This document shows positions 1 to 64,000 of a stretch of 64,000 nucleotides of DNA, piece by piece. Origin of the DNA: an uncultured Actinomycetota bacterium. Its GTDB lineage: Bacteria; Actinomycetota; Actinomycetes; BP-191. A model generated the notes under the pieces. The model searched no databases. It was not told the DNA's origin and worked only from the letters and a program-made list of their open reading frames with translations. How positions within the stretch are numbered: position 1 is the stretch's first letter; each line of letters starts with the position of its first letter. The translations under genes were made by a program, and so were the position numbers. Location: NCBI GenBank assembly GCA_963765815.1, contig CAVXXT010000008.1, forward strand, positions 90,811 to 154,810. Reading direction: 5' to 3'.

Positions 1-1317
<1,317 letters not shown>

Positions 1318-1319
1318 TG

Positions 1320-2141
1320 GTGTCGGGCGACACTGTGCCGACGGACCCAGAGCTGCTCGAGGCGATCGAGCGGTTCTACGACGCCGTGCCCCGGCAGCTG
1401 GCGCGCGCCGAGCAGCTGGGTCCGCTCGTCGTGTTCAGCCCCGGCGACGCGTCGTCGTGGCCCTACTACGTGCGTCCCGCACTCGGCGCGGGTGACATCA
1501 GCGCGGCCGACGTCGAGAGAGCGCGGGCGCGTCGTCGCGAGCTCGGCGTCGCCGAGTCGTTCGAGTGGGTGCACGAGACGACGCCGACGCTGCGCGACGC
1601 CGCGACATCCGCCGGGCTGACGGTGCACGAGCACCCGCTGATGGTGTTGCGCGACCTGGGCGCGACCCCCGCGCCACCGCCGGGCATTCGCGTCGCGACG
1701 CTCGCCAGCGACGACCCGGACCTCGCCCGCGCCACCGCGGTGGCCCACGTCGGCTTCGGCCACGCCGGCACCGCGGTCGGTGCTGCCGGTCCCACCGAGC
1801 GCGACCTGGTCGCCGCGCCGCTCGACGTCACCCCCAACCGCACCGCGCTGGCCCATGGCTGGCTGACCACCGCCGCGGCGTACGACGACGAGGGCCCGCT
1901 CTCGGTCGGCAGCGCGCAGAGCGCGCTCGGCGTGACGGAGATCGTCGGGGTCGCCACGCTGCCGTCGGCACGGCGACGCGGGCTGGCCGCGCTGGTCACC
2001 GCGGCTCTGGTCGACGCGAGCCGGGCGAGCGGCTCGACGACGGTGTTCCTCTCGGCCGACGACGAGGACGTGGCACGGGTCTACGGCCGCCTGGGCTTCG
2101 AGCGCGTGGCGACGGCGTGCATCGCCGAGCCGCCCGAGTAG
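1320..2141 (+). CDS. GNAT-family N-acetyltransferase
   Basis: GTG at 1317/1320 immediately after the thiC stop. Frame of ORF 864..2141 after the thiC overlap. Acetyltransferase-like C-terminal fold (VGVATLPSARRRGLAALVTAAL). The upstream part of that ORF overlaps thiC and is not coding. Confidence 0.6.
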   Translation: MSGDTVPTDPELLEAIERFYDAVPRQLARAEQLGPLVVFSPGDASSWPYYVRPALGAGDISAADVERARARRRELGVAESFEWVHETTPTLRDAATSAGLTVHEHPLMVLRDLGATPAPPPGIRVATLASDDPDLARATAVAHVGFGHAGTAVGAAGPTERDLVAAPLDVTPNRTALAHGWLTTAAAYDDEGPLSVGSAQSALGVTEIVGVATLPSARRRGLAALVTAALVDASRASGSTTVFLSADDEDVARVYGRLGFERVATACIAEPPE

Positions 2142-2200
2142 GCGAACCTCGCCGGGCTCAGCGGGCTCCTTCCATCGATCACCCTCCGAAGGAGCCGCCC

Positions 2201-2965
2201 GTGCGCCGTACCCGACCACTCCTGTCGCTCGCCGTCCTCGGCCTGCTATGGGGCGTCGCTCCGGGGGCGGTCGCCGCCGCGCCGGCCGGCGTCGTCCAGC
2301 CCGGCAGCAAGGTGGAGATCACCGATGTCGCGACGTGCACGGCGGGCTTCGTCTTCGACGGCGTCGGACGTCTCGCGGGGCGCAGGTACGTCGCGCTCGC
2401 CGCGCACTGCGTCGAGGGCAAGCTGGGCGCGGTCGTCACCGACGCCGCGGGAGCGCGCTTCGGCGTGGTCGCGTTCTCGATGTGGCCGTACGAAGGGTTC
2501 GCCGACGACTTCGCGTTCGTGCTGGTCGACCGGGCGGCGTACCCGCGAGTCAGCCCCGCGATGGCCGGCCATCCCGACCTGCCGACCGGCGCGGTCGCCC
2601 CCTCGGACACGTCGATCGGCGACCGGCTGCAGCTGTCCGGCTGGGGCATGGCGACCGAGCAGACCGCGACGACGCGCGAGCAGCGCGTCACGGTCCTCAA
2701 GGACCACACCGACGCGATGTGGTCGGCGTGGGGAGTGGTGAGCCCCGGTGACTCGGGCGGTCCGGTCGCGCACCTGCCGAGCGGCGGCGCCCTGGGATCG
2801 GTCAGCAACCTCTGCGCGCCGCTGCCGGTCAACACCAGCGAGGGATTCGAGCAGGTCGCCGGCTGCCTCGGCTACGGCCCGTCGGTGACGGCGATGATCA
2901 CGCGCGCTGCCGCGCGCGGCTTCACGGTGCGGATCCGTTCGGCGGCGCAGGGGCCGGCGCGCTAG
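2201..2965 (+). CDS. Secreted trypsin-like (S1) serine protease
   Basis: GTG 2201 preceded by GAAGGAGCC SD. Signal peptide (LLSLAVLGLLWGVAPGAVAAAPAG). AAHC His motif and GDSGGP Ser motif. Confidence 0.8.
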   Translation: MRRTRPLLSLAVLGLLWGVAPGAVAAAPAGVVQPGSKVEITDVATCTAGFVFDGVGRLAGRRYVALAAHCVEGKLGAVVTDAAGARFGVVAFSMWPYEGFADDFAFVLVDRAAYPRVSPAMAGHPDLPTGAVAPSDTSIGDRLQLSGWGMATEQTATTREQRVTVLKDHTDAMWSAWGVVSPGDSGGPVAHLPSGGALGSVSNLCAPLPVNTSEGFEQVAGCLGYGPSVTAMITRAAARGFTVRIRSAAQGPAR

Positions 2966-3174
2966 CGGGGACTGACCACGCCCGCGCGTGCCTCGTACCC
3001 AGCCACGTCGACGGCGCGGGGTCCGGCCTGGCGCTTCATCAGGATGCCGAGCCACTTCTTGCCGAACGACTCGGCGACCATGGTGCCGCTCACGGCCTCC
3101 CAGTCCTCCCGGCCGAGCTCCAAGAGGGCAGCGGCGTCACCGGCTTCGACCTCGACCCACTGGTACTCCCACAT
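2962..3174 (-). CDS. DUF4177-like small protein
   Basis: MWEYQWVEVEAG... about 70 aa. Start chosen at the MWEY methionine by resemblance to DUF4177 family starts. An upstream in-frame Met is also possible. Confidence 0.45.
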   Translation of the reverse strand: MWEYQWVEVEAGDAAALLELGREDWEAVSGTMVAESFGKKWLGILMKRQAGPRAVDVAGYEARAGVVSPR

Positions 3175-3316
3175 GGCTGCCCTCTTCATCTGATGAGAGA
3201 CGAACGATGAACCCACAAGTGCAGTGCCCGGAAGTGCCTGCGCCGCAATCAGTCCGAAAGGATGGTTTCCCCTAGCCGGAGGACCGGCGACAAAGCGGTC
3301 GAAACCGGACGGGGCA

Positions 3317-3664
3317 TCAGGCGAGCGGTCGCTCGGCCCAGACCTCGTCCGGAGCGAGTCCGGCCGCGTGGAGGTCGTCGTGGACTCCCGCGACGGCGGT
3401 GTGCGCGTCCACGGACACGGTGACGAAGCGCGCCACGACGAGCCACGTGCCGTCGTCCTCGCGGCGCTCGACCGTGACGGTGTCGTGCGGCTCGGCGGCT
3501 GACGACAGCCGCGCGACGACCTGCTCGACGGCGTCCGACTCGGTGTCGGCGGTCTCCCGGAATCGGGCGAGGATCGGGTACGTCGGCAGCGCTACGTCGA
3601 GTGCGAGGTCGTCGTCGGCATCGAGATCTGGGTCGAGGGCGGTGTCATCGCCGGTCGTCGTCAT
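3317..3664 (-). CDS. Hypothetical acidic protein
   Basis: ORF 3317..3721. Start placed at MTTTGDD. GC3-biased codon usage. No recognisable domain. Confidence 0.4.
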   Translation of the reverse strand: MTTTGDDTALDPDLDADDDLALDVALPTYPILARFRETADTESDAVEQVVARLSSAAEPHDTVTVERREDDGTWLVVARFVTVSVDAHTAVAGVHDDLHAAGLAPDEVWAERPLA

Positions 3665-3693
3665 GCGGGCGTCGTACCCACGCCGGACTCCGG

Positions 3694-4320
3694 TCACCCC
3701 GGATCGACGACGCGGATCCACACGTCGCGGAACGGCACGCGCCGCAGGACGTCGAGCCGGGGGTCGGGCACGTCGAGCAGTCGTGGCGTGCGCAGGGCGG
3801 CCAGCGGTGCGAGCCGCACATCCCCGAGCACGGTGTCCACGCAGCCGCGGTCACCGCCGGCGACGACGGCGTCGAGTCCGCGCGCGTGGGGCAGCAGGAC
3901 TGTCGCTGCGACGTCGGCGGCCGCGGCGAGCGCCGCGCTGGACTGGTTGTCGCGTCGTCGCGCGAACCGCTGCTGTGACCAGCCGCCGGCAGCCGAGCGT
4001 CCGTGCACCTGCCGCGACCCCACCTTCGAGACCTCGAGCCGGTCGCCGGCGAAGACGCCGACCGCGTAGCCGCCGAGCCGCACGAGAAGAACGCCGACAC
4101 GACGCTCCCGCAGCGCGTGCTCGACCACGTCGCCGTCGAGCGGCGGGAACGGCACCTCGACCTCGCAGATCGCCCCGTCCGCGGCGGTGCGCCGGACGAC
4201 GAGCGGCCCGGCCTCCTCGACCACGGCGCCGTGCCGCTCCTCGAAGCCGGCGAGCCAGCGCTCGAGCCGAGCCGGCGGCACCGTCACCCAGCGCCCGCCT
4301 CCGGCGGCCGGCTTGGCCAC
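3694..4320 (-). CDS. Vms1/ANKZF1-like (actinobacterial VLRF1-type) eRF1-fold peptidyl-tRNA hydrolase
   Basis: GGWSQQRFARRRDNQ motif resembling the GGQ-like catalytic loop of VLRF1/eRF1-fold proteins. GTG start at 4320 (VAKPAAGGGRW) chosen because the longer ORF overlaps ogt. Confidence 0.55.
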   Translation of the reverse strand: MAKPAAGGGRWVTVPPARLERWLAGFEERHGAVVEEAGPLVVRRTAADGAICEVEVPFPPLDGDVVEHALRERRVGVLLVRLGGYAVGVFAGDRLEVSKVGSRQVHGRSAAGGWSQQRFARRRDNQSSAALAAAADVAATVLLPHARGLDAVVAGGDRGCVDTVLGDVRLAPLAALRTPRLLDVPDPRLDVLRRVPFRDVWIRVVDPG

Positions 4321-4325
4321 GCCGG

Positions 4326-4976
4326 TCAGCCGCGCTCGTCGTCGACGACCAGCGGCATGGCCTCGAGGTCGAGCAGCAGCTGCTTGGCCGGCAGCCCGCC
4401 GGCGTAGCCGCCGAGCCCGCCGCCGGAGCGCAGGACGCGATGGCAGGGGACGACGACGCACAGCGGGTTGCCGCCGAGCGCGTTGCCGGTCGCGCGGCTC
4501 GCCTTCGGGTTCCCCGCCGCCGCGGCCACGTCGGCGTACGTCGAGGTGCGACCGAACGGGATGCCGGCGGTGTGGGTGAGCACCCGGCGCGCGAACGGCC
4601 CCGTCACCAGCCGCCAGTCCAGCGGGATCTCGAAGTCGTGCCGGCTGCCCGCGAAGTACTCGTCGAGCTCGCGGCGCGCGCGGTCGAGCCGCCGGGGCAG
4701 CTCCATCACGCGCGGTGACACGCGGCGGCTCAGCTCCTCCGCCGCGACGTCCGCCGCGTCGAACGACACCCGGACGACGCCGACGTCGGTCGCCGCGACG
4801 ACGAGGCGGCCGAAGGGCGCGTCGACGACGGCGTACGCGACGTCGATCAGGTCCGCGGCGTCCGCGGCATCGACGAGCTGCTGCGACAGCGCGGTCGGCA
4901 CCGACTCGGTCGTCGCCGCATCGGCCAGGCCGAGGTCGTCGGCGTCGTCGGTCACGGTGCTTGCGTGGTGAGACAT
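4326..4976 (-). CDS. ogt: Methylated-DNA--protein-cysteine methyltransferase (Ogt/MGMT)
   Basis: PCHRV active-site motif and C-terminal HTH (GNPKASRATGNALGGNPLCVVVPCHRVL). ATG at 4976 (MSHHAST). Confidence 0.85.
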   Translation of the reverse strand: MSHHASTVTDDADDLGLADAATTESVPTALSQQLVDAADAADLIDVAYAVVDAPFGRLVVAATDVGVVRVSFDAADVAAEELSRRVSPRVMELPRRLDRARRELDEYFAGSRHDFEIPLDWRLVTGPFARRVLTHTAGIPFGRTSTYADVAAAAGNPKASRATGNALGGNPLCVVVPCHRVLRSGGGLGGYAGGLPAKQLLLDLEAMPLVVDDERG

Positions 4977-5446
4977 GTCGACCTCAGCTTCGTGAGCGCT
5001 TCGTGGACGTTGCGTCGGGCGGCCGCGGGCGTCGTGCCCATGGCGGTCGCGATGTCGGCGTAGGCGAGGTCGCCGACGAACCGGTGAGCGAGGGCGGTGC
5101 GCTGCTTCGGCGGCAGCGCGCGCACCTGCGCCCAGAGTCCGTCGTCGTGCACCGGTGTCGACCTCCCGGCCGTGTCGGGCAGCGTGTCGGTCGGGGCGGG
5201 TCGTCGTGCACGGGACCGGTGCTCGTCGGTGGCCTTGCTCGCCGCGATGGTGAGCACCCATGACCGCAGGTTCGACGTGTCGCGCAACGTCGGGTAGGTC
5301 CGCAGCGCGGCGAGCCAGGTCTCCTGGAAGACGTCGTCGGCGTCGGCCCGGCCGACCAGGCTGACGACGAAGCGCCACACCCGGTCGCGGTGCTCGTCGT
5401 AGAGAGCCTGGAACGGCGGCAGGGTCACACCGGTAGAACGGGCCAC
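4952..5446 (-). CDS. ECF (sigma-70 family) RNA polymerase sigma factor
   Basis: 164 aa. Region 2 (LYDEHRDRVWRFVVSLVG...DVFQETWLAA) and region 4 (ALPPKQRTALAHRFVGDLAYADIATAMG). GTG start 5446. 3' end overlaps the ogt start by 25 nt. The rest of 4952..6820 is artefact. Confidence 0.85.
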   Translation of the reverse strand: MARSTGVTLPPFQALYDEHRDRVWRFVVSLVGRADADDVFQETWLAALRTYPTLRDTSNLRSWVLTIAASKATDEHRSRARRPAPTDTLPDTAGRSTPVHDDGLWAQVRALPPKQRTALAHRFVGDLAYADIATAMGTTPAAARRNVHEALTKLRSTCLTTQAP

Positions 5447-5479
5447 CCCCACATTCTGTGAGGTCCTAGTCTTCGCGGC

Positions 5480-5905
5480 GTGACCAGAGCAGAGCGGTTC
5501 CTCACGTACGGCGTCGCGGGGTGGGTGTTCGAGGTGCTGTTCACCGGCGCCAAGGGTCCTGTCCGGGACAAGAACTGGCGGCTGGAGAGCCACACCTACC
5601 TGTGGATGCTGCCGGTCTACGGCAGCGCCGCCGCGCTGTTCGAGCCGTCGCACGACCGGCTGCGCGACAAGCCGTGGTGGCTGCGCGGATCGGCGTACGC
5701 CGCGGGCATCTACGGCGTCGAGGCGGCGAGCGGCGCGGCGATCAAGCGGCTGACCGGCGAGGTGCCCTGGGACTACGCCCGTCCCCGTCGCGGCGACGTG
5801 GTGCCGATGCACTGGAAGGGGCTGGTGCGCCCGGCGTACGCGCCGGTGTGGTTCGTGGTCGGTCTCGGCATGGAGCGGCTGCACGACCGCCTGGTCAGTC
5901 GCTGA
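5480..5905 (+). CDS. Small polytopic membrane protein (divergent from ECF sigma)
   Basis: 141 aa, GTG 5480, hydrophobic segments. Function unknown. Confidence 0.5.
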   Translation: MTRAERFLTYGVAGWVFEVLFTGAKGPVRDKNWRLESHTYLWMLPVYGSAAALFEPSHDRLRDKPWWLRGSAYAAGIYGVEAASGAAIKRLTGEVPWDYARPRRGDVVPMHWKGLVRPAYAPVWFVVGLGMERLHDRLVSR

Positions 5906-5947
5906 ATCCGCTCGCGCCGCCGCGGCCGGCACCGGGAGACTGACCCG

Positions 5948-6568
5948 ATGGACGTGGGGCTGGCCTGGCGCGGGGCGGTATTCGGCGTGGCGATCGCCGC
6001 GCCGGTCGGTCCGATCGCAGTTCTGCTCATCCGCCGAACGCTCACCCGCGGCCGCGCCGTCGGCTTCGCCAGCGGACTCGGCGCGGCGACCGCCGACCTG
6101 ACCTACGGGCTGCTCGTCGCGCTCGGCCTCACCGCGGTCACCGAGCGGCTGATGTCCGCCGAGCGGGGCCTGCAGGCCGTCGGCGGGATCGTGCTCCTCG
6201 CGCTCGGCATAAGGACGCTTCGCGCGGCGCCCGCGGCCGTCGACGCCGCCGACACCTCGCGCCGCAGCCTCGCTGCGGCCTACGCGTCGACGTACGCACT
6301 GACGCTCACCAACCCCGCGACGATCGTGCTCTTCCTGGCCGTGTTCGCCAGCGTCGGCGTGGTGACGACGGCCGGCTCCGGTGGGGACGCGCTCACGATC
6401 GCGGCCGGCGTCGCGCTGGGCTCCGCGGCCTGGCAGCTCTCGCTCTGCGCGGCGGTGTCGCTGCTGCGCGGCCGGCTGACCGACGCGCGGATGCGCTGGG
6501 TCAACGTCGCCTCCGGCCTCGTCATCGCCGGCTTCGGCGCCGCGGCGCTCGCGTCCGCCGCGGCCTGA
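5948..6568 (+). CDS. LysE/RhtB-family amino-acid exporter
   Basis: 206 aa, six hydrophobic helices, typical LysE N-terminus (GLAWRGAVFGVAIAAPVGPIAVLLIRRTL). Confidence 0.75.
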   Translation: MDVGLAWRGAVFGVAIAAPVGPIAVLLIRRTLTRGRAVGFASGLGAATADLTYGLLVALGLTAVTERLMSAERGLQAVGGIVLLALGIRTLRAAPAAVDAADTSRRSLAAAYASTYALTLTNPATIVLFLAVFASVGVVTTAGSGGDALTIAAGVALGSAAWQLSLCAAVSLLRGRLTDARMRWVNVASGLVIAGFGAAALASAAA

Positions 6569-6572
6569 CCGG

Positions 6573-7484
6573 TCAGCCGGCCGGTAGGGCGAGCAGCCGC
6601 GCGGCGTTGTCGTGGCAGACGGCGCGCAGCCAGTCCTCGCCGAGGTCGAGCCGCTCGAGCGCGCGCAGCTGCTCGACGTACGGGTAGGGGATGTTGGGGA
6701 AGTCGCTGCCGAAGACGACCTTCTCGCGCAGGTCGGCGAGGCGCGGCAGCAGGTCCTTCGGGTACGGCGCGAACCGCTCGGTGAACTCCGTGAACGCCAT
6801 CGTCGTGTCCAGGTGCACATGCCGGTACGACTCGGCCATCGCGACGAAGTCGGCGTACTCCGGAGTGCCCATGTGCGCGATCAGCGCGACCAGGTCCGGG
6901 TGGCGACGGAGCACCTCGCCGATCGGACCGGGTCCGGTGTGACCTCCCGGCAGCGGGCCGCTGCCGGTGTGCAGCACGATCGGCACGCCGGCGTCGGCGA
7001 GGGTGCCCCACACCTGGTCGAGCAGCGGGTCACGCGGGTCGTAGCCGCCGACCTGCACGTGGGCCTTGAACAGCCGCGCACCCGACGCGAGTGCGTGGTC
7101 GACGTACGCCGCCGCGTCGGGCTCGGGGAAGAACGTCGCCGTGTGCACGCAGTCGGGGGTGCTCGCGGCGAACTCCGCCGCCCAGCCGTTGAGCCACGCG
7201 GCCATCCCGGGCTTGTGCGGGTAGACCAGGCTCGGGAAGGCGCGGACGCCGAAGCCGCGCAGCATCGCGAGCCTGGTCTCCGCGTCGACCCGGTAGCGGA
7301 TCGGCCAGCCGGCCAGGTCGCCCTCGCGCACGGCGTCGAAGTAGGCCCAGACCTTGGCCATGACGTTGTCGGGCATGAAGTGCACGTGGATGTCGATCAG
7401 CCCAGGCAGCCCGAGCGCGGTCCAGAAGGCGCGCACGTCGGCCGTCTCCGCCGCGGCGGTCGCAGGGTCGGGGAGTCGCTGCAC
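6573..7484 (-). CDS. Amidohydrolase-2 family metal-dependent hydrolase (TIM barrel)
   Basis: GLIDIHVHF metal-binding start and conserved HxH...H...D pattern. Start placed at GTG 7484 (VQRLPDP) so the gene does not overlap the divergent ACAD. GTG 7508 is also possible. Confidence 0.7.
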   Translation of the reverse strand: MQRLPDPATAAAETADVRAFWTALGLPGLIDIHVHFMPDNVMAKVWAYFDAVREGDLAGWPIRYRVDAETRLAMLRGFGVRAFPSLVYPHKPGMAAWLNGWAAEFAASTPDCVHTATFFPEPDAAAYVDHALASGARLFKAHVQVGGYDPRDPLLDQVWGTLADAGVPIVLHTGSGPLPGGHTGPGPIGEVLRRHPDLVALIAHMGTPEYADFVAMAESYRHVHLDTTMAFTEFTERFAPYPKDLLPRLADLREKVVFGSDFPNIPYPYVEQLRALERLDLGEDWLRAVCHDNAARLLALPAG

Positions 7485-7554
7485 GCGGGGATTGTGCCGT
7501 ACAGTCACCGAACCGCATTCGGTTTGACTGCGTCCCACGAGCAGGGAGTCCGGC

Positions 7555-8727
7555 GTGTCCGTGATCAGCATCCCCGAGGAGTTCACGGCGCTCACCGCGT
7601 CGATCCGCGACTTCATCGCCCGCGAGGTGATGCCGCTCGAGGACACCTACGCGCAGGAGCTGCAGAACACCGGGCACATCGCCGACGAGGTCGAGCTGCG
7701 GCGGCAGCTGCGCAAGAAGTCCGTCGCCAACGGCTTCTACACGCTGTTCATGCCGGAAGAGGTCGGCGGCGGCGGCGTGGGCTACCTCGGCATGGCGCTC
7801 GCCTACGAGGCCGTGGCGCAGAGCGGGTCCTACCTCGCGAGCGGCGGCGGCGTGCTGCCCAACGTCGAGGGCCCGACACCGGTGCTCCTCGACTGCAACG
7901 ACGAGCAGCGCGAGCGCTACCTGCTGCCGACGATGCGGGCCGAGCGCGAGACCGCGTTCGCGCTGACCGAGCCGGAGGCCGGGTCGGACGCGACGAAGAT
8001 CCGCACCCGCGCCGAGCGCAAGGGCGACCGCTTCATCATCAACGGGCGCAAGCACTTCATCACCCACGGCGCCTACGCCGACTACGTCCTGCTCTTCGCG
8101 GTCACCGACGCCGAGAAGGGCGCGCAGGGCGGCATCACCTGCTTCCTCGTCGACACCGACACCCCCGGCTTCGCCGTGAGCCGCAAGCAGCTGACGATGT
8201 ACGACGACCACCAGGCCGAGCTGGTCTTCGACAACCTGGAGGTCGGCGAGGAGCAGATCCTCGGTCGCGAGGGCTACGGCTTCTACTCGGCGATGCGCTG
8301 GATCAACGGCGGCCGCATCCAGATCGCGGCCAACGGCGTCGGCATCGCCCAGCACCTCCTCGACAAGATGCTCGACTACGCCAAGACGCGCGAGGCGTTC
8401 GGCAAGCCGATCGGCAAGAACCAGTACGTCCAGGGACACATCGTCGACTCGCTCTGCGAGCTCGAGGGTGCGCGCTACATCGCCTATGCCGCAGCCGATG
8501 CCATCGACAACGGAGCCGACGGCCGGCTCGAGGCGGCGAAGGCGAAGTACGTGTCGAGCGAGATGGTCGGCCGGGTCGCCGATCGGGCGATCCAGGTCTA
8601 CGGCGGCAACGGCTACATGACCGAGATGGGGATCGAGCGCTACGCCCGCGCCGTCCGCGCGATGCGCCTCTACGAGGGCACCAGCGAGATCCTCAAGACC
8701 AACATCGCCAAGGGCCTGGGGCTCTAG
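7555..8727 (+). CDS. Acyl-CoA dehydrogenase
   Basis: 390 aa. GTG 7555 with GCAGGGAG SD. ACAD middle and C-terminal domains (FALTEPEAGSDA, ...YEGTSEI). Confidence 0.9.
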   Translation: MSVISIPEEFTALTASIRDFIAREVMPLEDTYAQELQNTGHIADEVELRRQLRKKSVANGFYTLFMPEEVGGGGVGYLGMALAYEAVAQSGSYLASGGGVLPNVEGPTPVLLDCNDEQRERYLLPTMRAERETAFALTEPEAGSDATKIRTRAERKGDRFIINGRKHFITHGAYADYVLLFAVTDAEKGAQGGITCFLVDTDTPGFAVSRKQLTMYDDHQAELVFDNLEVGEEQILGREGYGFYSAMRWINGGRIQIAANGVGIAQHLLDKMLDYAKTREAFGKPIGKNQYVQGHIVDSLCELEGARYIAYAAADAIDNGADGRLEAAKAKYVSSEMVGRVADRAIQVYGGNGYMTEMGIERYARAVRAMRLYEGTSEILKTNIAKGLGL

Positions 8728-8729
8728 CG

Positions 8730-9146
8730 TCAGGCCGGGGCGCCGCGCTGCTGCGGGACGCCGGCCACGACGAGGGTCACCGGGCGTGCGCAGGTGAGGG
8801 TCGCGCGCCGGGCGGTCCGGCGCACCTCGACCGTGCGGCACAGCGTGCGGGCCAGCGCGATCTCGGCGGGGTGGACGTCGGAGTGCTGCTCAGAGCCGCG
8901 GACCTCGAGGCGCACCTCGCCGTCCCGCAGGTTGGCGTGCACGTCGATCTCCTCGCCGCGGCCGTGCACGACGACCGACGAGCAGAGCTCGTTGACGACG
9001 ACCACCAGGTCGTCGATGTCGTCGGCGGAGACGCGCTGCTCGGTGAGCCACTGCTCGAACAGCCGGCGGAGCAGCCAGAGCGCGTCGGGCGTGATCGCGC
9101 AGCGGTAGGACAGCAGGGTCTCGTCGCGGAGGTCGGGTTCGGACAT
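8730..9146 (-). CDS. Anti-sigma regulatory factor-like ATP-binding protein (HATPase_c, RsbW-like)
   Basis: 138 aa. GHKL-type ATPase fragment (DDIDDLVVVVNELCSSVVVHG). Convergent with ACAD. Confidence 0.6.
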   Translation of the reverse strand: MSEPDLRDETLLSYRCAITPDALWLLRRLFEQWLTEQRVSADDIDDLVVVVNELCSSVVVHGRGEEIDVHANLRDGEVRLEVRGSEQHSDVHPAEIALARTLCRTVEVRRTARRATLTCARPVTLVVAGVPQQRGAPA

Positions 9147-9394
9147 GCCTCTGTGTACTCCCCGTCACGGGGTCGGCCGATCGGCTCCGTGATGATTCAT
9201 CCCACCGGCGGACGACGAACCCGGACAAGCCTGGCGGACTGCGCTCGCTAGGCTTCCCCGGCGTACCCCGCCCGTCACTCCCTGCAGCCGAGGAGCCCGT
9301 CATCGACGTCCCCGTCGTCGCCCCGCGCCAGCCCTGCCCGTGCGGCTCGGGCCGTCGCTACAAGGCGTGTCACGGCTCGAGCCGCGCCGACCGG

Positions 9395-10204
9395 ATGATC
9401 GCGGTCCGGCCGTTCGAGGGCCGGGTGGACGAGACCGAGTGGGTCGCGCTGCGCGAGGTCGTCCCGGCGGCCACCGCGCCGCTCGCGCTCCGCGACCCGG
9501 CTTACGCCGGCCGCAGCGTGACGCTCTCCACGGTGCTGCCGATGGCGTGGCCGGCGATGGTCCGCGGCGACGGCTCGGCGTACGTCGGCCTGCAGACGCC
9601 CGGCCGCTCTGGCGACGTGTCGCGCGACATCGGCCAGGCGATCGTCGCGGCGCTCGCCGCCGAGCCCGGCGCGGCGATCCCGCAGCTGCCGCGCGCCGAC
9701 GACGCGCCGCGGGTGCAGGACCTGCTCACCGACGCGCCGCTCGACGTCACCGTGCACGACGGGTTCGACTACTGGGTCGAGGGTGTGCCTGACCCTGACG
9801 GCGAGGTCGCGGCGTCGATGGAGCGAGCCAACTCCGCGGTCGTGCCGACCGAGCGGCTGTCGTCGGTCTCCTCGGCGTACTGGTGCCGCATGCGCGAGCG
9901 GAGCCACCTCCGCTGGGCGCTGCCCGACGACGAGGACCCGCTGCTCGACGCGATGGCTCGACTGGCCGGCGCCAAGGCGCTCGGCCTGGGGGAGGGCACG
10001 AAGTACGTCGGCTCGTTCCGCGCGCACGGGCTGCTGGTGCCGGTGTGGGACCTGCCCGTCGACGCCCCGGCGACGGACTGGGAGCAGCCGGCCGCCGCGC
10101 TGCGCACCCGGCTCGACGAGGCGCTCGCCGAGCCGCGGGCGCTCACCGACGAGGAGCGACGGGCGCGGTCCGGGCTGCTCAGCCGCCAGCTCACCCTCCG
10201 CTGA
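9395..10204 (+). CDS. DUF5926-like conserved actinobacterial protein (first canonical start; SEC-C motif lies in-frame upstream, see findings)
   Basis: 269 aa from ATG 9395. Upstream in-frame codons 9332-9380 encode PCPCGSGRRYKACHG (SEC-C zinc-finger signature) with no in-frame ATG/GTG/TTG. Confidence 0.6.
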   Translation: MIAVRPFEGRVDETEWVALREVVPAATAPLALRDPAYAGRSVTLSTVLPMAWPAMVRGDGSAYVGLQTPGRSGDVSRDIGQAIVAALAAEPGAAIPQLPRADDAPRVQDLLTDAPLDVTVHDGFDYWVEGVPDPDGEVAASMERANSAVVPTERLSSVSSAYWCRMRERSHLRWALPDDEDPLLDAMARLAGAKALGLGEGTKYVGSFRAHGLLVPVWDLPVDAPATDWEQPAAALRTRLDEALAEPRALTDEERRARSGLLSRQLTLR

Positions 10205-10336
10205 ACGCGGCGAGTGTGAAGGGGTGAGGCATTTGTCCCCCACCAGCCACTTGCGGTGTCCGAATCGTCCGTGTTGCTTGCCCACGCAAGCGCAGATAGC
10301 GTCGACGCTGCTCGGGCGTCATCGCATCCCCCGTCG

Positions 10337-11504
10337 GTGACGCCCGAGCTTCCAGCATGGGACGTCGTGGTCGTCGGCGCGGGACCGGCCGGCGCCGCCG
10401 CCGCCCGTGAGGCCGCCACCTTCGGCGCCCGGGTGCTCCTCCTCGACCGAGCCGCACCGCCCCGCTACAAGTGCTGCGGCGGAGGGCTGATCGGCCTCTC
10501 CCGCGCCCACGTCGGCATCGACGTCGAGCCGCTCGTCCGCGACTCGGCGTACCGGATGACCTTCACGAAGGACGGCCGCCAGCGCTACACCCGGCGCGCG
10601 CCGCGCGGCCGCGCGGTCTTCTCGATGGTCATGCGCGCCGACCTCGACAGCGCACTCGTCGACGCGGCGGTCGCGGCCGGCGCGCAGCTGCGCACCGGCG
10701 CCACGGTGACCGGGCTCCGGGAGACGGCTGACGCCGTCGTGCTGTCGTTCGCCGGCGGCGAGCCGGACGTCGTCGCGGGCGTCGTGATCGGTGCCGACGG
10801 CACCGGCGGGCGGACCGGCGGGTACGTCGGCGTCGACCTCGAGCAGGTCGACGTCGGGCTGGAAGGCGAGTTCCCGACGCCGCGCGACCTGGCGGCGTAC
10901 TGGTCCGGTCGGGTGCTCATCGACTGGGGGCCGGTGCCGGGGTCGTACGGCTGGGTGTTCCCGAAGGGTGACCTGCTCACCGTCGGCGTCATCGGCGCGC
11001 GCGACGACGGCGCGCGGATGCGCGACTACTACCGTGACTTCGTCGCGCGCCTCGGGCTCGGCGACGTGCCGGCGTCGACGTTCAGCGGTCACCTCACCCG
11101 GGTGCGCCGGCCGGACTCGCCGCTGCGTCGCGGGCCGCGTCCTCGTCGCCGGCGACGCGGCCGGGCTGCTCGAGCCGTGGACGCGCGAAGGCATCTCGTT
11201 CGCGCTGCGGTCCGGCCGCCTCGCCGGGCGGGCGGCGGCGGCGGCGAGGACCGGCGGTGTGGCCGCGCTGGCGGCGTACGAGGAGGCGGTGGAGCGCGAG
11301 CTCACTCCGGAGATGGCTGCTGGCCGCGTCTTCCTGCGCGCGTTCGGCCGCACCCGGCAGGTGTTCCACGGCTTCCTCGCGGTGGTGCCCGGCGGCTGGC
11401 GGCTCTTCGCGCGACTGGTCGCCGGCGAGACGACGCTGGCCCGCCAGCTGCAGAAGCGCCCCGTCCGCCTCGCCCTGCGCATCCTCGCCGGGACGAAGGT
11501 CTAA
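10337..11504 (+). pseudogene. Geranylgeranyl reductase-family FAD-dependent oxidoreductase, frameshifted
   Basis: N-terminal half in frame 2 (VVVVGAGPAGAAAAREAA...FSGHLTRVRRPDSPLRR). C-terminal half in frame 0 (GRVLVAGDAAGLLEPWTREGISFALRSG...). Removing one G from the GGG run at 11132-11134 restores PLRRGRVLVAGDAAG. Start GTG 10337 is tentative; ATG/GTG 10256 is also possible. Confidence 0.7.
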
Positions 11505-12700
11505 GCGGGGTCGCGGAGGACGGGGCAGCTCATGCAGCGCGGGCCACCGCGGCCGCTGCCGAGCTCACTGCCCGCGATGCGCACGACCTCGATGCCCGAC
11601 TCCTCGAGCCGCGCGTTGGTCTCGGTGTTGCGCTCGTAGGCGACGCAGAGCCGAGGCGCGATCGCGAGGGTGTTGTTGCCGTCGTCCCACTGCTCGCGCT
11701 CCGCGGTGACCGGGTCGAGTCCGGTGTCGATGACGCGCAGCGTGTCGATGCGCATCGCCTTCGCCGCCGCGACGAGGAACGGCTCGCGCGGTCCGACGAC
11801 GAGACCGCCGTCGCCGTCGCTGGTGACCGGTACGGCGACGAGGGAGTCGGCGACCGCGGGGTACATGACGACCGCGTCGACGTCGACCATCGTGCAGACG
11901 GTGTCGAGGTGCATGGTGGCCCGCTCCTGCGCGATCGGCACCGCGAGCACGGTGCTCACCGCTCCGCTCGCGAACGCGCGCAGTGCGAGAGCCTCCACGC
12001 CGGCCGGCGTGGTGCGCTGGCCGACGCCGACCGCGACGACGCCGGGCGCAAGGGCGAGGACGTCACCGCCCTCGAGCCATGCCTCGTTGCGACTGCCGCC
12101 GTACAGCAGGGGCGTGCCCGCGAAGCGCGGGTGGTGCCGGTAGATCGCGCCGGTCAGCGACGTCTCGCGCTGCCGCGCCCGCATCGACGGCCGGGTGACT
12201 GCGACCTGCTCGCCGATCCACACCGACGAGTCGCGGGTGAACAGCAGGTTGGGCAGCGGCGGGATGACGAAGTCGTGCCGGCCGAGCAGGCCGAAGACGA
12301 CTCCCTCACCACGGGGCAGCTCCTCGTGCGCCAGCCCGGAGATCAGCACGTCGGCGAGATCCTCCGACGACAGCCCGAGCAGGTGCTTGGCCAGCTGCGC
12401 GGCGAGGGCGGGGCCGATCTCCCAGGGCGGCAGCGCGCCGAGCACGACCTCGTGGCGCGCAGCCGGGTCGTCGAGCGTCTCCACCAGCAGGTCGCGGAGG
12501 TAGAGCACCTCGACCCCCCGTGTGCGCAGCGCGTCGGCGAACCCGTCGTGCTCCTCCTGCGCGCGGCCGACCCAGGGGATGCCGTCGAAGAGCAGGTCGG
12601 CGTTGTTGCGGGGGGTGAGCCGCTTGAGCTCGTTGCCCGGTCGGTGCAGCAGGACGGTGCGCAGTCGACCGACCTCGGTCGACACCCCCACGGCGCTCAT
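11501..12700 (-). CDS. arcA: Arginine deiminase
   Basis: 399 aa, ADI fold with near-C-terminal catalytic Cys ([13 protein letters not shown]). ATG 12700. Confidence 0.85.
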
Positions 12701-12716
12701 GTCCGCAGGGTATCGG

Positions 12717-13694
12717 TCAGGCCGCTACGCCTTCCGTGCTCGCGACGAGACCGGCCGTTGCGGCGCGAGTCGCGGTGCCCAGGTCCTCGCCGAGGCGGGC
12801 GAAGAACGCCGCGTTGACCCGCGACCGCCACAGCGCACCGCGCAGCACGCGCGACGCCAGCTCCGGCTGCGCCTCGGCGTACGGGACGATCGCGTTGTCC
12901 ATCCAGTCCTTGCCGTGCCGCGGGTCGACCTCGGCGTGCTCGGCGTAGAACGGGATCGCCGCCAGCGGCGAGTCGGTGCGCTCCAGGCCGGCGAGCACCT
13001 TGCGGCAGCGCGGGCCGGCCTGCAGCTCGATCAGGCCCAGCGCGCCGAGCATCTCCGGCTGCAGCCAGTGGTTGGTCGCGAGCAGGCCGCCGAGTGCGGA
13101 GCGCTCGAGAGACTCGTCCGGCTGCTCGGCGAGCGGGATGCGCGGCATGCCGACGGCGCGCACCAGGTTGTCGTGCAGTGCGGTGTGCACGGCGTCGAGC
13201 GCGCCGTTGCCCATCTCGTCCCAGTAGTTCTGCGCCAGCTCCAGCTTGGGTCGCCCGGACAGCCCGATCTGGCAGGCCGCGACCAGGTCGTCGAAGCCGC
13301 CGTCGGGCCCGCCCTCGAGGGCGAGGAAGTGCACCAGCTCGTCGTACGACGCCTCGCGGGCGACCCACTCGTAGACGCCGGGCAGCCGGTCCTTCGCCGC
13401 CAGCGCCCGCATCGCGGCGACGACGTCGTCGCCCAGCGCGCTCAGCTCGGTCGCGTCGGCGGCGTACAGCTCCTCGAGCCACTCGCTCTCGAGCCGCCAC
13501 TTCAGGTCGGCCAGCACCGGGTGCGCCGCGAGCCGCGCCTGGTCCGGCTGGCGGGCGACATCGCCGAGCAGCAGGTCGTAGAGGTGCAGCAGGGTGAGGA
13601 ACCGGTCACGCCGTCCGGCGGGCGCATCGCCGCGCAACGCGTCGACGTTGCCGGTCTGCAGCGCGAGGCCGAGGCGCTGAGAGAGGAGGTCCAT
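12717..13694 (-). CDS. Iron-containing redox enzyme family protein (heme-oxygenase-like diiron oxidase, HDO)
   Basis: About 325 aa. Helical protein with spaced E/H ligand candidates ([21 protein letters not shown]...). 16 bp upstream of arcA on the same strand. ATG 13694 with GAAGCAGG SD; the track start at 13700 is a TTG. Confidence 0.5.
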
Positions 13695-13795
13695 GCTCAA
13701 CCTGCTTCCCTCAAACTCGCCCGGTCAACCGGCTGACTAGACCCCCCGCGGTGCCCTGCGGGGTCGAGTCAGCCGGTCAAGTAACCTGCCGCCTC

Positions 13796-14695
13796 ATGGG
13801 ACTCATGGACGGCAAGGTCGCGATCGTCACCGGCGCTGGACGTGGCATCGGCCGCGGCGAGGCGATGCTGCTCGCCGCTGAGGGCGCCAGCGTGGTGGTC
13901 AACGAGCTCGATCCTGACGTCGGCCAGTCGGTCGTCGACGAGATCCGCGCGGCCGGCGGCACCGCGGTGCTCGACACCGGCGACTGCTCGGAGATGGCGA
14001 CGGCCGAGCGGCTGGTGCACCACGCGATCGAGGAGTTCGGCACGCTCGACGCGCTGGTCAACAACGCCGGCATCCTGCGCGACCGCACCGTCGTGAAGAT
14101 GACGCCGGAGGAGTGGGACGCCGTCATCACGGTGCACCTGCGCGGCCACTACGCGCCGACGCACGTCGCCTGCGCGTGGTGGAAGGAGCAGGGCAAGCCG
14201 GGTCGCATCGTCTGCACAGCCAGCACCAGCGGGCTGCTCGGCAACTTCGGCCAGACCAACTACGGCGCGGCGAAGGCGGGCATCGCCGCGTTCTCGACGA
14301 TCGTCGCGCAGGAGATGGCGCGGTACGGCGTCACCTGCAACGCCATCGCGCCGGCCGCGCGGACCCGGATGACGGAGTCGGCGTACGGCGAGATCCCCGG
14401 CGGTGAGTCGACCGGCTTCGACTTCTGGCACCCGGACAACGTCGCGCCGATGGTCGTCTTCCTCTGCTCCGACGCGGCCGCGCACATCAGCGGCAAGGTC
14501 TTCGGCGTACAGGGCGACGCGGTCGAGCTCTACCGGCCGTTCACGTCCGTCGCGGTGGTCGACAACGGCGGCGCGACGTGGCAGCCGTCGGTGCTGGCCG
14601 GTCGCGTCGACGAGCTGTTCAGCGAGAGCGGCATCGTCCCGGGCGCCGAGAACATGATGGCCAAGCTCCGCTACACCATGACCGAGCGCTCCTAG
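13796..14695 (+). CDS. SDR-family oxidoreductase
   Basis: Rossmann TGAGRGIG motif, NNAG, and YGAAK catalytic motif. ATG 13796 (MGLMDGK). Confidence 0.85.
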   Translation: MGLMDGKVAIVTGAGRGIGRGEAMLLAAEGASVVVNELDPDVGQSVVDEIRAAGGTAVLDTGDCSEMATAERLVHHAIEEFGTLDALVNNAGILRDRTVVKMTPEEWDAVITVHLRGHYAPTHVACAWWKEQGKPGRIVCTASTSGLLGNFGQTNYGAAKAGIAAFSTIVAQEMARYGVTCNAIAPAARTRMTESAYGEIPGGESTGFDFWHPDNVAPMVVFLCSDAAAHISGKVFGVQGDAVELYRPFTSVAVVDNGGATWQPSVLAGRVDELFSESGIVPGAENMMAKLRYTMTERS

Positions 14696-14709
14696 CCCCC
14701 TTCTAACCG

Positions 14710-15657
14710 ATGATCTTGTGCTCGATCCACAGCCCAGCGCCTCAGCAACCTGATGATCTTGTGCTCGATCCACAGATCTGGGTGCCGCAACGGAGTTGAT
14801 GGCACCCCGCCCGCACGCTGGCTTGATGGATTCTCCCGGGCTCGTCGCGCGTCGCGTGAGGGTTGCTGAACTTTCCCGAGTGATCGACGCCTGCCGTTAC
14901 GTCGGCAACCCGTGCGCCCTCGCCGGGCTGACACTGGCGGTGCTCCGCGGCTGGGTCGACGCACCGATGCCCGTAGTGCCGCAGTTGGTCGCTCCGACGA
15001 CGAGGAAGCCCGTCTCGAAGGCGATCGCTGCCGTGCGTCGCATCGAGCACTGGGAGCAGCTGGCCGTCGAGCCCGGAGTCCTCGGCCTGCCGTGTCTCGG
15101 CGTACTCGACGGTCTGCTGACTCTTGCGCCGCATTGTGATGACGGGACCATGCACACCTTGATCCAGAGACTCGAATACGGCGGAGGGCTCGACGTCGTC
15201 GCCTGGACTCACCGCGCGAGGTCGAGGTGTTCAACGTTCTGCGCTTCCACGGCCTCGCACCAGATCACCTCAATGTCTTCGTCGAGACCCGTGATGGACA
15301 CAAGGTAGGCCCGTTCGACGGGTACGCCGAGTGCGGCGCGGCCTACGAGGTCGACGGCGTCGAGGTGCACACCGCTCCCGATCAGGTCGAGATCGACATG
15401 CGGAAGAACGAGCGGGCAGAGCGGCTCGACCTGCAGCTCGTTCGGTTCATGGGGATGGACATCACGAAACGTCAGCCGATGCTCGAGGCGTGGGCCGTGA
15501 CGCGCGAGGCCGCGCTCGGAGCTGACCTGCTAGGGCTGGAAGTTGTCCATCAACCCGGCGGAGATGTCCGTGCGGCCACGAGCCGGATGAGCCTGTGGAT
15601 TGAGCCCAAGATCATCAGGTTAGGGGCGAGCCCGGCTGTGGATTGAGCACAAGATCA
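14710..15657. mobile_element. Non-autonomous element bounded by duplicated IS30-type terminal inverted repeats (no transposase)
   Basis: ATGATCTTGTGCTCGATCCACAG at 14710-14732 and again at 14753-14775. CCTGTGGATTGAGCCCAAGATCATCA at 15592-15617 and CTGTGGATTGAGCACAAGATCA at 15636-15657. These are near-identical to the IRs of the IS30 copy at 23769-24955. Confidence 0.7.
14796..15646 (+). pseudogene. DUF559-type endonuclease-domain protein, frameshifted (inside the IR-bounded element)
   Basis: N-terminal part in ORF 14796..15308. C-terminal DUF559-like part (AAYEVDGVEVHTAPDQVEIDMRKNERAERLDLQLVRF) in ORF 15227..15646 in another frame. The frames switch near 15200-15235. Confidence 0.55.
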
Positions 15658-15683
15658 ACTTGTTCTGTGGTGGTCGTACGCGG

Positions 15684-17402
15684 TCAGCCGGCGGCGAGGG
15701 CGTCGACGGTCGCGACCGGCGCGGTCGTCGGGTCCGTGAGCGCGCTGCCGGCGACGCGCACGCGCAGCGTGTGCCGGCCGGGAGAGGCGTTGCCCTCCCA
15801 GAGCACCTGCCGCTGCTGGGTCGTGTCCGACCGCGGCGCGACGACAGCGGTGAGCACGCCGTCCATCCACACCTCGAGCTCGGCGACGTCGGGTCCGGTC
15901 GCGCCGATCACGGCGAAGCGCGTCCCGTCGGCGGTGGTCTCGACCGTCGCGCCCGGCCGTCGCGTCGTGTGCACGCTGCCCATCCACGAGCCGGCGACCG
16001 ACGACGACGCCCAGTTGGCGTCGAACGCGACATCGCTGTTGACGTTGTCTCGCGGTACGACGACCCGCTTGGCCGCCGACCACTCGCCGTAGTTGCCCGC
16101 CCGGTCGACGGCGCGCACCCGCAGGTCATGGCCGCCGGCGCCGCGCAGGGCGACCCGCGCCGCGAACGTCGACGGCGCGAGGCGCACCGGCTCGGTCCAC
16201 GCGCAGCCCTGACACACCGCGCGCGAGGAGATCTCCACCCGGTCTAGTCCCGCGCCGGGCGACGGGTCCGACGCCGCGAGCTGCACCGTCGCGGCCGGCT
16301 CGCCGCCGTCCTCGAGCGTGTAGATAGGCGAGGCGGTGATCGCGGCGGTTGGGCGGCCGAGCGGGTGCAGCTGCCAGGTCGAGGTCGCGACCGCGGACGG
16401 CAGCGGGCGGCCGCCGACGGCGAGCGTGAACGACTCCTGCACCGACCGGCTCGACGACACCGACGCTGCCTGCACCGGGAAGCTGACCCGCGCGACGCCA
16501 CCCGAGGGGACGGTCGCGCGCAGCGCGGTGGGCGTCGTCGCGGACGTCCACGTGCCGTCGGCCAGCGCGCTCTCGCGGCCGGCCGGCCAGGTCATGACCG
16601 ACACCGACGCCGGCGTCCACGCCGACCAGCCGAGATTGCGTACGACGTACGACGTGGTCGCTCGCTGCCCGCCCTCGAGGGTGCGCCCCGCGGTCGTCGC
16701 CGCGAACATCGGCAGGAGGTCGGCTCGGGTGACGCGACCGGTCGCACTGCCGATCGTCGAGGACCACCGTCCGTCGAGGTGGGCGACGTACCCGTGGCCT
16801 GACGTCGGCCGGTAGCCGCTGATCACGTTCTTCGGGTTGCTCACCGGGATCGGCGGGCTGTACGGCCGGATGCTCTCCGGCGGCGCTGCGATGTAGCGGA
16901 AGACCGAGTCGACGTAGCCCTCGGCGCGCGCGCCCGAGCCGTTGTAGCGGTAGGTCCCGCGGTACCAGTTCTCCAGCACGCGCTTGTCGTCGGCGCCGAG
17001 CCCGGCGGGGACGTTGGCGCTGGACTGCGACATCTTCGCGGCGAGGGCCTGCGCGCCGGCGTCGATGTTGTAGGCGTAGTCACGGCCGAGCCGCGCGTAG
17101 TCCCAGCTGCCGCCGGTGATCTGCATGATGCCGACGCCGCAGTCACCGCTGACCTTCGCCCGGCCGTCCGACCAGAACTGCTGCCAGCCGGACTCCTTCC
17201 ACGCGATCGCCTTGAGCAGCGAAGGCGGGACCTGGCGGCGCTGGGCGGCGGCGTCGATCGCCGCGCTGACCTGGGCGAAGCTCGGGTTGCGGCCGGTCTG
17301 CGCGCGCGCCGTGCTGCAGCCGCTGGCGAGAGCGGGCGAGACGGAGGTGGCGACCAGAGCGAGGGCGAGCGGGACACATGCGACGAGCCGGGGAAGGCGC
17401 AT
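15684..17402 (-). CDS. Secreted lytic transglycosylase (SLT domain) with C-terminal beta-rich domains
   Basis: Signal peptide. SLT motif AIAWKESGWQQF...GVGIMQI. 572 aa. Confidence 0.8.
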   Translation of the reverse strand: MRLPRLVACVPLALALVATSVSPALASGCSTARAQTGRNPSFAQVSAAIDAAAQRRQVPPSLLKAIAWKESGWQQFWSDGRAKVSGDCGVGIMQITGGSWDYARLGRDYAYNIDAGAQALAAKMSQSSANVPAGLGADDKRVLENWYRGTYRYNGSGARAEGYVDSVFRYIAAPPESIRPYSPPIPVSNPKNVISGYRPTSGHGYVAHLDGRWSSTIGSATGRVTRADLLPMFAATTAGRTLEGGQRATTSYVVRNLGWSAWTPASVSVMTWPAGRESALADGTWTSATTPTALRATVPSGGVARVSFPVQAASVSSSRSVQESFTLAVGGRPLPSAVATSTWQLHPLGRPTAAITASPIYTLEDGGEPAATVQLAASDPSPGAGLDRVEISSRAVCQGCAWTEPVRLAPSTFAARVALRGAGGHDLRVRAVDRAGNYGEWSAAKRVVVPRDNVNSDVAFDANWASSSVAGSWMGSVHTTRRPGATVETTADGTRFAVIGATGPDVAELEVWMDGVLTAVVAPRSDTTQQRQVLWEGNASPGRHTLRVRVAGSALTDPTTAPVATVDALAAG

Positions 17403-17481
17403 GGGTCCCGGTCTTCTGGACGGAAATCGTTCATCCCTCCGAACTACATCTCTGTAATTCGGACTTCCGTTGTCAGCAGAC

Positions 17482-18627
17482 TCAGCGCTGGCCGAACTCG
17501 CCCGGCTTGGGCGCCCCGACGCCGTCGGGACGCTCCGGCGTGCGGTTCGGCGGCGGGATCACCGAGATCGGCGTGGCGTCCATCCGCGACCGCTCACCGG
17601 TCCACTGCCCGGGTACGGCGGCCGTGCGGTCGGCCAGGGCGTAGGCGATCGACTCGTAGTTGACCCGCCAGCCGCGGAAGTGCGGCCACGCCTCCTCCGG
17701 CGTCCGCTCCATCGGGAAGCTCTGCATCGCCATCCGCCGGATGCCCTGCAGGTACTCCTCGTAGGTCAGCTGGATCGGCCCGTCGGGCAACGGGTCCGGG
17801 TCGAACTCGAGCCCGAGCGCCTCGGCGATGTCGCGCATGCAGGTGAAGCCCATGCGCAGCGACAGCCGGGTGGCTGACGGGGCGGTCGACGGGCAGAGCG
17901 CGAGGTAGAGCGCGGCGGAGTCCATCACCGCGATCAGCGCGACCACCCACGACCGCAGCGCCTTCGGCGAGCGGAAGCTCACGAGGATCGGGTAGTTGGT
18001 GTGCGACTCGGCGACGTCGGCCGCCCACGCCTCCCACTGCGCGTAGAGCAGCGGCAGGTTGTCGATGCTGTTGACCAGCGCGTGGCGCGTCAGCAGCTCC
18101 GGCCCCCAGGCCGGTACGCCGGCCCGTGACTCCAGCGTGGTGACCAGCACCTCGCGCCGGTTGAAGGCGGCGTACAGCGTCGGCAGGTAGGCGATCTGCA
18201 GCGCGACGATGACCAGGCCGACGGCGGCGGCGACGACGTCGACAGCCGTGGCGCCGGCCGTCGAAGTCGTCGCGAAGCCGAGGGTGAACAGCGATGACGC
18301 CGCCTCGCGCATCCCCGCGCCGATGGTGACGTCCTCCAGGCCGTAGAGCAGCAGCCCGAAGCCGACGACGAGCAGCACCAGCCAGGTCGCGAGCAGCCCG
18401 AGCAGGACGGTCGGCGCCTCGGTCGCGAGGATGCGGTCCTTCGCCTCGTACTCCGGCACCCGGTCGACGACGAATTGGTAGCCGCGGTGGACGACCCGCT
18501 CCACCCGCGCGGTCAGCCGCGACGCGAACCCGCGCGGGATGACCAGCGTCCGCACGACGCTGGTCAGGGTCGCGAGGACCGTGAGCAGGCCGACCGTCGA
18601 GGCCGCGATGCCGAGCGCGATCGTCAC
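17482..18627 (-). CDS. Polytopic membrane protein of unknown function (downstream of larC)
   Basis: 381 aa, several TM helices, cytoplasmic C-terminal domain. 10 bp after the larC stop. Confidence 0.55.
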   Translation of the reverse strand: MTIALGIAASTVGLLTVLATLTSVVRTLVIPRGFASRLTARVERVVHRGYQFVVDRVPEYEAKDRILATEAPTVLLGLLATWLVLLVVGFGLLLYGLEDVTIGAGMREAASSLFTLGFATTSTAGATAVDVVAAAVGLVIVALQIAYLPTLYAAFNRREVLVTTLESRAGVPAWGPELLTRHALVNSIDNLPLLYAQWEAWAADVAESHTNYPILVSFRSPKALRSWVVALIAVMDSAALYLALCPSTAPSATRLSLRMGFTCMRDIAEALGLEFDPDPLPDGPIQLTYEEYLQGIRRMAMQSFPMERTPEEAWPHFRGWRVNYESIAYALADRTAAVPGQWTGERSRMDATPISVIPPPNRTPERPDGVGAPKPGEFGQR

Positions 18628-18637
18628 GGGGCCGGCC

Positions 18638-19822
18638 TCATCGGGCGGTCGCCTGGTGGGCCGCCGCCGCGGCCTCGGCGAGCACAGCCTTCACCGGCCG
18701 TCCCGCCGCCGCCGCTGCGGCCGCGACGTCGTCGAACTCGGGCGACGCGTTGACGACCCGCCCGTCGAGACGCGCGACCTTCACCCGCACCGCCGAGCCG
18801 TCGGAGAGCGTCACCGAGATCAGCTCGCGGTCGAGTGCGCGCTTGGTGACCGTGTGCTCGCGTACGCCGATCGTCGACGTCTCCTCGAACAGCACGGATC
18901 GCACCGCACCCAGGTCGACCGGATCGCACATCGCCGACACCGTCACGGCCGGCCGGCCCTTCTTCATGTGCATCGGCGTCAGCCAGGCGTCCACCGCGCC
19001 GGCCGTCAGCAGGGCGGCGATCACGCCCGGCCACAGCCGCGGGTCGAGGTCGTCGACGTTGGCCTCGACGACCACCGCGTCGCTGCCGGTGCTGGGCAGC
19101 GCGGCCGACTCGCCGATCACCAGCCGCAGGACGTTCGGCACCTCGTCGATGTCGCGCGATCCCGCGCCGAGCCCGGTGCACTCGACGGTGAGCGGCGGCA
19201 GGTCGCCCCAGGACGACACCACGCCGGTGAGGATCGCTGCGCCCGTCGGGGTGCACAGCTCGTACGGCACGCCGCCGGAGTAGATCGGTGCGCCCTTCAG
19301 CAGCTCGAGCACGGCTGGCGTCGGCACCGGCAGCATGCCGTGCTCGCTGCGCGTCATGCCCATGCCGGTCGCGACCGGCGATGCCGTGATGCGCTCGAGA
19401 CCCAGGTGGTGCAGCCCGGTCGCCGCGCCGACGATGTCGGCGATCGCGTCGAGGCCGCCGATCTCGTGGAAGTGCACGAGGTCAACGGTGGTGCGATGCA
19501 CCGCGGCCTCGGCGAGCGCGAGCCGCTCGAACACGTCGAGTGCGGTGCTGCGGACGGGGCCGGGGATGTCCGCCGACTCGAGCAGGTCGCGCACGTGGGG
19601 CCAGGTGCGCACGACGGTCGAGCGCTCGACGGCCACGTCGACCTTGGTCGCGCCGAGGCCATGCCGGGTGGTCGGCTGCGCGGTGAGAGTCACCCGCTCG
19701 ATCGGCAGCCCGTCGAGCACCTCCTGCAGATGCGCCAGCGGTACGCCGGCGTCGACGAGGGCGCCGAGCACCATGTCGCCCGACGCGCCGCTGGAGCAGT
19801 GGAACCACCCGATGCGCGTCAC
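18638..19822 (-). CDS. larC: Nickel-pincer cofactor biosynthesis protein LarC (DUF111 nickel insertase)
   Basis: 394 aa from GTG 19822 (VTRIGWFHCSSGASGDM). The remainder of the 867-aa track ORF is read-through artefact. Confidence 0.8.
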   Translation of the reverse strand: MTRIGWFHCSSGASGDMVLGALVDAGVPLAHLQEVLDGLPIERVTLTAQPTTRHGLGATKVDVAVERSTVVRTWPHVRDLLESADIPGPVRSTALDVFERLALAEAAVHRTTVDLVHFHEIGGLDAIADIVGAATGLHHLGLERITASPVATGMGMTRSEHGMLPVPTPAVLELLKGAPIYSGGVPYELCTPTGAAILTGVVSSWGDLPPLTVECTGLGAGSRDIDEVPNVLRLVIGESAALPSTGSDAVVVEANVDDLDPRLWPGVIAALLTAGAVDAWLTPMHMKKGRPAVTVSAMCDPVDLGAVRSVLFEETSTIGVREHTVTKRALDRELISVTLSDGSAVRVKVARLDGRVVNASPEFDDVAAAAAAAGRPVKAVLAEAAAAAHQATAR

Positions 19823-20604
19823 GCCGCCCCCTCCGACGCGGCTGCCCGCCGGGCCACCCGCGCGGCGAAGACGCCGGCACCGAAGCCGTTGTCGATGTTG
19901 CACACCGCGACACCCGGTGCGCACGAGTTGAGCATCGCCAGCAGAGCGGCGAGGCCGCCGTACGACGCGCCGTACCCGACGCTCGTCGGCACCGCGACGA
20001 CCGGCACGCCGACCAGTCCGCCGACGGCTGACGGCAGCGCGCCCTCCATCCCCGCGACGACGACGAGGCAGTCGGCGCGGTCGAGCTGGTGCTGCACGGC
20101 GAGCAGCCGGTGGATGCCGGCGACGCCGACGTCGGTGATGCGCTCGACCCCGGCCCCGAAGGCCCGCGCGACGAACGCCGCCTCCGCCGCGACCGCGCCG
20201 TCCGAGGTGCCGGCGCTCACGACGGCCACCGTCCCCCGCTCCTGCGGGAGCGCCCCGACAGCCGCGCACCGGGCGCTGTCGTCGACCACTGCGTCCGGCC
20301 ACTCGCGACGCACGAGGGCGAGCAACGACGACGATGCGCGAGTCACGAGCGCCGGTCGCCCCGAGCCGCCGTCGCGCAGGGACGCGAGGATCGCGATCGC
20401 CTCGTCGTCGGACTTGCCCTCGCCGTAGACGACCTCGGGATCGCCGGTGCGCAGCGCGCGGTGGTGGTCGACGCGCGCGAACCCCAGGTCGGTGAAACCG
20501 GTGCCGACGAGGGGCAGCGCTGCCAGGGCGCTCACGGCGTCGTCGACCGCCGTGCCACCGGCCGCGACCGCTTCGAGCAGCCGGCGTACCTCGTCGCGGT
20601 CCAC
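19819..20604 (-). CDS. larB: Nickel-pincer cofactor biosynthesis protein LarB (PurE-like carboxylase/hydrolase)
   Basis: 261 aa, PurE-like C-terminal half (VVSAGTSDG...VVVAGMEGALP...VPTSVGYG). GTGA overlap with larC. Confidence 0.75.
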   Translation of the reverse strand: MDRDEVRRLLEAVAAGGTAVDDAVSALAALPLVGTGFTDLGFARVDHHRALRTGDPEVVYGEGKSDDEAIAILASLRDGGSGRPALVTRASSSLLALVRREWPDAVVDDSARCAAVGALPQERGTVAVVSAGTSDGAVAAEAAFVARAFGAGVERITDVGVAGIHRLLAVQHQLDRADCLVVVAGMEGALPSAVGGLVGVPVVAVPTSVGYGASYGGLAALLAMLNSCAPGVAVCNIDNGFGAGVFAARVARRAAASEGAA

Positions 20605-20722
20605 GTCTCTCCTGCCCCTGACGACAGCCGTCCGCCGCCGATCGCCTCGTTATACTCGCCGCACGCTGTGCCCCTGCGCACACCGGCTCCCGCCACCGCA
20701 CCTCTGCCCCGAGGACCACTTC

Positions 20723-21217
20723 GTGCTGTTCGACCGTGACACCGCCGACCTGGTCGCCGCGGTCGGCGCCGGCACCGGCGTCCTGGGCCTGGTCCTCGGC
20801 GCCACCGCGCAGCTGCGCCTGTGGCGGATGCGCCGGGCCTACTCGGTCCTGCAGGGGCGTGGCGAGGACGGCGACTTCGTGACCGCCGTCAACCGCCATG
20901 TGGTCGAGGTGGGGGCGCTGCGCGACGAGGTCGGCCGCATCCGTGGCGACGTCACCGATCTGCGCACCGACCTGGCCGATGCGCTCCGGCACGTCGCCGT
21001 GGTGCGCTACGACGCTTTCCCGGACATGGGCGGGCGGCTGTCCTTCTCGTGCGCGCTGCTCGACGACGCCGGCGACGGCCTCGTCCTCACGTCGATCAAC
21101 GGTCGCAGCGAGACCCGCACCTACGCCAAGGGCGTGAAGGCCGGCAAGAGCGAGCACTCGCTGTCGCCCGAGGAGAACCAGGCGCTGCAGTTCGCCGGGC
21201 GCAACGGACGGCGATGA
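20723..21217 (+). CDS. DUF4446-like protein
   Basis: GTG 20723 (VLFDRDTADLVAAVGAG...). 164 aa. ATGA overlap with the next gene. Confidence 0.5.
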   Translation: MLFDRDTADLVAAVGAGTGVLGLVLGATAQLRLWRMRRAYSVLQGRGEDGDFVTAVNRHVVEVGALRDEVGRIRGDVTDLRTDLADALRHVAVVRYDAFPDMGGRLSFSCALLDDAGDGLVLTSINGRSETRTYAKGVKAGKSEHSLSPEENQALQFAGRNGRR

Positions 21218-21675
21218 CCGTCGTACGACGCACTGCGGCATTGCTGGCCTGCGTCGCGCTGCTCGTCGGCTGCGACTCGGGGTCCGACCCCGGCGACGCG
21301 TCGACGACGAGCGCGTCGCCGACCGTCTCGACCTCGTCCCTGCCGTCGGTCGCCGGACCGCAGTCGGAGACGGCGTTCGAGGTCGTCAGCCGGCTGGGCG
21401 TCCGCCCGGGCAGCCCGGACGACCTGCTGATCCGGGACCTGATCACCGTCGCCACGGCGGAGCGCGCCTACCTCGCGGTCAACGGCAAGGTCGGCGCCCT
21501 CGAGGACGTGCAGCGCGCGAGCGGCTTCCGGCTGCGCGGCGGCAAGGTCGCGCTGATGAGCGGTCTCGGGTCGACCCGGGAGTTCTGCCTGCGCGCCTAC
21601 CAGAACGACGAGTCGCCCCGGCAGTGGTTCTACGACACCGATCACGTCCTGGACCGCACCGAGTTCTGCACCTGA
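21214..21675 (+). CDS. Lipoprotein
   Basis: Signal peptide with lipobox LLVGC. 153 aa. Confidence 0.6.
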   Translation: MTVVRRTAALLACVALLVGCDSGSDPGDASTTSASPTVSTSSLPSVAGPQSETAFEVVSRLGVRPGSPDDLLIRDLITVATAERAYLAVNGKVGALEDVQRASGFRLRGGKVALMSGLGSTREFCLRAYQNDESPRQWFYDTDHVLDRTEFCT

Positions 21676-21708
21676 GAACCGGCTCGACCCGCCCGATATC
21701 CTCACTCG

Positions 21709-22977
21709 GTGATCGATCCCCGGCTGCTCCGTGACGAGCCCGACCGCGTCCGCGCCTCGCAGCGCACCCGCGGTGACGACCCGGCGCTCGTCGACGTCGC
21801 CCTCGACGCGGAGGCTCGTCGCCGCGGCGCGGTGACGCGCGCCGACGCGCTGCGCACCGAGCAGAAGGCGCTCGGCAAGGGCGTCGCACAGGCTCAGGGC
21901 GACGCGCGCACCGAGCTGCTCGCGACGCTCGGCCGGCTCGCCGCCGACGTGAAGGCGGCCGAGGCCGAGGAGACCGACGCGGAGACCGCCTTCACCGAGG
22001 CGATGCGGCGCATCGACAACGTCGTCGAGGACGGCACGCCGGCCGGTGGCGAGGACGACTTCGTCACCCTGCGAGAGATCGGCACCAAGCCGACGTACGA
22101 CGGCTGGACACCGCGTGACCACCTCGACCTCGGCGCGATGCACGCCGCGATCGACACCGAGCGCGCGGCCAAGGTCTCCGGCGCGCGCTTCTACTACCTC
22201 ACCGGCATCGGCGCGCTGCTCGAGCTGGCGCTGGTCAACCTCGCGATGGCGCAGGCGACCGACGCCGGGTTCATCCCGGTCATCGCGCCCGCGCTGGTGA
22301 AGCCGGAGGCGATGGAGGGCACCGGGTTCCTCGGCGCGCACTCCGGCGAGATCTACCACCTCGAGGCCGACGACCTCTACCTCGTCGGCACCAGCGAGGT
22401 GCCGCTGGCCGCGATGCACATGAACGAGGTGCTGGACCTTGCTGCCACCCCACGGCGCTATGCCGGGTTCTCCAGCTGCTTCCGGCGCGAGGCCGGCTCG
22501 TACGGCAAGGACACCCGCGGCATCATCCGCGTGCACTGGTTCGACAAGGTCGAGATGTTCTCGTTCTGTCCCCCGGACCAGTCTCACGATGAGCACCTGC
22601 GCCTGCTGGCGTGGGAGGAGGAGATGCTCGGCAAGCTCGAGCTGCCCTACCGCGTCGTCGACATCGCGGGCGGCGACCTGGGCTCCTCGGCCGCGCGCAA
22701 GTACGACTGCGAGGCGTGGCTGCCGAGCCAGCAGCGCTACCTCGAGCTGACGTCGACGTCCAACTGCACCGACTACCAAGCCCGGCGACTCGGCATCCGC
22801 AGCCGCGACGCCGACGGCAAGCCGCAGCTCGTGCACACCCTCAACGGCACGCTGGTCGCGGTCGCCCGCACCATCGTCGCGCTGCTCGAGAACCACCAGC
22901 GCCAGGACGGCTCGGTGCACGTGCCCGCAGCACTTCGGCCGTTCCTCGGCGGTCGCGAGGTGCTGCTCCCCGCATGA
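21709..22977 (+). CDS. serS: Seryl-tRNA synthetase
   Basis: 422 aa, class II aaRS motifs, N-terminal coiled-coil arm. GTG 21709. Confidence 0.92.
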
Positions 22978-23768
22978 CCCGGCGCCTCTTCGCCAGCGAC
23001 CTCGACGGCACGCTGGTGCGCTCCGACGGCACGATCTCGGCGCGCAGCCGGGCAGCGATCGCCGCAGTCGAGGATGCGGGATCGGTGTTCGTGATGGTGA
23101 CCGGCCGTCCACCGCGCTGGATGTCCGGTGTCGCGCGGGACGCCGGCCATCACGGGCTGGCGATCTGCGCCAACGGCGCCGTCGTCTACGACCTGCACAC
23201 CGAGCAGGTCGTCACGTCGCACCTGCTGGAGGCTGACACGGCGCTCGACGTCGTCGCCGCGCTGCGCCGAGACGTGCCCGGCATCGCGTTCGCGCGAGAG
23301 AGCGGCACGGCGCGGTTCGGTCACGAGCCGGCGTACCGGCCGCGGTGGGACCAGGACGACAAGGACGTGCTCGACGTCGACGAGCTCGTCGTCGGAGGGG
23401 TCGTCAAGCTGCTCGCGCGGCATGAGGAGATGTCCGGCGACGAGCTGCTCGCGGCCGCGCGCGCGTCGCTGGGCGACCAGGTGGAGACCACGCACTCCTC
23501 CGCCGACGGGCTGTTGGAGATCAGCGCGCGAGGCATCTCGAAGGCGACGGGTCTGGCCGCACTCGCCGAGCGGCACGGCCTGGATGCCGCCGACTGCGTC
23601 GCGTTCGGCGACATGCCCAACGACCTGCCGATGCTCGTCTGGGCCGGCCGCGGCTACGCCGTCGCCAACGCGCACCCTGAGGTCCTCGACGCGGCCGACG
23701 AGGTCACGTCGAGCAACGACGACGACGGTGTCGCCCAGGTCCTCGAGCGCCTGCTCGCCCACCCCTAA
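22974..23768 (+). CDS. Cof-type HAD-IIB hydrolase
   Basis: DLDGTL motif 1 and C-terminal GDMPND. ATGA overlap with serS. Stop TAA 23766-23768 abuts the IS30 left end. Confidence 0.8.
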
Positions 23769-24955
23769 GTCATGATCTTGTGCTCAATCCACAGGAAGGG
23801 CGGGCTCAACCGGTTGTTGCAACGGGCCTCTGATGGAGAGGCTTGGTCATGGCTGGTTCTCGGATGTCGGAGCAGGATCGGGTTCGGATCGAGACGTTGT
23901 GGGCGGAGGGTCGGTCGATCCCGCACATCGCCGGGGTGATCGGCCGTCATCGGAGCACCGTCTGGCGAGAGCTGGCGGGACGGAACTCCTACCGTCACGG
24001 GCCGAAGAACCCGCAGGGTCGGCAGCGTGGTGGTGTCTACCGGTGGGGTTACGACGCGACGTGGGCCCAGGACGCGGCGTGGCGGGTGGCTCGTCGACGC
24101 CGCGCTGCGAAGCTCTCGGTCGGCACTGAGCTGCGGGAGCTCGTCGTCGGGATGCTGCGGCAGCGCTGGTCTCCGCAGCAGATCGCGGCCAGTCTTCGTC
24201 GGGACTATCCCGACCAGCCGGAGATGTGGGTGTCGCACGAGACGATCTACCGGGCGATCTACGTGCAGTCACGCGGTGGGCTGCGCGAGGAGCTGACCCG
24301 CCAGGTCGCGCTGCGCTCGGGCCGGGCGAGCCGACGCAAGCAGACCGTGCCCGGGGGCGCAGTGCGCTCGGCGAGAGCGTGGATCACACCAGACCTGCAC
24401 ATCAGCCAGCGGCCGGCCGAAGCGGCCGACCGGGCCGTGCCTGGTCATTGGGAGGGGGATCTGCTGATTGGTGCCGGTGGCCGCTCGGCGATCATCACCC
24501 TGGTCGAGCGCAGCACCCGCTACGTGATGCTCGGCAAGCTCCCCGGCGACCGAGCCAGCGAAGCGGTCATCGGCGTGCTGTCCGACCTGATCGGCCGGCT
24601 TCCGGAGCACCTGCGCCGATCGCTGGCCTGGGACTGCGGCACGGAGCTCGCTCAGCATGCGAAGTTCACGGTCGAATCAGGCTGCCCGGTCTACTTCTGC
24701 GACCCGCACAGCCCCTGGCAGCGCGGCAGCAACGAGAACACCAACGGCCTGCTCCGCCAGTACTTCCCCAAAGGCGAGGCCGACTTCCGCACCATCAGCC
24801 AGGACGAACTCGACGACGTCGCCGCCGGTCTCAACGGTCGACCCCGCATGACCCTTGACTGGAACAATCCAGCCGAGGCACTCAACGCGCTGCTCGTTGC
24901 ATCAGCCGCTTGAGACCGCCGCGTCGTTCCTGTGGATTGAGCACAAGATCATGAC
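23769..24955 (+). mobile_element. IS30-family insertion sequence, apparently intact
   Basis: 27-bp terminal inverted repeats GTCATGATCTTGTGCTCAATCCACAGG at 23769-23795 and its reverse complement at 24929-24955. They flank a single transposase ORF. Confidence 0.85.
23843..24913 (+). CDS. IS30-family transposase (DDE)
   Basis: 356 aa. N-terminal HTH, C-terminal DDE core (HWEGDLLIG...LAWDCGTEL...NENTNGLLRQYFPKG). Confidence 0.85.
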   Translation: MVMAGSRMSEQDRVRIETLWAEGRSIPHIAGVIGRHRSTVWRELAGRNSYRHGPKNPQGRQRGGVYRWGYDATWAQDAAWRVARRRRAAKLSVGTELRELVVGMLRQRWSPQQIAASLRRDYPDQPEMWVSHETIYRAIYVQSRGGLREELTRQVALRSGRASRRKQTVPGGAVRSARAWITPDLHISQRPAEAADRAVPGHWEGDLLIGAGGRSAIITLVERSTRYVMLGKLPGDRASEAVIGVLSDLIGRLPEHLRRSLAWDCGTELAQHAKFTVESGCPVYFCDPHSPWQRGSNENTNGLLRQYFPKGEADFRTISQDELDDVAAGLNGRPRMTLDWNNPAEALNALLVASAA

Positions 24956-24963
24956 CTGGGTCG

Positions 24964-25482
24964 TCAGAGGTAGGGGCCGCCGGTCTGGGGGGGCGGGCCG
25001 GGCTCGCCGCCGGGGAGCGCGCGACGGCGCTGCGACTCCTCGAGCTGGCTGCGCATCGCCATCTGCTGCGCGAAGATCGCGGTCTGGATGCCGTGGAAGA
25101 CGCCTTCGAGCCAGCCCACCAGCTGCGCCTGCGCGATCCGCAGCTCGGCGTCGGTCGGCGTCGTGTTCTCGTCGAAGGGCAACGAGAGCCGGCTGAGCTC
25201 CTCGCGCAGCTCGGGCGCGAGCCCCTCGGCCAGCTCGCGCACCGACGTCTGGTGGATGTCGCGCAGCCGGCTGCGCGAGGCCTCGTCCAGCGGCGCCGAC
25301 TTCACCTCTTCGAGCAGCTGCTTGATCATCGTGCCGATCCGCATGACCTTGGCGGGCTGCTCGACCAGGTCGGTGAGTCCGGCGACGCCGCCACCGGTCC
25401 CCTCGATGGACGGCTCCTGCTCCGGGTGGGGTCCGACGGAGGCGTCGACGACCTCGACGGTGGGCTCGGGCTGCTCGGTCAT
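24964..25482 (-). CDS. bpa: Bacterial proteasome activator Bpa/PafE
   Basis: Strong similarity to M. tuberculosis Bpa core (SLTDLVEQPAKVMRIGTMIKQLLEEV...AELRIAQAQLVGWLEGLFHGIQTA). C-terminus GPYL. ATG 25482 overlaps the qor stop (ATGA). Confidence 0.8.
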   Translation of the reverse strand: MTEQPEPTVEVVDASVGPHPEQEPSIEGTGGGVAGLTDLVEQPAKVMRIGTMIKQLLEEVKSAPLDEASRSRLRDIHQTSVRELAEGLAPELREELSRLSLPFDENTTPTDAELRIAQAQLVGWLEGVFHGIQTAIFAQQMAMRSQLEESQRRRALPGGEPGPPPQTGGPYL

Positions 25483-26477
25483 GGCGACCATCCTGCCGCA
25501 TCGGTGACGAGCAGCACCTTGCCCACGTGCTCGCTCGCCCCGACCGCCCGGTGCGCCTCGGCGGCGTCGGCGAGCGGCAGCGCCCGGTCGATCACCGGGC
25601 GCACCGCACCGGATGACACCATCGGCCACACGTGCGCCTCGACGTCGGCGACGATCGCGCTCTTGTCGTCCGAAGGTCGCGAGCGCAGCGCCGTGGCCGC
25701 GACGCTCGCGCGCTTGACCAGCAGCCGCCCGAGGTCGAGCTCGCCCTTCGTCCCGCCCTGCAGTCCGATGACGACCAGCCGCCCGCCGACGGCGAGCACG
25801 TCCACGTTCTGCGCGAGGTAGCGCCCGCCGATGATGTCGAGCACGACGTCGGCACCGCGACCGTCGGTGACCGAGCGCACCCGCGCGACGAAGTCCTCGG
25901 CGGTGTAGTCGAACCCGTCCGACGCGCCGAGCTCGAGGCAGCGCCTGACCTTCGCCGCGCTCCCGGCGGTGACGACGACCCGCGCGCCGAGCGCCACCGC
26001 GACCTGGATCGCGGTCGTGCCGATGCCGCTCGCACCGCCGTGCACCAGGAGCGTCTCGCCCGCGGTCAGCCGGCCGACCGTCACGAGGTTGCTCCAGACC
26101 GTGCACGCCGCCTCCGGCAGTGCCGCCGACTCGACCAGGCTCACGCCGGCCGGCACCGGCAGACAGTGGCCCTCGTCGGCGACTGCCAGCTCGGCGTACC
26201 CGCCGCCCGGGAGCAGCGCGCAGACCTCGTCGCCGACCCGCCACCGAGCCACTCCGGGACCGAGCGCCGCGACGCGTCCGCTGCACTCGAGGCCGAGGAT
26301 GTCCGACGCCCCCGGAGGCGGTGGGTAGAAGCCCTGGCGCTGCAGCAGGTCGGCCCGGTTGACCGTGGTCGCCGCGACCTCGATCAGCACCTGGCCCTCG
26401 GTGGGCACCGGATCCGGGGCGTCGCCGTACCGCAGCGCCTCCGGTCCGCCGGGGGTGTCGACGGTGATCGCGCGCAT
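25479..26477 (-). CDS. NAD(P)H:quinone oxidoreductase / zinc-type ADH superfamily (MDR)
   Basis: 332 aa from ATG 26477 (MRAITVDTPGGPEAL). GxGxxG Rossmann (GGASGIGTTAIQ). Confidence 0.8.
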   Translation of the reverse strand: MRAITVDTPGGPEALRYGDAPDPVPTEGQVLIEVAATTVNRADLLQRQGFYPPPPGASDILGLECSGRVAALGPGVARWRVGDEVCALLPGGGYAELAVADEGHCLPVPAGVSLVESAALPEAACTVWSNLVTVGRLTAGETLLVHGGASGIGTTAIQVAVALGARVVVTAGSAAKVRRCLELGASDGFDYTAEDFVARVRSVTDGRGADVVLDIIGGRYLAQNVDVLAVGGRLVVIGLQGGTKGELDLGRLLVKRASVAATALRSRPSDDKSAIVADVEAHVWPMVSSGAVRPVIDRALPLADAAEAHRAVGASEHVGKVLLVTDAAGWSP

Positions 26478-26496
26478 GGTCGTGACTGTAGGGGGC

Positions 26497-26952
26497 ATGC
26501 CATGGGGCATGACTGACGAGAAGCGCTGCATCGTGGCCTGCACCGACGACACCGGGCGGTACGCCGCCACCGTGACCGCGGCCGCGGGCCGGGCCAAGGA
26601 CTCCGGCGCCTGCGTGATCCTCTACGACGTCGCTGCGCCGTCCGCGCTGACCAGCCCCCGGCCCAACATCTGGGCGGGCGAGGGCGAGCGGGAGGTCTAC
26701 GACCACCCGCTCAGCCCGGTCGACCTGGAGAAGCTCGGCCGGCATGACTTCGCCCTGCAGGTGCAGGGCCTGCGCGACGACGGCGTCGACGCCTACGGCT
26801 GGCTGCCGGACCACGCCGGTGGTGCGGCGCTGGCCGAGTACGCCGCCCAGCAGAACGCGCAGCTCGTGCTGGTGCCCGCGCGGATCGACGAGCCCGACTA
26901 CCTCACCGCGGGCGACTCGTCGACGTCGTCGCTGCAGGTCGAGGTCGTCTAG
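26497..26952 (+). CDS. Hypothetical protein
   Basis: About 150 aa. Consistent GC3 bias. No recognisable domain. Confidence 0.4.
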   Translation: MPWGMTDEKRCIVACTDDTGRYAATVTAAAGRAKDSGACVILYDVAAPSALTSPRPNIWAGEGEREVYDHPLSPVDLEKLGRHDFALQVQGLRDDGVDAYGWLPDHAGGAALAEYAAQQNAQLVLVPARIDEPDYLTAGDSSTSSLQVEVV

Positions 26953-26970
26953 TACCCGTAGGGTTGGTCC

Positions 26971-27699
26971 ATGCGTCGCGCTGTCCTCTCTCTGCTCGCC
27001 GCATGCCTGCTCGCTGCGCTGCCGGCCTCCGCCGCTGACGCTCAGCCCGCGTCGGCTCGCGTGCAGGTCATCGACTTCCAGTACACGCCGTCCGCGACCA
27101 CGGTCGCGGTCGGCGGCACGGTCGAGTGGGTGTGGGAGGGCTCGAGCCAGCACTCGGTGACGGCCCGCGACGGCTCCTTCGACGAGTTGAGGGAGCGCAA
27201 CGGGCGGTTCGCCTTCGTGTTCCGCACCGCGGGCCGCTACGAGTACTTCTGCCGGATCCACCCCGACGTGATGGTGGCGGCCGTGACGGTCCAGGGCGGT
27301 ACGACGGCGCCCGCGTCGCCGACACCGGCGCCGACCACGGCGAAGCCGTCTCCGTCGCCGACGACCGCGCGTCCGAGTCCGTCCGCGTCGACGGCCTCGG
27401 CCACGCCCTCCCCGCTGCCGTCGCCGACGACGGCGGCGCCGAGCCCCAGCCCGAGCCTCTTGCCGTCGCCGTCCCGCACCCCGTCGACGTCGCCTTCGGC
27501 GAGCCCGACACGTTCGGTCGTCCCGTCGGCGGTGTCGTCGACATCGGCGCCCCTGGCGACGCTCGACGAGCCGCGGCCGAAGGACCGGACCGGTCTGGCC
27601 ATCGCGCTGGCCCTCGGCGTGGCGGCCGCCGGCTTCGGCCTCGGTGCGCTCCTGCTGCTGCAGGGACGTCCGCGCCGACTGCCCGCCGCGCCGGAGTGA
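26971..27699 (+). CDS. Blue-copper (cupredoxin/plastocyanin-like) protein with Pro/Ser/Thr-rich linker and C-terminal membrane anchor
   Basis: Signal peptide. Type-1 Cu ligands in YEYFCRIHPDVM. Long PSPT low-complexity linker. C-terminal TM helix. Confidence 0.75.
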   Translation: MRRAVLSLLAACLLAALPASAADAQPASARVQVIDFQYTPSATTVAVGGTVEWVWEGSSQHSVTARDGSFDELRERNGRFAFVFRTAGRYEYFCRIHPDVMVAAVTVQGGTTAPASPTPAPTTAKPSPSPTTARPSPSASTASATPSPLPSPTTAAPSPSPSLLPSPSRTPSTSPSASPTRSVVPSAVSSTSAPLATLDEPRPKDRTGLAIALALGVAAAGFGLGALLLLQGRPRRLPAAPE

Positions 27700-27705
27700 T
27701 CGCCG

Positions 27706-28608
27706 TCAGCTGACGGCCGGCGCGGCGGGGTCCGCCGTCCGAGAACGGCGACGGCGTACGACGACCGCGCCCACCGCGCCCAACGCGAGCACCGCCGCGA
27801 AGGGGAGCAGTGCGCCGGCGACGGTCGCCACGACGACCGCGCTCGTCGTGAACGCCGACCACCCGCCGCGCAGCCCAGTGAGGAATCCGCGCTCGCCGTC
27901 ATCGGGCACGATCGGCGTTGCGTCGTCGGCGGTGAGCAGCAGGGTGAGGGTGGCGTCCTCGACCCGGCCCTCGAGACTGCGCAGGCGGGCCTCCATCGAC
28001 TCGACCTCGGCCTCCCGGTTGGCGACCTCGCGCTCGAGGCTGACCACCTCGGCCAGGCTGCCCGCGCGGCCGAGCAGGGCGCGCACCCGGTCTGCGCTGG
28101 CCTTGGCGGTGCGGAGCCTCGCCTCGAGGTCCACGAGCTGCTCGGTCACGTCCTCCGACGTCACGGTCTGGCCGAGCGGCCTGCCGAGGCGGCCGAGCGA
28201 CGTCAGCAGGCGGGTGAACTGCGCGGGCGGGACCTTGAAGGTCAGTGAGGCGGTCGCGTCCTCGTCGAGCGAGGACTGCTGGGCCGACAGCATGCCGCCG
28301 ACGCCGGCGACCTGGGTGATCGCGCTCGAGGAGGCGGCGGTGACGTCCTCGACCTCGACGCGCACTTCTCCGACGTACGCAATGGCCCGGTCGGTCGTGG
28401 GCGGCCGACCGCGGGTCGGCGCCTTCGATGTGCCGTTGGTGGTGCCGAGCTGCTCGGCGGGTGCGCCGGCGGAGTCGGCCGCGGGGGGAGCAGCGGTGTC
28501 GGCCTTGCCGCTGGCCGCTCTCGAGTCACCGGAGTCGTCACCGCCTCCGCACGAGCTCAGCAGAACGAGAATGAGTGCGGCGGCGGCGATGCGGGCGGAC
28601 CTGCGCAT
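27706..28608 (-). CDS. DUF4349-like lipoprotein with coiled-coil and C-terminal TM
   Basis: Lipobox LLSSC. Coiled-coil (EARLRTAKASADRVRALL...EVESMEARLRSLEGRVED). C-terminal hydrophobic anchor. Confidence 0.55.
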   Translation of the reverse strand: MRRSARIAAAALILVLLSSCGGGDDSGDSRAASGKADTAAPPAADSAGAPAEQLGTTNGTSKAPTRGRPPTTDRAIAYVGEVRVEVEDVTAASSSAITQVAGVGGMLSAQQSSLDEDATASLTFKVPPAQFTRLLTSLGRLGRPLGQTVTSEDVTEQLVDLEARLRTAKASADRVRALLGRAGSLAEVVSLEREVANREAEVESMEARLRSLEGRVEDATLTLLLTADDATPIVPDDGERGFLTGLRGGWSAFTTSAVVVATVAGALLPFAAVLALGAVGAVVVRRRRSRTADPAAPAVS

Positions 28609-28778
28609 GGGATTCCCCTGACGGTCACGGAGTGCTCGTGCCGATGTGACGAAGCCGGCGACCTCACGGTTGCCTGACGGCAGGACTTTCCGGTCACGGC
28701 TCGGCGTCGATCGCGCGTCGTACCGGTGTGTTCACGTCCGTCGCGCGTCGTCCGGCGATTTTGGGGTAACCCAACGAC

Positions 28779-29051
28779 ATGGCCCTGACCCTCAGCCCCC
28801 AGAACCCGCCGGCGCTCACCCCCGACAGCCCGCTGACTCGCGTGCTCGCGTTCGTCGGCTGCGGCCTGGCCGGGTTCGTCCTGATGGGCGTGCTGAGCCT
28901 GCACATCTGGCCGTCCGTGCTGCCCTACTCGCAGTTCCTCGTCACGCAGGGCGCTGGTCTGGCCGTCGCGGTCTTCATCGCGGTCGTCTGCGGCATCGCC
29001 GGTCTCATCGCCTGTGTCGCCCGCTGCGACTCCGACGCCGACTGGGATTAG
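28779..29051 (+). CDS. Small membrane protein
   Basis: 90 aa, two TM helices. Confidence 0.35.
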   Translation: MALTLSPQNPPALTPDSPLTRVLAFVGCGLAGFVLMGVLSLHIWPSVLPYSQFLVTQGAGLAVAVFIAVVCGIAGLIACVARCDSDADWD

Positions 29052-29060
29052 TCCGGTCGA

Positions 29061-29801
29061 TCACACGATCTGGCTGAGGTAGTGGGGGAGCATCGCCCGC
29101 CAGGTCGGCCAGTTGTGCTCGTAGTCCGGACCCCAGCCCTCGACCCGGTTGGGCACGCCCTTCGCGCCGAGCACCTCCGCCACCCGCCACGACTGACCGA
29201 TGTCCTCGTAGTCGCCCTCGCCGGACGCCAGGACGACGTACCGCGAGCGCAGCGTCTCCAGGAGCTCCCCGTCCAGTCCGGGCATGAAGTCGAGGGGCGA
29301 GGAGTAGAAGAGGTCGTCGTCCCACTGACCGTCCATGAAGCGGCTGATGTCGTAGGTCCCGCTCATGCAGATGGCGTGCGTGAAGACGTCGGGGTAGCGG
29401 CACTGCACGGCGAGCGCGTTGAACGCGCCGATCGACGATCCGGTCGCGATCACGCCGATCGACTCGCTCCCGCAGTCGGTCCGGATCGCCGGCACCAGCT
29501 CGTGCCGGACGAACTCGTGGAAGCCGTTGAGCAGCCACGTGCGGTAGCGCGGGGTGCCTTCCTCGTTGACCATCGCCCGCCCGGCGACGCTGTCGCAGGA
29601 GTAGACCTTGATGCGGCCCCCCTCGACCAGCTCGCCGAGCGCGTCGACCAGGCGCATCCGCTCGATCTCCTCGGCGTCCCCGCCGGCGGTCGGGAAGACG
29701 AGCACGGGCAGCCCGAACGTCCCCCATCGCGTGACCGAGATGTCGCGCTCGATGCGCGGCGAGTACCACCGGTTGAAGCTCTTCATCGGCGTTGCTCTCA
29801 T
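29061..29801 (-). CDS. Putative esterase-family alpha/beta hydrolase (esterase D/enterochelin-esterase-like)
   Basis: GSSIGA nucleophile elbow. ATG 29801 overlaps the stop of the upstream paralog (ATGA). Confidence 0.7.
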   Translation of the reverse strand: MRATPMKSFNRWYSPRIERDISVTRWGTFGLPVLVFPTAGGDAEEIERMRLVDALGELVEGGRIKVYSCDSVAGRAMVNEEGTPRYRTWLLNGFHEFVRHELVPAIRTDCGSESIGVIATGSSIGAFNALAVQCRYPDVFTHAICMSGTYDISRFMDGQWDDDLFYSSPLDFMPGLDGELLETLRSRYVVLASGEGDYEDIGQSWRVAEVLGAKGVPNRVEGWGPDYEHNWPTWRAMLPHYLSQIV

Positions 29802-30883
29802 TCGTAGACGAGACGGTGCGGGCCCGGGAAGAGCCAGGTGAGGCCTTCCCGCAACCGGTCCCGCCAACTCTGCCAGTTGTGCCCGTCACGCGACTCGACG
29901 TACCGGACGTCCATCCCGGTCGACTGCAGCAGCGGCACCATCGAGCGGTTGGGGTAGATCAGCGGCTCGTAGATGCCGCAGCTCATGAAGACGCGGTCGG
30001 CGACCTTGTGCGGTCGGTCGCGGAACGCGTTGACGAACTTCACGACCGGGTCGAACACCGGCCCGCCGCCGTGGTCCATCCCGATGTCGGTGAAGGCGAA
30101 GGACCCGGACTGCACCAGCAGCGAGCCGAACGCCTTGGGGTGGCGGGCGGCGGTCGACAGGGACGCGACGCCGCCGAAGCTCGACCCCATCACGCACCGG
30201 CCGGCGGGTGTGCCGATGAGCGGGAAGAGCCGCTCCATCTCCGGCACCAGCTCGCTCGTCACGAACCTGGCATGCCCGGCGTGGTTGGCGTACTCCCTGA
30301 GCCGATCGCCGGGGTCGATCAGCGCGACGACGACCGGCGCCATCTCGTTGCGGTGGATGAGGTTGTCGAGCACGGTGCCGAGCGACGCGTAGTTGAGGTA
30401 GTCGGTGCCGTCGTGGACGACGAGCAGCGGGTACGACGCCGCGCGCCGGAAGCGGGCGGGGAGGTAGACCTTCACCACGGCGTCTCGCTTGAGCGCCTTG
30501 CTCGGCACGACTACCTGCTCGAGCAGCCCCGGCCTGCTGTCGGGGTGGTGCTCGGCCCATGACGGCGGCTCGTAGCCCGCCGCGTGGCAGACGGAGTTGC
30601 TCCCCACGGGGTTCTGCGCGCGCAGGGGGTTCAGCGGGTCGTCGATGAGCTCGCCGTGTCCGCCCCGGACGACGTCGTACTTGTACTCCATGCGCGACGT
30701 CTCGGGCAGGTCGATGACGACGTACCAGAGGTCGGTGCCGTGGATGCGGCGCAGCGGCTGGTCGCCGGGCAGACCGTAGACGCTGTGCTTGAGCCAGACG
30801 GAGTCGGCCTCACCGCGGAAGAGGAAGGTGCATCGGGTGCCTTCGACGACCGGCACCGGGTGGGTGGCGAGGAACTCGTCCAC
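29798..30883 (-). CDS. Putative esterase-family alpha/beta hydrolase with N-terminal Ig-like domain (enterochelin-esterase-like architecture)
   Basis: 361 aa. N-terminal beta-sandwich region followed by the esterase domain (GSSFGG elbow). Confidence 0.7.
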   Translation of the reverse strand: MDEFLATHPVPVVEGTRCTFLFRGEADSVWLKHSVYGLPGDQPLRRIHGTDLWYVVIDLPETSRMEYKYDVVRGGHGELIDDPLNPLRAQNPVGSNSVCHAAGYEPPSWAEHHPDSRPGLLEQVVVPSKALKRDAVVKVYLPARFRRAASYPLLVVHDGTDYLNYASLGTVLDNLIHRNEMAPVVVALIDPGDRLREYANHAGHARFVTSELVPEMERLFPLIGTPAGRCVMGSSFGGVASLSTAARHPKAFGSLLVQSGSFAFTDIGMDHGGGPVFDPVVKFVNAFRDRPHKVADRVFMSCGIYEPLIYPNRSMVPLLQSTGMDVRYVESRDGHNWQSWRDRLREGLTWLFPGPHRLVYE

Positions 30884-30957
30884 CGCGGCGTGGTCGAGGT
30901 CGCGACGCTCCTTGAGCCGGTTGATCGCCAGCTTGGCGCCGCGACCCGAGGTGTCGC

Positions 30958-31923
30958 TCAGGCTGCCTCACCGCCCCGGGTCGTGAGCGCGCGGCCGTCC
31001 GGCCGGATCAGCCGCGCGCCGTCGAGGGTGACGTGCCCTCCATGAGCTGGGTCGCCGTCGACGACCGCGCGGGTGCCCTCGTCCAGAGCGAGGCACTTCA
31101 ACGGCGCGAACCGCCTTGCGAGGATCGCCATCCGGTCGCGGTCCTGCAGGTGCAGTCGATGCTGCGCGTCCGGCAGTGGGAGCACGCCGCGGCAGAGGCC
31201 GATCCCGGCGTCGAAGAGCTCGGCGTGCGCGGCGCCCTGCGGCGCCCGGTCGTGGAAGAGCACGATCCGCTCGGAGATCGCCATCGCGCCGGCGGACCAG
31301 GCGACGACCGGCCGGTCGCCGAGCGCCGCCCCCACGTTGAACATGTGCAGGCAGGCCTGCAGCACGCCGACGTGCCCGCCTGCAATCGCCAGGGATCCGG
31401 CGCGGCCGAGCAGCGCGGCCACCTCGTCACGATGAGCGGCGACGCCGGCCCGGGTGTGCGGCGGCCAGCGGTCGTAGAACTCGCCGTAGACCTCGCGGGT
31501 GACGCTGAAGTGGTGCTCGTCGAGAGCTCTGACCCCGTCGATGGCGTCAGCGAGCTCGGTGGCGTGGACCTCCGCGTGGCCGCCCCGGCGCTGGACGGCG
31601 TACGCCGCCTCCATCGCGTGGTCGAGTCGCAGCTGGTAGATCTCCTGCATCTCCTGGAGCACCGAGTCCCGCAGGCGGACGGCCTCGTGGTACTCCGGGT
31701 CGTGGTGCAGCACGTCGACCCATCGGCGGAACAGCTGCAGGTTGATCGTCGCGCCGCCGACGGCTGACTCCAGCACGGCGGAGTCGAGGTCGGCGTCTTC
31801 GGTCTCACGCTCTTCCCACCCCGCGGTGACGGTGGCGATCGGCCCGGGGATGTCGAGCGCGGCCAGGGTCTGGGGCAGGTTGGGCCGCGGCCCCTGCGGG
31901 CCGAGCAGGATGACTGTGCTCAT
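30958..31923 (-). CDS. Peptidase S51-like / type-1 glutamine-amidotransferase-like protein (cyanophycinase/dipeptidase E fold)
   Basis: 321 aa. Candidate nucleophile in VVAWSAGAMAIS. Assigned by pattern resemblance only. Confidence 0.45.
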   Translation of the reverse strand: MSTVILLGPQGPRPNLPQTLAALDIPGPIATVTAGWEERETEDADLDSAVLESAVGGATINLQLFRRWVDVLHHDPEYHEAVRLRDSVLQEMQEIYQLRLDHAMEAAYAVQRRGGHAEVHATELADAIDGVRALDEHHFSVTREVYGEFYDRWPPHTRAGVAAHRDEVAALLGRAGSLAIAGGHVGVLQACLHMFNVGAALGDRPVVAWSAGAMAISERIVLFHDRAPQGAAHAELFDAGIGLCRGVLPLPDAQHRLHLQDRDRMAILARRFAPLKCLALDEGTRAVVDGDPAHGGHVTLDGARLIRPDGRALTTRGGEAA

Positions 31924-31959
31924 CGAGCGCGGGACGACGCTGGCATCAGGTCTGCTTGC

Positions 31960-33183
31960 TCACCGGGCGTGCACGCCGACCGAGCGCCCGATCGCGTCGA
32001 GGATGCGGTGGCACTCGTCGAAGTCGGGGTGCTTCACCCGCACCCAGGCGTTGGCCATGTAGCCGGCCTCGACCGGCTGTGTCCCCGTGCCGACCGGCGG
32101 CAGGTGCGCGTCGATGATCCAGTCGCCGTACGCGCGCTGGACCTGATCGACGCCGATGTAGCCGGCGATGGTGCCGTCGCGGTCCGGGCGCAGCGCGACG
32201 ATGCCGGCGGAGTACTGCCGCGACGGCCGCTGCCCGACCTGGCCGTGCACGATCGCGTTGGCCCACTCGCGGTAGAGGTCGAAGTCGTTGGCGATGGAGT
32301 AGAGGTCCCACGCGCCGACGCCGGGCGGGCGGGCGCCGATCTCGGAGAACTTCAGGCCCTTCGGGCCGTAGAACCACTCCATGTGCGCGGCCGACGTGCC
32401 GATGCCGAGCGCCTGGATGACCCGCCGGCCCATCTCGCGAACCTCGTCGTACGCCGAGCTCGTGTCGATCTGGTTGGTGCAGATGAACTCCGGCGTCACG
32501 TTGCGCGTGCGCATCGCGTCGAGGACGTTCGGGTAGTAGTGCGACGCGAAGTCGAGCACCGGCTCACCGTCGACGCAGAGCGTGTCGTAGAAGCCCTCAT
32601 GGCCCTCGATGAACTCCTCGACGGCGATGCTCTCGGCGCCGCTCGCGCCGAGCTCGCCCAGGGCCGCGGCGAGCTGGCTCGGGTCGTCGGCGCGCACCGT
32701 GCCGGACGCGCCGGCTCCGCTGCGCGGCTTGAGGATGAGCGGGAAGCCGACCGCCTCGGCGAAGGCGTGCACCTCGGCCGCCGTCGACGCGGCGGTGCTC
32801 TGCGCGCACGGCACTCCGGCGTCGCGCAGCACCTCCTTCATCGTCGGCTTGTCGCGGCAGAGGTACGCCGTGCGCACGCTGGTGCCGGGGATGCCGCAGT
32901 CCTCGCGCACCTGCGCGGTGGTCATGATGTGCGCCTCGATCGTGGCTTCCAGCCGGTCGACCCAGAGCTGGCTCTGCACGTAGCGGACCGTCTTGGTCAG
33001 CCAGTCGACGTTGGTCACCGAGCCGCACTGCTCGTAGTGGTCGAGCCAGCCCTTGAGCTCGTCGTCGAGCCAGTCGGCGGGACGCTCGCCGATGCCGATC
33101 ACCGTGGCGCCCACCTCGTGCAGGGCGCGCGCGAAGTGCCGCTGCGTGGCGGGGAAAGCCGGCTCGACCAAGATCACATTCAC
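31960..33183 (-). CDS. ATP-grasp ligase, paralog A
   Basis: 407 aa from GTG 33183. Pre-ATP-grasp N-domain plus ATP-grasp core. Shared motif HMEWF...EIGARPPG. Confidence 0.75.
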   Translation of the reverse strand: MNVILVEPAFPATQRHFARALHEVGATVIGIGERPADWLDDELKGWLDHYEQCGSVTNVDWLTKTVRYVQSQLWVDRLEATIEAHIMTTAQVREDCGIPGTSVRTAYLCRDKPTMKEVLRDAGVPCAQSTAASTAAEVHAFAEAVGFPLILKPRSGAGASGTVRADDPSQLAAALGELGASGAESIAVEEFIEGHEGFYDTLCVDGEPVLDFASHYYPNVLDAMRTRNVTPEFICTNQIDTSSAYDEVREMGRRVIQALGIGTSAAHMEWFYGPKGLKFSEIGARPPGVGAWDLYSIANDFDLYREWANAIVHGQVGQRPSRQYSAGIVALRPDRDGTIAGYIGVDQVQRAYGDWIIDAHLPPVGTGTQPVEAGYMANAWVRVKHPDFDECHRILDAIGRSVGVHAR

Positions 33184-33262
33184 GACTGCCGATCCTACCC
33201 ACGCGCGCGCACCGGCGAACCGGCCCGCACGCCTGCGCGTGACCGGGCTAGCCTCACGCCCC

Positions 33263-34489
33263 GTGACCGCTGTCGTGTTCGTCGCGCCGTTCCTCATGGA
33301 CGCGACGCTGCGCTTCGTCGCGGCGGCCGCCGAGCTGCCCGGCGTCGAGCTCGGACTGATCAGCCAGGACCCGGAGGACCGGATCCCGCCCGGCCTGCGG
33401 TCGCGCATCGCGGCTCACTACCGCGTGGCCGACGGCCTCGACCCGCAGCAGCTCGCCGATGCGACCAGGGCGCTGGCTGCGCGGATCGGGCCACCGGCTC
33501 GACTGGTCGGCGCGCTCGAGCAGCTGCAGGTGCCGCTCGCAGAGGTGCGGGAGGCGCTGGGCATCTCGGGCATGGACGTCGCGACGGCGATGAACTTCCG
33601 GGACAAGGCGCGGATGAAGACCGTGCTGCGCGCGCACGGCCTCCCCTGCGCGCGGCACGCCACCGCTGGTACGCCGGCCGACGTGGAGGGCTTCCTCGAC
33701 CAGGTCGGCTTCCCGATCGTGGTGAAGCCGCTCGCCGGTGCCGGGGCGCGGTCGACGTACCGGCTCAACGATGTCGAGGCGACCAGGGGCTGGCTGCACG
33801 CGCAGCCGCCCTCTCCCGACGACCCCGTGCTGCTCGAGGAGTTCATGACGGGCGAGGAGCACTCGTTCGACAGCGTGTTCCTCAACGGCGAGCCGGTGTT
33901 CCACTCGGTCTCGCGGTACGCGCCGGCGCCGCTCGAGGTGCTGCGCAACCCGTGGATGCAGTGGGTGGTGCTGCTGCCACGCGACATCAGCGGACCCGAG
34001 TACGACGACATCCGACTGGTCGCGGCGGCGTCGCTGCGCGCGCTCGGGCTGCGCACCGGGCTGACCCACATGGAGTGGTTCCGGCGTCCGGACGGCTCGG
34101 TCGCCGTGTCCGAGGTCGCGGCCCGTCCGCCGGGCGCGCAGATCACCACGCTGCTGTCCTACGCGCACGACGTCGACTTCTACTCGGCCTGGGCGGCGCT
34201 GATGTCGCTCGACCACTTCGTGCCACCGGAGCGGAAATACGCCGTCGGCGCGGCGTACCTCCGTGGTCAGGGGCGGGGCCGGGTGCAGGCGGTGCACGGC
34301 CTCGAGCAGCTGCAGCAGGAGCTCGGCCACCTCGTCGTCGAGGCCAAGCTGCCGGAGATCGGCCAGTCGCCGACCGGCACCTACGAGGGCGAGGGCTACG
34401 TGATCGTCCGCGACCCGGACACCGCCGTCGTCGAGCGAGCGCTGCACCGGATCGTCTCGGTCGCGCACATCGAGCTCGGCGAGGGGTAG
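33263..34489 (+). CDS. ATP-grasp ligase, paralog B
   Basis: GTG 33263. Same architecture and motifs (HMEWFRRPDGSVAVSEVAARPPGA). Confidence 0.75.
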   Translation: MTAVVFVAPFLMDATLRFVAAAAELPGVELGLISQDPEDRIPPGLRSRIAAHYRVADGLDPQQLADATRALAARIGPPARLVGALEQLQVPLAEVREALGISGMDVATAMNFRDKARMKTVLRAHGLPCARHATAGTPADVEGFLDQVGFPIVVKPLAGAGARSTYRLNDVEATRGWLHAQPPSPDDPVLLEEFMTGEEHSFDSVFLNGEPVFHSVSRYAPAPLEVLRNPWMQWVVLLPRDISGPEYDDIRLVAAASLRALGLRTGLTHMEWFRRPDGSVAVSEVAARPPGAQITTLLSYAHDVDFYSAWAALMSLDHFVPPERKYAVGAAYLRGQGRGRVQAVHGLEQLQQELGHLVVEAKLPEIGQSPTGTYEGEGYVIVRDPDTAVVERALHRIVSVAHIELGEG

Positions 34490-34498
34490 GGCGCTGCT

Positions 34499-35716
34499 GT
34501 GAACGTGCTGCTGATCGCGCCCGGCTACCCCGCGGAGATGCCGTTCTTCACCCGCGGTCTCGCGCGGACCGGCGTGCGCGTGATCGGGCTGGGCGACCAG
34601 CCCGTCTCGGCGCTGCCGGAGATGGCGCGCGAGCACCTGGCGCACTACCTCCAGGTCGGCTCGTTCGCCGACGAGGACGGCATCGTCGCCGAGGTGCTGC
34701 GGCAGGCGAGCTGGCTGCAGATCGCCCAGGTGGAGTGCCTCTGGGAGCCGATGATGGTGCTCGCCGCGCGGCTGCGCGAGGCGCTCGGGCTGCCTGGCAT
34801 GACCGTCGCGCAGACGATCCCGTTTCGCGACAAGGAGGTGATGAAGCAGGTCCTCGACGAGGCCGGGATCCGCACGCCGCGGCACTTCTCGACGACTTCC
34901 GGGGACGGCATCCGGCAGGCCGCCGAGGCGATCGGCTATCCCATCATCGTGAAGCCGATCGCCGGCGCGGGATCCGCCAACACCCACCGGGTCGAGTCGC
35001 GCGCCGAGCTCGAAGCGGTCATCCCTCAGCTGCGTCGCGTCGCGGAGGTGAGCGTCGAGGAGTTCATCGACGCTGAGGAGTTCACCTTCGACACGATCTG
35101 CGCCAACGGCGAGGTCCTCTACTACAACATCTGCTGGTACCGGCCGCGCCCACTCGTCGCCCGGCAGCTCGAGTGGGTCAGCCCGATGACCATCGCGCTG
35201 CGCGACCCCGACGTCGACCACCTCGCGGGTGGCCGCGAGATGGGCTGGCGGGTGCTGCAGGCGATGGGGTTCCGCGACGGCTTCACGCACATGGAGTGGT
35301 ACCGCAAGGCCGACGGCGAGGTCGTGTTCGGCGAGATCGGCGCGCGGCCGCCCGGGGCGCGCACGGTCGACGTCATGAACTTCACCGTCGACGACGACCT
35401 CTACTTCGGCTGGGCCAACGCGGTCGTGCACGGGTCGCTGCCGCATCCGGTGCAGAGGCGCTACAACGCCGCGTCGATCTTCAAGCGCGCGTCCGGGCAG
35501 GGCCGCATCCAGCACATCGAGGGACTCGGCCGGCTCATGTCCGAGTACGGCGAGCACGTGGTCGCCCTCGACCTGCTGCCGCTCGGCGCACCGCGGCGGG
35601 ACTGGCTGCAGACGCTGATCTCCGACGGCATGGTCGTCGTACGCCATCCGGAGCTGGCCGCGACGCTGGAGATCGCCGACCGCTTCGCCGGCGAGCTGCA
35701 GCTCTACGCGGGCTGA
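34499..35716 (+). CDS. ATP-grasp ligase, paralog C
   Basis: GTG 34499, 405 aa (HMEWYRKADGEVVFGEIGARPPGA). Confidence 0.75.
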   Translation: MNVLLIAPGYPAEMPFFTRGLARTGVRVIGLGDQPVSALPEMAREHLAHYLQVGSFADEDGIVAEVLRQASWLQIAQVECLWEPMMVLAARLREALGLPGMTVAQTIPFRDKEVMKQVLDEAGIRTPRHFSTTSGDGIRQAAEAIGYPIIVKPIAGAGSANTHRVESRAELEAVIPQLRRVAEVSVEEFIDAEEFTFDTICANGEVLYYNICWYRPRPLVARQLEWVSPMTIALRDPDVDHLAGGREMGWRVLQAMGFRDGFTHMEWYRKADGEVVFGEIGARPPGARTVDVMNFTVDDDLYFGWANAVVHGSLPHPVQRRYNAASIFKRASGQGRIQHIEGLGRLMSEYGEHVVALDLLPLGAPRRDWLQTLISDGMVVVRHPELAATLEIADRFAGELQLYAG

Positions 35717-35782
35717 CGCCACCCCGCCGCGGGCAGGTGTCGGCGTACCGGAGCAGGGAAGCCTTCCTCGCGGAGGTGGGTC

Positions 35783-36451
35783 ATGCGGAGGGTGCTGCGC
35801 GAGAACAGCCTGTCGCTCGTCCTGTTCTTCCTCTTCTTCACCTTCTTCTTCGTCGGGCAGTCCGTCGCAGGGCACCGCGAGTACAACGCGGAGCAGCGCG
35901 AGCACCGGGAGCCGACGGTCTCCTACTCGGCGTACCTGCACACCGCGCACTTCGGCGAGGCGACGTTCGAGAACTGGGAGAGCGAGTTCCTCCAGATGGG
36001 CGCGTACGTCCTGCTCACCGCGTTCCTGCACCAGAGGGGTTCGGCCGAGTCGAAGAAGCTGGACGAGGAGGAGCCGGTCGACGAGGACCCGCGGTCCGCG
36101 CCGATCAAGAAGGACACGCCGTGGCCGGTGCGGGCGGGCGGGCTGGTGCTGATGGTCTACGAGCACTCGCTGACGATCGCCCTGTTCGGGGTGTTCGCCG
36201 CCTCGATGCTCCTGCACGCCATGACGGGGGCGAGGGAGTACAGCGCTGAGGAGGCGGTGCACGGCGGAGCCGCGGTGGGGACCTGGCAGTACCTGCACAC
36301 GAGCCGGTTCTGGTTCGAGTCGCTGCAGAACTGGCAGAGCGAGTTCCTCGCCGTCTTCGCCATCGTCGTGTTGTCGATCTGGCTGCGGGAGAAGGGCTCG
36401 CCGGAGTCCAAGCCGGTGGCGGCGCCGCACTCGATGACGGGATCGGGCTGA
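35783..36451 (+). CDS. Membrane protein with internal tandem duplication
   Basis: 222 aa. Two repeats of the pattern REY(N/S)AE...ENWESEFL(Q/A)...hydrophobic helix. Confidence 0.5.
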   Translation: MRRVLRENSLSLVLFFLFFTFFFVGQSVAGHREYNAEQREHREPTVSYSAYLHTAHFGEATFENWESEFLQMGAYVLLTAFLHQRGSAESKKLDEEEPVDEDPRSAPIKKDTPWPVRAGGLVLMVYEHSLTIALFGVFAASMLLHAMTGAREYSAEEAVHGGAAVGTWQYLHTSRFWFESLQNWQSEFLAVFAIVVLSIWLREKGSPESKPVAAPHSMTGSG

Positions 36452-36597
36452 GCAGCCGGCCCTACGCCGTTCGGCGCAATTCGGGACATACCAACTGCTT
36501 CTGCCGGTGTGGTGTTCGGGTCTAGATGCCCCTCGCGCGTCGCGGGACGATTTCCCGGCAGCCTCGCCCCCAGACCGAGGCCGCAGGGGAGTGCTCC

Positions 36598-36789
36598 ATG
36601 CGCGGAATGGGCAGTAAGTACGACTACGACGCCCTCTCGTACCAGGCGGACGAGTCCAAGGACGCCGACACCTACTTCGCCGCCACCCCGTGCCGCGCCG
36701 TGCTTCATGCCGAGACGGTGAAGTCCCGCGCCACCCTCCTCCCGGAGAAGCCGACCGGCCTGCTGCGCAAGGCTCTCCGCCGCGCCTGA
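36598..36789 (+). CDS. Small hypothetical protein
   Basis: 63 aa. AGGGGAG SD 7 nt upstream of ATG. GC3-biased codons. Confidence 0.4.
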   Translation: MRGMGSKYDYDALSYQADESKDADTYFAATPCRAVLHAETVKSRATLLPEKPTGLLRKALRRA

Positions 36790-36874
36790 CGGACCGCGCC
36801 TGGCGCAATCCGCGACATCCGGGCGCTCCTCGCCGTACCGTGGCTGGACAGGCATACGTCGCAGCGCAGCGGAT

Positions 36875-37111
36875 ATGAGGTCGGTCGTGGGCAAGCGGAC
36901 GAGCAACCGGACCAGCGCCTTCGTGGTCGACTACGACAAGACCGAGGGCGCGCGCGAGCGGGAGAAGAACCCGCCGCCGAAGCCCAAGCCGCAGATCGAC
37001 TTCTACGTCGACACTCCCCACCGCTCGCGCCTCGTCGCCGCCGAGGCGGCGGAAGCGGCTGCGGTCGGCCCGGTGCGCCGCGCTCTTCGCGCGCTGCTGC
37101 ACCGCACGTAG
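36875..37111 (+). CDS. Small hypothetical protein
   Basis: 78 aa, GC3-biased, Pro/Lys-rich middle. Confidence 0.3.
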   Translation: MRSVVGKRTSNRTSAFVVDYDKTEGAREREKNPPPKPKPQIDFYVDTPHRSRLVAAEAAEAAAVGPVRRALRALLHRT

Positions 37112-37148
37112 CGATCGCTACGGCACCGGCGCGGGTGGCTCCGCCGGA

Positions 37149-39602
<2,454 letters not shown>

Positions 39603-39659
39603 GACGCGACACTCTAGGCGCGCTCGTATGCCGCCGGAGGCGACCGCCGATCGCGCGGA

Positions 39660-40934
39660 TCAGTCCTGGGGGTTGTTGGTGTAGGTGATGCCGAGGGGGC
39701 TGGTCCAGGTGACGGTGCCGTCTCTGGCTCTGATGACGTTCCAGCCGCCGTGGGTCTTGAGGCGGTGGTGTCTGCGGCACATGGGGGCGCAGTTGTGCTC
39801 GTCGGTGGGTCCGCCTTGGTCCCAGGGGATGGCGTGCTCGGTGTCGCATCTCTCGGCGGGTTGGTCGCAGTGCGGGAAGGTGCAGGTCTCGTCGCGGGCG
39901 GCGATGTGGTCGTCGAGGCGGCGGGTGGGGCGGTAGGCGGTGGTGCCGAGGCCGAGGAAGGTCTCGTCGGCGCTGTCGACGAGGAACGCGGTCCACTCGT
40001 TGTCGGCGGCGATGTCGCGGGCGGCTGAGGCGGGGATGGGGCCGTAGCCGCCGAGCTCGGCGGGGTCGTCGGCGAGGCCGCGGGCGGCCTGCGGGGTCAT
40101 CTTGATGAAGATCTGCGCGGGCCGACGCTTGCGGGTGGGGTTGCCGGGCTGTGCGAGGCCGAGGGTGGCCATGACGAGCAGGGCGTCGAAGCGCTTCTGC
40201 TCGAGGGTGCGGCCGTCGTCGTCCATGCGGCGGGCGAGGGTGTCGCAGGCCAGCGCGATGGTGGCGATGTCGGCGGCCGGGCCGTAGGCGTAGAGGGCGG
40301 CCATGCCGTCCTCGCGCGGGTAGGTCTCGATGTGCCGGTCGGTCTTGGCCTTGGTGTGCCGCTTCTCGAAGCCGTCCGGGTCGACTTTCGCGGCAGCGGT
40401 GGCGACCTTCTTCGCGAACTGCTTGGGGGTGACGTTCATCGCCTTGCCCAGCAGCTCGGCCTCGACCTGACGGGCCTGGGTGACGGTCAGCTCGCTGGTG
40501 CCGGCGGCGAGGTGCGCGGCGTGCTCGTAGGAGATCTTCCCGGCCAGCATCGCCGCGCGGGTGGCTTGGAGCCGGCTCTCGAACGCGCGGGCGGTGGTGA
40601 CCATCCGCTCGGCGTGATAGCCGCTGATCGTCAGCGCGCAGGAGATCTCCTCGCGGGCGGAGTCGATGCCGGACGCGGTGTCGCCGCAGCGCCTCGCGAT
40701 GGCGGCGACCAGGTCGAGCATGTGGGCGTCGTTGCGGGCCCGGTGCTCGGCGAGGGTCTGCAAAGCCTCGACCTGCTCGACCTCGCCCATCCGGCCGATC
40801 GGGATCGCGGCGACGGTGTCGGCGACCGCGCCGTCGGGGGTCATCGGCGACAGGGCGTTCAGCACGACCAGCGGCGGGGTCGCGCTGCGCGCGAACGCCT
40901 GGGCCGCTGGGCTTCTGAACCCAGTATCGAACAT
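39660..40934 (-). CDS. HNH endonuclease, DUF222 family
   Basis: DUF222-like N-terminal region. C-terminal HNH (CTFPHCDQPAERCDTEHAIPWDQGGPTDEHNCAPMCRRHHRLK). ATG 40934. Locally lower GC at the 5' end. Confidence 0.75.
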   Translation of the reverse strand: MFDTGFRSPAAQAFARSATPPLVVLNALSPMTPDGAVADTVAAIPIGRMGEVEQVEALQTLAEHRARNDAHMLDLVAAIARRCGDTASGIDSAREEISCALTISGYHAERMVTTARAFESRLQATRAAMLAGKISYEHAAHLAAGTSELTVTQARQVEAELLGKAMNVTPKQFAKKVATAAAKVDPDGFEKRHTKAKTDRHIETYPREDGMAALYAYGPAADIATIALACDTLARRMDDDGRTLEQKRFDALLVMATLGLAQPGNPTRKRRPAQIFIKMTPQAARGLADDPAELGGYGPIPASAARDIAADNEWTAFLVDSADETFLGLGTTAYRPTRRLDDHIAARDETCTFPHCDQPAERCDTEHAIPWDQGGPTDEHNCAPMCRRHHRLKTHGGWNVIRARDGTVTWTSPLGITYTNNPQD

Positions 40935-41044
40935 GCTTTCGATTGTGCACCTGCATCGTCTGGCGCGCAAGGGGTCTGGGGCCAATTTCTCGGCGGAATC
41001 AGACGAAGCGACAGGCGACTCGTGCGTCGTCATACGGTTGCGGG

Positions 41045-41533
41045 GTGAGCGCACTGGATCGTCTTGTCGAGAACGCGGCGACGTACCCCGAGCGGTACCT
41101 CGCCGACCGTCCCGTGCAGCCCCGCCTGCACGTCGCGGTCGTCGCGTGCATGGACTCGCGGATGCCGCTGTTCGGCATGCTCGGCCTCGAGATCGGCGAC
41201 GCGCACATCATCCGCAACGCCGGCGGCTCGGTGACCGACGACATCCTGCGGTCGCTGGTGATCAGCCAGCGTCGGCTCGGCACCCGCGAGGTGATGCTCG
41301 TGCATCACACCAACTGCGGGATGCAGACGATCACCGACGAGAGCTTCAAGGACGAGATCGAGGCGGACACCGGTGTCCGACCGGACTGGCCGATCCGCGC
41401 GTTCGACAACCTCGACGCCGACGTACGCGACTCGATCCAGCGCGTTCGCGACTGCCCGTTCCTGCTCTACCGCGACGTCGTCCGCGGCTTCGTCTTCGAC
41501 GTGCACACCGGCGTGCTGCGCGAAGTCACCTGA
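41045..41533 (+). CDS. Beta-class carbonic anhydrase
   Basis: CMDSR...HTNCG zinc-ligand motifs. GTG 41045. Confidence 0.8.
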   Translation: MSALDRLVENAATYPERYLADRPVQPRLHVAVVACMDSRMPLFGMLGLEIGDAHIIRNAGGSVTDDILRSLVISQRRLGTREVMLVHHTNCGMQTITDESFKDEIEADTGVRPDWPIRAFDNLDADVRDSIQRVRDCPFLLYRDVVRGFVFDVHTGVLREVT

Positions 41534-41561
41534 GCGACCGCGGAGCCCGTGCGGCCAGCGG

Positions 41562-42233
41562 TCAGGCGACGGTGAAGGTGCCGACCATGCCGCGCGTCTT
41601 GTGGTCGTCGACGTCGCAGACGTAGCGGTAGGTCCCGGCAACCGCGAGCTCGAGGATGACCTCACCCTCGGTGCCCGGCTTGGTCGGGCCGATCTCGCCG
41701 AGCACCGACTCGTCAGGCCCGAAGACCTCGAACTCGTGGTCGGCCTTGCCGTCGTTCTCCAGCTTGAACTCGATCTTCTCGCCGGCCTTCGCGGTGAAGC
41801 CCTCGAGGCCCTTGAAGGAGAAGTCGACGGCGGAGAACTCGACCTCGCGGTCGTACTCCGACTCGGCCGTGGTGCCGCCATCGCCGGTGACCGTGATGTC
41901 GGCGCGGATGCCGTCGCCGGTCTGGCCGGGCTTGCAGGCGATCTCGTAGGCGCCGGCCGCGAGGTCGGCCGAGAACTCCGCGGACGTGCCCGGGCCGATG
42001 TTCTCCCGCTCGGTCACGACTCGCGTGCCGTCGTAGATGTAGACCTCGGTGACCTTGCTGCCCTTGTTGGTCACCTTGAACGTCGACTCGCCGGCCGGCA
42101 GGTCGTCCTTGGCGATCGTGCACTCGGAGTCGGTCGCGGTGATGGCGATGGCGTCGCCTGAGGCCTTCTCGGAGCAGGCGGTGGTGAGCGCGAGGACGGG
42201 CAGCAGGGCGAGGGCAGGCAGGCGGTATCGCAC
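41562..42233 (-). CDS. Cupredoxin-like lipoprotein (EfeO N-terminal-domain-like), partner of EfeU
   Basis: Lipobox LTTAC. Two beta-sandwich repeats. No M75 peptidase domain. Confidence 0.55.
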   Translation of the reverse strand: MRYRLPALALLPVLALTTACSEKASGDAIAITATDSECTIAKDDLPAGESTFKVTNKGSKVTEVYIYDGTRVVTERENIGPGTSAEFSADLAAGAYEIACKPGQTGDGIRADITVTGDGGTTAESEYDREVEFSAVDFSFKGLEGFTAKAGEKIEFKLENDGKADHEFEVFGPDESVLGEIGPTKPGTEGEVILELAVAGTYRYVCDVDDHKTRGMVGTFTVA

Positions 42234-42261
42234 GGAAGCTCCGATTCAGGGGTGGACGGGT

Positions 42262-43125
42262 CTAGTGCTGGTCAGCGGGTACGGCGGGGTCGGCCACGAC
42301 CGCAGGAGCGGGGGCCGAGGACTTCGGGCGGAAGAACAGCAGCATCGTCGGCACGAGGTAGCCGACGTACACGACGACCTCGAGCCACGTCGAGGCGGGG
42401 GAGAAGTTGAAGATCCCCTTGAGCAGCGTGCCGTACCAGCTCGACGGCGGGATCTGCGCGCTCACGTCGAAGGCGAGGGAGTTGAGGCCGGGCAGCAGCT
42501 CGGCCTCCTGCAGGTCGTGCACGCCGTACGCCAGCACCCCGGCGGCGACGACGACCAGCGCGGCGCCGGTGTAGGTGAAGAACTTGGCCAGGTTGAGGTT
42601 CACCGAGCGCTTGTAGAGGAGGTAGCCGAGGACGACGGCTGTGGTCAGGCCGAGGAAGGCGCCGATGACCGGAGCGGTCGTCGACCCGTTGTCCTGCCCC
42701 GCCGCCTGCACGGCGGTCCAGATGAACAGCGCGGTCTCGAGCCCCTCGCGGCCGACCGCGATCGCGGCGGTGACGGCCAGCGCGGTCGACCCCATCGCGA
42801 GGGCGCCGTCGAGCTTGCTGTGCAGCTCGCCCTTCAGGTGCCGGGCCGTGCGCCGCATCCAGAAGATCATCCAGGTGACGAAGCAGACGGCGATGATCGA
42901 CATCACGCCGCCGAACGTCTCCTGCGCCTTGAACGTCAGCTGGCGCGAGGTGAACTGCAGGATCGCGCCAACGCCGAGGCTGACCGCGATCGCCGCGCCG
43001 ATGCCGATCCAGATCGGGCGCAGCGCCTGCCGGTTGCCCGTGCGGACGACGTACGCCACGAGGATGCCGACGACCAGTGCCGCCTCGAGGCCCTCACGCA
43101 GGCCGATGAGGTAGTTGGCGAACAT
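42262..43125 (-). CDS. efeU: FTR1-family iron permease
   Basis: Two REGLE motifs (REGLEAALVVG and REGLETALFIW). Seven TM. Confidence 0.85.
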   Translation of the reverse strand: MFANYLIGLREGLEAALVVGILVAYVVRTGNRQALRPIWIGIGAAIAVSLGVGAILQFTSRQLTFKAQETFGGVMSIIAVCFVTWMIFWMRRTARHLKGELHSKLDGALAMGSTALAVTAAIAVGREGLETALFIWTAVQAAGQDNGSTTAPVIGAFLGLTTAVVLGYLLYKRSVNLNLAKFFTYTGAALVVVAAGVLAYGVHDLQEAELLPGLNSLAFDVSAQIPPSSWYGTLLKGIFNFSPASTWLEVVVYVGYLVPTMLLFFRPKSSAPAPAVVADPAVPADQH

Positions 43126-43347
43126 GGGTGCGGTCCTCCGCGGTGTGGTCCCGGTCGGGGACGCTCTGTCGGGGAAAACTTAGGTCACCCTTACTTTCGG
43201 GTCAAATCCCGCTTCGGTTCACTCCGCGCGCCGATGCCGTTGGTCAGGCCGCCTTCGGGACCTTCGGCCCTACGGGCGCCCTCGCCCCGCGCGCAGAGTC
43301 GAGACAGCGCCGAACGTCGGCGAACTCGAGATCGCAGGGAGCACACC

Positions 43348-44016
43348 ATGAAGCGCAGAACGCTCGACATCCTGTTCAGCGCCGGAGCGTTCGGCCTCGC
43401 CGCGCTCCTGGCCATCGTCGCCGTCGTAATGACGTCGAACGCGAACTTCTCCAAGAACTACGTCCGGGACCAGCTCAGCCAGCAGAACATCTCGTTCAAG
43501 CCGGCCGCCACCCTCACGGACGAGGAGAAGCAGTCCGCATGCCTCGTGAAGTACGCCGGCCAGCGGCTCACCTCCGGCAAGCAGGCGGAGTGCTACGCCA
43601 ACGACTTCATCGGCCTGCACGTCAAGGCCGTCGCTGACGGCGCGACGTACGCCGATCTCGGCGTGCCGCAGAGCGCCCTGCGCGAGCAGGTCGCGACCGC
43701 CAAGAAGGCGAACGACCCCGCGCTGGCCGAGCTCGAGGGCAAGCTCGCAGCGGTCACCGGTCAGCGCGAGACGCTCTTCAAGGGCGAGACGCTGCGCGGG
43801 CTGCTCCTGACGTCGTTCGGCTTCAGCGTCTTCGGCACCAAGGCGGAGCAGGCGGCGACCGCGGCCTGGGCAGCGGCAGCGCTGCTCGCGCTGCTCGCGA
43901 CGGCCGGCTTCGTCCACGCGTTCCGCACGCCGACCTCCGTCCCCTTCGCCCCCCCGGAGCGGGAGACGGACGCCAACCGCATCGCGACGAGCGAGCGGAA
44001 GGTGATCAAGGTCTGA
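43348..44016 (+). CDS. Membrane protein, hypothetical
   Basis: ATG 43348 with GCAGGGAG SD. N- and C-terminal TM helices. Confidence 0.5.
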   Translation: MKRRTLDILFSAGAFGLAALLAIVAVVMTSNANFSKNYVRDQLSQQNISFKPAATLTDEEKQSACLVKYAGQRLTSGKQAECYANDFIGLHVKAVADGATYADLGVPQSALREQVATAKKANDPALAELEGKLAAVTGQRETLFKGETLRGLLLTSFGFSVFGTKAEQAATAAWAAAALLALLATAGFVHAFRTPTSVPFAPPERETDANRIATSERKVIKV

Positions 44017-44105
44017 CCTCCCTGAACCGAGGTCGGATCGACTGACCCAGAAGCGGCGGGATCTCCCGACCCCGCCGCTTCTGGCTGTCCGGCGTCCGGA
44101 GCAGG

Positions 44106-44378
44106 ATGGGCGGCATGGCCGACCGCACCTGGACACTGCTCGGCCCTGATCGCACGTCGTACCAGAGCTCCGCGCCCGGCACGCTCGGCGGGCACCGGCG
44201 CAGCCGCATCTACGGCACGCTCGACTGCCGCGGCGCGCGCCAGGCGATCGCGCGGGGCGGGTACGTCGCCGGCCGGGTCTTCTTCGCCGACGAGGCCGCG
44301 GCAGTGGCCGCCGGCTATCGCCCGTGCGCGGTCTGCCTGCCCGAGAAGTACCGCGCGTGGCAGGCGGCCGGCGAGTGA
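44106..44378 (+). CDS. Standalone Ada-like zinc-binding domain protein
   Basis: 90 aa. Cys-cluster PCAVCLP as in the Ada N-terminal metal-binding domain. Confidence 0.5.
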   Translation: MGGMADRTWTLLGPDRTSYQSSAPGTLGGHRRSRIYGTLDCRGARQAIARGGYVAGRVFFADEAAAVAAGYRPCAVCLPEKYRAWQAAGE

Positions 44379-44469
44379 CGACCGAACGATCGTTCAGCCA
44401 ATCGGACTAGAACTGCCTCGGCAAAAGCCGAGCCGATCGCGGGTCCGCCTCGTTATCACGGGTAGAGCA

Positions 44470-45006
44470 GTGCGCGTTGGGGTGACGCGGCGACGAAGGG
44501 GGCCACTCGTGGCGGTCAGAGGCATCGAGACGATCATCAGGCCGGCCGCGGTGCTGTCGACCACGGCCGCGAACCTGATCCTCGAGGGGCTCGCGCGCGC
44601 CGATGTCGCCAAGGGCGGGCTCTGGAACGCGTCGTCGACGGTCTGGCAGCGCTACGACCAGCCGTGGGGCGGTGAGGGCGGGATGCGCGGCGCCGCCGTC
44701 GTCGTCGGCACCATCGCGGTCATCTACGACCAGCCACGCGCGCACGAGATCACCATCTACAAGGTGTCGATCACCGACGCCGGCGTCGGGAAGGGCTGGA
44801 CCACCGAGCGGCTCTGCGACGACGCGCTCGCCTGGGCCAACCTGACGCTCGAGTCGTGCCCGCGCGCGACGATGGCCACGCCGCCGAAGTTCGACCCGTT
44901 CCGCGACGGCGCCGACGAGACCCTGCGCGCGGCTCTGCTCGCTCCCGAGGGCACGCCGGTCAGCCACGACGGCGACGACCTGTTCGGCACCCGCCGGGTC
45001 GTCTAG
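44470..45006 (+). CDS. Hypothetical protein
   Basis: 178 aa, GC3-biased. No recognisable domain. Confidence 0.35.
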   Translation: MRVGVTRRRRGPLVAVRGIETIIRPAAVLSTTAANLILEGLARADVAKGGLWNASSTVWQRYDQPWGGEGGMRGAAVVVGTIAVIYDQPRAHEITIYKVSITDAGVGKGWTTERLCDDALAWANLTLESCPRATMATPPKFDPFRDGADETLRAALLAPEGTPVSHDGDDLFGTRRVV

Positions 45007-45055
45007 CTCGAACCCGTCGATTGCGCCGCGGTCGTCGTACGCGAAGAGTGGCCGC

Positions 45056-46417
45056 ATGCGCGCAGTGGTCGTGGGTGGCGGACCGGTCGGGCTGTTCTGC
45101 GCGGTCGCCCTCGCGCGTGAGGGGCACGACGTCGTCCTCGTCGACCGTGACCCGGGTCCGCAGGCCGACGGCGCATGGGAGCGCCGCGGGGTCATGCAGT
45201 TCCGGCACCCGCACTTCTTCCGGCAGTTCGTCCGGCAGGCGCTGCTCTCGACGGTGCCGGACTTCTGGGACGCGCTGATCGCGGCAGGTGCCCTGCCGGC
45301 CCTCATGGACGGCATGCCGGAGCAGATGACGTCTCTGCGGTGCCGACGGTCGACGTACGAAGGGGTCCTCTGGCAGCTCGCGCGGCGTGAACCGCGGCTG
45401 CAGCTGCGCACCGGCCACGCCGACTCGGTCGAGGTCCGCGACGGTCGGGCCGTCGGCGTCGTCGTCGACGGCGGGTCGGTCGACGCCGACGTGGTGATCA
45501 GCGCGGCGGGGCGGACCAGCCGGTTCGCGGACGATCTCCGCCCACCTGCAGAGGGTGGCGACTGCGGGGTGTCGTACGTGTCGCGGATGTACCGCGCGCG
45601 CCCCGGCGCGGAGGCGCTCGACGGCTTCCCCTCGAGCGAGATGTACGCCGGCTACCAGGCGATCGTGTTCCCGCAGGACGACCGGACGCTGTCGGCGCTG
45701 GTGGTGCGCCCGACCGCGGGCGACGCGCTCGGCGACCTGCGCCACAACGAGGTCTTCGACGCGGTGGCACCGCTGATCCCGCAGCTCGCGCCGTGGGTCG
45801 ACCCGTCCGGGCACGAGCCGATCACCGACGTCATGGTCGGCGGCCGGCTCACCAACTCCTATCGCGGCCAGCTCGACGATGCGGGCGAGGTGCCGGTCGG
45901 CGGGCTGTTCTTCATCGGCGACACGGTGTGCACGACCAATCCCTCGGCGGGCCGAGGCGTGTCGCTCGGCCTGCTGCAGGCGCAGGAGCTGGTCCGCCTG
46001 CTGCGTGCCGGCGGCGACCACCGAGAGGTGAGCCATCGCTTCGACGAGTGGTGCACCGAGAGCATCCGCCCCTGGTACGACGACCACGTCGAGGTCGACG
46101 CCGCCGTTCTGCGCTGGTACGCCGGGGAGCCGGTGCGCAGCGACGAGCGCCTGTCTTCGCTGGTCATCTGCCTGGCGGCCGAGCCGGACGACCCCAGCAT
46201 GATGTCGCTCGTCGGTCCGTACTTCGGCATGCTCGCGTTGCCGTCGTCGCTCGAGCCGCTGCAGGAGAGGGTGCAGGGGATGGTCGCGGCCGGCTGGCAG
46301 CCGGCGTTCGCCGACGGACCGACAGCTGCCGAGCTCGCGGATGTCATCGGCAAACGGGTCTTGCCCCCTGCCCTTGCTGCTGTTACAGCAGGTCGCTCGC
46401 CAGGCCGGCAGGTGTAA
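45056..46417 (+). CDS. FAD-dependent oxidoreductase (geranylgeranyl-reductase/flavin monooxygenase-like)
   Basis: N-terminal VVVGGGPVGLFCAVALAREGHDVVLVDRD dinucleotide-binding motif. FIGDTVCTTNPSAGRGVS GD motif. Confidence 0.75.
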   Translation: MRAVVVGGGPVGLFCAVALAREGHDVVLVDRDPGPQADGAWERRGVMQFRHPHFFRQFVRQALLSTVPDFWDALIAAGALPALMDGMPEQMTSLRCRRSTYEGVLWQLARREPRLQLRTGHADSVEVRDGRAVGVVVDGGSVDADVVISAAGRTSRFADDLRPPAEGGDCGVSYVSRMYRARPGAEALDGFPSSEMYAGYQAIVFPQDDRTLSALVVRPTAGDALGDLRHNEVFDAVAPLIPQLAPWVDPSGHEPITDVMVGGRLTNSYRGQLDDAGEVPVGGLFFIGDTVCTTNPSAGRGVSLGLLQAQELVRLLRAGGDHREVSHRFDEWCTESIRPWYDDHVEVDAAVLRWYAGEPVRSDERLSSLVICLAAEPDDPSMMSLVGPYFGMLALPSSLEPLQERVQGMVAAGWQPAFADGPTAAELADVIGKRVLPPALAAVTAGRSPGRQV

Positions 46418-46443
46418 GGACGGGCCGCAGCGAACGAAGGTCG

Positions 46444-48627
46444 GTGACCCAGACTCTCGCCGTACGCCGGCTCCCGCTTGCCCTCCTCGCTGCCCTCGTC
46501 GCCGTGGTCGGCGTCCTCGGCGGAGCCCCCGCCGACGCCGCGGTCGTCCCGCGACTGGTCGGCGACGAGCCGGGGCTCCTCTACTACTCCTACCCGGCGC
46601 CGGCCGGCCTCGGCGACTTCGCCGGCGAGCCGTCCATCGGGTGGACGGGCGAGACCGACAAGGTCATGTTCCAGGCCAGCACCGAGACCAGCGCGGTGGA
46701 CTTCGACGACGACTACGTCGTTCCGGTCGCGCAGTGGGCAGCGCGCCCCTCGCTCATCACCTCGAACCTGACGACCGCCGACCCGTTCATGGTCACCGAC
46801 CCGGTCACCGGGCGGACGTTCGTCACCCAGCTGCTCGCCGCGTGCAGCGGCGCGTCGTTCACCGACGACGACGGGCAGACCTACTCACCCTCCTCGGGCT
46901 GCCCGGCGCCGCACGGCGCCGACCACCAGAGCGTCGGCTACGGCCCCGCCGTACCCGGCTCGCCGGAGGCGCTCGTCGCCTGGAACGGGCGGATGGCCTA
47001 CTACTGCTCGCAGGAGATCGCGACGGCGTTCTGCGGCGCGAGCATCGACGGCGGGCAGACCTTCGGCAACAGCACCCCGGCGTTCACCGCGGCCAACTGC
47101 GGCAACGCGTTCCACGGCCACATCAAGGTCGGCGACGACGGCACCGTCTACGTGCCCAGCGAGCGCTGCAGCGGCCAGGCGGTCGCCGTGTCGCGTGACA
47201 ACGGCCGGACCTTCTCCTTCGTGAAGCTGCCGACCGACTTCACCGCGGTCTCGAACCTTACGCATCCGTCGATCTCGGTCTCGCGCGCTGCGCCGAAGCC
47301 GCAGACCGGCACCGGCGCCGGCGTCCTCTACTACGCCAACGGCGACGCGCAGAACCGCATGGTCGTCACGACCAGCGGCGACCGCGGCGCGACCTGGAGC
47401 CCCCGCGTCGACGTGGCCGCCGGACTCGGCCTGCAGGCCGTCGACTTCCCGGTGATCCAGGCGGGTGACCCCGACCGCGCCGCCGTCTCGTTCTTCGGGA
47501 CGAAGGACCGCGCTGGCAGCGGCAACTACTCGACCGTCGGGTACGGCGAGGTCGGCGGCAAGCACACGATCGAGTGGCACCTCTACGTCGCGCACACCTA
47601 CGACCGCGGCGCGACCTGGACCGTCGTCGACACCACGCCGGTCGACCCGGCTCAGCGCGGCTGCCTGTGGACCTCCGGCACGACGGTGACGGCGCCCGAG
47701 TCGGCCTGCCGCAACCTGCTCGACTTCAACGGCATCACCACCGACGGCCTCGGCCGGGTGCTCGTCGGCTGGGCCGACGGCTGCACCGGGCCGTGCGTCG
47801 CGTCGGACCTCGTGGCCAACAACGCGCGCACCCAGCTCGGCACGATCACCCGGCAGACCAACGGCCGTGGGCTGTACGCCGTCCACGACGGCGAGATCCA
47901 TCCCGGCATCCTGCTCGACGGCGCGAAGGACCCGTGCGCCACCGGACCCCAGCTCACCGACCCGAGCGGCGACGCCAGCGAGGTCGTCGGAACTCCGACG
48001 CCGCTGCCGAGTGAGCCGCAGCTCGACGTGACGTCGATGCTGCTGAGCAGTGCCCCCGCGAAGGTCGTGCGGTTCGACCTCGGCGTACAGGACCTGAAGT
48101 CCGCGGCCGAGATCCCGTCCGCCTCACCCGGCGGCGTCTACTACGACCTGACGTTCTCCTACGGCGGCCAGGCGCTCTACATCACGGCGCAGCGCGACGC
48201 GACCGGGGTGGCCGCCTTCGACCTCGGCGCGTTCGCCCCGGCACGCAAGCGGCTGGCGACGATCACCGGTTCGTTCAACGAGGCGAACAACACGGTCACC
48301 GCGCTGCTGACCCCGGCGGCGATCGAGACGGCCCGCACGGCGATCGCGACCAACAACGCGCAGCCCGGCGCGACGATCATCAAGGTCGTGCCCTCGCTCG
48401 AGTACGGCGCGACCTTCTCGACGCTCGGCGTCACCGCGCGCCGCAACACCGGCGCGGCCGTGCCCGACGTCGACTCCGCGACCAGCACCTGCTCGTTCAC
48501 GCTCGCGGCGGCCGTCGACCCGGTCGTGCCAGAGGTGCCGACGCCGGCGCTGCTGGTCGTCACCGGCGCGGCGATCACCGCCGGCTCGGTCGCGGTGCGG
48601 CGTCGGCGTATCCGGCGTGCGGCGTAG
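46444..48627 (+). CDS. Secreted BNR/Asp-box repeat beta-propeller protein (sialidase-like glycoside hydrolase) with C-terminal membrane anchor
   Basis: Signal peptide. Asp-boxes SRDNGRTFS, SGDRGATWS, TYDRGATWT. C-terminal hydrophobic stretch plus RRRRIRR. Confidence 0.7.
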   Translation: MTQTLAVRRLPLALLAALVAVVGVLGGAPADAAVVPRLVGDEPGLLYYSYPAPAGLGDFAGEPSIGWTGETDKVMFQASTETSAVDFDDDYVVPVAQWAARPSLITSNLTTADPFMVTDPVTGRTFVTQLLAACSGASFTDDDGQTYSPSSGCPAPHGADHQSVGYGPAVPGSPEALVAWNGRMAYYCSQEIATAFCGASIDGGQTFGNSTPAFTAANCGNAFHGHIKVGDDGTVYVPSERCSGQAVAVSRDNGRTFSFVKLPTDFTAVSNLTHPSISVSRAAPKPQTGTGAGVLYYANGDAQNRMVVTTSGDRGATWSPRVDVAAGLGLQAVDFPVIQAGDPDRAAVSFFGTKDRAGSGNYSTVGYGEVGGKHTIEWHLYVAHTYDRGATWTVVDTTPVDPAQRGCLWTSGTTVTAPESACRNLLDFNGITTDGLGRVLVGWADGCTGPCVASDLVANNARTQLGTITRQTNGRGLYAVHDGEIHPGILLDGAKDPCATGPQLTDPSGDASEVVGTPTPLPSEPQLDVTSMLLSSAPAKVVRFDLGVQDLKSAAEIPSASPGGVYYDLTFSYGGQALYITAQRDATGVAAFDLGAFAPARKRLATITGSFNEANNTVTALLTPAAIETARTAIATNNAQPGATIIKVVPSLEYGATFSTLGVTARRNTGAAVPDVDSATSTCSFTLAAAVDPVVPEVPTPALLVVTGAAITAGSVAVRRRRIRRAA

Positions 48628-48631
48628 CGGA

Positions 48632-49111
48632 GTCACGCGTCGCCGCACGGCGACAGCGGTCGTCGCGGTCGTCGTGCTGAGCGGCTGCGCGCGGTCGTCA
48701 GCACCTGAACCGCCGGCGAGCGTCGCAGCGTCGCCGCAGTCCTCCGAAGGTCGCAGCGTCCTGGTCGGCTCACTGCCCGGCTGCGTCCCGCCGCGTCGGA
48801 TCGCGATGCGCGACCTGTCGGCGCAGCTGCCGTCGGGTCTGGCGCTCCCGCCCGGCGCCGGGCTGCTCCAGGTGGACACCGCCGACGGGATGACGACGGT
48901 GGTCGGGGACAGCACGCTCGGCGTCACCGCGCTGCAGGACCACTTCCGCCGGCAGATCGTCGCGGCGGGTCACGAGATCTTCGCCGAGGACAACGAGGGC
49001 ATCGAGGCCGAGCTGTTCTTCGCGGTGAAGGAGGGCGGGCTCGCCACCGTGCGTCAGCGCGTCGCTCGCTGCCCGGCCCGGACGACCCGCTTCAGCATCA
49101 CGGTGAACTGA
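48632..49111 (+). CDS. Lipoprotein, hypothetical
   Basis: VVAVVVLSGC lipobox. Start tentatively GTG 48632. Confidence 0.4.
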   Translation, partial: VTRRRTATAVVAVVVLSGCARSSAPEPPASVAASPQSSEGRSVLVGSLPGCVPPRRIAMRDLSAQLPSGLALPPGAGLLQVDTADGMTTVVGDSTLGVTALQDHFRRQIVAAGHEIFAEDNEGIEAELFFAVKEGGLATVRQRVARCPARTTRFSITVN

Positions 49112-49146
49112 GGCTCGGTCGGCCGAGCGACATCTACCATCGCCGG

Positions 49147-49932
49147 ATGACAGCGCGAGATCTCGCGGCGGACTTCGCGCGGGACGGCTTCGTCGTCCAC
49201 CACGAGCCACTCGTCCCGGTGGGCGGTCTCGACGAGGTCGCCTCGCGGATGGATGACGTGGCGGCCGGGCGTTACTCCACCGGGCGGGAGCCCGGGCGTC
49301 GCTACTGGAACCCGGGCGACGACCCGACGGCGATCGTGAAGATCGACGACGCCCACCTCTGCGACGACGCCATCTTCGACTTCGTGACGAGTCCCGCGAT
49401 CGGCGAGTTCGCAGCGCAAGTTGTGGGCACAGAGTTCGTGCAGCTGTGGGCGTCGCAGCTGCTGGTCAAGCCGCCCGGCGGCTCCACCGCGGGCCAGGTC
49501 GGCTGGCATCGGGACCAGACCTACTGGCGGGAGCTCTGGGACGGCGAGGTCTTCACCGTGTGGGTCGCGGTCAGCGACGTCGACCTGGCGCGCGGCCCGC
49601 TCTGCTACGTGCGTGGGTCACACCGCTGGGACGAGAGCGGCGACGGCGACTTCTTCAGTCACGACCTCACCGCGACCCGGGGAGCACTCGACGGCGGCGA
49701 ATGGGATGAGACCGCCGCAGTCCTGGCGGCCGGCGGGGCGAGCGCGCACTCCAAGCTGACCGTGCACGGCAGCGCGGCCAACACCAGCGACCACCCTCGG
49801 CAAGGGTTCGCGCTGCACCTGCGCACCGATCGATCTGCCCCAACGCCGGCCGGCCGGGACCTCCTCGGCGCGAGGCTCGCCGACCCCCGGCACTGCCCGC
49901 TGCTGGTCGGCAGGGCACCGGCCGACGGCTGA
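49147..49932 (+). CDS. Phytanoyl-CoA dioxygenase (PhyH) family Fe(II)/2OG oxygenase
   Basis: 261 aa. HxD...H facial triad candidates (WHRDQTYW, HGSAANTSD). Confidence 0.65.
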   Translation: MTARDLAADFARDGFVVHHEPLVPVGGLDEVASRMDDVAAGRYSTGREPGRRYWNPGDDPTAIVKIDDAHLCDDAIFDFVTSPAIGEFAAQVVGTEFVQLWASQLLVKPPGGSTAGQVGWHRDQTYWRELWDGEVFTVWVAVSDVDLARGPLCYVRGSHRWDESGDGDFFSHDLTATRGALDGGEWDETAAVLAAGGASAHSKLTVHGSAANTSDHPRQGFALHLRTDRSAPTPAGRDLLGARLADPRHCPLLVGRAPADG

Positions 49933-49999
49933 GCACGCTGGTCGGATCCTGTAACTACAGGTTCGCAGGATCGAGGCGATCGGCGTCGAAGTCGGGGGG

Positions 50000-50725
50000 A
50001 TGGATCTCCGTCGGACCCGCATCCTCGGCGCAGCCGCGGTGGCACTGTGCCTGCTCGTGACGCTGCCTGCGCAGGCAGGCAGTGACCCGCGGAAGCCCGG
50101 CCCCAACCTGATCACCAACGCCGGCTTCGAGGACTCCGCTCTGGAAGGCCCGGCCGCCCCGCCCGGCTCTCTCGAGCACCCGCTGCTTCCGACCGGCTGG
50201 GTGTTCGAGGGCGCCACCGTGCTCTTCGACCACTCGCCCGTCACCTACCACTCGGGCAAGCGCGGGGCGGCGATCTCCGGCTCGCTGTCGACCAACCGCC
50301 AGATCTGCGCGACCGGGTCCTGCCAGCCCAACCCGATCAACCCGGTCCGCGACGTCGTGTACCCGCACTACTCGCTGGCCCCGGCGTGGCGCACACAGGC
50401 TCCGGTCGCGGTCACCGCCGGCACCGAGTACCTGATGACCGCCTACGTCGCGTGGATCGTGCAGACGATCGGCGAGGGCACCCAGATGAGCGTCCGCTGG
50501 CTCGACGCGAGCGGGCTGCCGATCTCCCTGGACCCGGTGGTCGTGAAGGCTGCGCGCGACGTCGACTTCACCGAGCTGACCTGGACCCGCGTGGAGGGCA
50601 CCGCCGTCGCGCCACCCGGAGCCGTCAGCGCGCACCTGCTGTTCGGTGCGACCGACGACAACTGGACCGGCCAGGTCCGATACGACGACGTCTACTTCGG
50701 CACCGCGCCGACGAAGAAGAAGTAG
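50000..50725 (+). CDS. Secreted CBM4/9-like carbohydrate-binding beta-sandwich protein
   Basis: Signal peptide. NLITNAGFE start typical of CBM_4_9. Paralog of 55233..55955. Confidence 0.55.
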   Translation: MDLRRTRILGAAAVALCLLVTLPAQAGSDPRKPGPNLITNAGFEDSALEGPAAPPGSLEHPLLPTGWVFEGATVLFDHSPVTYHSGKRGAAISGSLSTNRQICATGSCQPNPINPVRDVVYPHYSLAPAWRTQAPVAVTAGTEYLMTAYVAWIVQTIGEGTQMSVRWLDASGLPISLDPVVVKAARDVDFTELTWTRVEGTAVAPPGAVSAHLLFGATDDNWTGQVRYDDVYFGTAPTKKK

Positions 50726-50731
50726 CGGCGC

Positions 50732-51972
<1,241 letters not shown>

Positions 51973-51973
<1 letters not shown>

Positions 51974-52731
51974 CAGGTGCCGCCCAGTCGCGAGAGCAGG
52001 CCGCCGTCGACGCGCAGCGCCGTGCCGGTGACGAACGACGCGCCGGGACCGGAGAGGTAGCGGATCGCCTGCGCGACCTCCTCGGGCCTCGCGACGCGGC
52101 CCATCGGGTGCATGTCGCCCCATGACGCGACGGTGTCGTCGGCATCACCGCCGGGCGGCGTGAACAGCTCCGCGGCACCGCGGAGCATCGGCGTGTCGAC
52201 CGAGCCGGGGCAGACGGCGTTGACCCGCACCTCGGGTGCGTGGTCGACGGCCATCGCCTGGACCAGCATCAGCACCGCTCCCTTGCTCGCGCAGTAGGCC
52301 ACGGCGCCGCGCTGCGCGACGAACGACTGCACCGACGCGACGACGACGATCGCGCCGTCGCCGGTGCTGCGCAGGTGTGGCACCGCGTGCTTGGCGGTGT
52401 GGAACACCGAGGAGACGTTGACCGCGAGGACCTCGTCCCACGTCTCGACGGGCGTCTCCACGACGTCGCCGTACCTCTGGATGCCCGCCGAGCAGACCAG
52501 GATGTCCAGCCGCCCGAACGCCGCGACGGCCTCCTCGACGGCCCGACCGCACTCCTCGCCGCGGCGCAGGTCCGCGACGATCGCGATCCCGTCGTCACCG
52601 ACCGGCGAGCACTCGTCGACGTCGACCACCGCGACGCGGGCACCGCCCGCGGCGAGCTCCTCGGCGGCCGCGCGGCCGATGCCCTTGGCGCCGCCCGTCA
52701 CGAGGGCGGTCCGCCCGGCCAGCTCGGTCAT
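51973..52731 (-). CDS. SDR-family dehydrogenase
   Basis: TGGAKGIG Rossmann motif, YCASK catalytic motif. ATGA coupling at both ends. Confidence 0.85.
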
Positions 52732-53585
52732 GACACCTCCGGGTAGTGCAGCGGTACGCCGACGGCTCCCGGCTCCAGGCGCGACAGGTGCCAGCGGCCG
52801 AGGTTGCCGGTGACCAGCACGTCGCGCTGCTCGCCGACCCACACGCCGTTGGTCGGCGCGGACAGCGCGGTGCCCATCGGGTCGTCCGCGACGACCTCCA
52901 CCGCGCCGTCAGGACTCACCCGCAGGATCCGGTCCGGGCGGTAGCAGCAGACGAACATCGAGCCGTCCTCGGCGAGTGCCACGCCGTCCGGGACGGTGCC
53001 GGGCAGCATCGCCACGAGCTCCCGAGCGCCGGACGTGCCGTCGGCGCAGACCGGGATCGACACCAGTGCGGGGGTCTGCGACTCGAGCACGTGCAGCGCG
53101 CGCCCGTCCGCCGACAGGCACGCGCCGTTGGGGAACGACGTGCAGGCGGTCGACCACACCTCGGTGCGGCCGTCGGGCTCGACGGCGTAGATGCAGCCGT
53201 CGTCGCCGTCCCACGTCCCGGAGTCGGTGACGTAGAGCCGGCCGGCCGCGTCGAAGACCGGCCAGTTGGGGTTGACCATCGGCCGCTCCGCCGTGCCGGT
53301 GGAGTAGGGCGAGACCTCCCCGGTCGCCGGGTCGACCCGCAGCACCGCGCGGTTCGCGACGTCGCAGCAGTAGAGCCGGCCGTGCGCGTCGGCGCAGAGC
53401 CCCAGCAGAAACCCGCCGGTCGACGCGACCTGCGTCACCGAGCCGTCGTCGTTCACCCGGTAGACCTGGCCGGCCTCGCCACCGGCGTACACGACACCGT
53501 CGCGGGTGACCGTCACGCCCTCGGGGTGGTCCAGGCCGTCGGCGTACGTCGTCACCGAGCCGATGTCGAGAAGGGGCGCGCTCAT
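52728..53585 (-). CDS. SMP-30/gluconolactonase/LRE-family sugar lactonase
   Basis: 285 aa, six-bladed propeller pattern. ATGA coupling at both ends. Confidence 0.75.
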   Translation of the reverse strand: MSAPLLDIGSVTTYADGLDHPEGVTVTRDGVVYAGGEAGQVYRVNDDGSVTQVASTGGFLLGLCADAHGRLYCCDVANRAVLRVDPATGEVSPYSTGTAERPMVNPNWPVFDAAGRLYVTDSGTWDGDDGCIYAVEPDGRTEVWSTACTSFPNGACLSADGRALHVLESQTPALVSIPVCADGTSGARELVAMLPGTVPDGVALAEDGSMFVCCYRPDRILRVSPDGAVEVVADDPMGTALSAPTNGVWVGEQRDVLVTGNLGRWHLSRLEPGAVGVPLHYPEVS

Positions 53586-54319
53586 CCGGCCACCAGTCCG
53601 CCGTCGATGACCAGGATGGTCCCGGTGACGTAGGCCGCGTCGTCAGAGGCGAGGTAGGCGGCCGCCTGCGCGATCTCCTCCGGTGTGCCGAGCCGGCCGA
53701 TCGGCTGCCGCGCGATCAGCGCCGCCCGCATCGCGTCGGCGTCGTCCGCGCCGTCGAGCAGCCGGCCAACCCAGGGCGAGTCGACCGTGCCGGGAGCGAT
53801 GGCGTTGCACCGCACTCCGGTGCCGGCGTACTGCACCGCGATCTGCTTGGTCAGGCTGATCACCGCGCCCTTCGACGCGCAGTACGACGCGCGGTCGCGC
53901 AGCCCGACCAGGCCGGCGACCGAGGCGGTGTTGACGATGACGCCGCTCGCCTGAGCCAGCATGTGCGGCAGCGCCGCCCGGCTCATCAGGAACGTGCCCC
54001 GGGCGTTGACCGAGAAGACCCGGTCCCACTCCTCGACCGTCGCGTCGACCACCGACGTCGTCGAGCCGACGCCGGCGTTGTTGCACAAGACGTCGAGCCG
54101 ACCGGTCGCGTCGACCGCCGCCGCGACGAGCGCCGCTGCGTCGGCTTCCTGCGACACGTCGGTGCGCAACGCGATGCACCCGTCCGGAACGCCGCTGACG
54201 TCGAGGTCACCGCCGAAGACCGTCGCGCCCTCGTCCCGGAAGAGGGTCGCCATCGCTGCCCCGATGCCCGAGCCGGCGCCGGTGACGACGACTGTCCGAC
54301 CGGCGAAGCGCGCACTCAT
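53582..54319 (-). CDS. SDR-family dehydrogenase
   Basis: TGAGSGIG and YCASK motifs. 245 aa from ATG 54319. ATGA overlap with FAH. Confidence 0.85.
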   Translation of the reverse strand: MSARFAGRTVVVTGAGSGIGAAMATLFRDEGATVFGGDLDVSGVPDGCIALRTDVSQEADAAALVAAAVDATGRLDVLCNNAGVGSTTSVVDATVEEWDRVFSVNARGTFLMSRAALPHMLAQASGVIVNTASVAGLVGLRDRASYCASKGAVISLTKQIAVQYAGTGVRCNAIAPGTVDSPWVGRLLDGADDADAMRAALIARQPIGRLGTPEEIAQAAAYLASDDAAYVTGTILVIDGGLVAG

Positions 54320-55164
54320 GCAGTCACCGTCACCGGGTTGCGCAGGACGCCGATGCGCTCGATGTCGACCTCGACGACGTCGCCGTCGTGCAGGTAGATC
54401 GGCGGTGTCCGGGCGAAGCCGACGCCGACCGGCGTGCCGGTCGCGATGACATCGCCCGGCTCGAGGGTGAGGTAGCGCGACACGTAGCTCACCAGCTCGG
54501 CCACCGAGAAGATCATGTTCGCCGTCGTGTCGTCCTGCAGCGCCGTCCCGTTGACGCGGCAGGCGATCCGCAGCGCCTGCGGGTCCGGCACGTCGTCCGC
54601 CGTGACGAGCCATGGTCCGAGCGGGCAGAACGTGTCGAAGGACTTCCCGCGCACCCACTGCTTGTCGGCGAACTGGGCGTCTCGCGCGGACACGTCGTTG
54701 CAGCAGGTGTAGCCGAGCACGTGGTCGAGCGCGGCCGCCTCGGTGACGTCGCGCGCGCGGCGACCGATCACGACGGCGAGCTCCGCCTCGTAGTCGACCT
54801 GCTCGGACGCCGCCGCGGCCCAGGTGATCGCGACCTCCGGCCCGACGATCGAGTTGGTGGTCTTGACGAAGACGAGCGGCGCCTTCGGCAGCTCCATCGT
54901 CGCCTCGGCTGCGTGGTCTCGGTAGTTCAGCCCGATCGCGAGGACCTTCGACGGGGCCGCGACCGGGGACAGCATCGTGACGTCGGCGAGAGCGCGGGTC
55001 GGGGCGACGGCCGGAGCCGACGCCAGGTCGAGCCCTGCGTCCAGTGCGATCCGCAGGCCGTCCGCGCCGGGCCACTGCGGCTCGGCGACGAGGGGGATCG
55101 CGGTGTCGCCCTCGAGCCGGGCCAGGAAGGTCCCACCGCTGTCGTGCACTCGCGCGAGACGCAT
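54316..55164 (-). CDS. Fumarylacetoacetate-hydrolase-family protein (2,4-diketo-3-deoxy-sugar-acid hydrolase or 2-keto-3-deoxy-acid dehydratase type)
   Basis: FAH fold motifs (DYEAELAVVIG, GTPVGVG). ATG 55164 preceded by strong SD GAAGGAGG. Confidence 0.8.
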   Translation of the reverse strand: MRLARVHDSGGTFLARLEGDTAIPLVAEPQWPGADGLRIALDAGLDLASAPAVAPTRALADVTMLSPVAAPSKVLAIGLNYRDHAAEATMELPKAPLVFVKTTNSIVGPEVAITWAAAASEQVDYEAELAVVIGRRARDVTEAAALDHVLGYTCCNDVSARDAQFADKQWVRGKSFDTFCPLGPWLVTADDVPDPQALRIACRVNGTALQDDTTANMIFSVAELVSYVSRYLTLEPGDVIATGTPVGVGFARTPPIYLHDGDVVEVDIERIGVLRNPVTVTA

Positions 55165-55232
55165 CGCCGGCCGCACCTCCTTCGGGGTGGGCGCACCTTA
55201 GCCGAGGACGGCTACCTGTTACTACAGGCGGA

Positions 55233-55955
55233 TCAACGGTGACCGGCGGTGCCGAAGTAGACGTCGTCGTAGACGACCTGGCCGTTCCACGCGTCGTCGG
55301 TCTGCCCGAGCAGGATCACCGCGCCGTTGGCACCGGCCGGCGCCTTGGCCTTGAACGTCACCTCGGTGAAGGGCAGGTCGAGGTTGTTGCCCGCATCGGA
55401 GCGCTTGAGGTTGATGTCCTCGGAGATCGGGCTGCTGCCCGACATCCAGCGGATCTTCATCGACGCGCCCTCGCCCAGCGTGACGATCGTCCACCGGACC
55501 CATGCGGTCAGCGCGTACTCCGTGCCCTCGGTCACCGGCACGGCGGCCGCCGTACGCCAGTGCGGCGCGAGGGTGTACTGCGGGGCGAGCTGGTCCTTCA
55601 CCGGCTTGGTCGGGTTGTCGACGCAGGTCGGCGGCTGCGGGCAGACCTTGTCCGGTCCCGACAGCGAGCCGGAGATCGCCGCCGCGCGCTTGCCGGATCG
55701 GTAGACGTTCGGCGTGTGGTCGAACAGGACGGTCAGTCCCTCGAAGCTCCACGCAGTGGGCAGAACCGGCTGCGCGAGGCTGCCGGGGGGCGCGGCCGGG
55801 CCCTCGAGCGCGGACTCCTCGAAGCCAGGGTTGAGCACGAGGTTCGGCCCCGGCTTCACGTGGCTGCGGGGAGCGGCGTGCGCGACCGAGCCGACGGCGA
55901 CGGCCACGGCGAGTGCCGCGGCACCGGTGATGCGCGCGGTCCGGGTCTGGCTCAT
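55233..55955 (-). CDS. Secreted CBM4/9-like carbohydrate-binding protein (paralog)
   Basis: Signal peptide (ARITGAAALAVAVAVGSVAHA). Same architecture as 50000..50725 (NLVLNPGFEESALEGPAAPPGSL...). Confidence 0.55.
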   Translation of the reverse strand: MSQTRTARITGAAALAVAVAVGSVAHAAPRSHVKPGPNLVLNPGFEESALEGPAAPPGSLAQPVLPTAWSFEGLTVLFDHTPNVYRSGKRAAAISGSLSGPDKVCPQPPTCVDNPTKPVKDQLAPQYTLAPHWRTAAAVPVTEGTEYALTAWVRWTIVTLGEGASMKIRWMSGSSPISEDINLKRSDAGNNLDLPFTEVTFKAKAPAGANGAVILLGQTDDAWNGQVVYDDVYFGTAGHR

Positions 55956-56057
55956 CTCGACCTCCACGGGTCGGCTCGTGCCGACGAAAGCCTTGGCCGG
56001 CTACCTCCTGCGTTCGACGAGCCGGGGAGCTTCTCCTGCGCCTGTCATGACACGTTG

Positions 56058-57050
56058 TCAGGCCGACGGCTCGAGGGAGAGCCGCAGGGAGACGGTCGCG
56101 GTTCGCGACTGCCCGGGGGTGAAGAGCAGCGGCGGGCCGCCCGCGCCCCGCGCCGCGGCGACGCCCTGGCCGGGGAAGCTGCTCGCCGGCTCGATCCCCA
56201 GCACGTACGCCGCGGCGTACCAGGGGAACGTCGGCGTCGCGTGCGCCTCCAGCCACAGCCAGGCGTGCGGCATCGTCGCAAGGTCCCACTCGAGCTCGGC
56301 CCGAAGTCCGAGGCCGGGGTTGCTGATCGCCGCCCACCCGCGGTCGAAGTCGGTGAGGTAGAGGAAGCGATCAGCCACGTCGTCCGAACCGGGCAGCGCG
56401 CGCAGGTCGACCGCACCGCCTGCTCGGGACGGCGCGTGCGGCCAGCTGCCGCGACCGCCGACCAGGAGGTCGCCTGCGGGCATGTCCCGCGCGTCGTCGA
56501 CGATCACCGTGCGCGCGGCCGTCTCGAGCCGTGCCCCCGCGCCGAGCAGTGGCGCGCCGAACGCCGGGTGATGGCTCCACATCGCCTCGACCGGCACTCC
56601 GCCGACATTCGTCGCCGTCTCAGTGATGGTCAGGGTCGCTCCGTCGAGCGCCACCACCTTGCGCAGCGCGAACGGCGAGCGGACCAGCCGGGTCGTCAGC
56701 TCGACGGACGCGTCGCCGACGGTCCAGTCCCACGGCGCGAGCCAGGCCTCCCCGTGCATGCCCCACTCGACGCCGTGCTCCACGACCGCGTCGCCGCCGT
56801 TCGGGAAGACCGTCTGCCAGCCGCCCGGGTAGCTCTCCATCAGCGCGGTCACCGAGTCGCCGCCGGTAGCGACCGCGCCGTGCTGGCGCAGGCCCCACGG
56901 GCTCTGCCAGAGCACGTCGGCGTCGAGTGGCTGCCACGTCGCCGACAGGATGTCGCCGCCCTTGCCGGGCAGCACGTCGACCTCGACCATGTCGTTCCTG
57001 AGACGAACGATGTCCCAGCCGCGTCGGCGTACGACGTCGACCGCAGTCAT
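56058..57050 (-). CDS. Aldose-1-epimerase-like (galactose-mutarotase fold, DUF4432-like) protein
   Basis: 330 aa from ATG 57050. ATGA overlap with the upstream DUF4185 gene. Confidence 0.5.
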   Translation of the reverse strand: MTAVDVVRRRGWDIVRLRNDMVEVDVLPGKGGDILSATWQPLDADVLWQSPWGLRQHGAVATGGDSVTALMESYPGGWQTVFPNGGDAVVEHGVEWGMHGEAWLAPWDWTVGDASVELTTRLVRSPFALRKVVALDGATLTITETATNVGGVPVEAMWSHHPAFGAPLLGAGARLETAARTVIVDDARDMPAGDLLVGGRGSWPHAPSRAGGAVDLRALPGSDDVADRFLYLTDFDRGWAAISNPGLGLRAELEWDLATMPHAWLWLEAHATPTFPWYAAAYVLGIEPASSFPGQGVAAARGAGGPPLLFTPGQSRTATVSLRLSLEPSA

Positions 57051-58114
57051 CGCGGCATCGTCGCGAGCAGCCCGTCGACGTCGACGGAGGCGAACCTCGG
57101 CCAGTAGACCGAGTCGTCGGCGAGCGTGGCCGCTCGGGTGAGCCGGATCGACGCGTAGGTCACGACCAGACCTCCAGGTGCGGCAGCGGTGAGCTCGGGA
57201 TGCGCCTTGCCGGCGTAGCAGATGGTGTCGGACCGGCCGACCTCGGGTGGACGGTAGGCCTCGACCGGAGCGGACCACGGGCCCTCCGGCCGGTCGGCCG
57301 TGCGCAGCTCGATGACGCCTCGCGCCACCGGGTCGCCGACGCTCGTCAGCACAAGCCGCCCGCCGTGCCGGTGCACCGTGAACTCCGTCGGCACGTCGTG
57401 CACGACCGGCACCGCATCGGCCGCGCTGGGCCCCCAGCCGCCGGATCCCGGGTCGCCGGCGCCTCGCCACCACTGCGGATCGGCCAGGTGACCGACAGCC
57501 GCGTCGTCGACGGTCCACCGCGCGAGCAGCGCACCGTCGGATCGGTGCGCCCAGGCCAGGAGGAAGCCTTCGTCGACGACCAGGGCCGTGCCGAGGACGG
57601 CGCCCGCTGCGTCGGGCAGGGACACCGGCACCGGGCGCCACGTCGCGAGCGGCGCGTCGGCGTCCTCCACCAGCCGGGCCGCGGATCCGACGACCTCGAA
57701 GAAGCCGAGCGAGCCCTCGGCCGCCCATGCGTCGTCGCCCGACGGCAGGTCCGGCCGGGTGCTGCGGACCCGCATCAGGAACACCAGGAGGGCCCGGCCG
57801 AGCCGTACGCCGTCGAGCGGCCAGCACCACTCGCCCGGCGTCGCCGGCGCGAACATCGGTCCGGCCGCGGCGTCCGCAGGCCGGCGCTCCAGCGTCGCGG
57901 ACGACGGGTCGAGCCCGGTCTGCACCGCGACCGTGTTGGCCACCAGGCCCGCCCCGGCACGCCCGTCCTCGCGGCGGCCGAGGAAGGTGTCGCCGAAGAG
58001 CCACAGGGTGCGGTCGCCGCCGAGCGGCACGCTGTAGGCGTCGTCGGTCCCGAGCCAGCTCGGGTCGCGCCGGAACAGCGCGTCGGCGTCGGGCCACGGC
58101 GCTGCGGTCGCCAT
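57047..58114 (-). CDS. DUF4185-domain beta-propeller (glycoside-hydrolase-like; GH172-type)
   Basis: 355 aa from ATG 58114. The DUF4185/GH172 assignment is by pattern resemblance only. Confidence 0.5.
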   Translation of the reverse strand: MATAAPWPDADALFRRDPSWLGTDDAYSVPLGGDRTLWLFGDTFLGRREDGRAGAGLVANTVAVQTGLDPSSATLERRPADAAAGPMFAPATPGEWCWPLDGVRLGRALLVFLMRVRSTRPDLPSGDDAWAAEGSLGFFEVVGSAARLVEDADAPLATWRPVPVSLPDAAGAVLGTALVVDEGFLLAWAHRSDGALLARWTVDDAAVGHLADPQWWRGAGDPGSGGWGPSAADAVPVVHDVPTEFTVHRHGGRLVLTSVGDPVARGVIELRTADRPEGPWSAPVEAYRPPEVGRSDTICYAGKAHPELTAAAPGGLVVTYASIRLTRAATLADDSVYWPRFASVDVDGLLATMPR

Positions 58115-58165
58115 GGCGCGACAACCTAGTCTGGCCGCACGTTTCCGTCGGCGGAGGAGTGCGCG

Positions 58166-59062
58166 ATGAGCGAGAAGTGGGTGCTCGCGGTCGACATGGG
58201 CGGGACACGCACCAAGCTCGCGCGCGCGTCGACGGCCGGAGCGGTCGAGGGCCTGACCGTCGTGCCGACGCCCGCGACGGCTGACGACGCGCTCGCCGTG
58301 GTGATCAGCGCCGGACGGGAAGTGCTGGCCGCCCATGAGCTCCTCGGCGTCGGGCTCTGCGTGCCCGGTCTCGTCGACGACGACAGCCGGGTCGCGGCGC
58401 TGCCCGGGAAGCTCGCGGGCATCGTCGGTCGCGACCTGGCCGGCGAGCTGCGCGCGGTGTTCGGCGCTCCGGTCCGCGTCGTGAACGACGCGATCGCCTA
58501 CGGCGTGGGGGAGGCGACGGCCGGGGCGGGCAAGGGGTCGCGCCGCGTCGTCGTGATGACGATCGGCACCGGCGTCGGAGTGGCCGTGCTCGAACAGGGT
58601 CGGCCGATCACCGGCGGACCTCTCGGCGGGGGGCTGCAGGGCGGGCAGATCCCGATCGGCGCCGGCGACCCGCGCCGGCTCGACACCAGCGACCACGCCG
58701 ACACGCTCGAGGCGCACTGCCGGGCGCAACGGCTGGTCGACTACGCCGTCGACGCCGGCGGCGCCTACGCCTCGCCGGAGGAGGTCCTGGCGGCGTACGA
58801 CGCCGGCGAGCCGGCCGCCCGCGCGGGCGTCGAGGAGTTCCGCGCCGCGCTCGTCCTCGGCGTCCGGGCGCTGGCCAACGCGCACGGCGCGGACGCGGTC
58901 GTCGTCGGCGGTGGCCCGCTGACGGACAGCGGGCGGCTCCTCGACGGAGTGGAGGCCGCCGTCCAGGAGCAGCTCTGGCCCACGCACACGCTGGTGGTGC
59001 GCCGCGCGACCCTCGGCGACTCCGCGGCGCTGGTCGGCCTCGCCGCGCTGCTCGCGCCGTGA
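58166..59062 (+). CDS. ROK-family sugar kinase/regulator
   Basis: N-terminal VLAVDMGGTRTKLA ATP-binding motif. 298 aa. Confidence 0.75.
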   Translation: MSEKWVLAVDMGGTRTKLARASTAGAVEGLTVVPTPATADDALAVVISAGREVLAAHELLGVGLCVPGLVDDDSRVAALPGKLAGIVGRDLAGELRAVFGAPVRVVNDAIAYGVGEATAGAGKGSRRVVVMTIGTGVGVAVLEQGRPITGGPLGGGLQGGQIPIGAGDPRRLDTSDHADTLEAHCRAQRLVDYAVDAGGAYASPEEVLAAYDAGEPAARAGVEEFRAALVLGVRALANAHGADAVVVGGGPLTDSGRLLDGVEAAVQEQLWPTHTLVVRRATLGDSAALVGLAALLAP

Positions 59063-59141
59063 CCGGGGTGTCGTGACTGCCTTGTCGTTGCCACCGACCG
59101 ACAGAGGACCTACCCTGCAGTCCTAATCCTAGGATGACAGG

Positions 59142-61466
59142 TTGGCGGAAGGGCGCAGCGGTCCCCGCATGACGGAGTCGACGGCTCGTCCCGACCGACG
59201 CGACGCCGCGGCCGTCGCGCGTCACGCCGTGTCGACCCTGCGCAGCCGGAGCGACCTGGTCGCCCTCGGGCTGATCGTCGCCAGCACCCTGGTCTTCCCG
59301 CGACGCAGCCCGCTCGGCGTCTACGGCCTCGGTGTGGTGACCGGATCACTGCTCGCGCTCAACGCCATCGGACTCGTGCTCGTCTACCGCAGCAACCGGA
59401 TCATCAACTTCGCCCAGGTCGCGGTCGGCGGAGTCGGCGCGACGCTGTTCGCCGCGAGCGTCACCTACCAGCCGCTGCTGCGGTGGGGTCTCAAGTACGG
59501 CGTCTTCGAGACCGAGCCGACCTGGTTCGTCACCGCGAACTACTGGGTCTCCGCGGTGCTCGGGCTCGCGCTGTCGGTCCTGCTCGGCTGGGCGGTCCAC
59601 GCCCTCGTCGTACGCCGGTTCACCGGGGCGCCGCCCTTGGTCGCGACGGTCACCACCATCTTCGTGGTGTCGGTCTGCGGCCTGCTGAGCCGGCAGATCC
59701 GGGGATCCCGCCTGCTGCGCAGCACCGACCAGATCGACGCCAACGTCGGTGTCGGCGCTCCCGCACCGCCGTTCCGCGTCACGCTCGACCTGCCGGGTGT
59801 GCGGATGACCAGCCGCGACCTGCTCGTCGTCGCGGTCGTCGCGATCACCATCCCGCTGCTCACGCTCTACTTCCGTCGTACCAGCACGGGGGTCGTCATC
59901 CGCGCGGCCGCCGACAACCCGATGCGCGTCGCCACCCTGGGCGTCGACGTCAACGCGGTCGTCGGCCGGGTGTGGGCGGTCGCCGCGCTGCTCTCCGGTC
60001 TGGCCGCGATCCTGACCACGATGGGCAGCGGGCCGCCGCCGGACGGGGTCGACATCAACGTCGGGCTGATGGTGCGGATCCTGGCGGTCGCGGTCATCGC
60101 GCGCCTGGTCAGCCTCCCGGTCGCCGGCGCCGCGGCGATCGGGCTCGGCGTGCTCGAGGAGACGATGCTCTTCTCCTTCCGCACGCCGCTCCTGCTCGAC
60201 GCGCTGCTCGTCGCGGTCATCGGCGCCGTGCTGATGCTCCAGCGCGCGACCGCGGTCCGCGCCGACGTCGACAGCACGGGGTCGTGGCGCGCCGCGCGCG
60301 AGGTCCGGCCGATCCCGCGCGAGCTCCGCGGACTGCCGGAGGTACGCCGGTGGCTGCGGATCGGTGCCGCCGCAGCGGCGATCGCGGCCCTCGGCGCGCC
60401 GTGGGTGCTCTCGCCGAGCCAGACCGACCTCGCGGCGTACGTCGTCATCGCGACGATGATGTTCACGTCGGTGCTCGTCCTCACCGGGTGGGCCGGCCAG
60501 ATCAGCCTGGGCCAGCTGGCGTTCGCGGCGATCGGCGCGTGGATCACCGCGGTGTCCGGCTGGCCGTTCCCGGTCGCCGTCGCTGCCGGCGCGCTGGGCG
60601 GTGGAGTCGCTGCGGTGGTGGTCGGCATTCCCGCGCTGAAGCTCCGCGGCCTGCACCTGGCGATCATGACGTTGGCCTTCAGCCTCGCGGTCTCGACGCT
60701 CGTCCTGAATCCGCGCTACCTCGGCAAGCACCTGCCGTCCGACGTGACGCGCCCGACCATGCTCGGCATGGACCTCGACGACGGCCGGGTCTTCTACTAC
60801 GTCCTGCTCGCGCTGCTCGCCGTGGTGGTCGGTGCCGTGGCCGGCCTTCGCCGGAGCGCGGTCGCCCGTGCCCTCATCGCGGCTCGGGACAACGAGGCCG
60901 CCGCCCAGGGATTCGGCGTCAACCTGCTGCGCGCGCGGCTGCAGGCCTTCGCGGTCTCCGGCGTCATCGCCGGCTTCGCCGGCTCGCTGCTCGCCTACCA
61001 GCAGAGCTCGGTCATCCCGGAGAGCTACAGCGCCGGCCAGAGCCTGCAGGTCTTCCTGTACGCCGTCATCGGCGGGCTCGGCGCAGTGAGCGCACCGCTC
61101 GTCGCCGGTGCCTACTTCGCTGTGGTGACGGTGTTCGACCTGCCGGCCGGTCTGGTGCAGCTGATGACCGGCGCCGGCGGCGTCGTGCTGCTGATGATCG
61201 CCACCGGCGGACTGGCCCAGGTCGGCTTCGACACCCGTGACAGCCTGCTGCGCGCCGTCGCGCGCCGTCGCAAGATCGTCGTACCGAGCCTGCTCGCCGA
61301 CGCTCGCGACGCCGGGCTGGCCGACGTGCGTCTCGCCATCACGCCGAAGCGGCGCCGTGGCGGTGGCACCGAGTTCGTGCCCGCTCGCTACCGGCTCGAC
61401 GACCAGTACGGCATCCCGGCCCCAGGCGCGAAGACAGCCGAGCCGACCGGAGCGCCGCGTGGCTGA
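59142..61466 (+). CDS. ABC transporter permease, fused LivH/LivM-like (branched-chain-amino-acid type)
   Basis: 774 aa, many TM helices in two repeats. Real start may be ATG 59169. Confidence 0.75.
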   Translation: MAEGRSGPRMTESTARPDRRDAAAVARHAVSTLRSRSDLVALGLIVASTLVFPRRSPLGVYGLGVVTGSLLALNAIGLVLVYRSNRIINFAQVAVGGVGATLFAASVTYQPLLRWGLKYGVFETEPTWFVTANYWVSAVLGLALSVLLGWAVHALVVRRFTGAPPLVATVTTIFVVSVCGLLSRQIRGSRLLRSTDQIDANVGVGAPAPPFRVTLDLPGVRMTSRDLLVVAVVAITIPLLTLYFRRTSTGVVIRAAADNPMRVATLGVDVNAVVGRVWAVAALLSGLAAILTTMGSGPPPDGVDINVGLMVRILAVAVIARLVSLPVAGAAAIGLGVLEETMLFSFRTPLLLDALLVAVIGAVLMLQRATAVRADVDSTGSWRAAREVRPIPRELRGLPEVRRWLRIGAAAAAIAALGAPWVLSPSQTDLAAYVVIATMMFTSVLVLTGWAGQISLGQLAFAAIGAWITAVSGWPFPVAVAAGALGGGVAAVVVGIPALKLRGLHLAIMTLAFSLAVSTLVLNPRYLGKHLPSDVTRPTMLGMDLDDGRVFYYVLLALLAVVVGAVAGLRRSAVARALIAARDNEAAAQGFGVNLLRARLQAFAVSGVIAGFAGSLLAYQQSSVIPESYSAGQSLQVFLYAVIGGLGAVSAPLVAGAYFAVVTVFDLPAGLVQLMTGAGGVVLLMIATGGLAQVGFDTRDSLLRAVARRRKIVVPSLLADARDAGLADVRLAITPKRRRGGGTEFVPARYRLDDQYGIPAPGAKTAEPTGAPRG

Positions 61467-61536
61467 GGGCCGTGCGCTCGTCCCGACCGAGCGCGAGACC
61501 GCGCTGGGTCGCGTCGCCGACGACGTCGACTTCGCG

Positions 61537-64000
61537 ATGCCGCCGGTTGTGGTCGACGAGGCGCCCGGTCGGTCGCAGCGATCTCCCTTCGTGCGACGGC
61601 TCGCGGCGTATGTCCGCAACCTCGACCCGCGACTCGTGGGCGCGCCGCTGTTCCCGATGTTCGCGATCTCGCTGGTGTCGACGCTGCAGCAGGTCGACCT
61701 GCAGGCGGTCGGCCTGTCGCTGCCGGAGATCCAGACCGACACCGGCATCAACCGCAGTGCGCTCATCTTCGCCACGACGATGTTCTCCTACGGCAGCTAC
61801 CTCGCTCTGCCCGCCATGGGCTGGACCGCCGACCGGCGGTCGCGCACGGTGATGATGCGAATCGGCGCGCTGCTCGCGGCCGTTGGCGAGATGGTGTTCG
61901 CGTTCGGCGGATCGCTCGGCGCCTTCGTCCTCGGCCGGCTCGGCGTGGCGTCCGGCGACACCGTCTCGCGACCCGCGGGCTACACGCTGCTCGCCGACCA
62001 GTACCCGTTCCTCGCCCGGATCCGCGTCGTGTTCTTCCTGTTCGCCGTCGGCGGGGTCTGCCACATCGTCGTCATCGGCGCGGCGGGCTTCGCCATCGGC
62101 TCGATCGGCTGGCGGCCGATCTTCCTCGCGATCGGCGTCGCCTACGCGGTCGGCGCGCTGCTGCTGCTGCGGGTGCGCGAGGTGCCGCGCGGCTACTGGG
62201 AGCGCAAGGAGCTCGGCGCCAGCGAGGAGGTCGCCCGGACCGAGCAGGCGCCGGTCAGCTGGAAGGAGAGCTGGCGCGCAGCCGCGAGCATCGGCCTGGT
62301 CCGCAGGCAGTGGATCGCGGCTCCGCTGTTCGCCGTCGTCAACTCGTTCGTCAACGTGTACTACGGCATCTACTTCGCCCAGCGCTTCGGCCTCACGCCC
62401 GGCGAGCGGACCGTCATCGCGATCATCAACGCCTGTGCGGTGCTGTTCGGGCTGCTCTTTGTCGGCCAGCCGCTCGCCCGCATGATCACGTCGCGCCCAC
62501 GCGTCGTCGTCGCGATGCAGGCGTCGCAGGGCGTCCTGACGACGGCCGGCTGCGCGCTGCTGCTGTTCGAGCCGAGCCTCAACCTCTCGGTCGTCATCGT
62601 CGCGCTGCTGGCAATGGTCAACGGCACGATCTTCCCGCTGCAGATGGGCCTGCTGTCGCTCGTCGTGCCGCCGCGGCTGCGCGGCTTCGGGATGCCGACG
62701 CTGTTCTTCTGGTCGGTGCCCGGCTCGATCCTGTTCGCCATCATCGGCGGCCAGTCGACCAGCCACGGGTTCGGCCACCTGCTGCTGCTGATGGCGCCGT
62801 TCGGCCTGGCGGCGAGCCTGGTGCTGCTCACCGCGATCCCGCTGGTCGAGCGCGACATCCGGGCCGGGCAGCTGGCCAGCCTCGCCGACGAGCACGCGCG
62901 GCAGGCCCGCTCGAGCGGCCGGAACAAGATGCTGATCTGCCGCGGCGTCGACGTGTCCTACAGCGGGGTCCAGGTCCTCTTCGGCGTCGACCTCGATGTC
63001 GACGAGGGGGAGATCGTCGCGCTGCTCGGCACCAACGGCGCCGGGAAGTCGACGCTGCTGCGCGCGATCGCGGGCGTGCAGGAGGCGAGCGGCGGCGCGA
63101 TCTTCCTCGACGGTCGCGACATCACCCACGTGCCGCCGCACGAGAACGCCGCGGCCGGCGTGGTCGTCGTACCGGGCGGTCATGCGGTCTGCACGTCGCT
63201 CACCGTCGAGGAGAACCTGCGGGCGGCGGCCTGGCTGCACCGCAAGGACGCCGAGTACGTCGCGAGCCGGCTCGAGCAGGCGCTGACGCTCTTCCCCGCG
63301 CTGCGGGCGCGGCTCGACTCGTCGACCGGCGACCTCAGCGGTGGAGAGCAGCAGATGGTCGCGATCGCGCAGTCGTATCTGATGGAGCCGCGGCTGCTGA
63401 TGATCGACGAGCTGTCGCTCGGGCTCGCGCCGCAGGTGGTGGAGACGCTGCTGGAGTCGCTCCGCGCCATCAACGCGACCGGTACGACGATCCTGCTGGT
63501 CGAGCAGTCGCTCAACGTCGCGCTGACCATCGCAAACCGCGCTGTGTTCATGGACAAGGGCGAGGTGCGCTTCGACGGCAGCACCGCGGAGCTGCTCGAG
63601 CGTCCGGACCTCGTCCGGGCGGTGTTCATGGGAAGCGGCACCGGCACCCGCGGGTCACGGCGCCGGCCGCCGCGCAACGACGACGCCGCGACCGCGCTGC
63701 TCGAGGTCGAGGCGCTGACGGTGCGGTTCGGCGGCATCGACGCCCTCACCGACGTCTCCTTCGAGGTCCGGCCGCGAGAGGTGGTCGGGATCATCGGCCC
63801 GAACGGCGCCGGCAAGACGACGCTCTTCGACGCGATCTCCGGGTTGACGCCGACGACGAGCGGGCGGGTGCTGATCAAGGGACGTGACGTCAGCGCGCTG
63901 GCACTCGACGCCCGGGCGGCGGCCGGCCTCGGGCGGTCGTTCCAGAACGCGCGGCTCTTCCCGTCGATGACCGTGCGGGAGAACATCGCGGTCGGGCTGC
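61537..64000 (+). CDS. Fusion protein: MFS-like 12-TM domain + LivF-like + LivG-like ABC ATPase domains (3' end beyond window)
   Basis: Frame-1 ORF is open from 61537 to the window end, so it is absent from the complete-ORF track. MFS motif A (MGWTADRRSRTVMM). First Walker A GTNGAGKST with LSGGEQQM. Second Walker A GPNGAGKTT. Confidence 0.65.
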   Translation, partial: MPPVVVDEAPGRSQRSPFVRRLAAYVRNLDPRLVGAPLFPMFAISLVSTLQQVDLQAVGLSLPEIQTDTGINRSALIFATTMFSYGSYLALPAMGWTADRRSRTVMMRIGALLAAVGEMVFAFGGSLGAFVLGRLGVASGDTVSRPAGYTLLADQYPFLARIRVVFFLFAVGGVCHIVVIGAAGFAIGSIGWRPIFLAIGVAYAVGALLLLRVREVPRGYWERKELGASEEVARTEQAPVSWKESWRAAASIGLVRRQWIAAPLFAVVNSFVNVYYGIYFAQRFGLTPGERTVIAIINACAVLFGLLFVGQPLARMITSRPRVVVAMQASQGVLTTAGCALLLFEPSLNLSVVIVALLAMVNGTIFPLQMGLLSLVVPPRLRGFGMPTLFFWSVPGSILFAIIGGQSTSHGFGHLLLLMAPFGLAASLVLLTAIPLVERDIRAGQLASLADEHARQARSSGRNKMLICRGVDVSYSGVQVLFGVDLDVDEGEIVALLGTNGAGKSTLLRAIAGVQEASGGAIFLDGRDITHVPPHENAAAGVVVVPGGHAVCTSLTVEENLRAAAWLHRKDAEYVASRLEQALTLFPALRARLDSSTGDLSGGEQQMVAIAQSYLMEPRLLMIDELSLGLAPQVVETLLESLRAINATGTTILLVEQSLNVALTIANRAVFMDKGEVRFDGSTAELLERPDLVRAVFMGSGTGTRGSRRRPPRNDDAATALLEVEALTVRFGGIDALTDVSFEVRPREVVGIIGPNGAGKTTLFDAISGLTPTTSGRVLIKGRDVSALALDARAAAGLGRSFQNARLFPSMTVRENIAVGL

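Follow-up and report, generated by a model that had tools for sequence, protein, structure and literature searches.

An HDO gene directly upstream of a stand-alone arginine deiminase gene in one actinobacterial clade

Two genes on the minus strand of a 64,000-nucleotide stretch of DNA from an uncultured actinobacterium (the whole stretch is called the window here) raise the question of why they are neighbors. One encodes a heme-oxygenase-like diiron enzyme (HDO) and the other, arcA, an arginine deiminase (ADI). An initial annotation of the window read the pairing, together with the lack of the usual arc partner genes, as a sign that the two enzymes modify an arginine- or citrulline-derived metabolite. 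We used the sequences, a predicted structure and related loci to ask whether the pair looks like a pathway or like an accident of position.

The layout is as the initial annotation described it. The HDO gene lies at 12717..13694 (minus strand, 325 amino acids, with an ATG start and an alternative TTG at 13700) and arcA at 11501..12700 (minus strand, 399 amino acids), and the two proteins belong to PF14518 and PF02274 respectively. The HDO stop codon, TGA, occupies 12717-12719 and the arcA ATG is at 12700, leaving a spacer of exactly 16 nt (12701..12716, minus strand, read directly from the sequence), which is identical in length in the closest relative, locus L081. From this spacing the two genes are probably co-transcribed. 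Ahead of the HDO gene is a divergent intergenic region, 13695..13800, shared with an SDR gene on the plus strand (starting at 13751 or about 13800 and ending at 14695) and presumed to be the promoter region of the pair. A scan of 11200-14000, spacer included, gave no promoter-like and no terminator-like sites, though such a scan is insensitive for high-GC actinobacteria. A repeat search of 13695..13800 found an 18-nt inverted repeat (arms 13728-13745 and 13760-13777) and two copies of TTGACCGG. The inverted repeat is partly conserved in L081 and missing from more distant loci. An Rfam scan of 11000-14500 returned no family above threshold, the best being COG3860 RNA (E = 0.09, 21 bits against a gathering score of 42.5). 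A riboswitch or leader RNA 5' of the HDO gene was rejected because this match is sub-threshold and the inverted repeat shows no conserved compensatory changes.

The surroundings of the pair are chromosomal housekeeping genes, and the window annotation shows no NRPS, PKS or tailoring set of a biosynthetic gene cluster around it. Pfam annotation of every called gene bears out that the 64-kb window holds no arcB, arcC or arcD (ornithine carbamoyltransferase, carbamate kinase, arginine/ornithine antiporter). As for amino-acid transport, the sole gene close to the pair encodes a LysE-type exporter (5948-6568). Two ATP-grasp genes, at a distance of 18-22 kb, are not conserved neighbors. A reductase reading frame appears to be frameshifted at 11126-11132. 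An exact-sequence look-up of the window's HDO and ADI proteins on contigs gave no record of either, and a cluster look-up returned no names.

The ADI is, by its sequence, a canonical one. It scores 521.8 bits against the NCBIfam model NF002381, 'arginine deiminase' (cut-off 414), and 365 bits against PF02274 (E = 5.8e-109), and falls under the cut-off of the equivalog model TIGR01078 (452 vs 489). It aligns end to end with the P. aeruginosa ADI 1RXX (E = 6e-90), with C389, H264, E210, D157, D266, R176, R229 and R384 placed on C406, H278, E224, D166, D280, R185, R243 and R401, the catalytic Cys/His/Glu and the guanidinium- and carboxylate-binding Asp/Arg residues of that enzyme. These eight residues, including the catalytic cysteine C389, and also N151 and F154, do not vary among 24 HDO-linked and 73 unlinked relatives, so none of the catalytic and substrate-binding residues checked has been lost. 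Since the active site is unaltered, the standard reaction, L-arginine + H2O to L-citrulline + NH3, would be expected.

The HDO-linked ADIs carry only three clade-diagnostic positions, L171P, A172S and E228Q, which flank the two carboxylate-binding arginines. Adaptation of the ADI to a new substrate was rejected: the substitutions track phylogeny, because arcA genes within the clade that are separated from the HDO gene carry them too.

The other protein is an HDO with an apparently complete metal site. PF14518 (Haem_oxygenas_2; E = 3.9e-30, 105.4 bits, cut-off 28.9) is its sole Pfam domain. In a sequence search of the PDB, HrmI comes out best (E = 4e-18, residues 105-294), and the match to SznF is marginal (E = 0.018-0.02). 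The structure predicted by AlphaFold is all-helical (pLDDT 80.7, pTM 0.82). Foldseek places HrmI structures at the top of its matches (TM 0.72 over 318 columns, E about 1e-9, 24% identity); every one of the top 25 PDB matches (E <= 0.001) is an HDO, and HrmI, SznF, FlcD and RohS, of the N-oxygenase branch, lead them. The model shows the architecture of HrmI, in which a helical extension at the N-terminus precedes a core of seven helices with the heme-oxygenase-like fold. Residues E160/H170/E223/H253/D257/H260 align one to one with SznF E215/H225/E281/H311/D315/H318 (SznF numbering from PMC13133933), giving the pattern E160-x9-H170, E223, H253-x3-D257-x2-H260, a complete set of 3 His and 3 carboxylates. 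These candidate ligands are kept in 81-82 of 82 HDO orthologs, among which 72 positions are at least 95% conserved. To judge from this alignment the candidate two-metal site is intact, with a full diiron ligand set, as the initial annotation's assignment implied.

Just ahead of the first ligand helix, E127 and D135/D136 are invariant on the preceding helix and turn. E127 is followed by a GGPDGG turn, and this glutamate with its glycine-rich turn resembles the 'seventh ligand' motif of SznF and RohS, in which an extra Glu on auxiliary helix 2 ligates Fe1 to give a 3His/4carboxylate site, although 33 residues separate E127 from E160 compared with 26 in SznF and RohS, and residues 130-145 are modelled with low confidence. 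D135/D136 and R229/R231 of the HDO are candidates for an alpha-amino-acid anchor of the kind found in HrmI (9N2A). HrmI has a glutamate equivalent to E127, though it is classed as 3His/3carboxylate.

The closest characterized enzymes are HrmI and BelK, the L-lysine N6-oxygenases of hormaomycin and belactosin biosynthesis (PDB 9N1A, 9N1E, 9N1X, 9N2A, 9NH9). HrmI has the same PF14518 domain, N-terminal extension and core, and shares with the window's HDO an identical NYWDEMGNG ligand helix, the LA.E and FDD motifs and the HxxxDxxH helix. The BelK ligands E205/H215/E269/H299/D303/H306 have the spacing of the window's six. HrmI binds a free basic amino acid (PMC13108848). At 24% identity over 318 aligned columns, and with a sequence match confined to 105-294, the window's protein is a homolog of HrmI and BelK and not an ortholog. 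Their partner, a HrmJ/BelL-type Fe/2OG cyclopropanase, is found near the HDO gene neither in the window nor in related loci. SznF, an N-nitrosourea synthase, has an N-oxygenase-type core like that of the window's HDO, but its C-terminal mono-iron cupin domain has no counterpart in this 325-residue, PF14518-only protein with an all-helical model.

The lack of arcBC can be compared with arcA loci where no HDO gene is present. In lineages whose arcA shares 60-70% identity with that of the window, a LarB-LarC-GDT1-arcA...DUF5926 string with a stand-alone arcA is the rule (60 of 60 informative loci). The same string, LarB>LarC>GDT1>arcA>...DUF5926<, with the HDO gene added, occurs in the window and in loci L004, L013 and L026; it is the ancestral context of arcA. 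Among the recurrent arcA neighbors in 77 related loci arcB, arcC and arcD are absent. The window's ADI is thus of the stand-alone actinobacterial type: it shares with the classical arcABC(D) pathway a bona fide ADI, and differs from the arcABCD operon in that catabolic ornithine carbamoyltransferase, ArcC and ArcD are not encoded in the 64 kb. The missing arcBC genes, which had been taken as a sign of special function, are simply normal for this kind of arcA.

The pair itself was then followed across genomes. It occurs in about 25 loci, and the same-strand gaps are 9-121 nt with a median of about 24 (20 genome loci, L081 and the window). Flanking genes differ between the paired loci: at least 8 gene clusters are found 5' of the HDO gene and at least 10 3' of arcA. 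The co-occurrence that the initial annotation asked to have checked exists, but all of the paired loci fall within one Mycobacteriales/Frankiales clade. In a reciprocal test starting from arcA, the HDO gene was upstream in 3 of 3 informative loci at 73% arcA identity or more, and in 0 of 60 at 60-70%. The pair traces to one clade and probably to one insertion event.

Within that clade the pair is sometimes broken, so a finding that the initial annotation named as speaking against its reading, arcA lying elsewhere, holds for part of the family (L001-L003, L082, L084 and L085). In loci L001-L003 and L082 both genes are kept with a fatty-acid-synthesis block between them, and in L084 and L085 arcA stands alone. 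In L001 and L082 a 259-aa protein replaces arcA 3' of the HDO gene; it was set aside, as it looks like a lineage-restricted membrane protein without homologs in other loci. Elsewhere proximity survives rearrangement: an SDR gene and an acyl-CoA oxidase-like gene lie between the two in L008 and L030, leaving them 4 kb apart, one ORF lies between them in L086 and L101, and in L005 they are divergently oriented.

The HDO gene has a much wider distribution than the pair. A relative is encoded in at least 569 candidate stretches from species-representative genomes of Actinomycetota, and the gene is one conserved ortholog over several classes of the phylum. Orthologs without arcA, in Acidimicrobiia and other Actinomycetota, are conserved at the same positions; in about 46 of the 68 informative HDO loci there is no arcA within 6 kb. 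No group-specific residues distinguish 27 arcA-linked HDOs from 19 that are linked to a methyltransferase gene.

Altogether these observations lead us, tentatively and at a probability of roughly 0.45, to read the locus as a probably co-transcribed two-gene unit in which a widely conserved HDO gene was inserted directly upstream of an ordinary stand-alone arcA in the ancestor of one Mycobacteriales/Frankiales clade. The ADI would keep its usual reaction. The HDO would bind two Fe(II) and react with O2 to give a peroxo-diiron(III) species, and may oxygenate a nitrogen in the side chain of a free, amino-acid-like substrate, using the N-oxygenase chemistry of HrmI, SznF and RohS. Because arcA-linked and unlinked orthologs are alike at every conserved position, this reaction is presumably the same everywhere and would not strictly depend on an adjacent ADI. 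The link within the clade would then be one of shared expression, through which the HDO might be tied to the availability of arginine or nitrogen. Several points count against this explanation. The HDO-arcA junction is steadier than either flanking junction, and the two genes stay close through rearrangements. The basic amino acids on which the nearest characterized relatives act, the MboA/MboE precedent and the recurrent N-methyltransferase partner, which recalls how SznE and SznF work on arginine, all discussed below, point the same way. A shared arginine or citrulline pathway of the two enzymes is possible, on evidence of moderate weight.

Such a pathway is the core of the first alternative, which we consider possible if clearly less probable than the insertion reading: ADI and HDO would work in sequence on one arginine-derived skeleton. 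Either citrulline made by the ADI would be oxygenated or desaturated by the HDO, or the HDO would N-hydroxylate the arginine guanidino group and the ADI would hydrolyse the product; in place of simple ammonia release, the result would be an altered amino acid or a reactive nitrogen species. In its favor, about 25 loci keep the short gaps despite variable flanks on both sides, and proximity that survives three kinds of rearrangement (L005; L008 and L030; L086 and L101) is what one would expect under selection for co-regulation or co-function. The HDO also falls in the N-oxygenase branch and has motifs in common with HrmI, and its nearest characterized relatives act on basic amino acids (HrmI on lysine, SznF on an arginine derivative). 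The position of the three diagnostic ADI substitutions beside the carboxylate-binding arginines would fit as well.

There is also a precedent. In the mangotoxin system one operon encodes the HDO acetylenase MboA and the amidinotransferase-like arginine deiminase MboE, and both work on a common skeleton, the HDO on a citrulline residue made by the deiminase; this is the only described case that we found of an HDO and an arginine-to-citrulline deiminase encoded together (PMC13185094). MboE is amidinotransferase-like and has a tripeptide substrate, whereas the window's enzyme is a canonical free-arginine ADI of PF02274. MboA carries out C-C desaturation, whereas the window's HDO groups with N-oxygenases. 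The mbo operon further includes ATP-grasp amino-acid ligases and a dedicated redox partner; such genes adjoin the pair in none of the approximately 25 paired loci.

Several findings weigh on the other side of the two-enzyme pathway. With a single evolutionary origin, the many descendants count as one event. As a control, GDT1, an unrelated cation-transporter gene, lies just as tightly against arcA elsewhere, with GDT1-arcA gaps of -1 to 178 nt. Most informative HDO loci have no nearby arcA and yet keep the same conserved positions, the catalytic and substrate-binding residues of the ADI are unchanged and its diagnostic substitutions follow phylogeny. No third pathway gene (transporter, ligase or reductase) is conserved with the pair in the paired loci. 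The arginine- or citrulline-modifying pathway proposed at the outset accordingly stays a sensible idea, though the data do not establish it, given the one clade, the GDT1 control and the unchanged ADI site.

It is rather unlikely, though worth weighing, that the true partner of the HDO is a PrmC/HemK-like N-methyltransferase, that the two modify the nitrogen of an amide, ureido or guanidino group in a small molecule or protein, and that the adjacency to arcA is accidental. A gene for such a methyltransferase adjoins the HDO gene in 16 loci, in four arrangements (downstream on the same strand in 6, upstream divergent in 5, upstream on the same strand in 4 and downstream convergent in 1), and lies at most 4 kb away in 7 more. 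These loci span Acidimicrobiia, Iamiaceae and some Frankiales/Mycobacteriales MAGs, and the combination recalls the working methyltransferase and HDO of streptozotocin biosynthesis, SznE and SznF. The best NCBIfam models for this neighbor are PrmC, PrmB and HemK, all under their cut-offs. It was rejected as a bona fide PrmC, being about 210 aa long, without the N-terminal part of the model, and scoring 79-95 bits against a cut-off of 199. The gene has no copy in the window or in any arcA-linked locus, and the arrangement is also compatible with an arginine-related substrate.

A more far-reaching proposal, which we regard as improbable, places the HDO in primary metabolism, where it would oxygenate either free L-arginine at its guanidino nitrogen or citrulline at its ureido nitrogen. 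Such a step, independent of heme and like that of NOS or SznF, would lead to N-hydroxy-arginine and ultimately to NO, nitrite or hydroxylamine, and the ADI in one clade and the PrmC-like N-methyltransferase in others would supply or further process the same nitrogen centre. If true, it would mean a widespread reactive-nitrogen pathway outside biosynthetic gene clusters in soil Actinomycetota.

Very improbable is a self-sacrificing or cofactor-forming role of the CADD / p-aminobenzoate-synthase type, unrelated to arginine: the distribution as a conserved single-ortholog gene outside biosynthetic gene clusters would suit a cofactor-related function and CADD is among the structural matches, but those matches are weak (Foldseek E about 1e-3, TMq 0.45-0.49 over about 205-226 columns) next to the full-length HrmI match (TMq 0.72), the HrmI-type N-terminal extension is present, and CADD is not among the PDB sequence matches of the HDO even at E <= 10.

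Reactions have been assigned to only about a dozen HDOs, almost all of them from the gene clusters of natural products (PMC13108848). The family described here differs from these in being a well-conserved single ortholog among housekeeping genes, and the two partners that recur beside it, the arginine deiminase and the PrmC-like N-methyltransferase, each work on nitrogen centres. If the adjacency is only positional, the locus is a caution that the many descendants of one insertion, and tight spacing to arcA, do not alone indicate a shared pathway. The reaction of this HDO, once found, would add a conserved role outside secondary metabolism to the HDO superfamily, and could reveal an unrecognised step of arginine or nitrogen metabolism in abundant uncultured soil actinobacteria.

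The window, with a G+C content of 68-75% and proteins that find their matches in MAGs labelled Mycobacteriales or Frankiaceae, carries the heme-oxygenase-like diiron oxidase/oxygenase (HDO) gene and arcA as two co-oriented minus-strand ORFs. ORF calls and Pfam bore out the initial annotation on this point. The HDO gene (12717-13694) encodes 325 aa from an ATG, with a TTG 6 nt upstream, and matches PF14518 (E = 3.9e-30). arcA (11501-12700) encodes a 399-aa arginine deiminase (ADI; PF02274, E = 5.8e-109; NCBIfam NF002381 above cut-off), and the sequence reads 16 nt from the HDO stop codon to the arcA start codon. Pfam annotation of every called gene in the 64 kb found no ornithine carbamoyltransferase, carbamate kinase or APC-type antiporter, confirming that arcBCD are absent. 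A geranylgeranyl-reductase-family FAD oxidoreductase gene (10337-11486, plus strand) converges on arcA, and the two stops overlap by 4 nt. It is frameshifted between 11126 and 11132 (frame +2 to 11125, frame +3 from 11133), so either the assembly is wrong here or the gene is a pseudogene; the ortholog in L081, the closest relative, is a single intact 398-aa protein.

We infer co-transcription of the HDO gene and arcA from spacing and orientation only. A scan that is insensitive for this genome type found no promoter-like or terminator-like sites between or around them, and no Rfam family reached threshold across 11000-14500. Between the HDO gene and the divergently oriented SDR gene, the stretch at 13695-13800 contains two TTGACCGG copies as well as an 18-nt inverted repeat (13728-13745 / 13760-13777, 94% complementary). 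Their conservation in L081 is only partial, and they may serve as an operator or as paired promoters.

The HDO is credible as an intact N-oxygenase-type enzyme. Residues E160-x9-H170, E223 and H253-x3-D257-x2-H260 are invariant in an alignment of 16 homologs (58-85% identity), and HMMER aligns E160/H170/E223/H253/D257/H260 with E215/H225/E281/H311/D315/H318 of SznF, which are published metal ligands (PMC13133933). In a set of 82 orthologs, conservation reaches at least 95% at 72 positions, and every ligand position is kept in 81 or 82. With the ligands conserved and matched to SznF, the carboxylate/His set whose absence would have counted against the initial annotation is therefore present. 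The closest solved relative by sequence is HrmI, an L-lysine N6-oxygenase (E = 4e-18), whose NYWDEMGNG ligand helix is identical in the window HDO and which also shares its LA.E and FDD motifs. HrmI structures are likewise the top matches of the AlphaFold model (pLDDT 80.7, pTM 0.82; confidence is low only at ~130-145 and 158-170, close to the first ligand helix), along its whole length (TM 0.72, 318 columns, 24% identity). SznF, FlcD and RohS come next, and CADD, BesC and UndA match weakly. Because HrmI ranks first by sequence and by structure, the window HDO is placed in the N-oxygenase-type branch of the superfamily, with a predicted HrmI-like N-terminal extension and without a cupin domain. 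The invariant E127 and the GGPDGG turn after it resemble, at a different spacing, the SznF/RohS-type "seventh ligand" motif, a predictor of heteroatom oxygenases according to McBride et al. (PMC7848743), yet HrmI has the same Glu and is classed as 3His/3carboxylate. The HDO adds an uncharacterised member to a known superfamily and stands beside a known enzyme.

That neighbour is, by its residues, a canonical arginine deiminase. It aligns end to end with P. aeruginosa ADI (1RXX, E = 6e-90), whose N160, F163, D166, R185, E224, R243, H278, D280, R401 and C406 correspond to N151, F154, D157, R176, E210, R229, H264, D266, R384 and C389. We take the roles of these ten residues, including carboxylate binding by R185 and R243, to be those established for the P. 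aeruginosa enzyme. None of the ten varies among 24 HDO-linked and 73 unlinked relatives. Only 3 of 399 positions are diagnostic of the HDO-linked clade against the 73 others: L171P, A172S and E228Q (codons ~12188-12183 and 12019-12017, minus strand), all adjoining R176 and R229, the counterparts of R185 and R243. The same substitutions occur in in-clade arcA genes parted from the HDO gene by insertion, so they are inseparable from phylogeny and offer a lead only; E228 is retained in two loci with such intervening genes (L008 and L030).

Conservation of the pair was assessed in 80 genome loci encoding HDO orthologs (48-69% identity) and in L081 (86% identity). In ~22 of the 80 and in L081, arcA is the next gene downstream, in the same orientation, after a gap of 9-121 nt (16 nt in L081, as in the window), and all paired loci are Mycobacteriales/Frankiales-type MAGs. 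Many gene clusters flank the pair on each side (PAS, SDR and others upstream; DUF5926, GDPD and others downstream), and since both flanks vary around a constant pair, the junction is stabler than its surroundings, but not inviolable. The two genes are divergent in L005, separated by an SDR and an acyl-CoA-oxidase-like gene in L008 and L030, and separated by one small ORF in L086 and L101. L001-L003 and L082, from the subclade nearest that of the window, have fatty-acid-synthesis genes as a block between the two, with arcA on its own after a gene for a PucR-like regulator. arcA is also separated in L084 and L085 of this subclade, where an RHS-repeat/YD-shell protein of ~2040-2080 aa adjoins it on opposite sides (L084 1710-7826, L085 10397-16639). 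Within 6 kb of the HDO gene, arcA is absent in nearly all Acidimicrobiia, Iamiaceae, Nitriliruptoraceae, Actinoplanes and Solirubrobacteraceae loci; the sole exception, L064, has a 45%-identical arcA ~3 kb off on the other strand. Co-occurrence across genomes, raised by the initial annotation, thus held with short gaps in ~25 loci, but in one clade, and was broken in several loci within it.

Reciprocally, 80 metagenome loci were gathered with the window arcA as query. The HDO gene lies upstream in 3 of 3 informative loci at 73% identity or above and in none of 60 at 60-70%. The usual context in those 60 is LarB>LarC>GDT1>arcA>, then DUF5926<, anti-sigma-like HATPase< and GDPD<, with a cNMP-binding protein and a cyclase as the alternative downstream context of HDO-less arcA. 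LarB>LarC>GDT1>arcA>...DUF5926< is a conserved actinobacterial synteny string (L086-L165, e.g. L104, L108, L121, L123 and L136). The window has the same flanking genes, LarB and LarC (18638-20604), DUF5926 (9395-10204) and HATPase (8730-9146); neither LarA nor LarE was identified beside LarB/LarC there. The simplest history would be that arcA kept its ancestral place in the chromosome and that, in the common ancestor of a single clade, the HDO gene was inserted directly upstream of it; the ~25 paired loci probably descend from that one event. Since arcA without arcBC is usual in these relatives, stand-alone arcA is the normal state here and its lack of partners, first read as a hint of special function, is no sign of an unusual role.

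Elsewhere in the window, an IS30-like transposase gene (HTH_38 and rve integrase core; 23864-24913, plus strand) sits between HAD hydrolase and bacterial proteasome activator genes. A cluster at 29061-35716 comprises two esterase-family genes (29061-30883), a 321-aa protein that matches no family (30958-31923) and, one on each strand, two genes for ATP-grasp ligase-like proteins (31960-33408 minus, 34499-35716 plus). The 646-aa ORF called at 57047-58987 (minus) has an implausible Arg/Gly/Asp-rich N-terminal half, and because only its C-terminal part matches DUF4185, translation probably begins well downstream of the called start.

Among HDO loci beyond the arcA clade, the commonest neighbour is a ~210-aa methyltransferase with a DPPY motif, divergent and PrmC/HemK-like (best models PrmC, PrmB and HemK, all below cut-offs). 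It adjoins the HDO gene in 16 loci (L041, L043, L045, L049, L050, L054, L058, L059, L062, L065, L066, L068, L069, L072, L073 and L079) and lies within 4 kb in 7 more (L011, L032, L044, L053, L061, L067 and L078). This linkage, of which no description was found in the literature surveyed, spans a wider phylogenetic range than that with arcA and withstands rearrangement better, and adjacency kept through rearrangement is the stronger evidence of a functional link. No alignment position distinguishes 27 arcA-linked from 19 methyltransferase-linked HDOs, so the HDO reaction is presumably the same whichever gene is the neighbour.

The reading we favour, at a probability of roughly 45%, is that the HDO gene and arcA are co-transcribed but not obligately coupled. 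The initial annotation instead proposed a dedicated arginine/citrulline-modifying pathway shared by the two enzymes. It had the gene identities right, and precedents exist: SznE/SznF, an arginine-guanidino methyltransferase and an HDO N-oxygenase, show that such a pair can act on arginine (PMC11705231), and with MboA/MboE a deiminase makes the citrulline on which the HDO acts (PMC13185094). By analogy with these, an HDO substrate related to arginine or citrulline stays plausible. A dedicated pathway is nonetheless the less likely reading, though possible: the pairing is limited to one clade, probably of single origin, the ADI is an ordinary syntenic housekeeping gene, and the conserved residues of the HDO family are no different in loci without arcA. 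Spacing also fails to favour it: GDT1-arcA gaps in HDO-less lineages (-1 to 178 nt) are as tight as HDO-arcA gaps, although nothing evident links GDT1, a cation transporter, to arginine, so a short gap in front of arcA supports a shared pathway only weakly. Less probable still is that HDO function centres on the methyltransferase, with the arcA adjacency incidental, for although the methyltransferase stays beside the HDO gene through four arrangements, it was found in no arcA-linked locus, nor in the window. The HDO family is an attractive target for functional assignment, because it is conserved, lies outside biosynthetic clusters and has two nitrogen-chemistry partners.

What the first reader, a model, noticed from the sequence alone, without database searches (positions are those of the whole stretch)
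14707..15660. DUF559 endonuclease-like pseudogene inside a roughly 950-bp element bounded by duplicated IS30 terminal repeats
Directly after the SDR stop codon there are two tandem copies of the IS30 left inverted repeat (14710-14732 and 14753-14775, 20 bp apart). 820 bp further on there are two tandem copies of the right inverted repeat (15592-15617 and 15636-15657, 18 bp apart). All are at most 2 mismatches from the IRs of the intact IS30 at 23769-24955. There is no transposase between them. The interior encodes a DUF559-type endonuclease-domain protein that is split by a frameshift near 15200-15235. IS30-family transposases are known to target their own IR sequences. That would explain the nested IRL-IRL...IRR-IRR pattern. 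It also implies the DUF559 cargo could be mobilised in trans by the nearby intact copy, in a MITE-like or cargo-carrying non-autonomous arrangement. DUF559 genes are multi-copy in many actinobacterial genomes and no mobility mechanism is established for them.
Basis: seen in the sequence. Interest (0 to 1): 0.7.

Follow-up and report, generated by a model that had tools for sequence, protein, structure and literature searches.

The report
Nuclease cassette with doubled IS30 ends
A roughly 950-bp piece of inserted DNA, bounded on each side by two copies of the end sequence of a nearby IS30 jumping gene, carries a broken nuclease gene instead of a transposase. It belongs to a small, previously undescribed family of such nuclease cassettes found in related soil actinobacteria.

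Summary
Four copies of the IS30 end sequence (0-1 mismatch over 21 nt) lie at 14712, 14755 (+) and 15593, 15636 (-), at a 43-bp period on each side. They match the ends of an intact IS30 at 23774-24950.

The interior is not a Pfam DUF559 member. It is a rare roughly 280-aa protein with an AbiEi-like N-domain and a Vsr/DUF559-fold nuclease C-domain. Here it is a pseudogene, with a roughly 76-nt deletion and a 1-nt deletion.

All ten fetched contigs of the core family (eight proteins) carry tandem IS30-type repeats; six show them on both sides in inverted orientation, and those six cover four of the five chromosomal contexts. Three relatives have an empty site exactly where the window and one relative are occupied. 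The cargo is under purifying selection elsewhere (dN/dS 0.16-0.43).

My best reading is a decayed, non-autonomous, IS30-dependent insertion cassette (MIC-like) with multi-copy ends. Mobilisation in trans is inferred, not shown.

Published IR-targeting gives abutted IRL-IRR junctions, not direct repeats 22 nt apart.

Verdict: new variant of a known kind, moderately interesting.

The parts
13751..14695 (+). Upstream host gene, a short-chain dehydrogenase. Its TAG stop at 14693-14695 lies 16 nt before the first repeat core.
   Evidence: ORF. Pfam adh_short at E=2.7e-44. Orthologous SDR genes abut the SLT-like gene in the empty sites L021-L024.
14696..14711 (+). Outward motif of the outer left unit, CCCCCTTCTAACCGAT: a C-rich run, then CTAAC, then GAT.
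   Evidence: The same type of motif precedes 23 of the 29 cassette or solo repeat copies listed with a full 16-nt flank (two further copies are cut by contig ends), and also the IS30 left end; the IS30 right end lacks it.
14712..14732 (+). Outer left IS30-type repeat core, GATCTTGTGCTCGATCCACAG, with 1 mismatch to the IS30 end.
14733..14754 (+). Spacer, which also serves as the outward motif of the inner left unit. It ends in AACCTGAT, one half of the palindrome AACCTG-AT-CAGGTT.
   Evidence: Its partner ATCAGGTT lies at 15614-15621.
14755..14775 (+). Inner left IS30-type repeat core (1 mismatch).
14826..15603 (+). Pseudogene of the cassette protein, which has an AbiEi-like N-domain and a Vsr/DUF559-fold nuclease C-domain ending in CxCGH. 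It starts at ATG 14826. A deletion of roughly 76 nt, with a frame change, lies around 15203-15224. A 1-nt deletion lies near 15558-15562. The original TGA stop is at 15601-15603, inside the inner right repeat.
   Evidence: Translations. Alignment A1. tblastn: P0001 residues 1-134 match 14826-15224 at 62% identity, and residues 153-271 match 15203-15559 at 60.5%. Fold evidence, remote relatives.
15593..15613 (-). Inner right IS30-type repeat core (1 mismatch). It encodes the last codons and the stop of the cargo.
   Evidence: L001 and L002 have the same arrangement.
15614..15635 (-). Spacer, which also serves as the outward motif of the inner right unit, ATCAGGTTAGGGGCGAGCCCGG. Read on the minus strand it gives CCCCTAACCTGAT.
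15636..15656 (-). Outer right IS30-type repeat core (0 mismatches).
15684..17402 (-). Downstream host gene, convergent with the SDR: a 572-aa secreted protein with a faint SLT-transglycosylase match. I used it to find orthologous occupied and empty sites.
23774..24950 (+). Intact IS30-family element of 1177 bp, counted from GATC to GATC. Its two ends are identical over 29 nt. The transposase gene is at 23849-24913. AT dinucleotides flank it at 23772-73 and 24951-52, inside the palindrome GTC-AT-GAC. It sits between convergent genes. It is the candidate source of transposase in trans.
   Evidence: NCBIfam transpos_IS30 at 250 bits, E=3e-74. Pfam HTH_38 plus rve. Repeat matches.

Best explanation
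The segment 14696-15658 is a decayed copy of a non-autonomous insertion cassette. It is of the 'mobile insertion cassette' kind: insertion-sequence ends without a transposase.

Its ends are tandem copies of a roughly 40-nt unit. The core of each unit is the terminal inverted repeat of one particular IS30 lineage, and an intact member of that lineage sits 8 kb away.

The cargo is a dedicated roughly 280-aa protein with an AbiEi-like domain and a Vsr/DUF559-fold PD-(D/E)xK nuclease. The gene and its doubled ends travel together as one unit.

The unit entered the short intergenic gap between the convergent SDR and SLT-like genes in an ancestor shared with the L001 lineage. In the window's lineage the nuclease gene has since died, while the repeat cores stayed almost identical to the resident IS30 ends.

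Shown: the repeats, the absence of a transposase, the insertion against empty sites, the family-wide linkage of gene and repeats, and purifying selection on intact cargo.

Inferred: movement is carried out in trans by the IS30-family transposase binding the repeat cores, into palindromic targets with a 2-bp duplication. The extra copies per end arise by nested insertion and/or tandem duplication of the unit, and may act as additional transposase-binding sites.
For: (1) Repeat cores match the ends of the intact IS30 at 0-1 mismatch in 21 nt, six sites against 0 expected. IS30 relatives at about 50% identity have unrelated ends, so the match is lineage-specific.

(2) The interior has no transposase.

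(3) Insertion is demonstrated. The SLT-like and SDR genes are separated by only 73, 4 and 18 bp in L021, L022 and L023/L024 (SLT identity to the window 74%, 65% and 63%). In the window they are 988 bp apart. L001 also carries a cassette directly beside the SLT-like gene, although that contig ends before the SDR side. L021 holds no repeat remnant above chance. A distance (NJ) tree of the SLT-like protein groups the window with L001.

(4) All ten fetched contigs of the core family (L001-L009 and L028, encoding eight proteins) carry 1-3 IS30-type repeats per visible side, and about seven short units on the left of L028. Six contigs (L001-L004, L006, L007) show tandem copies on both sides in inverted orientation; L005 has two left and one right, L008 and L009 show only the right side, and L028 carries short 17-bp units. 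The five contexts are SDR|SLT, PadR|DUF5318, FGGY|PepX, next to LigD, and M19|beta-lactamase.

(5) The repeat variants (21-nt and 23-nt classes) differ between lineages but are uniform within a locus.

(6) The cargo is functional elsewhere: dN/dS is 0.16-0.43 with dS around 1, and alignment A2 has 77 invariant columns.

(7) The inner pair, 14755-15613, is flanked by AT and AT inside a perfect 14-bp palindrome, AACCTG-AT-CAGGTT. The IS30 itself is flanked by AT and AT inside GTC-AT-GAC. This fits the published IS30 pattern of a 2-bp duplication in near-palindromic hot spots (PMC9333248).

(8) The cargo stop codon lies inside or next to the first right repeat, which is the compact layout typical of an insertion sequence.
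Against: - There is only one copy in the 64-kb window, and I could not search the rest of the genome.
- No co-resident IS30 could be checked in the other cassette-bearing genomes.
- Occupied sites look vertically inherited over long times. Window against L001: flanking genes 69-85% identical, cargo 55-62%. L003 against L006: PadR 96%, DUF5318 75%, cargo 70%. Transposition is therefore rare at best. Passive decay alone also does not explain why 21-nt cores stay near-perfect while synonymous sites are saturated.
- The flanking 'AT' could belong to the repeat rather than be a target duplication. The outer pair is flanked by AT and AA.
- A dedicated, conserved nuclease cargo is unusual for a passive passenger.
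- A more distant relative, P0022, is flanked by a different arrangement: hairpin-type TGATCTGTGCGTGC repeats.
Confidence: 0.6

Rival explanations
1. The nuclease itself is the selfish engine. On this view the cassette is a free-standing homing-endonuclease-like gene, or a novel nuclease-driven transposon. The flanking repeat units are the nuclease's own recognition or protection sites, and the IS30 lineage merely shares or has borrowed those ends.
For: - The gene family is strictly linked to TGATC-type repeats. Even a 33%-identical relative is flanked by a different repeat arrangement.
- The cargo is under purifying selection.
- IS30 presence is unverified in the other genomes.
Against: - The repeat cores equal the ends of a canonical DDE-transposase IS30 over at least 21 nt.
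- To my knowledge, no Vsr-fold nuclease is known to carry out transposition on its own.
- The window's repeats stay near-perfect although its nuclease is dead.
- The structure model is only moderate (pLDDT 65).
Confidence: 0.15
2. The unit is a host-retained or IS-regulating module. The repeat arrays act as decoy or landing sites that titrate or attract the IS30 transposase. The nuclease acts on IS30 intermediates or on DNA bound at those sites. The unit is kept for that function rather than for its own transposition.
For: - Long-term residence at the same loci, with conserved repeat cores, despite saturated synonymous divergence.
- Repeat spacings cluster near multiples of 10.5 bp: 32, 39-44 and 62-63 bp, P about 4e-4 for 14 arrays that are not independent.
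- A solo two-copy array without cargo lies between the M16 peptidase and dapB genes in the same MAG as L003.
- IS30 transposase is known to target its own ends (PMC9333248).
Against: - Presence is patchy, with empty sites in close relatives.
- The gene is decaying in the window.
- The family is very rare.
- The regular period is also explained simply by abutting units of roughly 42 nt.
- No functional data exist.
Confidence: 0.12
3. A native chromosomal gene became trapped between scars of successive IS30 insertions that targeted each other's ends (IR-targeting), followed by loss of the transposase genes.
For: IS30-family elements do target their own ends (PMC9333248), and an intact IS30 is nearby.
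Against: - The gene and repeats are absent together from the orthologous empty sites.
- The same gene family sits within repeats in five unrelated contexts.
- IR-targeting produces abutted IRL-IRR junctions, not direct repeats at a 43-bp period (compared).
- No transposase remnants lie between the copies.
Confidence: 0.05

Closest known systems
Mobile insertion cassettes (MICs), for example the MIC231 derivatives of IS231 in the Bacillus cereus group
   Same: IS-type terminal inverted repeats identical to those of a co-resident autonomous IS, no transposase, and one passenger gene between the ends. Movement is presumed to occur in trans. The concept is taken from the literature listed.
   Different: - The ends come from the IS30 family. 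My searches found no paper describing an IS30-derived MIC.
- Each end is present in 2-3 tandem copies.
- The passenger is the same dedicated nuclease family in every member, rather than assorted captured genes.
- Copies appear to be long-term residents of their sites.
IS30-family insertion sequences, including the intact copy at 23774-24950
   Same: The same terminal sequence, the same compact layout with the stop codon at the right end, insertion between convergent genes, and AT flanks within a palindromic site.
   Different: It has no DDE transposase. It has doubled ends where the IS30 has single ends. It is 945 bp long against 1177 bp.
AbiEi_4 plus DUF559 / DUF2726 / MTES_1575 nuclease-domain proteins of actinobacteria
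   Same: These are remote homologues over both domains (HMM E-values from 1e-10 to 1e-3). The C-domain fold matches Vsr and NGO0050.
   Different: - The core family lacks the N-terminal AbiEi_4 winged helix.
- It falls below all Pfam thresholds.
- It has a conserved C-terminal RxCxCGH tail.
- It is tied to IS30-type repeats.
Transposon ends with several transposase-binding sites (Mu L1-L3 and R1-R3, TnsB sites in Tn7). This comparison is from my own knowledge.
   Same: Several direct copies of the transposase recognition sequence at each end, in inverted orientation between the two ends.
   Different: Those systems have characterised multi-protein transpososomes. Here binding is untested, copy number varies between relatives, and the parent IS30 has single ends.

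Membership tests
Mobile insertion cassette / non-autonomous IS derivative | Terminal inverted repeats matching those of an autonomous IS in the same genome | tested here: met
   0-1 mismatch in 21 nt to the IS30 at 23774-24950. Six sites against 0 expected.
Mobile insertion cassette / non-autonomous IS derivative | No transposase gene between the ends, and a passenger gene unrelated to transposases | tested here: met
   ORF list and Pfam scan. tblastn with the IS30 transposase hits only 23849-24910 in the window. The cargo is an AbiEi-like / Vsr-fold protein.
Mobile insertion cassette / non-autonomous IS derivative | Presence/absence polymorphism at orthologous sites, showing an insertion | tested here: met
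   Occupied in the window and L001. Empty in L021, L022 and L023/L024, with 73, 4 and 18 bp between the stop codons.
Mobile insertion cassette / non-autonomous IS derivative | Target-site duplication typical of the parent IS (2 bp for IS30) | tested here: inconclusive
   The inner pair and the IS30 are each flanked by AT and AT. The outer pair is flanked by AT and AA. The AT may be part of the repeat itself.
Mobile insertion cassette / non-autonomous IS derivative | Mobilisation by the parent transposase supplied in trans | not testable with these tools
   This needs a transposition assay.
Mobile insertion cassette / non-autonomous IS derivative | More than one copy, or copies in different contexts, within one genome | tested here: inconclusive
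   The window holds one copy. The one MAG with two fetched contigs has a cassette (L003) and a solo array (L017).
Pfam DUF559 (PF04480) | Match to the family HMM above the gathering score | tested here: not met
   No hit for either ORF piece, for the stitched protein at E up to 10, or for any of the 21 family members. Only remote relatives reach DUF559 at E=1e-4 to 4e-3.
Vsr-like PD-(D/E)xK nuclease fold | Structural similarity of the C-domain to Vsr or DUF559 structures | tested here: met
Product of IS30 IR-targeting | Abutted IRL-IRR junction between the targeted end and the donor end | tested here: not met
   The copies are direct repeats, with 22 nt between cores. The definition is from PMC9333248.
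MITE | Small size (typically under about 300 bp) and non-coding | tested here: not met
   The element is 945 bp and holds an ORF. By my inference, the outer pair plus its spacers alone would make an 84-bp MITE-like shell.
Autonomous IS30-family element | IS30-family DDE transposase between the ends | tested here: not met
   Not met for 14712-15656. Met for 23774-24950 (NCBIfam transpos_IS30 at 250 bits).

The most novel reading that the evidence does not exclude
The cassette family may be an ancient, dedicated partner of one IS30 lineage rather than a passive passenger. On this reading its Vsr-fold nuclease works on IS30-type ends or on their palindromic targets. For example, it could make a second-strand or target cut in the way TnsA does for Tn7, or it could home the cassette into sites marked by IS30 ends. 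The phased multi-copy ends would assemble a transposase-nuclease complex. That would be a two-component transposition or homing system built on an IS30 transposase supplied from elsewhere in the genome.
Probability: 0.15. Interest if true: 0.8.

Novelty: new variant of a known kind. Interest (0 to 1): 0.6.

Why it matters
- Insertion-sequence ends that carry something other than a transposase are one of the ways genes become mobile. No IS30-derived cassette family with a fixed nuclease cargo and multi-copy ends turned up in my literature searches.
- The family gives a concrete, testable link between AbiEi/DUF559-type nuclease genes of actinobacteria, whose function and spread are unexplained, and a defined transposase.
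- The near-perfect conservation of the repeat cores around a dead gene, at sites inherited over long times, poses a clear question: what maintains transposon ends that no longer seem to move?
- On the practical side, these units break metagenome assemblies. Many family members sit on contigs of about 1 kb that end in the repeats. The units could also be mis-annotated as IS30 fragments.

Tried and rejected
- Direct Pfam and NCBIfam scans of the ORF pieces and of the stitched protein: no hit.
- Profile search against PDB sequences: nothing below E=0.9.
- tblastn of P0001 against 72,556 plasmids: no match.
- Metagenome scan with the family alignment: it returned only L002 again.
- Genome-collection scan for tandem repeat arrays: 10 hits, about the number I estimated for chance from the pattern's specificity. 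Only L017 is real. The window's own genome was not found, so it is apparently not in that collection.
- Viral-contig scans for the protein and for the arrays: nothing relevant.
- Search for a repeat remnant in the 73-bp empty site of L021: scores were within the shuffle range.
- Rfam on the whole window: no family.
- Promoter and terminator scan of 14500-15900: none.
- PADLOC defence models: only weak AbiEi hits.
- Checking whether IS30 relatives share these ends: three plasmid IS30s at about 50% identity have unrelated ends.
- Considered and rejected: a CRISPR-like array, because the units are too short and too few and they are inverted on the two sides of a gene.
- Considered and rejected: chance repeats.
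- Considered and rejected: IR-targeting scars.
- Helical phasing of the repeats is suggestive. I do not rely on it, because abutting units of roughly 42 nt give the same period.

Full report
**1. The observation**

Reading 14400-16000 and 23600-25100 and searching for the 21-mer GATCTTGTGCTCAATCCACAG with up to 3 mismatches gives exactly six sites in the 64-kb window:
- 14712 and 14755 on the plus strand;
- 15593 and 15636 on the minus strand;
- the two ends of an IS at 23774 (+) and 24930 (-).

None has more than 1 mismatch. None was expected in 100 dinucleotide-preserving shuffles.

The two copies on each side are 43 bp apart start to start. The compound arms 14711-14775 and 15593-15657 are 83% complementary over 65 nt.

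The element at 23774-24950 encodes a 354-aa protein that matches the NCBIfam IS30 transposase model at 250 bits, and Pfam HTH_38 plus rve. Its two ends are identical over 29 nt.

No transposase lies between 14775 and 15593.

**2. What the interior encodes**

Neither ORF piece, nor a stitched 283-aa translation, hits any Pfam or NCBIfam model, DUF559 included, even at E=10.

A search of 5.8 billion proteins found only seven relatives of about 280 aa, at 44-55% identity and with no Pfam domains. A full HMM search of 1.84 billion cluster representatives found 16 at E<1e-30 and 134 at E<1e-3.

The remote relatives are about 320-aa proteins with three parts:
- an N-terminal AbiEi_4 winged helix;
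- an AbiEi_1-like middle domain;
- a C-terminal region that scores weakly on DUF559, DUF2726 and MTES_1575.

The core family lacks the first roughly 50 residues.

'DUF559-type nuclease domain' is therefore right at the fold level and wrong as a family assignment. The family is rare, not multi-copy.

**3. State of the gene in the window**

Against its homologues (alignment A1; tblastn) the window copy:
- starts at ATG 14826;
- lacks a counterpart to P0001 residues 135-152 (the same lesion appears as a 24-column gap in alignment A1), with a frame change around 15203-15224, which I read as a deletion of roughly 76 nt;
- has a second, 1-nt deletion near 15558-15562.

In the restored frame the C-terminus reads RRCPCGHEPDEPVD*. 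It ends at TGA 15601-15603, inside the inner right repeat, exactly as in L001 and L002. It is a pseudogene.

**4. The family-wide picture**

I fetched the DNA around all accessible homologues.

All ten fetched contigs of the core family (L001-L009 and L028, encoding eight proteins) carry repeats of the same type, GATCTTG...TCCACAG, in 21-nt or 23-nt variants.
- Six contigs (L001-L004, L006, L007) show tandem copies on both sides in inverted orientation.
- L005 has two copies on the left and one on the right. In L008 and L009 only the right side shows them.
- Copy number is 1-3 per visible side.
- L028 instead has short 17-bp units, about seven on the left and three on the right.

L001/L002 carry three copies on the right and two to three on the left, at the same 43-bp period as the window.

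23 of the 29 cassette or solo repeat copies that have a full 16-nt flank are preceded on the outward side by a C-rich run, then (C)TAAC, then 2-4 nt, then (A/G)T. Two further copies are cut by contig ends, and the IS30's right end lacks the motif. The real unit is therefore about 37-43 nt.

The units sit in at least five chromosomal contexts:
- SDR|SLT-like (the window and L001);
- PadR|DUF5318 (L003, L006, L007);
- FGGY kinase|PepX (L005);
- next to LigD (L008);
- M19 peptidase|beta-lactamase (L028).

Intact copies evolve under purifying selection (dN/dS 0.16-0.43, dS around 1).

A 33%-identical relative, P0022, is flanked on each side by a hairpin-type pair, TGATCTGTGCGTGC...GCACGCACAGATCA.

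A solo two-copy array without cargo lies between an M16 peptidase gene and dapB, in the same MAG that carries L003.

**5. It is an insertion**

L001 is syntenic with the window. The downstream SLT-like protein is 69% identical and the next gene 85% identical.

Three further relatives have the SLT-like and SDR genes directly convergent, with only 73, 4 and 18 bp between their stop codons and no repeat remnant above chance.

A distance (NJ) tree of the SLT-like protein groups the window with L001, and puts L021 outside them. One insertion in their common ancestor is the simplest history.

At the PadR|DUF5318 site, the identities between L003 and L006 are 96% for PadR, 75% for DUF5318 and 70% for the cargo. 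This again looks like vertical inheritance.

**6. Mechanism**

The repeat cores are the ends of a specific IS30 lineage. IS30 relatives at about 50% identity have quite different ends.

In the window, the inner pair (14755-15613) is flanked by AT and AT within a perfect palindrome, AACCTG-AT-CAGGTT. The intact IS30 is flanked by AT and AT within GTC-AT-GAC. This fits the published IS30 rule of a 2-bp duplication in near-palindromic hot spots (PMC9333248). The AT could, however, belong to the repeat itself.

The same paper states that insertion next to an IS30 end yields exclusively abutted IRL-IRR junctions.

Two routes to doubled ends remain:
- Nested insertion. The cassette would have inserted into the palindromic centre of an 84-bp shell made of two ends.
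- Tandem duplication of the roughly 42-nt unit. This has clearly happened in L002, L006 and L028, where the spacers are identical between units.

Spacings cluster near multiples of 10.5 bp. Abutting units explain that equally well.

I conclude that this is a non-autonomous, IS30-dependent cassette with a dedicated nuclease cargo. Trans-mobilisation is inferred, not shown.

**7. What does not fit comfortably**

The sites are old and the synonymous sites are saturated. Even so, the 21-nt cores are nearly identical to the resident IS30's ends, and this holds even around the dead gene in the window. Passive decay does not predict that.

Three explanations remain open:
- gene conversion against IS30 copies;
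- repeated re-insertion at a site already marked by ends;
- selection on the repeats themselves, as transposase-binding or decoy sites.

A strictly conserved nuclease cargo also hints that the protein has a role in the element's own biology. These points motivate the rival explanations and the novel case.

**8. Comparison with known systems and novelty**

The closest known category is the mobile insertion cassette: IS ends, no transposase and a passenger gene (literature).

I found no paper that describes an IS30-derived cassette, a nuclease of this type between IS ends, or IS30 ends in tandem.

It fails the membership tests for Pfam DUF559, for a MITE, for an autonomous IS30 and for an IR-targeting product. 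It meets the structural criteria for a MIC, but not the functional one, which is untestable here.

I rate it a new variant of a known kind, of moderate interest (0.6). There is a 15% chance that the nuclease is an active partner of the IS30 transposase, which would be considerably more interesting.

Noticed in passing
window 23769-24955: The intact IS30 sits in the short gap between two convergent genes. The upstream gene's TAA stop is at 23766-68 and the downstream gene's stop is at 24964-66. The element is flanked by AT and AT inside the palindrome GTC-AT-GAC. Its left flank, CCCCTAAGTCAT, resembles the outward motif of the cassette repeat units.
   Followed up: partly
L017 1860-1945 (DATLNF010000069.1, the same MAG as L003): A solo tandem pair of IS30-type repeats, GATCTTGCTGC(T/C)GCCCTCCACAG, at a 41-bp period. 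It lies between an M16 peptidase gene and dapB, with no cargo and no inverted partner within 8 kb. Its variant differs from that of the cassette in the same MAG and equals one of the L006 copies.
   Followed up: partly
L028 9581-9730 and 10610-10680: In this cassette the ends have turned into microsatellite-like arrays of a 17-bp unit, GATCTTGAACTCCCCAC: about seven copies on the left and three on the right. Directly beyond the right array there is what reads, by eye only, like the C-terminal fragment of an IS110-family transposase.
   Followed up: no
L001 1110-1175; also L003 6895-6920, L005 6200-6225, L008 895-950: Long G-rich runs of the form (GGGGGA)n lie immediately outside the right-hand repeat arrays, mirrored by C-rich runs outside the left arrays. 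In L001 the run is about 65 nt long.
   Followed up: no
L025 1487-1600 and 2590-2650 (the same in L026): The more distant relative P0022 is flanked on both sides by roughly 55-bp hairpin-type elements, TGATCTGTGCGTGC...GCACGCACAGATCA. Its stop codon lies in the first of these. The gene lies next to a LigD primase-polymerase gene, and the core-family copy in L008 also lies next to a LigD-like gene.
   Followed up: no
L002, L004, L007, L009 (whole contigs of 947-1187 bp): Several family members sit on contigs that begin and end inside the repeat arrays. The repeats evidently break short-read assemblies, which suggests the end sequence is multi-copy in those genomes.
   Followed up: no
L021 3018-3644: The closest empty-site relative has an extra aminoglycoside-phosphotransferase-like gene (PF01636) between the 381-aa membrane-protein gene and the SLT-like gene. 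The window and L001 do not have it.
   Followed up: no
window 1-64000: No Rfam family reaches its gathering score anywhere in the 64-kb window.
   Followed up: yes

What the first reader, a model, noticed from the sequence alone, without database searches (positions are those of the whole stretch)
29061..36451. Three paralogous ATP-grasp ligases clustered with an S51-peptidase-like gene and two coupled esterases
Three about 405-aa ATP-grasp proteins (31960-33183 minus strand, 33263-34489 and 34499-35716 plus strand) share the pre-ATP-grasp/ATP-grasp layout and the motif HMEWF...EIGARPPG. They are clearly paralogs and sit back-to-back and head-to-tail within 3.8 kb. Immediately adjacent are an S51-like (cyanophycinase/dipeptidase-E fold) gene, two enterochelin-esterase/esterase-D-like hydrolases joined by an ATGA overlap, and an internally duplicated membrane protein. 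Stand-alone ATP-grasp enzymes of this size include the L-amino-acid ligases that assemble small peptides without NRPS. A triad of them beside a peptide-cleaving S51 fold and ester/amide hydrolases looks like a self-contained system that makes and trims a small peptide, polyamide or amino-acid conjugate. I cannot match it to a described pathway.
Basis: partly seen in the sequence, partly recalled or inferred. Interest (0 to 1): 0.78.

Follow-up and report, generated by a model that had tools for sequence, protein, structure and literature searches.

The report
Conserved ATP-grasp ligase and hydrolase cassette
Three related ATP-dependent amino-acid ligases sit beside three hydrolases in a gene block found in at least 592 genome contigs species genomes from about eight phyla, many from soil; it often lies among glycogen genes and probably makes and recycles an unknown intracellular peptide-like compound.

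Summary
Window 29061-35716 holds estS, estL, an S51-fold protein and ATP-grasp gA on the minus strand, and gB-gC on the plus strand. The three ligases are about 33% identical paralogs. Their nearest solved relatives are L-amino-acid ligases, and they fall below every curated NCBIfam cut-off. All three keep the ATP-grasp motifs.

The gene set recurs in Actinomycetota, Dormibacterota, Acidobacteriota, Planctomycetota, Eisenbacteria, Gemmatimonadota, Chloroflexota and one gammaproteobacterium, at 45-72% identity between three of these phyla. It survives rearrangement, splitting into two operons, and fusion of the S51 and estL genes.

Further members are a cryptic fourth ATP-grasp (gD, on another contig here), GCS2 ligases, an M20 dipeptidase, and bona fide glgA/glgB interleaved with the cassette. 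The DUF6766 membrane gene and the M1 peptidase are not conserved neighbours.

This genome's S51-like protein keeps the invariant Ser, but Asp replaces the triad His.

No paper describing the cassette was found. My best reading (confidence about 0.4) is a non-ribosomal make-and-break cycle for a cytoplasmic peptide oligomer or polymer, coordinated with glycogen. The product is unknown.

The parts
29061..29801 (-). estS: short alpha/beta hydrolase (246 aa) of the PF00756 'putative esterase' family. Its start overlaps the estL stop (ATGA).
   Evidence: Pfam PF00756 at E 1.8e-11. The ATGA overlap is read directly. The GxSxG serine and a C-terminal His are at least 90% conserved in 57 homologs. 60-62% identical to the Dormibacterota and Eisenbacteria orthologs.
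29798..30883 (-). estL: Fes/CE1-like alpha/beta hydrolase (361 aa) with an N-terminal E-set (CBM48-like) domain.
   Evidence: PF00756 at E 1.3e-22 and a weak Enterochelin_N hit. Best PDB matches are enterochelin esterase 2b20 (4e-16), then CE1 feruloyl esterases carrying CBM48. GSSFG serine, Glu and DGHxW are conserved. The N-domain aligns in register with GlgB CBM48 by hhalign, P 0.012. Fused to the S51-like domain in at least 30 protein clusters.
30958..31923 (-). S51-fold serine-hydrolase-like protein (321 aa) with a helical-hairpin insertion of about 90 aa (residues 64-152). Ser210 is invariant. The canonical His position (252) is Asp here.
   Evidence: AF2 pLDDT 90.8. The top 19 Foldseek hits are all S51 peptidases. 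Column counts: Ser210 36/36, His252 23/36 (Asp in 7, including the window), acid at 281 in 32/36.
31960..33183 (-). gA: stand-alone ATP-grasp ligase (407 aa), L-amino-acid-ligase-like. It is the paralog that travels with the hydrolase genes.
   Evidence: Pfam ATP-grasp families. KP, EEF, HMEWF and SEIGxRPPG are at least 95% conserved in 57 orthologs. 63-65% identical across phyla. Found as gA-S51-estL-estS without gB/gC in genome G170.
33184..33262 (.). 79-bp divergent intergenic region between gA and gB. Presumed to hold a bidirectional promoter.
   Evidence: Read directly. No Rfam match at E up to 1. The promoter function is inferred only.
33263..34489 (+). gB: ATP-grasp ligase paralog (408 aa).
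   Evidence: Pfam ATP-grasp_4 over its cut-off, with ATP-grasp and a weak LAL_C2 hit. KP, HxEWF and SEVxxRPPGAQ are conserved in 71 orthologs. Lies upstream of gC in nearly all of the 77 loci where it was found.
34499..35716 (+). gC: ATP-grasp ligase paralog (405 aa), the most conserved member.
   Evidence: Pfam hits, with a weak ATPgrasp_N hit. Best PDB matches are the L-amino-acid ligases 4wd3 (8e-17) and 3vot (2e-14). Orthologs are 67-92% identical in many phyla.

Best explanation
The window carries one form of a widespread, modular cassette that builds a cytoplasmic amino-acid-derived oligomer or polymer and takes it apart again, without ribosome or NRPS.

Synthesis. gA, gB and gC are stand-alone ATP-grasp carboxylate-amine ligases of the L-amino-acid-ligase type. 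Each would activate a carboxylate as an acyl-phosphate and join it to an amine, or possibly a hydroxyl, so each would make a different bond of the product. A fourth ATP-grasp (gD, RimK/LysX/ArgX-like) and a GCS2 ligase are encoded on another contig of this genome. In other phyla they sit inside the cassette, and they probably add further bonds.

Breakdown. The S51-fold protein and the two Fes/CE1-like alpha/beta hydrolases depolymerise or trim the product. S51-like and estL are one fused polypeptide in many genomes.

Role. The whole is a make-and-break cycle for a reserve or stress-protection compound, coordinated with glycogen synthesis, because glgA and glgB are interleaved with it in other phyla.

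Shown: the gene set, its conservation through rearrangement and fusion, intact catalytic motifs, the folds, and the glycogen linkage. Inferred: the substrates (probably acidic, Asp/Glu-type, because characterised S51 enzymes act on aspartyl substrates), the product, the role of the hydrolases, and the physiology.
For: Ligases. The three paralogs are LAL-like and each keeps the ATP/Mg/acyl-phosphate motifs across 57-83 orthologs.

Conservation.
- All six genes occur together in 46 of 80 loci, drawn from at least 592 hits in the species-representative genome collection, spanning about eight phyla.
- Identity between the window, a Dormibacterota locus and an Eisenbacteria locus is 45-72%.
- Where gB-gC stand alone, gA and estL lie elsewhere in the same genome in 4 of 5 cases.
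- A third gene order, gA | gB-gC-(S51::estL)-gD-estS, also exists.

Hydrolases.
- At least 30 clusters of S51::estL fusion proteins were found.
- The nucleophile Ser and the His are conserved in both esterases.
- Ser210 of the S51-like protein is invariant.
- In 400 sampled Actinomycetota genomes the S51-like family was found in 3, and 2 of these are the genomes that carry the triad.

Compartment. No transporter, tailoring enzyme or signal peptide is present in the cassette, and intergenic gaps are 9-79 bp. This points to an intracellular product with no precursor-peptide gene (read directly from the sequence).

Glycogen link.
- Bona fide glgA lies between gA and gB in 9-10 loci.
- glgB lies directly after gC in 10 loci from several phyla.
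- A Gemmatimonadota locus reads GlgP | cassette | GlgB-GlgA-GH57.

Other members. An M20 dipeptidase follows gC in about 15 actinobacterial loci. gD has an ATP-grasp fold and lies between estS and estL in many loci.
Against: - No product or substrate is known, and nothing here shows a polymer rather than a small peptide.
- The S51-like protein lacks the canonical His in 13 of 36 family members, including this genome's copy. It may not be a hydrolase everywhere.
- Two always-present 'esterases' are not obviously needed for a pure polyamide.
- This genome also carries a canonical cyanophycin synthetase/cyanophycinase locus. A second Asp-based reserve would therefore be partly redundant.
- gD occurs in 46 of 400 sampled Actinomycetota, far more than the triad. 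It has a life of its own.
- In Actinomycetota, including this window, no glycogen gene is adjacent.
Confidence: 0.4

Rival explanations
1. Decoration of alpha-glucan. The ligases attach amino acids or short peptides to glycogen or another alpha-glucan made by the linked GlgA/GlgB, as esters or through a linker. The CBM48-like esterase and the S51-like protein remove these groups.
For: - glgA and glgB are interleaved with the cassette in several phyla, and in more than one arrangement.
- GH13 genes lie nearby in two further genomes.
- estL's nearest solved relatives after Fes are CE1 carbohydrate esterases with CBM48.
- Its N-domain aligns weakly but in register with GlgB CBM48, P 0.012.
- From established knowledge: ATP-grasp enzymes can form esters (VanA, graspetide ligases), and PF00756 includes sugar acyl-transferases (Ag85).
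Against: - The actinobacterial and Dormibacterota cassettes, including this window, have no adjacent glucan gene.
- This genome has no GT5 GlgA above the cut-off.
- The CBM48 similarity is marginal.
- No aminoacylated glycogen is known.
Confidence: 0.15
2. A glutathione-like low-molecular-weight peptide cycle. GCS2 makes a gamma-glutamyl dipeptide and gD acts as a glutathione-synthetase analogue. gA, gB and gC extend or diversify the peptide. The PF00756 hydrolases act as (thio)esterases, and S51 and M20 as the degrading peptidases.
For: - The GCS2 next to gD scores 580 bits against an NCBIfam glutamate-cysteine ligase equivalog with a cut-off of 409.
- The GCS2-gD pairing is seen in Dormibacterota and, with M20 between them, in this genome.
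- The Atlas lists 'glutathione synthase family' clusters among gD's neighbours.
- From established knowledge: PF00756 contains S-formylglutathione hydrolase, and M20 dipeptidases degrade Cys-Gly.
Against: - gD's structural neighbours are ArgX/LysX/RimK and Ddl, not glutathione synthetase.
- estL matches the S-formylglutathione hydrolase model only at E 0.009.
- GCS2 is next to the cassette in only about 16 of 80 loci.
- The gA-S51-estL-estS module exists without a GCS2 beside it.
Confidence: 0.12
3. Reversible post-translational modification. The ATP-grasp enzymes add amino acids to a protein or carrier, as RimK, LysX/ArgX or tubulin-ligase-type enzymes do. The hydrolases act as erasers.
For: gD is closest in fold to ArgX/LysX/RimK, which ligate onto protein C-termini. 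The very slow evolution of the ligases, 60-72% identity between phyla, would fit a macromolecular substrate.
Against: - gA, gB and gC are LAL-like, not RimK-like: rimK_fam scores 30-41 bits against a cut-off of 143.
- No conserved small carrier or target gene lies in the cassette, and intergenic gaps in the window are at most 79 bp.
- Esterases are not known erasers of such modifications.
Confidence: 0.1
4. A biosynthetic cluster for a secreted bioactive di- or oligopeptide, like bacilysin, rhizocticin or tabtoxin. The hydrolases would serve maturation or self-protection.
For: The nearest characterised relatives of the ligases are LALs, some of which come from such clusters, e.g. BacD and RizA.
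Against: - The cassette has no exporter, no warhead-biosynthesis or tailoring genes, and no regulator.
- The same gene set is held at 45-72% identity across about eight phyla, mostly clustering by phylum. That is unlike fast-diversifying antibiotic clusters.
- It is linked to glycogen genes.
Confidence: 0.08

Closest known systems
Cyanophycin system (CphA1 synthetase plus CphB/CphE S51 cyanophycinase)
   Same: ATP-grasp chemistry builds a non-ribosomal polyamide reserve, and an S51 serine peptidase degrades it. Both are cytoplasmic, and the synthesis and breakdown genes are adjacent.
   Different: - CphA1 is one protein of about 870 aa with N, ATP-grasp and Mur-ligase-like domains. Here there are three or four separate 405-aa ATP-grasp proteins and no Mur-like domain; scores are 30-39 bits against a cut-off of 850.
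- The S51-like protein is very divergent, carries a helical insertion, and often lacks the His.
- Two alpha/beta hydrolases are added.
- This genome also has a separate canonical cphA locus.
Stand-alone L-amino-acid ligases (RizA 4wd3, BL00235 3vot, BacD, LdmS)
   Same: Same size, the same three-domain ATP-grasp layout, and the best sequence matches in PDB, at E 8e-17 to 3e-5.
   Different: - The similarity is low, and no curated model is reached.
- Known LALs occur singly, in antibiotic clusters or in amino-acid metabolism.
- They do not occur as a conserved triad with dedicated hydrolases and glycogen genes.
Ligase/hydrolase pairs for small peptides: glutathionylspermidine synthetase/amidase, the NAGGN osmolyte genes (Ngg plus peptidase), carnosine synthase plus M20 CNDP dipeptidase (from established knowledge)
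   Same: An ATP-grasp ligase is paired with a hydrolase for the same amide, which gives a regulated pool. An M20 dipeptidase follows gC in many loci.
   Different: No sequence-level membership was found. Here there are up to five ligases and three or four hydrolases, and the hydrolase families differ (S51-like, Fes/CE1-like).
Enterochelin esterase Fes and CE1 carbohydrate esterases with CBM48
   Same: estL shares the E-set N-domain plus PF00756 catalytic-domain architecture, and these are its best PDB hits.
   Different: estL scores 114 bits against a cut-off of 222 for the enterochelin esterase model. No siderophore or xylan genes are nearby. In many genomes it is fused to an S51-like domain.

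Membership tests
ATP-grasp superfamily (gA, gB, gC) | ATP-grasp domain with the phosphate-binding Lys, the hinge acidic pair, the Mg-binding acidic residues and the catalytic Arg | tested here: met
   Pfam ATP-grasp families are at or above their cut-offs in all three. KP, EEF, H(M)EW and E(I/V)xxRPPG are invariant among the paralogs. They are at least 95% conserved within each ortholog set.
L-amino-acid ligases (BacD/RizA/BL00235 type) | Sequence membership in a curated LAL model | tested here: not met
   The BacD equivalog scores 28-32 bits against a cut-off of 850. PRK07206 scores 55-59 against 302. LAL_C2 and ATPgrasp_N fall below their Pfam cut-offs. LALs are nonetheless the best PDB relatives.
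L-amino-acid ligases (BacD/RizA/BL00235 type) | ATP-dependent formation of a dipeptide from free L-amino acids | not testable with these tools
   Needs an enzyme assay.
Cyanophycin synthetase | ATP-grasp G domain plus Mur-ligase-like M domain in one protein of about 870 aa | tested here: not met
   The proteins are 405-408 aa. TIGR02068 scores 30-39 bits against a cut-off of 850 and covers only the ATP-grasp core. The genuine cphA lies elsewhere in the genome.
RimK / LysX / D-Ala-D-Ala ligase / PurT / PurK | Score above the curated family cut-off | tested here: not met
   rimK_fam scores 30-41 against 143. LysX scores 29-36 against 276. Ddl scores 31-39 against 243. purT scores 25-33 against 502. 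purK scores 28 against 318.
Peptidase S51 | S51 fold | tested here: met
   The AF2 model (pLDDT 90.8) matches PepE, cyanophycinase, pseudo-CphB and 6nqc as its top 19 Foldseek hits. The Eisenbacteria ortholog passes PF03575 at 28.1 bits against a cut-off of 23.9. The window protein itself does not.
Peptidase S51 | Ser-His-Glu/Asp catalytic triad | tested here: not met
   Ser210 (AWSAGAM) is invariant. The 'xPH' His, mapped by motif to two canonical S51 genes of the same genome, is Asp in the window protein and His in only 23 of 36 homologs. The acid at 281 is D/E in 32 of 36. The mapping is by motif, not by superposition.
PF00756 esterase / enterochelin esterase | Pfam domain over its cut-off with the Ser-acid-His residues; for Fes, the curated equivalog score | tested here: inconclusive
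   PF00756 scores 81 bits (estL) and 45 bits (estS) against a cut-off of 22, with the GxSxG Ser and the His conserved. The enterochelin esterase equivalog scores 114 bits against a cut-off of 222, so estL is not a Fes ortholog.
Graspetide (RiPP) ATP-grasp maturases | An adjacent precursor-peptide gene | tested here: not met
   Intergenic gaps inside the window cassette are 9-79 bp. No conserved small ORF was found among the neighbours.

The most novel reading that the evidence does not exclude
The cassette encodes the synthesis and mobilisation of an undescribed bacterial reserve material. This would be either a new non-ribosomal poly(amino acid), or poly(depsi)peptide, assembled by a team of stand-alone ATP-grasp ligases, or a peptide-decorated alpha-glucan made together with the interleaved GlgA/GlgB. 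It would be a counterpart to cyanophycin that is spread through soil Actinomycetota, Dormibacterota, Acidobacteriota, Planctomycetota and Eisenbacteria.
Probability: 0.25. Interest if true: 0.85.

Novelty: new variant of a known kind. Interest (0 to 1): 0.62.

Why it matters
Very few intracellular reserve or protective polymers, and few non-ribosomal peptide pools, are known in bacteria. Examples are glycogen, PHA, polyphosphate, cyanophycin, glutathione-type thiols and NAGGN.

Here is a gene set with up to five ligases and three or four hydrolases. It is held nearly unchanged across about eight phyla that dominate soils and cold deserts, and it is repeatedly wired into the glycogen genes. That marks a piece of core stress or storage physiology in largely uncultured lineages that has no assigned product.

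The cassette offers a directly testable entry point, because cultured carriers and soluble stand-alone enzymes exist. It also offers a source of new peptide-bond-forming biocatalysts.

If the product proves to be an ordinary dipeptide, the finding reduces to a new LAL subfamily.

Tried and rejected
- Complex prediction on gA plus the S51-like protein, both given as alignments, returned no verdict: score 0.00 and controls not run. I draw no conclusion from it.
- The look-up of sequencing runs listed no RNA holder. It listed only three runs (two soil metagenomes, one with no organism given), each holding 5-6% of the words.
- The Rfam scan of 27000-40000 found no riboswitch or leader.
- An HMM of the S51-like family against PDB sequences found no S51 entry. 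The relationship is visible only by fold and through one ortholog's Pfam hit.
- Seven literature searches found no description of the cassette. The most relevant comparative paper (Iyer et al. 2009, Mol Biosyst, amidoligases) is not held, so a prediction there cannot be excluded.
- A Frankia desiccome paper lists an S51 dipeptidase E as induced (PMC5768760). I could not link it to this cassette.
- The look-up of the Pseudonocardia gC failed.
- P0129, an apparent gA-S51 fusion, aligns to only part of gA. It may be a frameshifted call, so I did not use it.
- DUF6766, the M1 aminopeptidase, DUF4349 and the 93-aa ORF at 28770-29051 were tested as cassette members and rejected, because none had a homolog in the 80 loci.
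- A graspetide/RiPP reading was rejected for lack of any room for a precursor gene.

Full report
WHAT IS IN THE WINDOW

The window is 70-75% G+C. Frames with GC3 of 0.90-0.96 define a compact block.
- estS, 29061-29801, minus strand.
- estL, 29798-30883, minus strand.
- A 321-aa protein (P0001), 30958-31923, minus strand.
- ATP-grasp gA, 31960-33183, minus strand.
- A 79-bp divergent spacer.
- gB, 33263-34489, and gC, 34499-35716, both plus strand.

The estL stop and the estS start share ATGA at 29798-29801. The three ATP-grasp proteins are 33% identical to one another. They share about 70 invariant positions, including FRDK, KP, EEF, HMEW and E(I/V)xARPPG. Inside the genome they find each other at E 8e-66 and 8e-55 and find nothing else comparable.

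WHAT THE PARTS ARE

Ligases. Pfam sees only generic ATP-grasp domains, with weak ATPgrasp_N and LAL_C2 hits. Every curated NCBIfam model is missed by a wide margin: cyanophycin synthetase, RimK, LysX, Ddl/Van, PurT/PurK, BacD and biotin carboxylases. The best solved relatives are the L-amino-acid ligases 4wd3, 3vot and 30vh, at E 8e-17 to 1e-10. Within each ortholog set of 57-83 sequences the nucleotide, Mg and catalytic-Arg motifs are at least 95% conserved. All three are therefore probably active ligases.

Esterases. estL is a PF00756 hydrolase. It is closest to enterochelin esterase (2b20, 4e-16), then to CE1 feruloyl esterases that carry an N-terminal CBM48. Its own N-domain aligns weakly but in register with the CBM48 of GlgB (hhalign P 0.012). 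estS is a shorter PF00756 member. Both keep the GxSxG serine and a C-terminal His in at least 90% of homologs.

S51-like protein. P0001 has no sequence-level family. Its AF2 model (pLDDT 90.8) hits only S51 peptidases at the top of Foldseek. It carries a helical hairpin inserted at residues 64-152.
- Ser210 (AWSAGAM) is invariant.
- The canonical 'xPH' histidine was located by comparison with two ordinary S51 genes of the same genome. It is His in 23 of 36 homologs and Asp in this genome.
- The acidic residue at 281 is present in 32 of 36.

By inspection, none of the six proteins has an N-terminal signal or membrane segment.

CONSERVATION

gC has thousands of relatives. The best 120 are 67-92% identical and come from Mycobacteriales, Frankia, Streptosporangiaceae, Dormibacterota, Eisenbacteria and others.

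In the 80 best loci the order estS-(gD)-estL-S51-gA | gB-gC recurs. All six genes are present in 46 of them, and most of the rest are short contigs. The taxa are Actinomycetota, Dormibacterota, Acidobacteriota, Planctomycetota, Eisenbacteria, Gemmatimonadota, Chloroflexota (Limnocylindria) and one gammaproteobacterium.

Orthologs in a Dormibacterota locus and an Eisenbacteria locus are 45-72% identical to the window's proteins. A gC tree mostly groups by phylum, with a few cross-phylum placements. This points to an old, slowly evolving cassette that has been patchily kept or occasionally transferred.

The cassette is rare. It was found in 2 of 400 sampled Actinomycetota genomes.

MODULARITY

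- Where a locus has only gB-gC, gA and estL lie together elsewhere in the same genome in 4 of 5 cases.
- A 100%-complete genome of the same class (G170) has only gA-S51-estL-estS.
- Two large genomes have gA | gB-gC-(S51::estL)-gD-estS.
- At least 30 protein clusters of about 700-770 aa fuse the S51-like domain to estL. One example was verified domain by domain.
- In the 400-genome sample the S51-like family was found in 3 genomes, and 2 of these are the triad carriers.

Further members:
- gD is a 415-aa protein with no Pfam family. AF2 and Foldseek place it with ArgX/LysX/RimK and Ddl, and it has an extra C-terminal helical domain. It lies between estS and estL in many loci. In this genome it is on contig C5, beside a GCS2 ligase and an M20 amidohydrolase, between thyX and dapA.
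- gD alone is much commoner than the triad, in 46 of 400 sampled Actinomycetota. That tally includes the unpublished genomes G053, G006, G125 and G093, and nothing else in this report rests on them.
- GCS2 or GCS2-CBS genes adjoin about 16 loci.
- A PRK07907-type M20 dipeptidase follows gC in about 15 actinobacterial loci.

GLYCOGEN LINK

- In Eisenbacteria, Acidobacteriota, Planctomycetota and Acidimicrobiia a genuine ADP-glucose glycogen synthase lies between gA and gB. It scores 538 bits on TIGR02095 against a cut-off of 328.
- In 10 loci a genuine branching enzyme follows gC, scoring 973 bits against a cut-off of 741.
- A Gemmatimonadota locus reads GlgP | cassette | GlgB-GlgA-GH57.
- GH13 genes lie nearby in two more genomes.
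- The window itself has no such neighbour, and this genome has no GT5 GlgA above the cut-off.

WHAT DOES NOT BELONG

It, the M1 aminopeptidase and DUF4349 have no counterparts near the cassette elsewhere. The window cassette is flanked at a distance by an IS30-type transposase and a DUF222-HNH gene.

INTERPRETATION

Several observations point to an intracellular non-ribosomal product that is both made and broken down.
- There are several competent carboxylate-amine ligases.
- Three hydrolase-type proteins co-inherit with them and in part fuse with one another.
- There is no exporter, tailoring enzyme or precursor gene.
- The cassette is repeatedly embedded in glycogen genes.

The product would be part of storage or stress physiology. 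All characterised S51 enzymes act on aspartyl substrates (established knowledge), so an acidic component is a reasonable guess. I cannot tell an oligomer from a polymer, nor amide bonds from ester bonds.

The rivals are peptide decoration of alpha-glucan, a glutathione-like peptide cycle built on GCS2 and gD, reversible protein modification, and a secreted antibiotic peptide. They are weighed in their own sections. The last is the least likely, given the conservation pattern and the gene content.

The missing His in this genome's S51-like protein and the coexisting canonical cyanophycin locus both caution against a simple 'second cyanophycin' reading.

NOVELTY

Seven full-text searches found no description of this cassette. 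The 2009 amidoligase survey could not be read. The enzyme families are known, but the conserved combination and its product are not.

Noticed in passing
window 35783-36451 (+): A DUF6766 membrane protein (E 1e-93). Its two halves are clearly duplicated, with GxREY...W(E/Q)SEFL...G(S)xESK repeated. It is not conserved next to the cassette elsewhere.
   Followed up: partly
window 23834-24913 (+) and 39660-41207 (-): An IS30-type transposase (HTH_38 plus rve) lies about 4 kb from one end of the cassette. A DUF222-HNH endonuclease gene lies about 4 kb from the other end. These are possible traces of mobility.
   Followed up: no
L011 (G000 contig C5:146000-164000), 5760-9477: A second locus of the same genome holds GCS2 ligase (+), M20 amidohydrolase (+) and the cryptic ATP-grasp gD (-), inserted between thyX and dapA-rnj-ftsK.
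   Followed up: partly
G000 contig C1:357792-362524 (L093, L095): A canonical cyanophycin locus. An S51 cyanophycinase-like gene is followed by a cphA match that is split between two reading frames near C1:359380 (model positions 3-264 and 266-860). This could be a frameshift, a pseudogene or an assembly error. A second partial CphA-like gene lies on the opposite strand.
   Followed up: partly
L098 (G170 C1:2377000-2396000), 8627-12744: A complete genome of the same class carries gA-S51-estL-estS as one operon, with no gB or gC anywhere in the genome. One ligase with three hydrolases can therefore stand alone.
   Followed up: partly
P0126-P0162; L100 9001-11247; L101 9001-11232: Natural fusion proteins of about 700-770 aa join the S51-like domain to estL. 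They sit in operons ordered gB-gC-fusion-gD-estS.
   Followed up: yes
window 28770-29051 (+): A 93-aa ORF with GC3 of 0.94, just beyond the 3' end of estS. It has no Pfam family and no homolog in the 80 related loci.
   Followed up: partly
one search matches in G270, G244, G296, G128, G023: The gD matches in five sampled genomes each contain one in-frame stop (TGA or TAG). This could be sequencing error, decay or recoding.
   Followed up: no
L097 9797-9910 (+): A 37-aa ORF is called between gB and gC in a Planctomycetaceae genome. I did not check whether it is conserved.
   Followed up: no
window 37149-39602 (-): An M1-family aminopeptidase (Peptidase_M1 plus ERAP1_C) lies two genes downstream of gC. 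It is a tempting partner but is not conserved next to the cassette elsewhere.
   Followed up: yes
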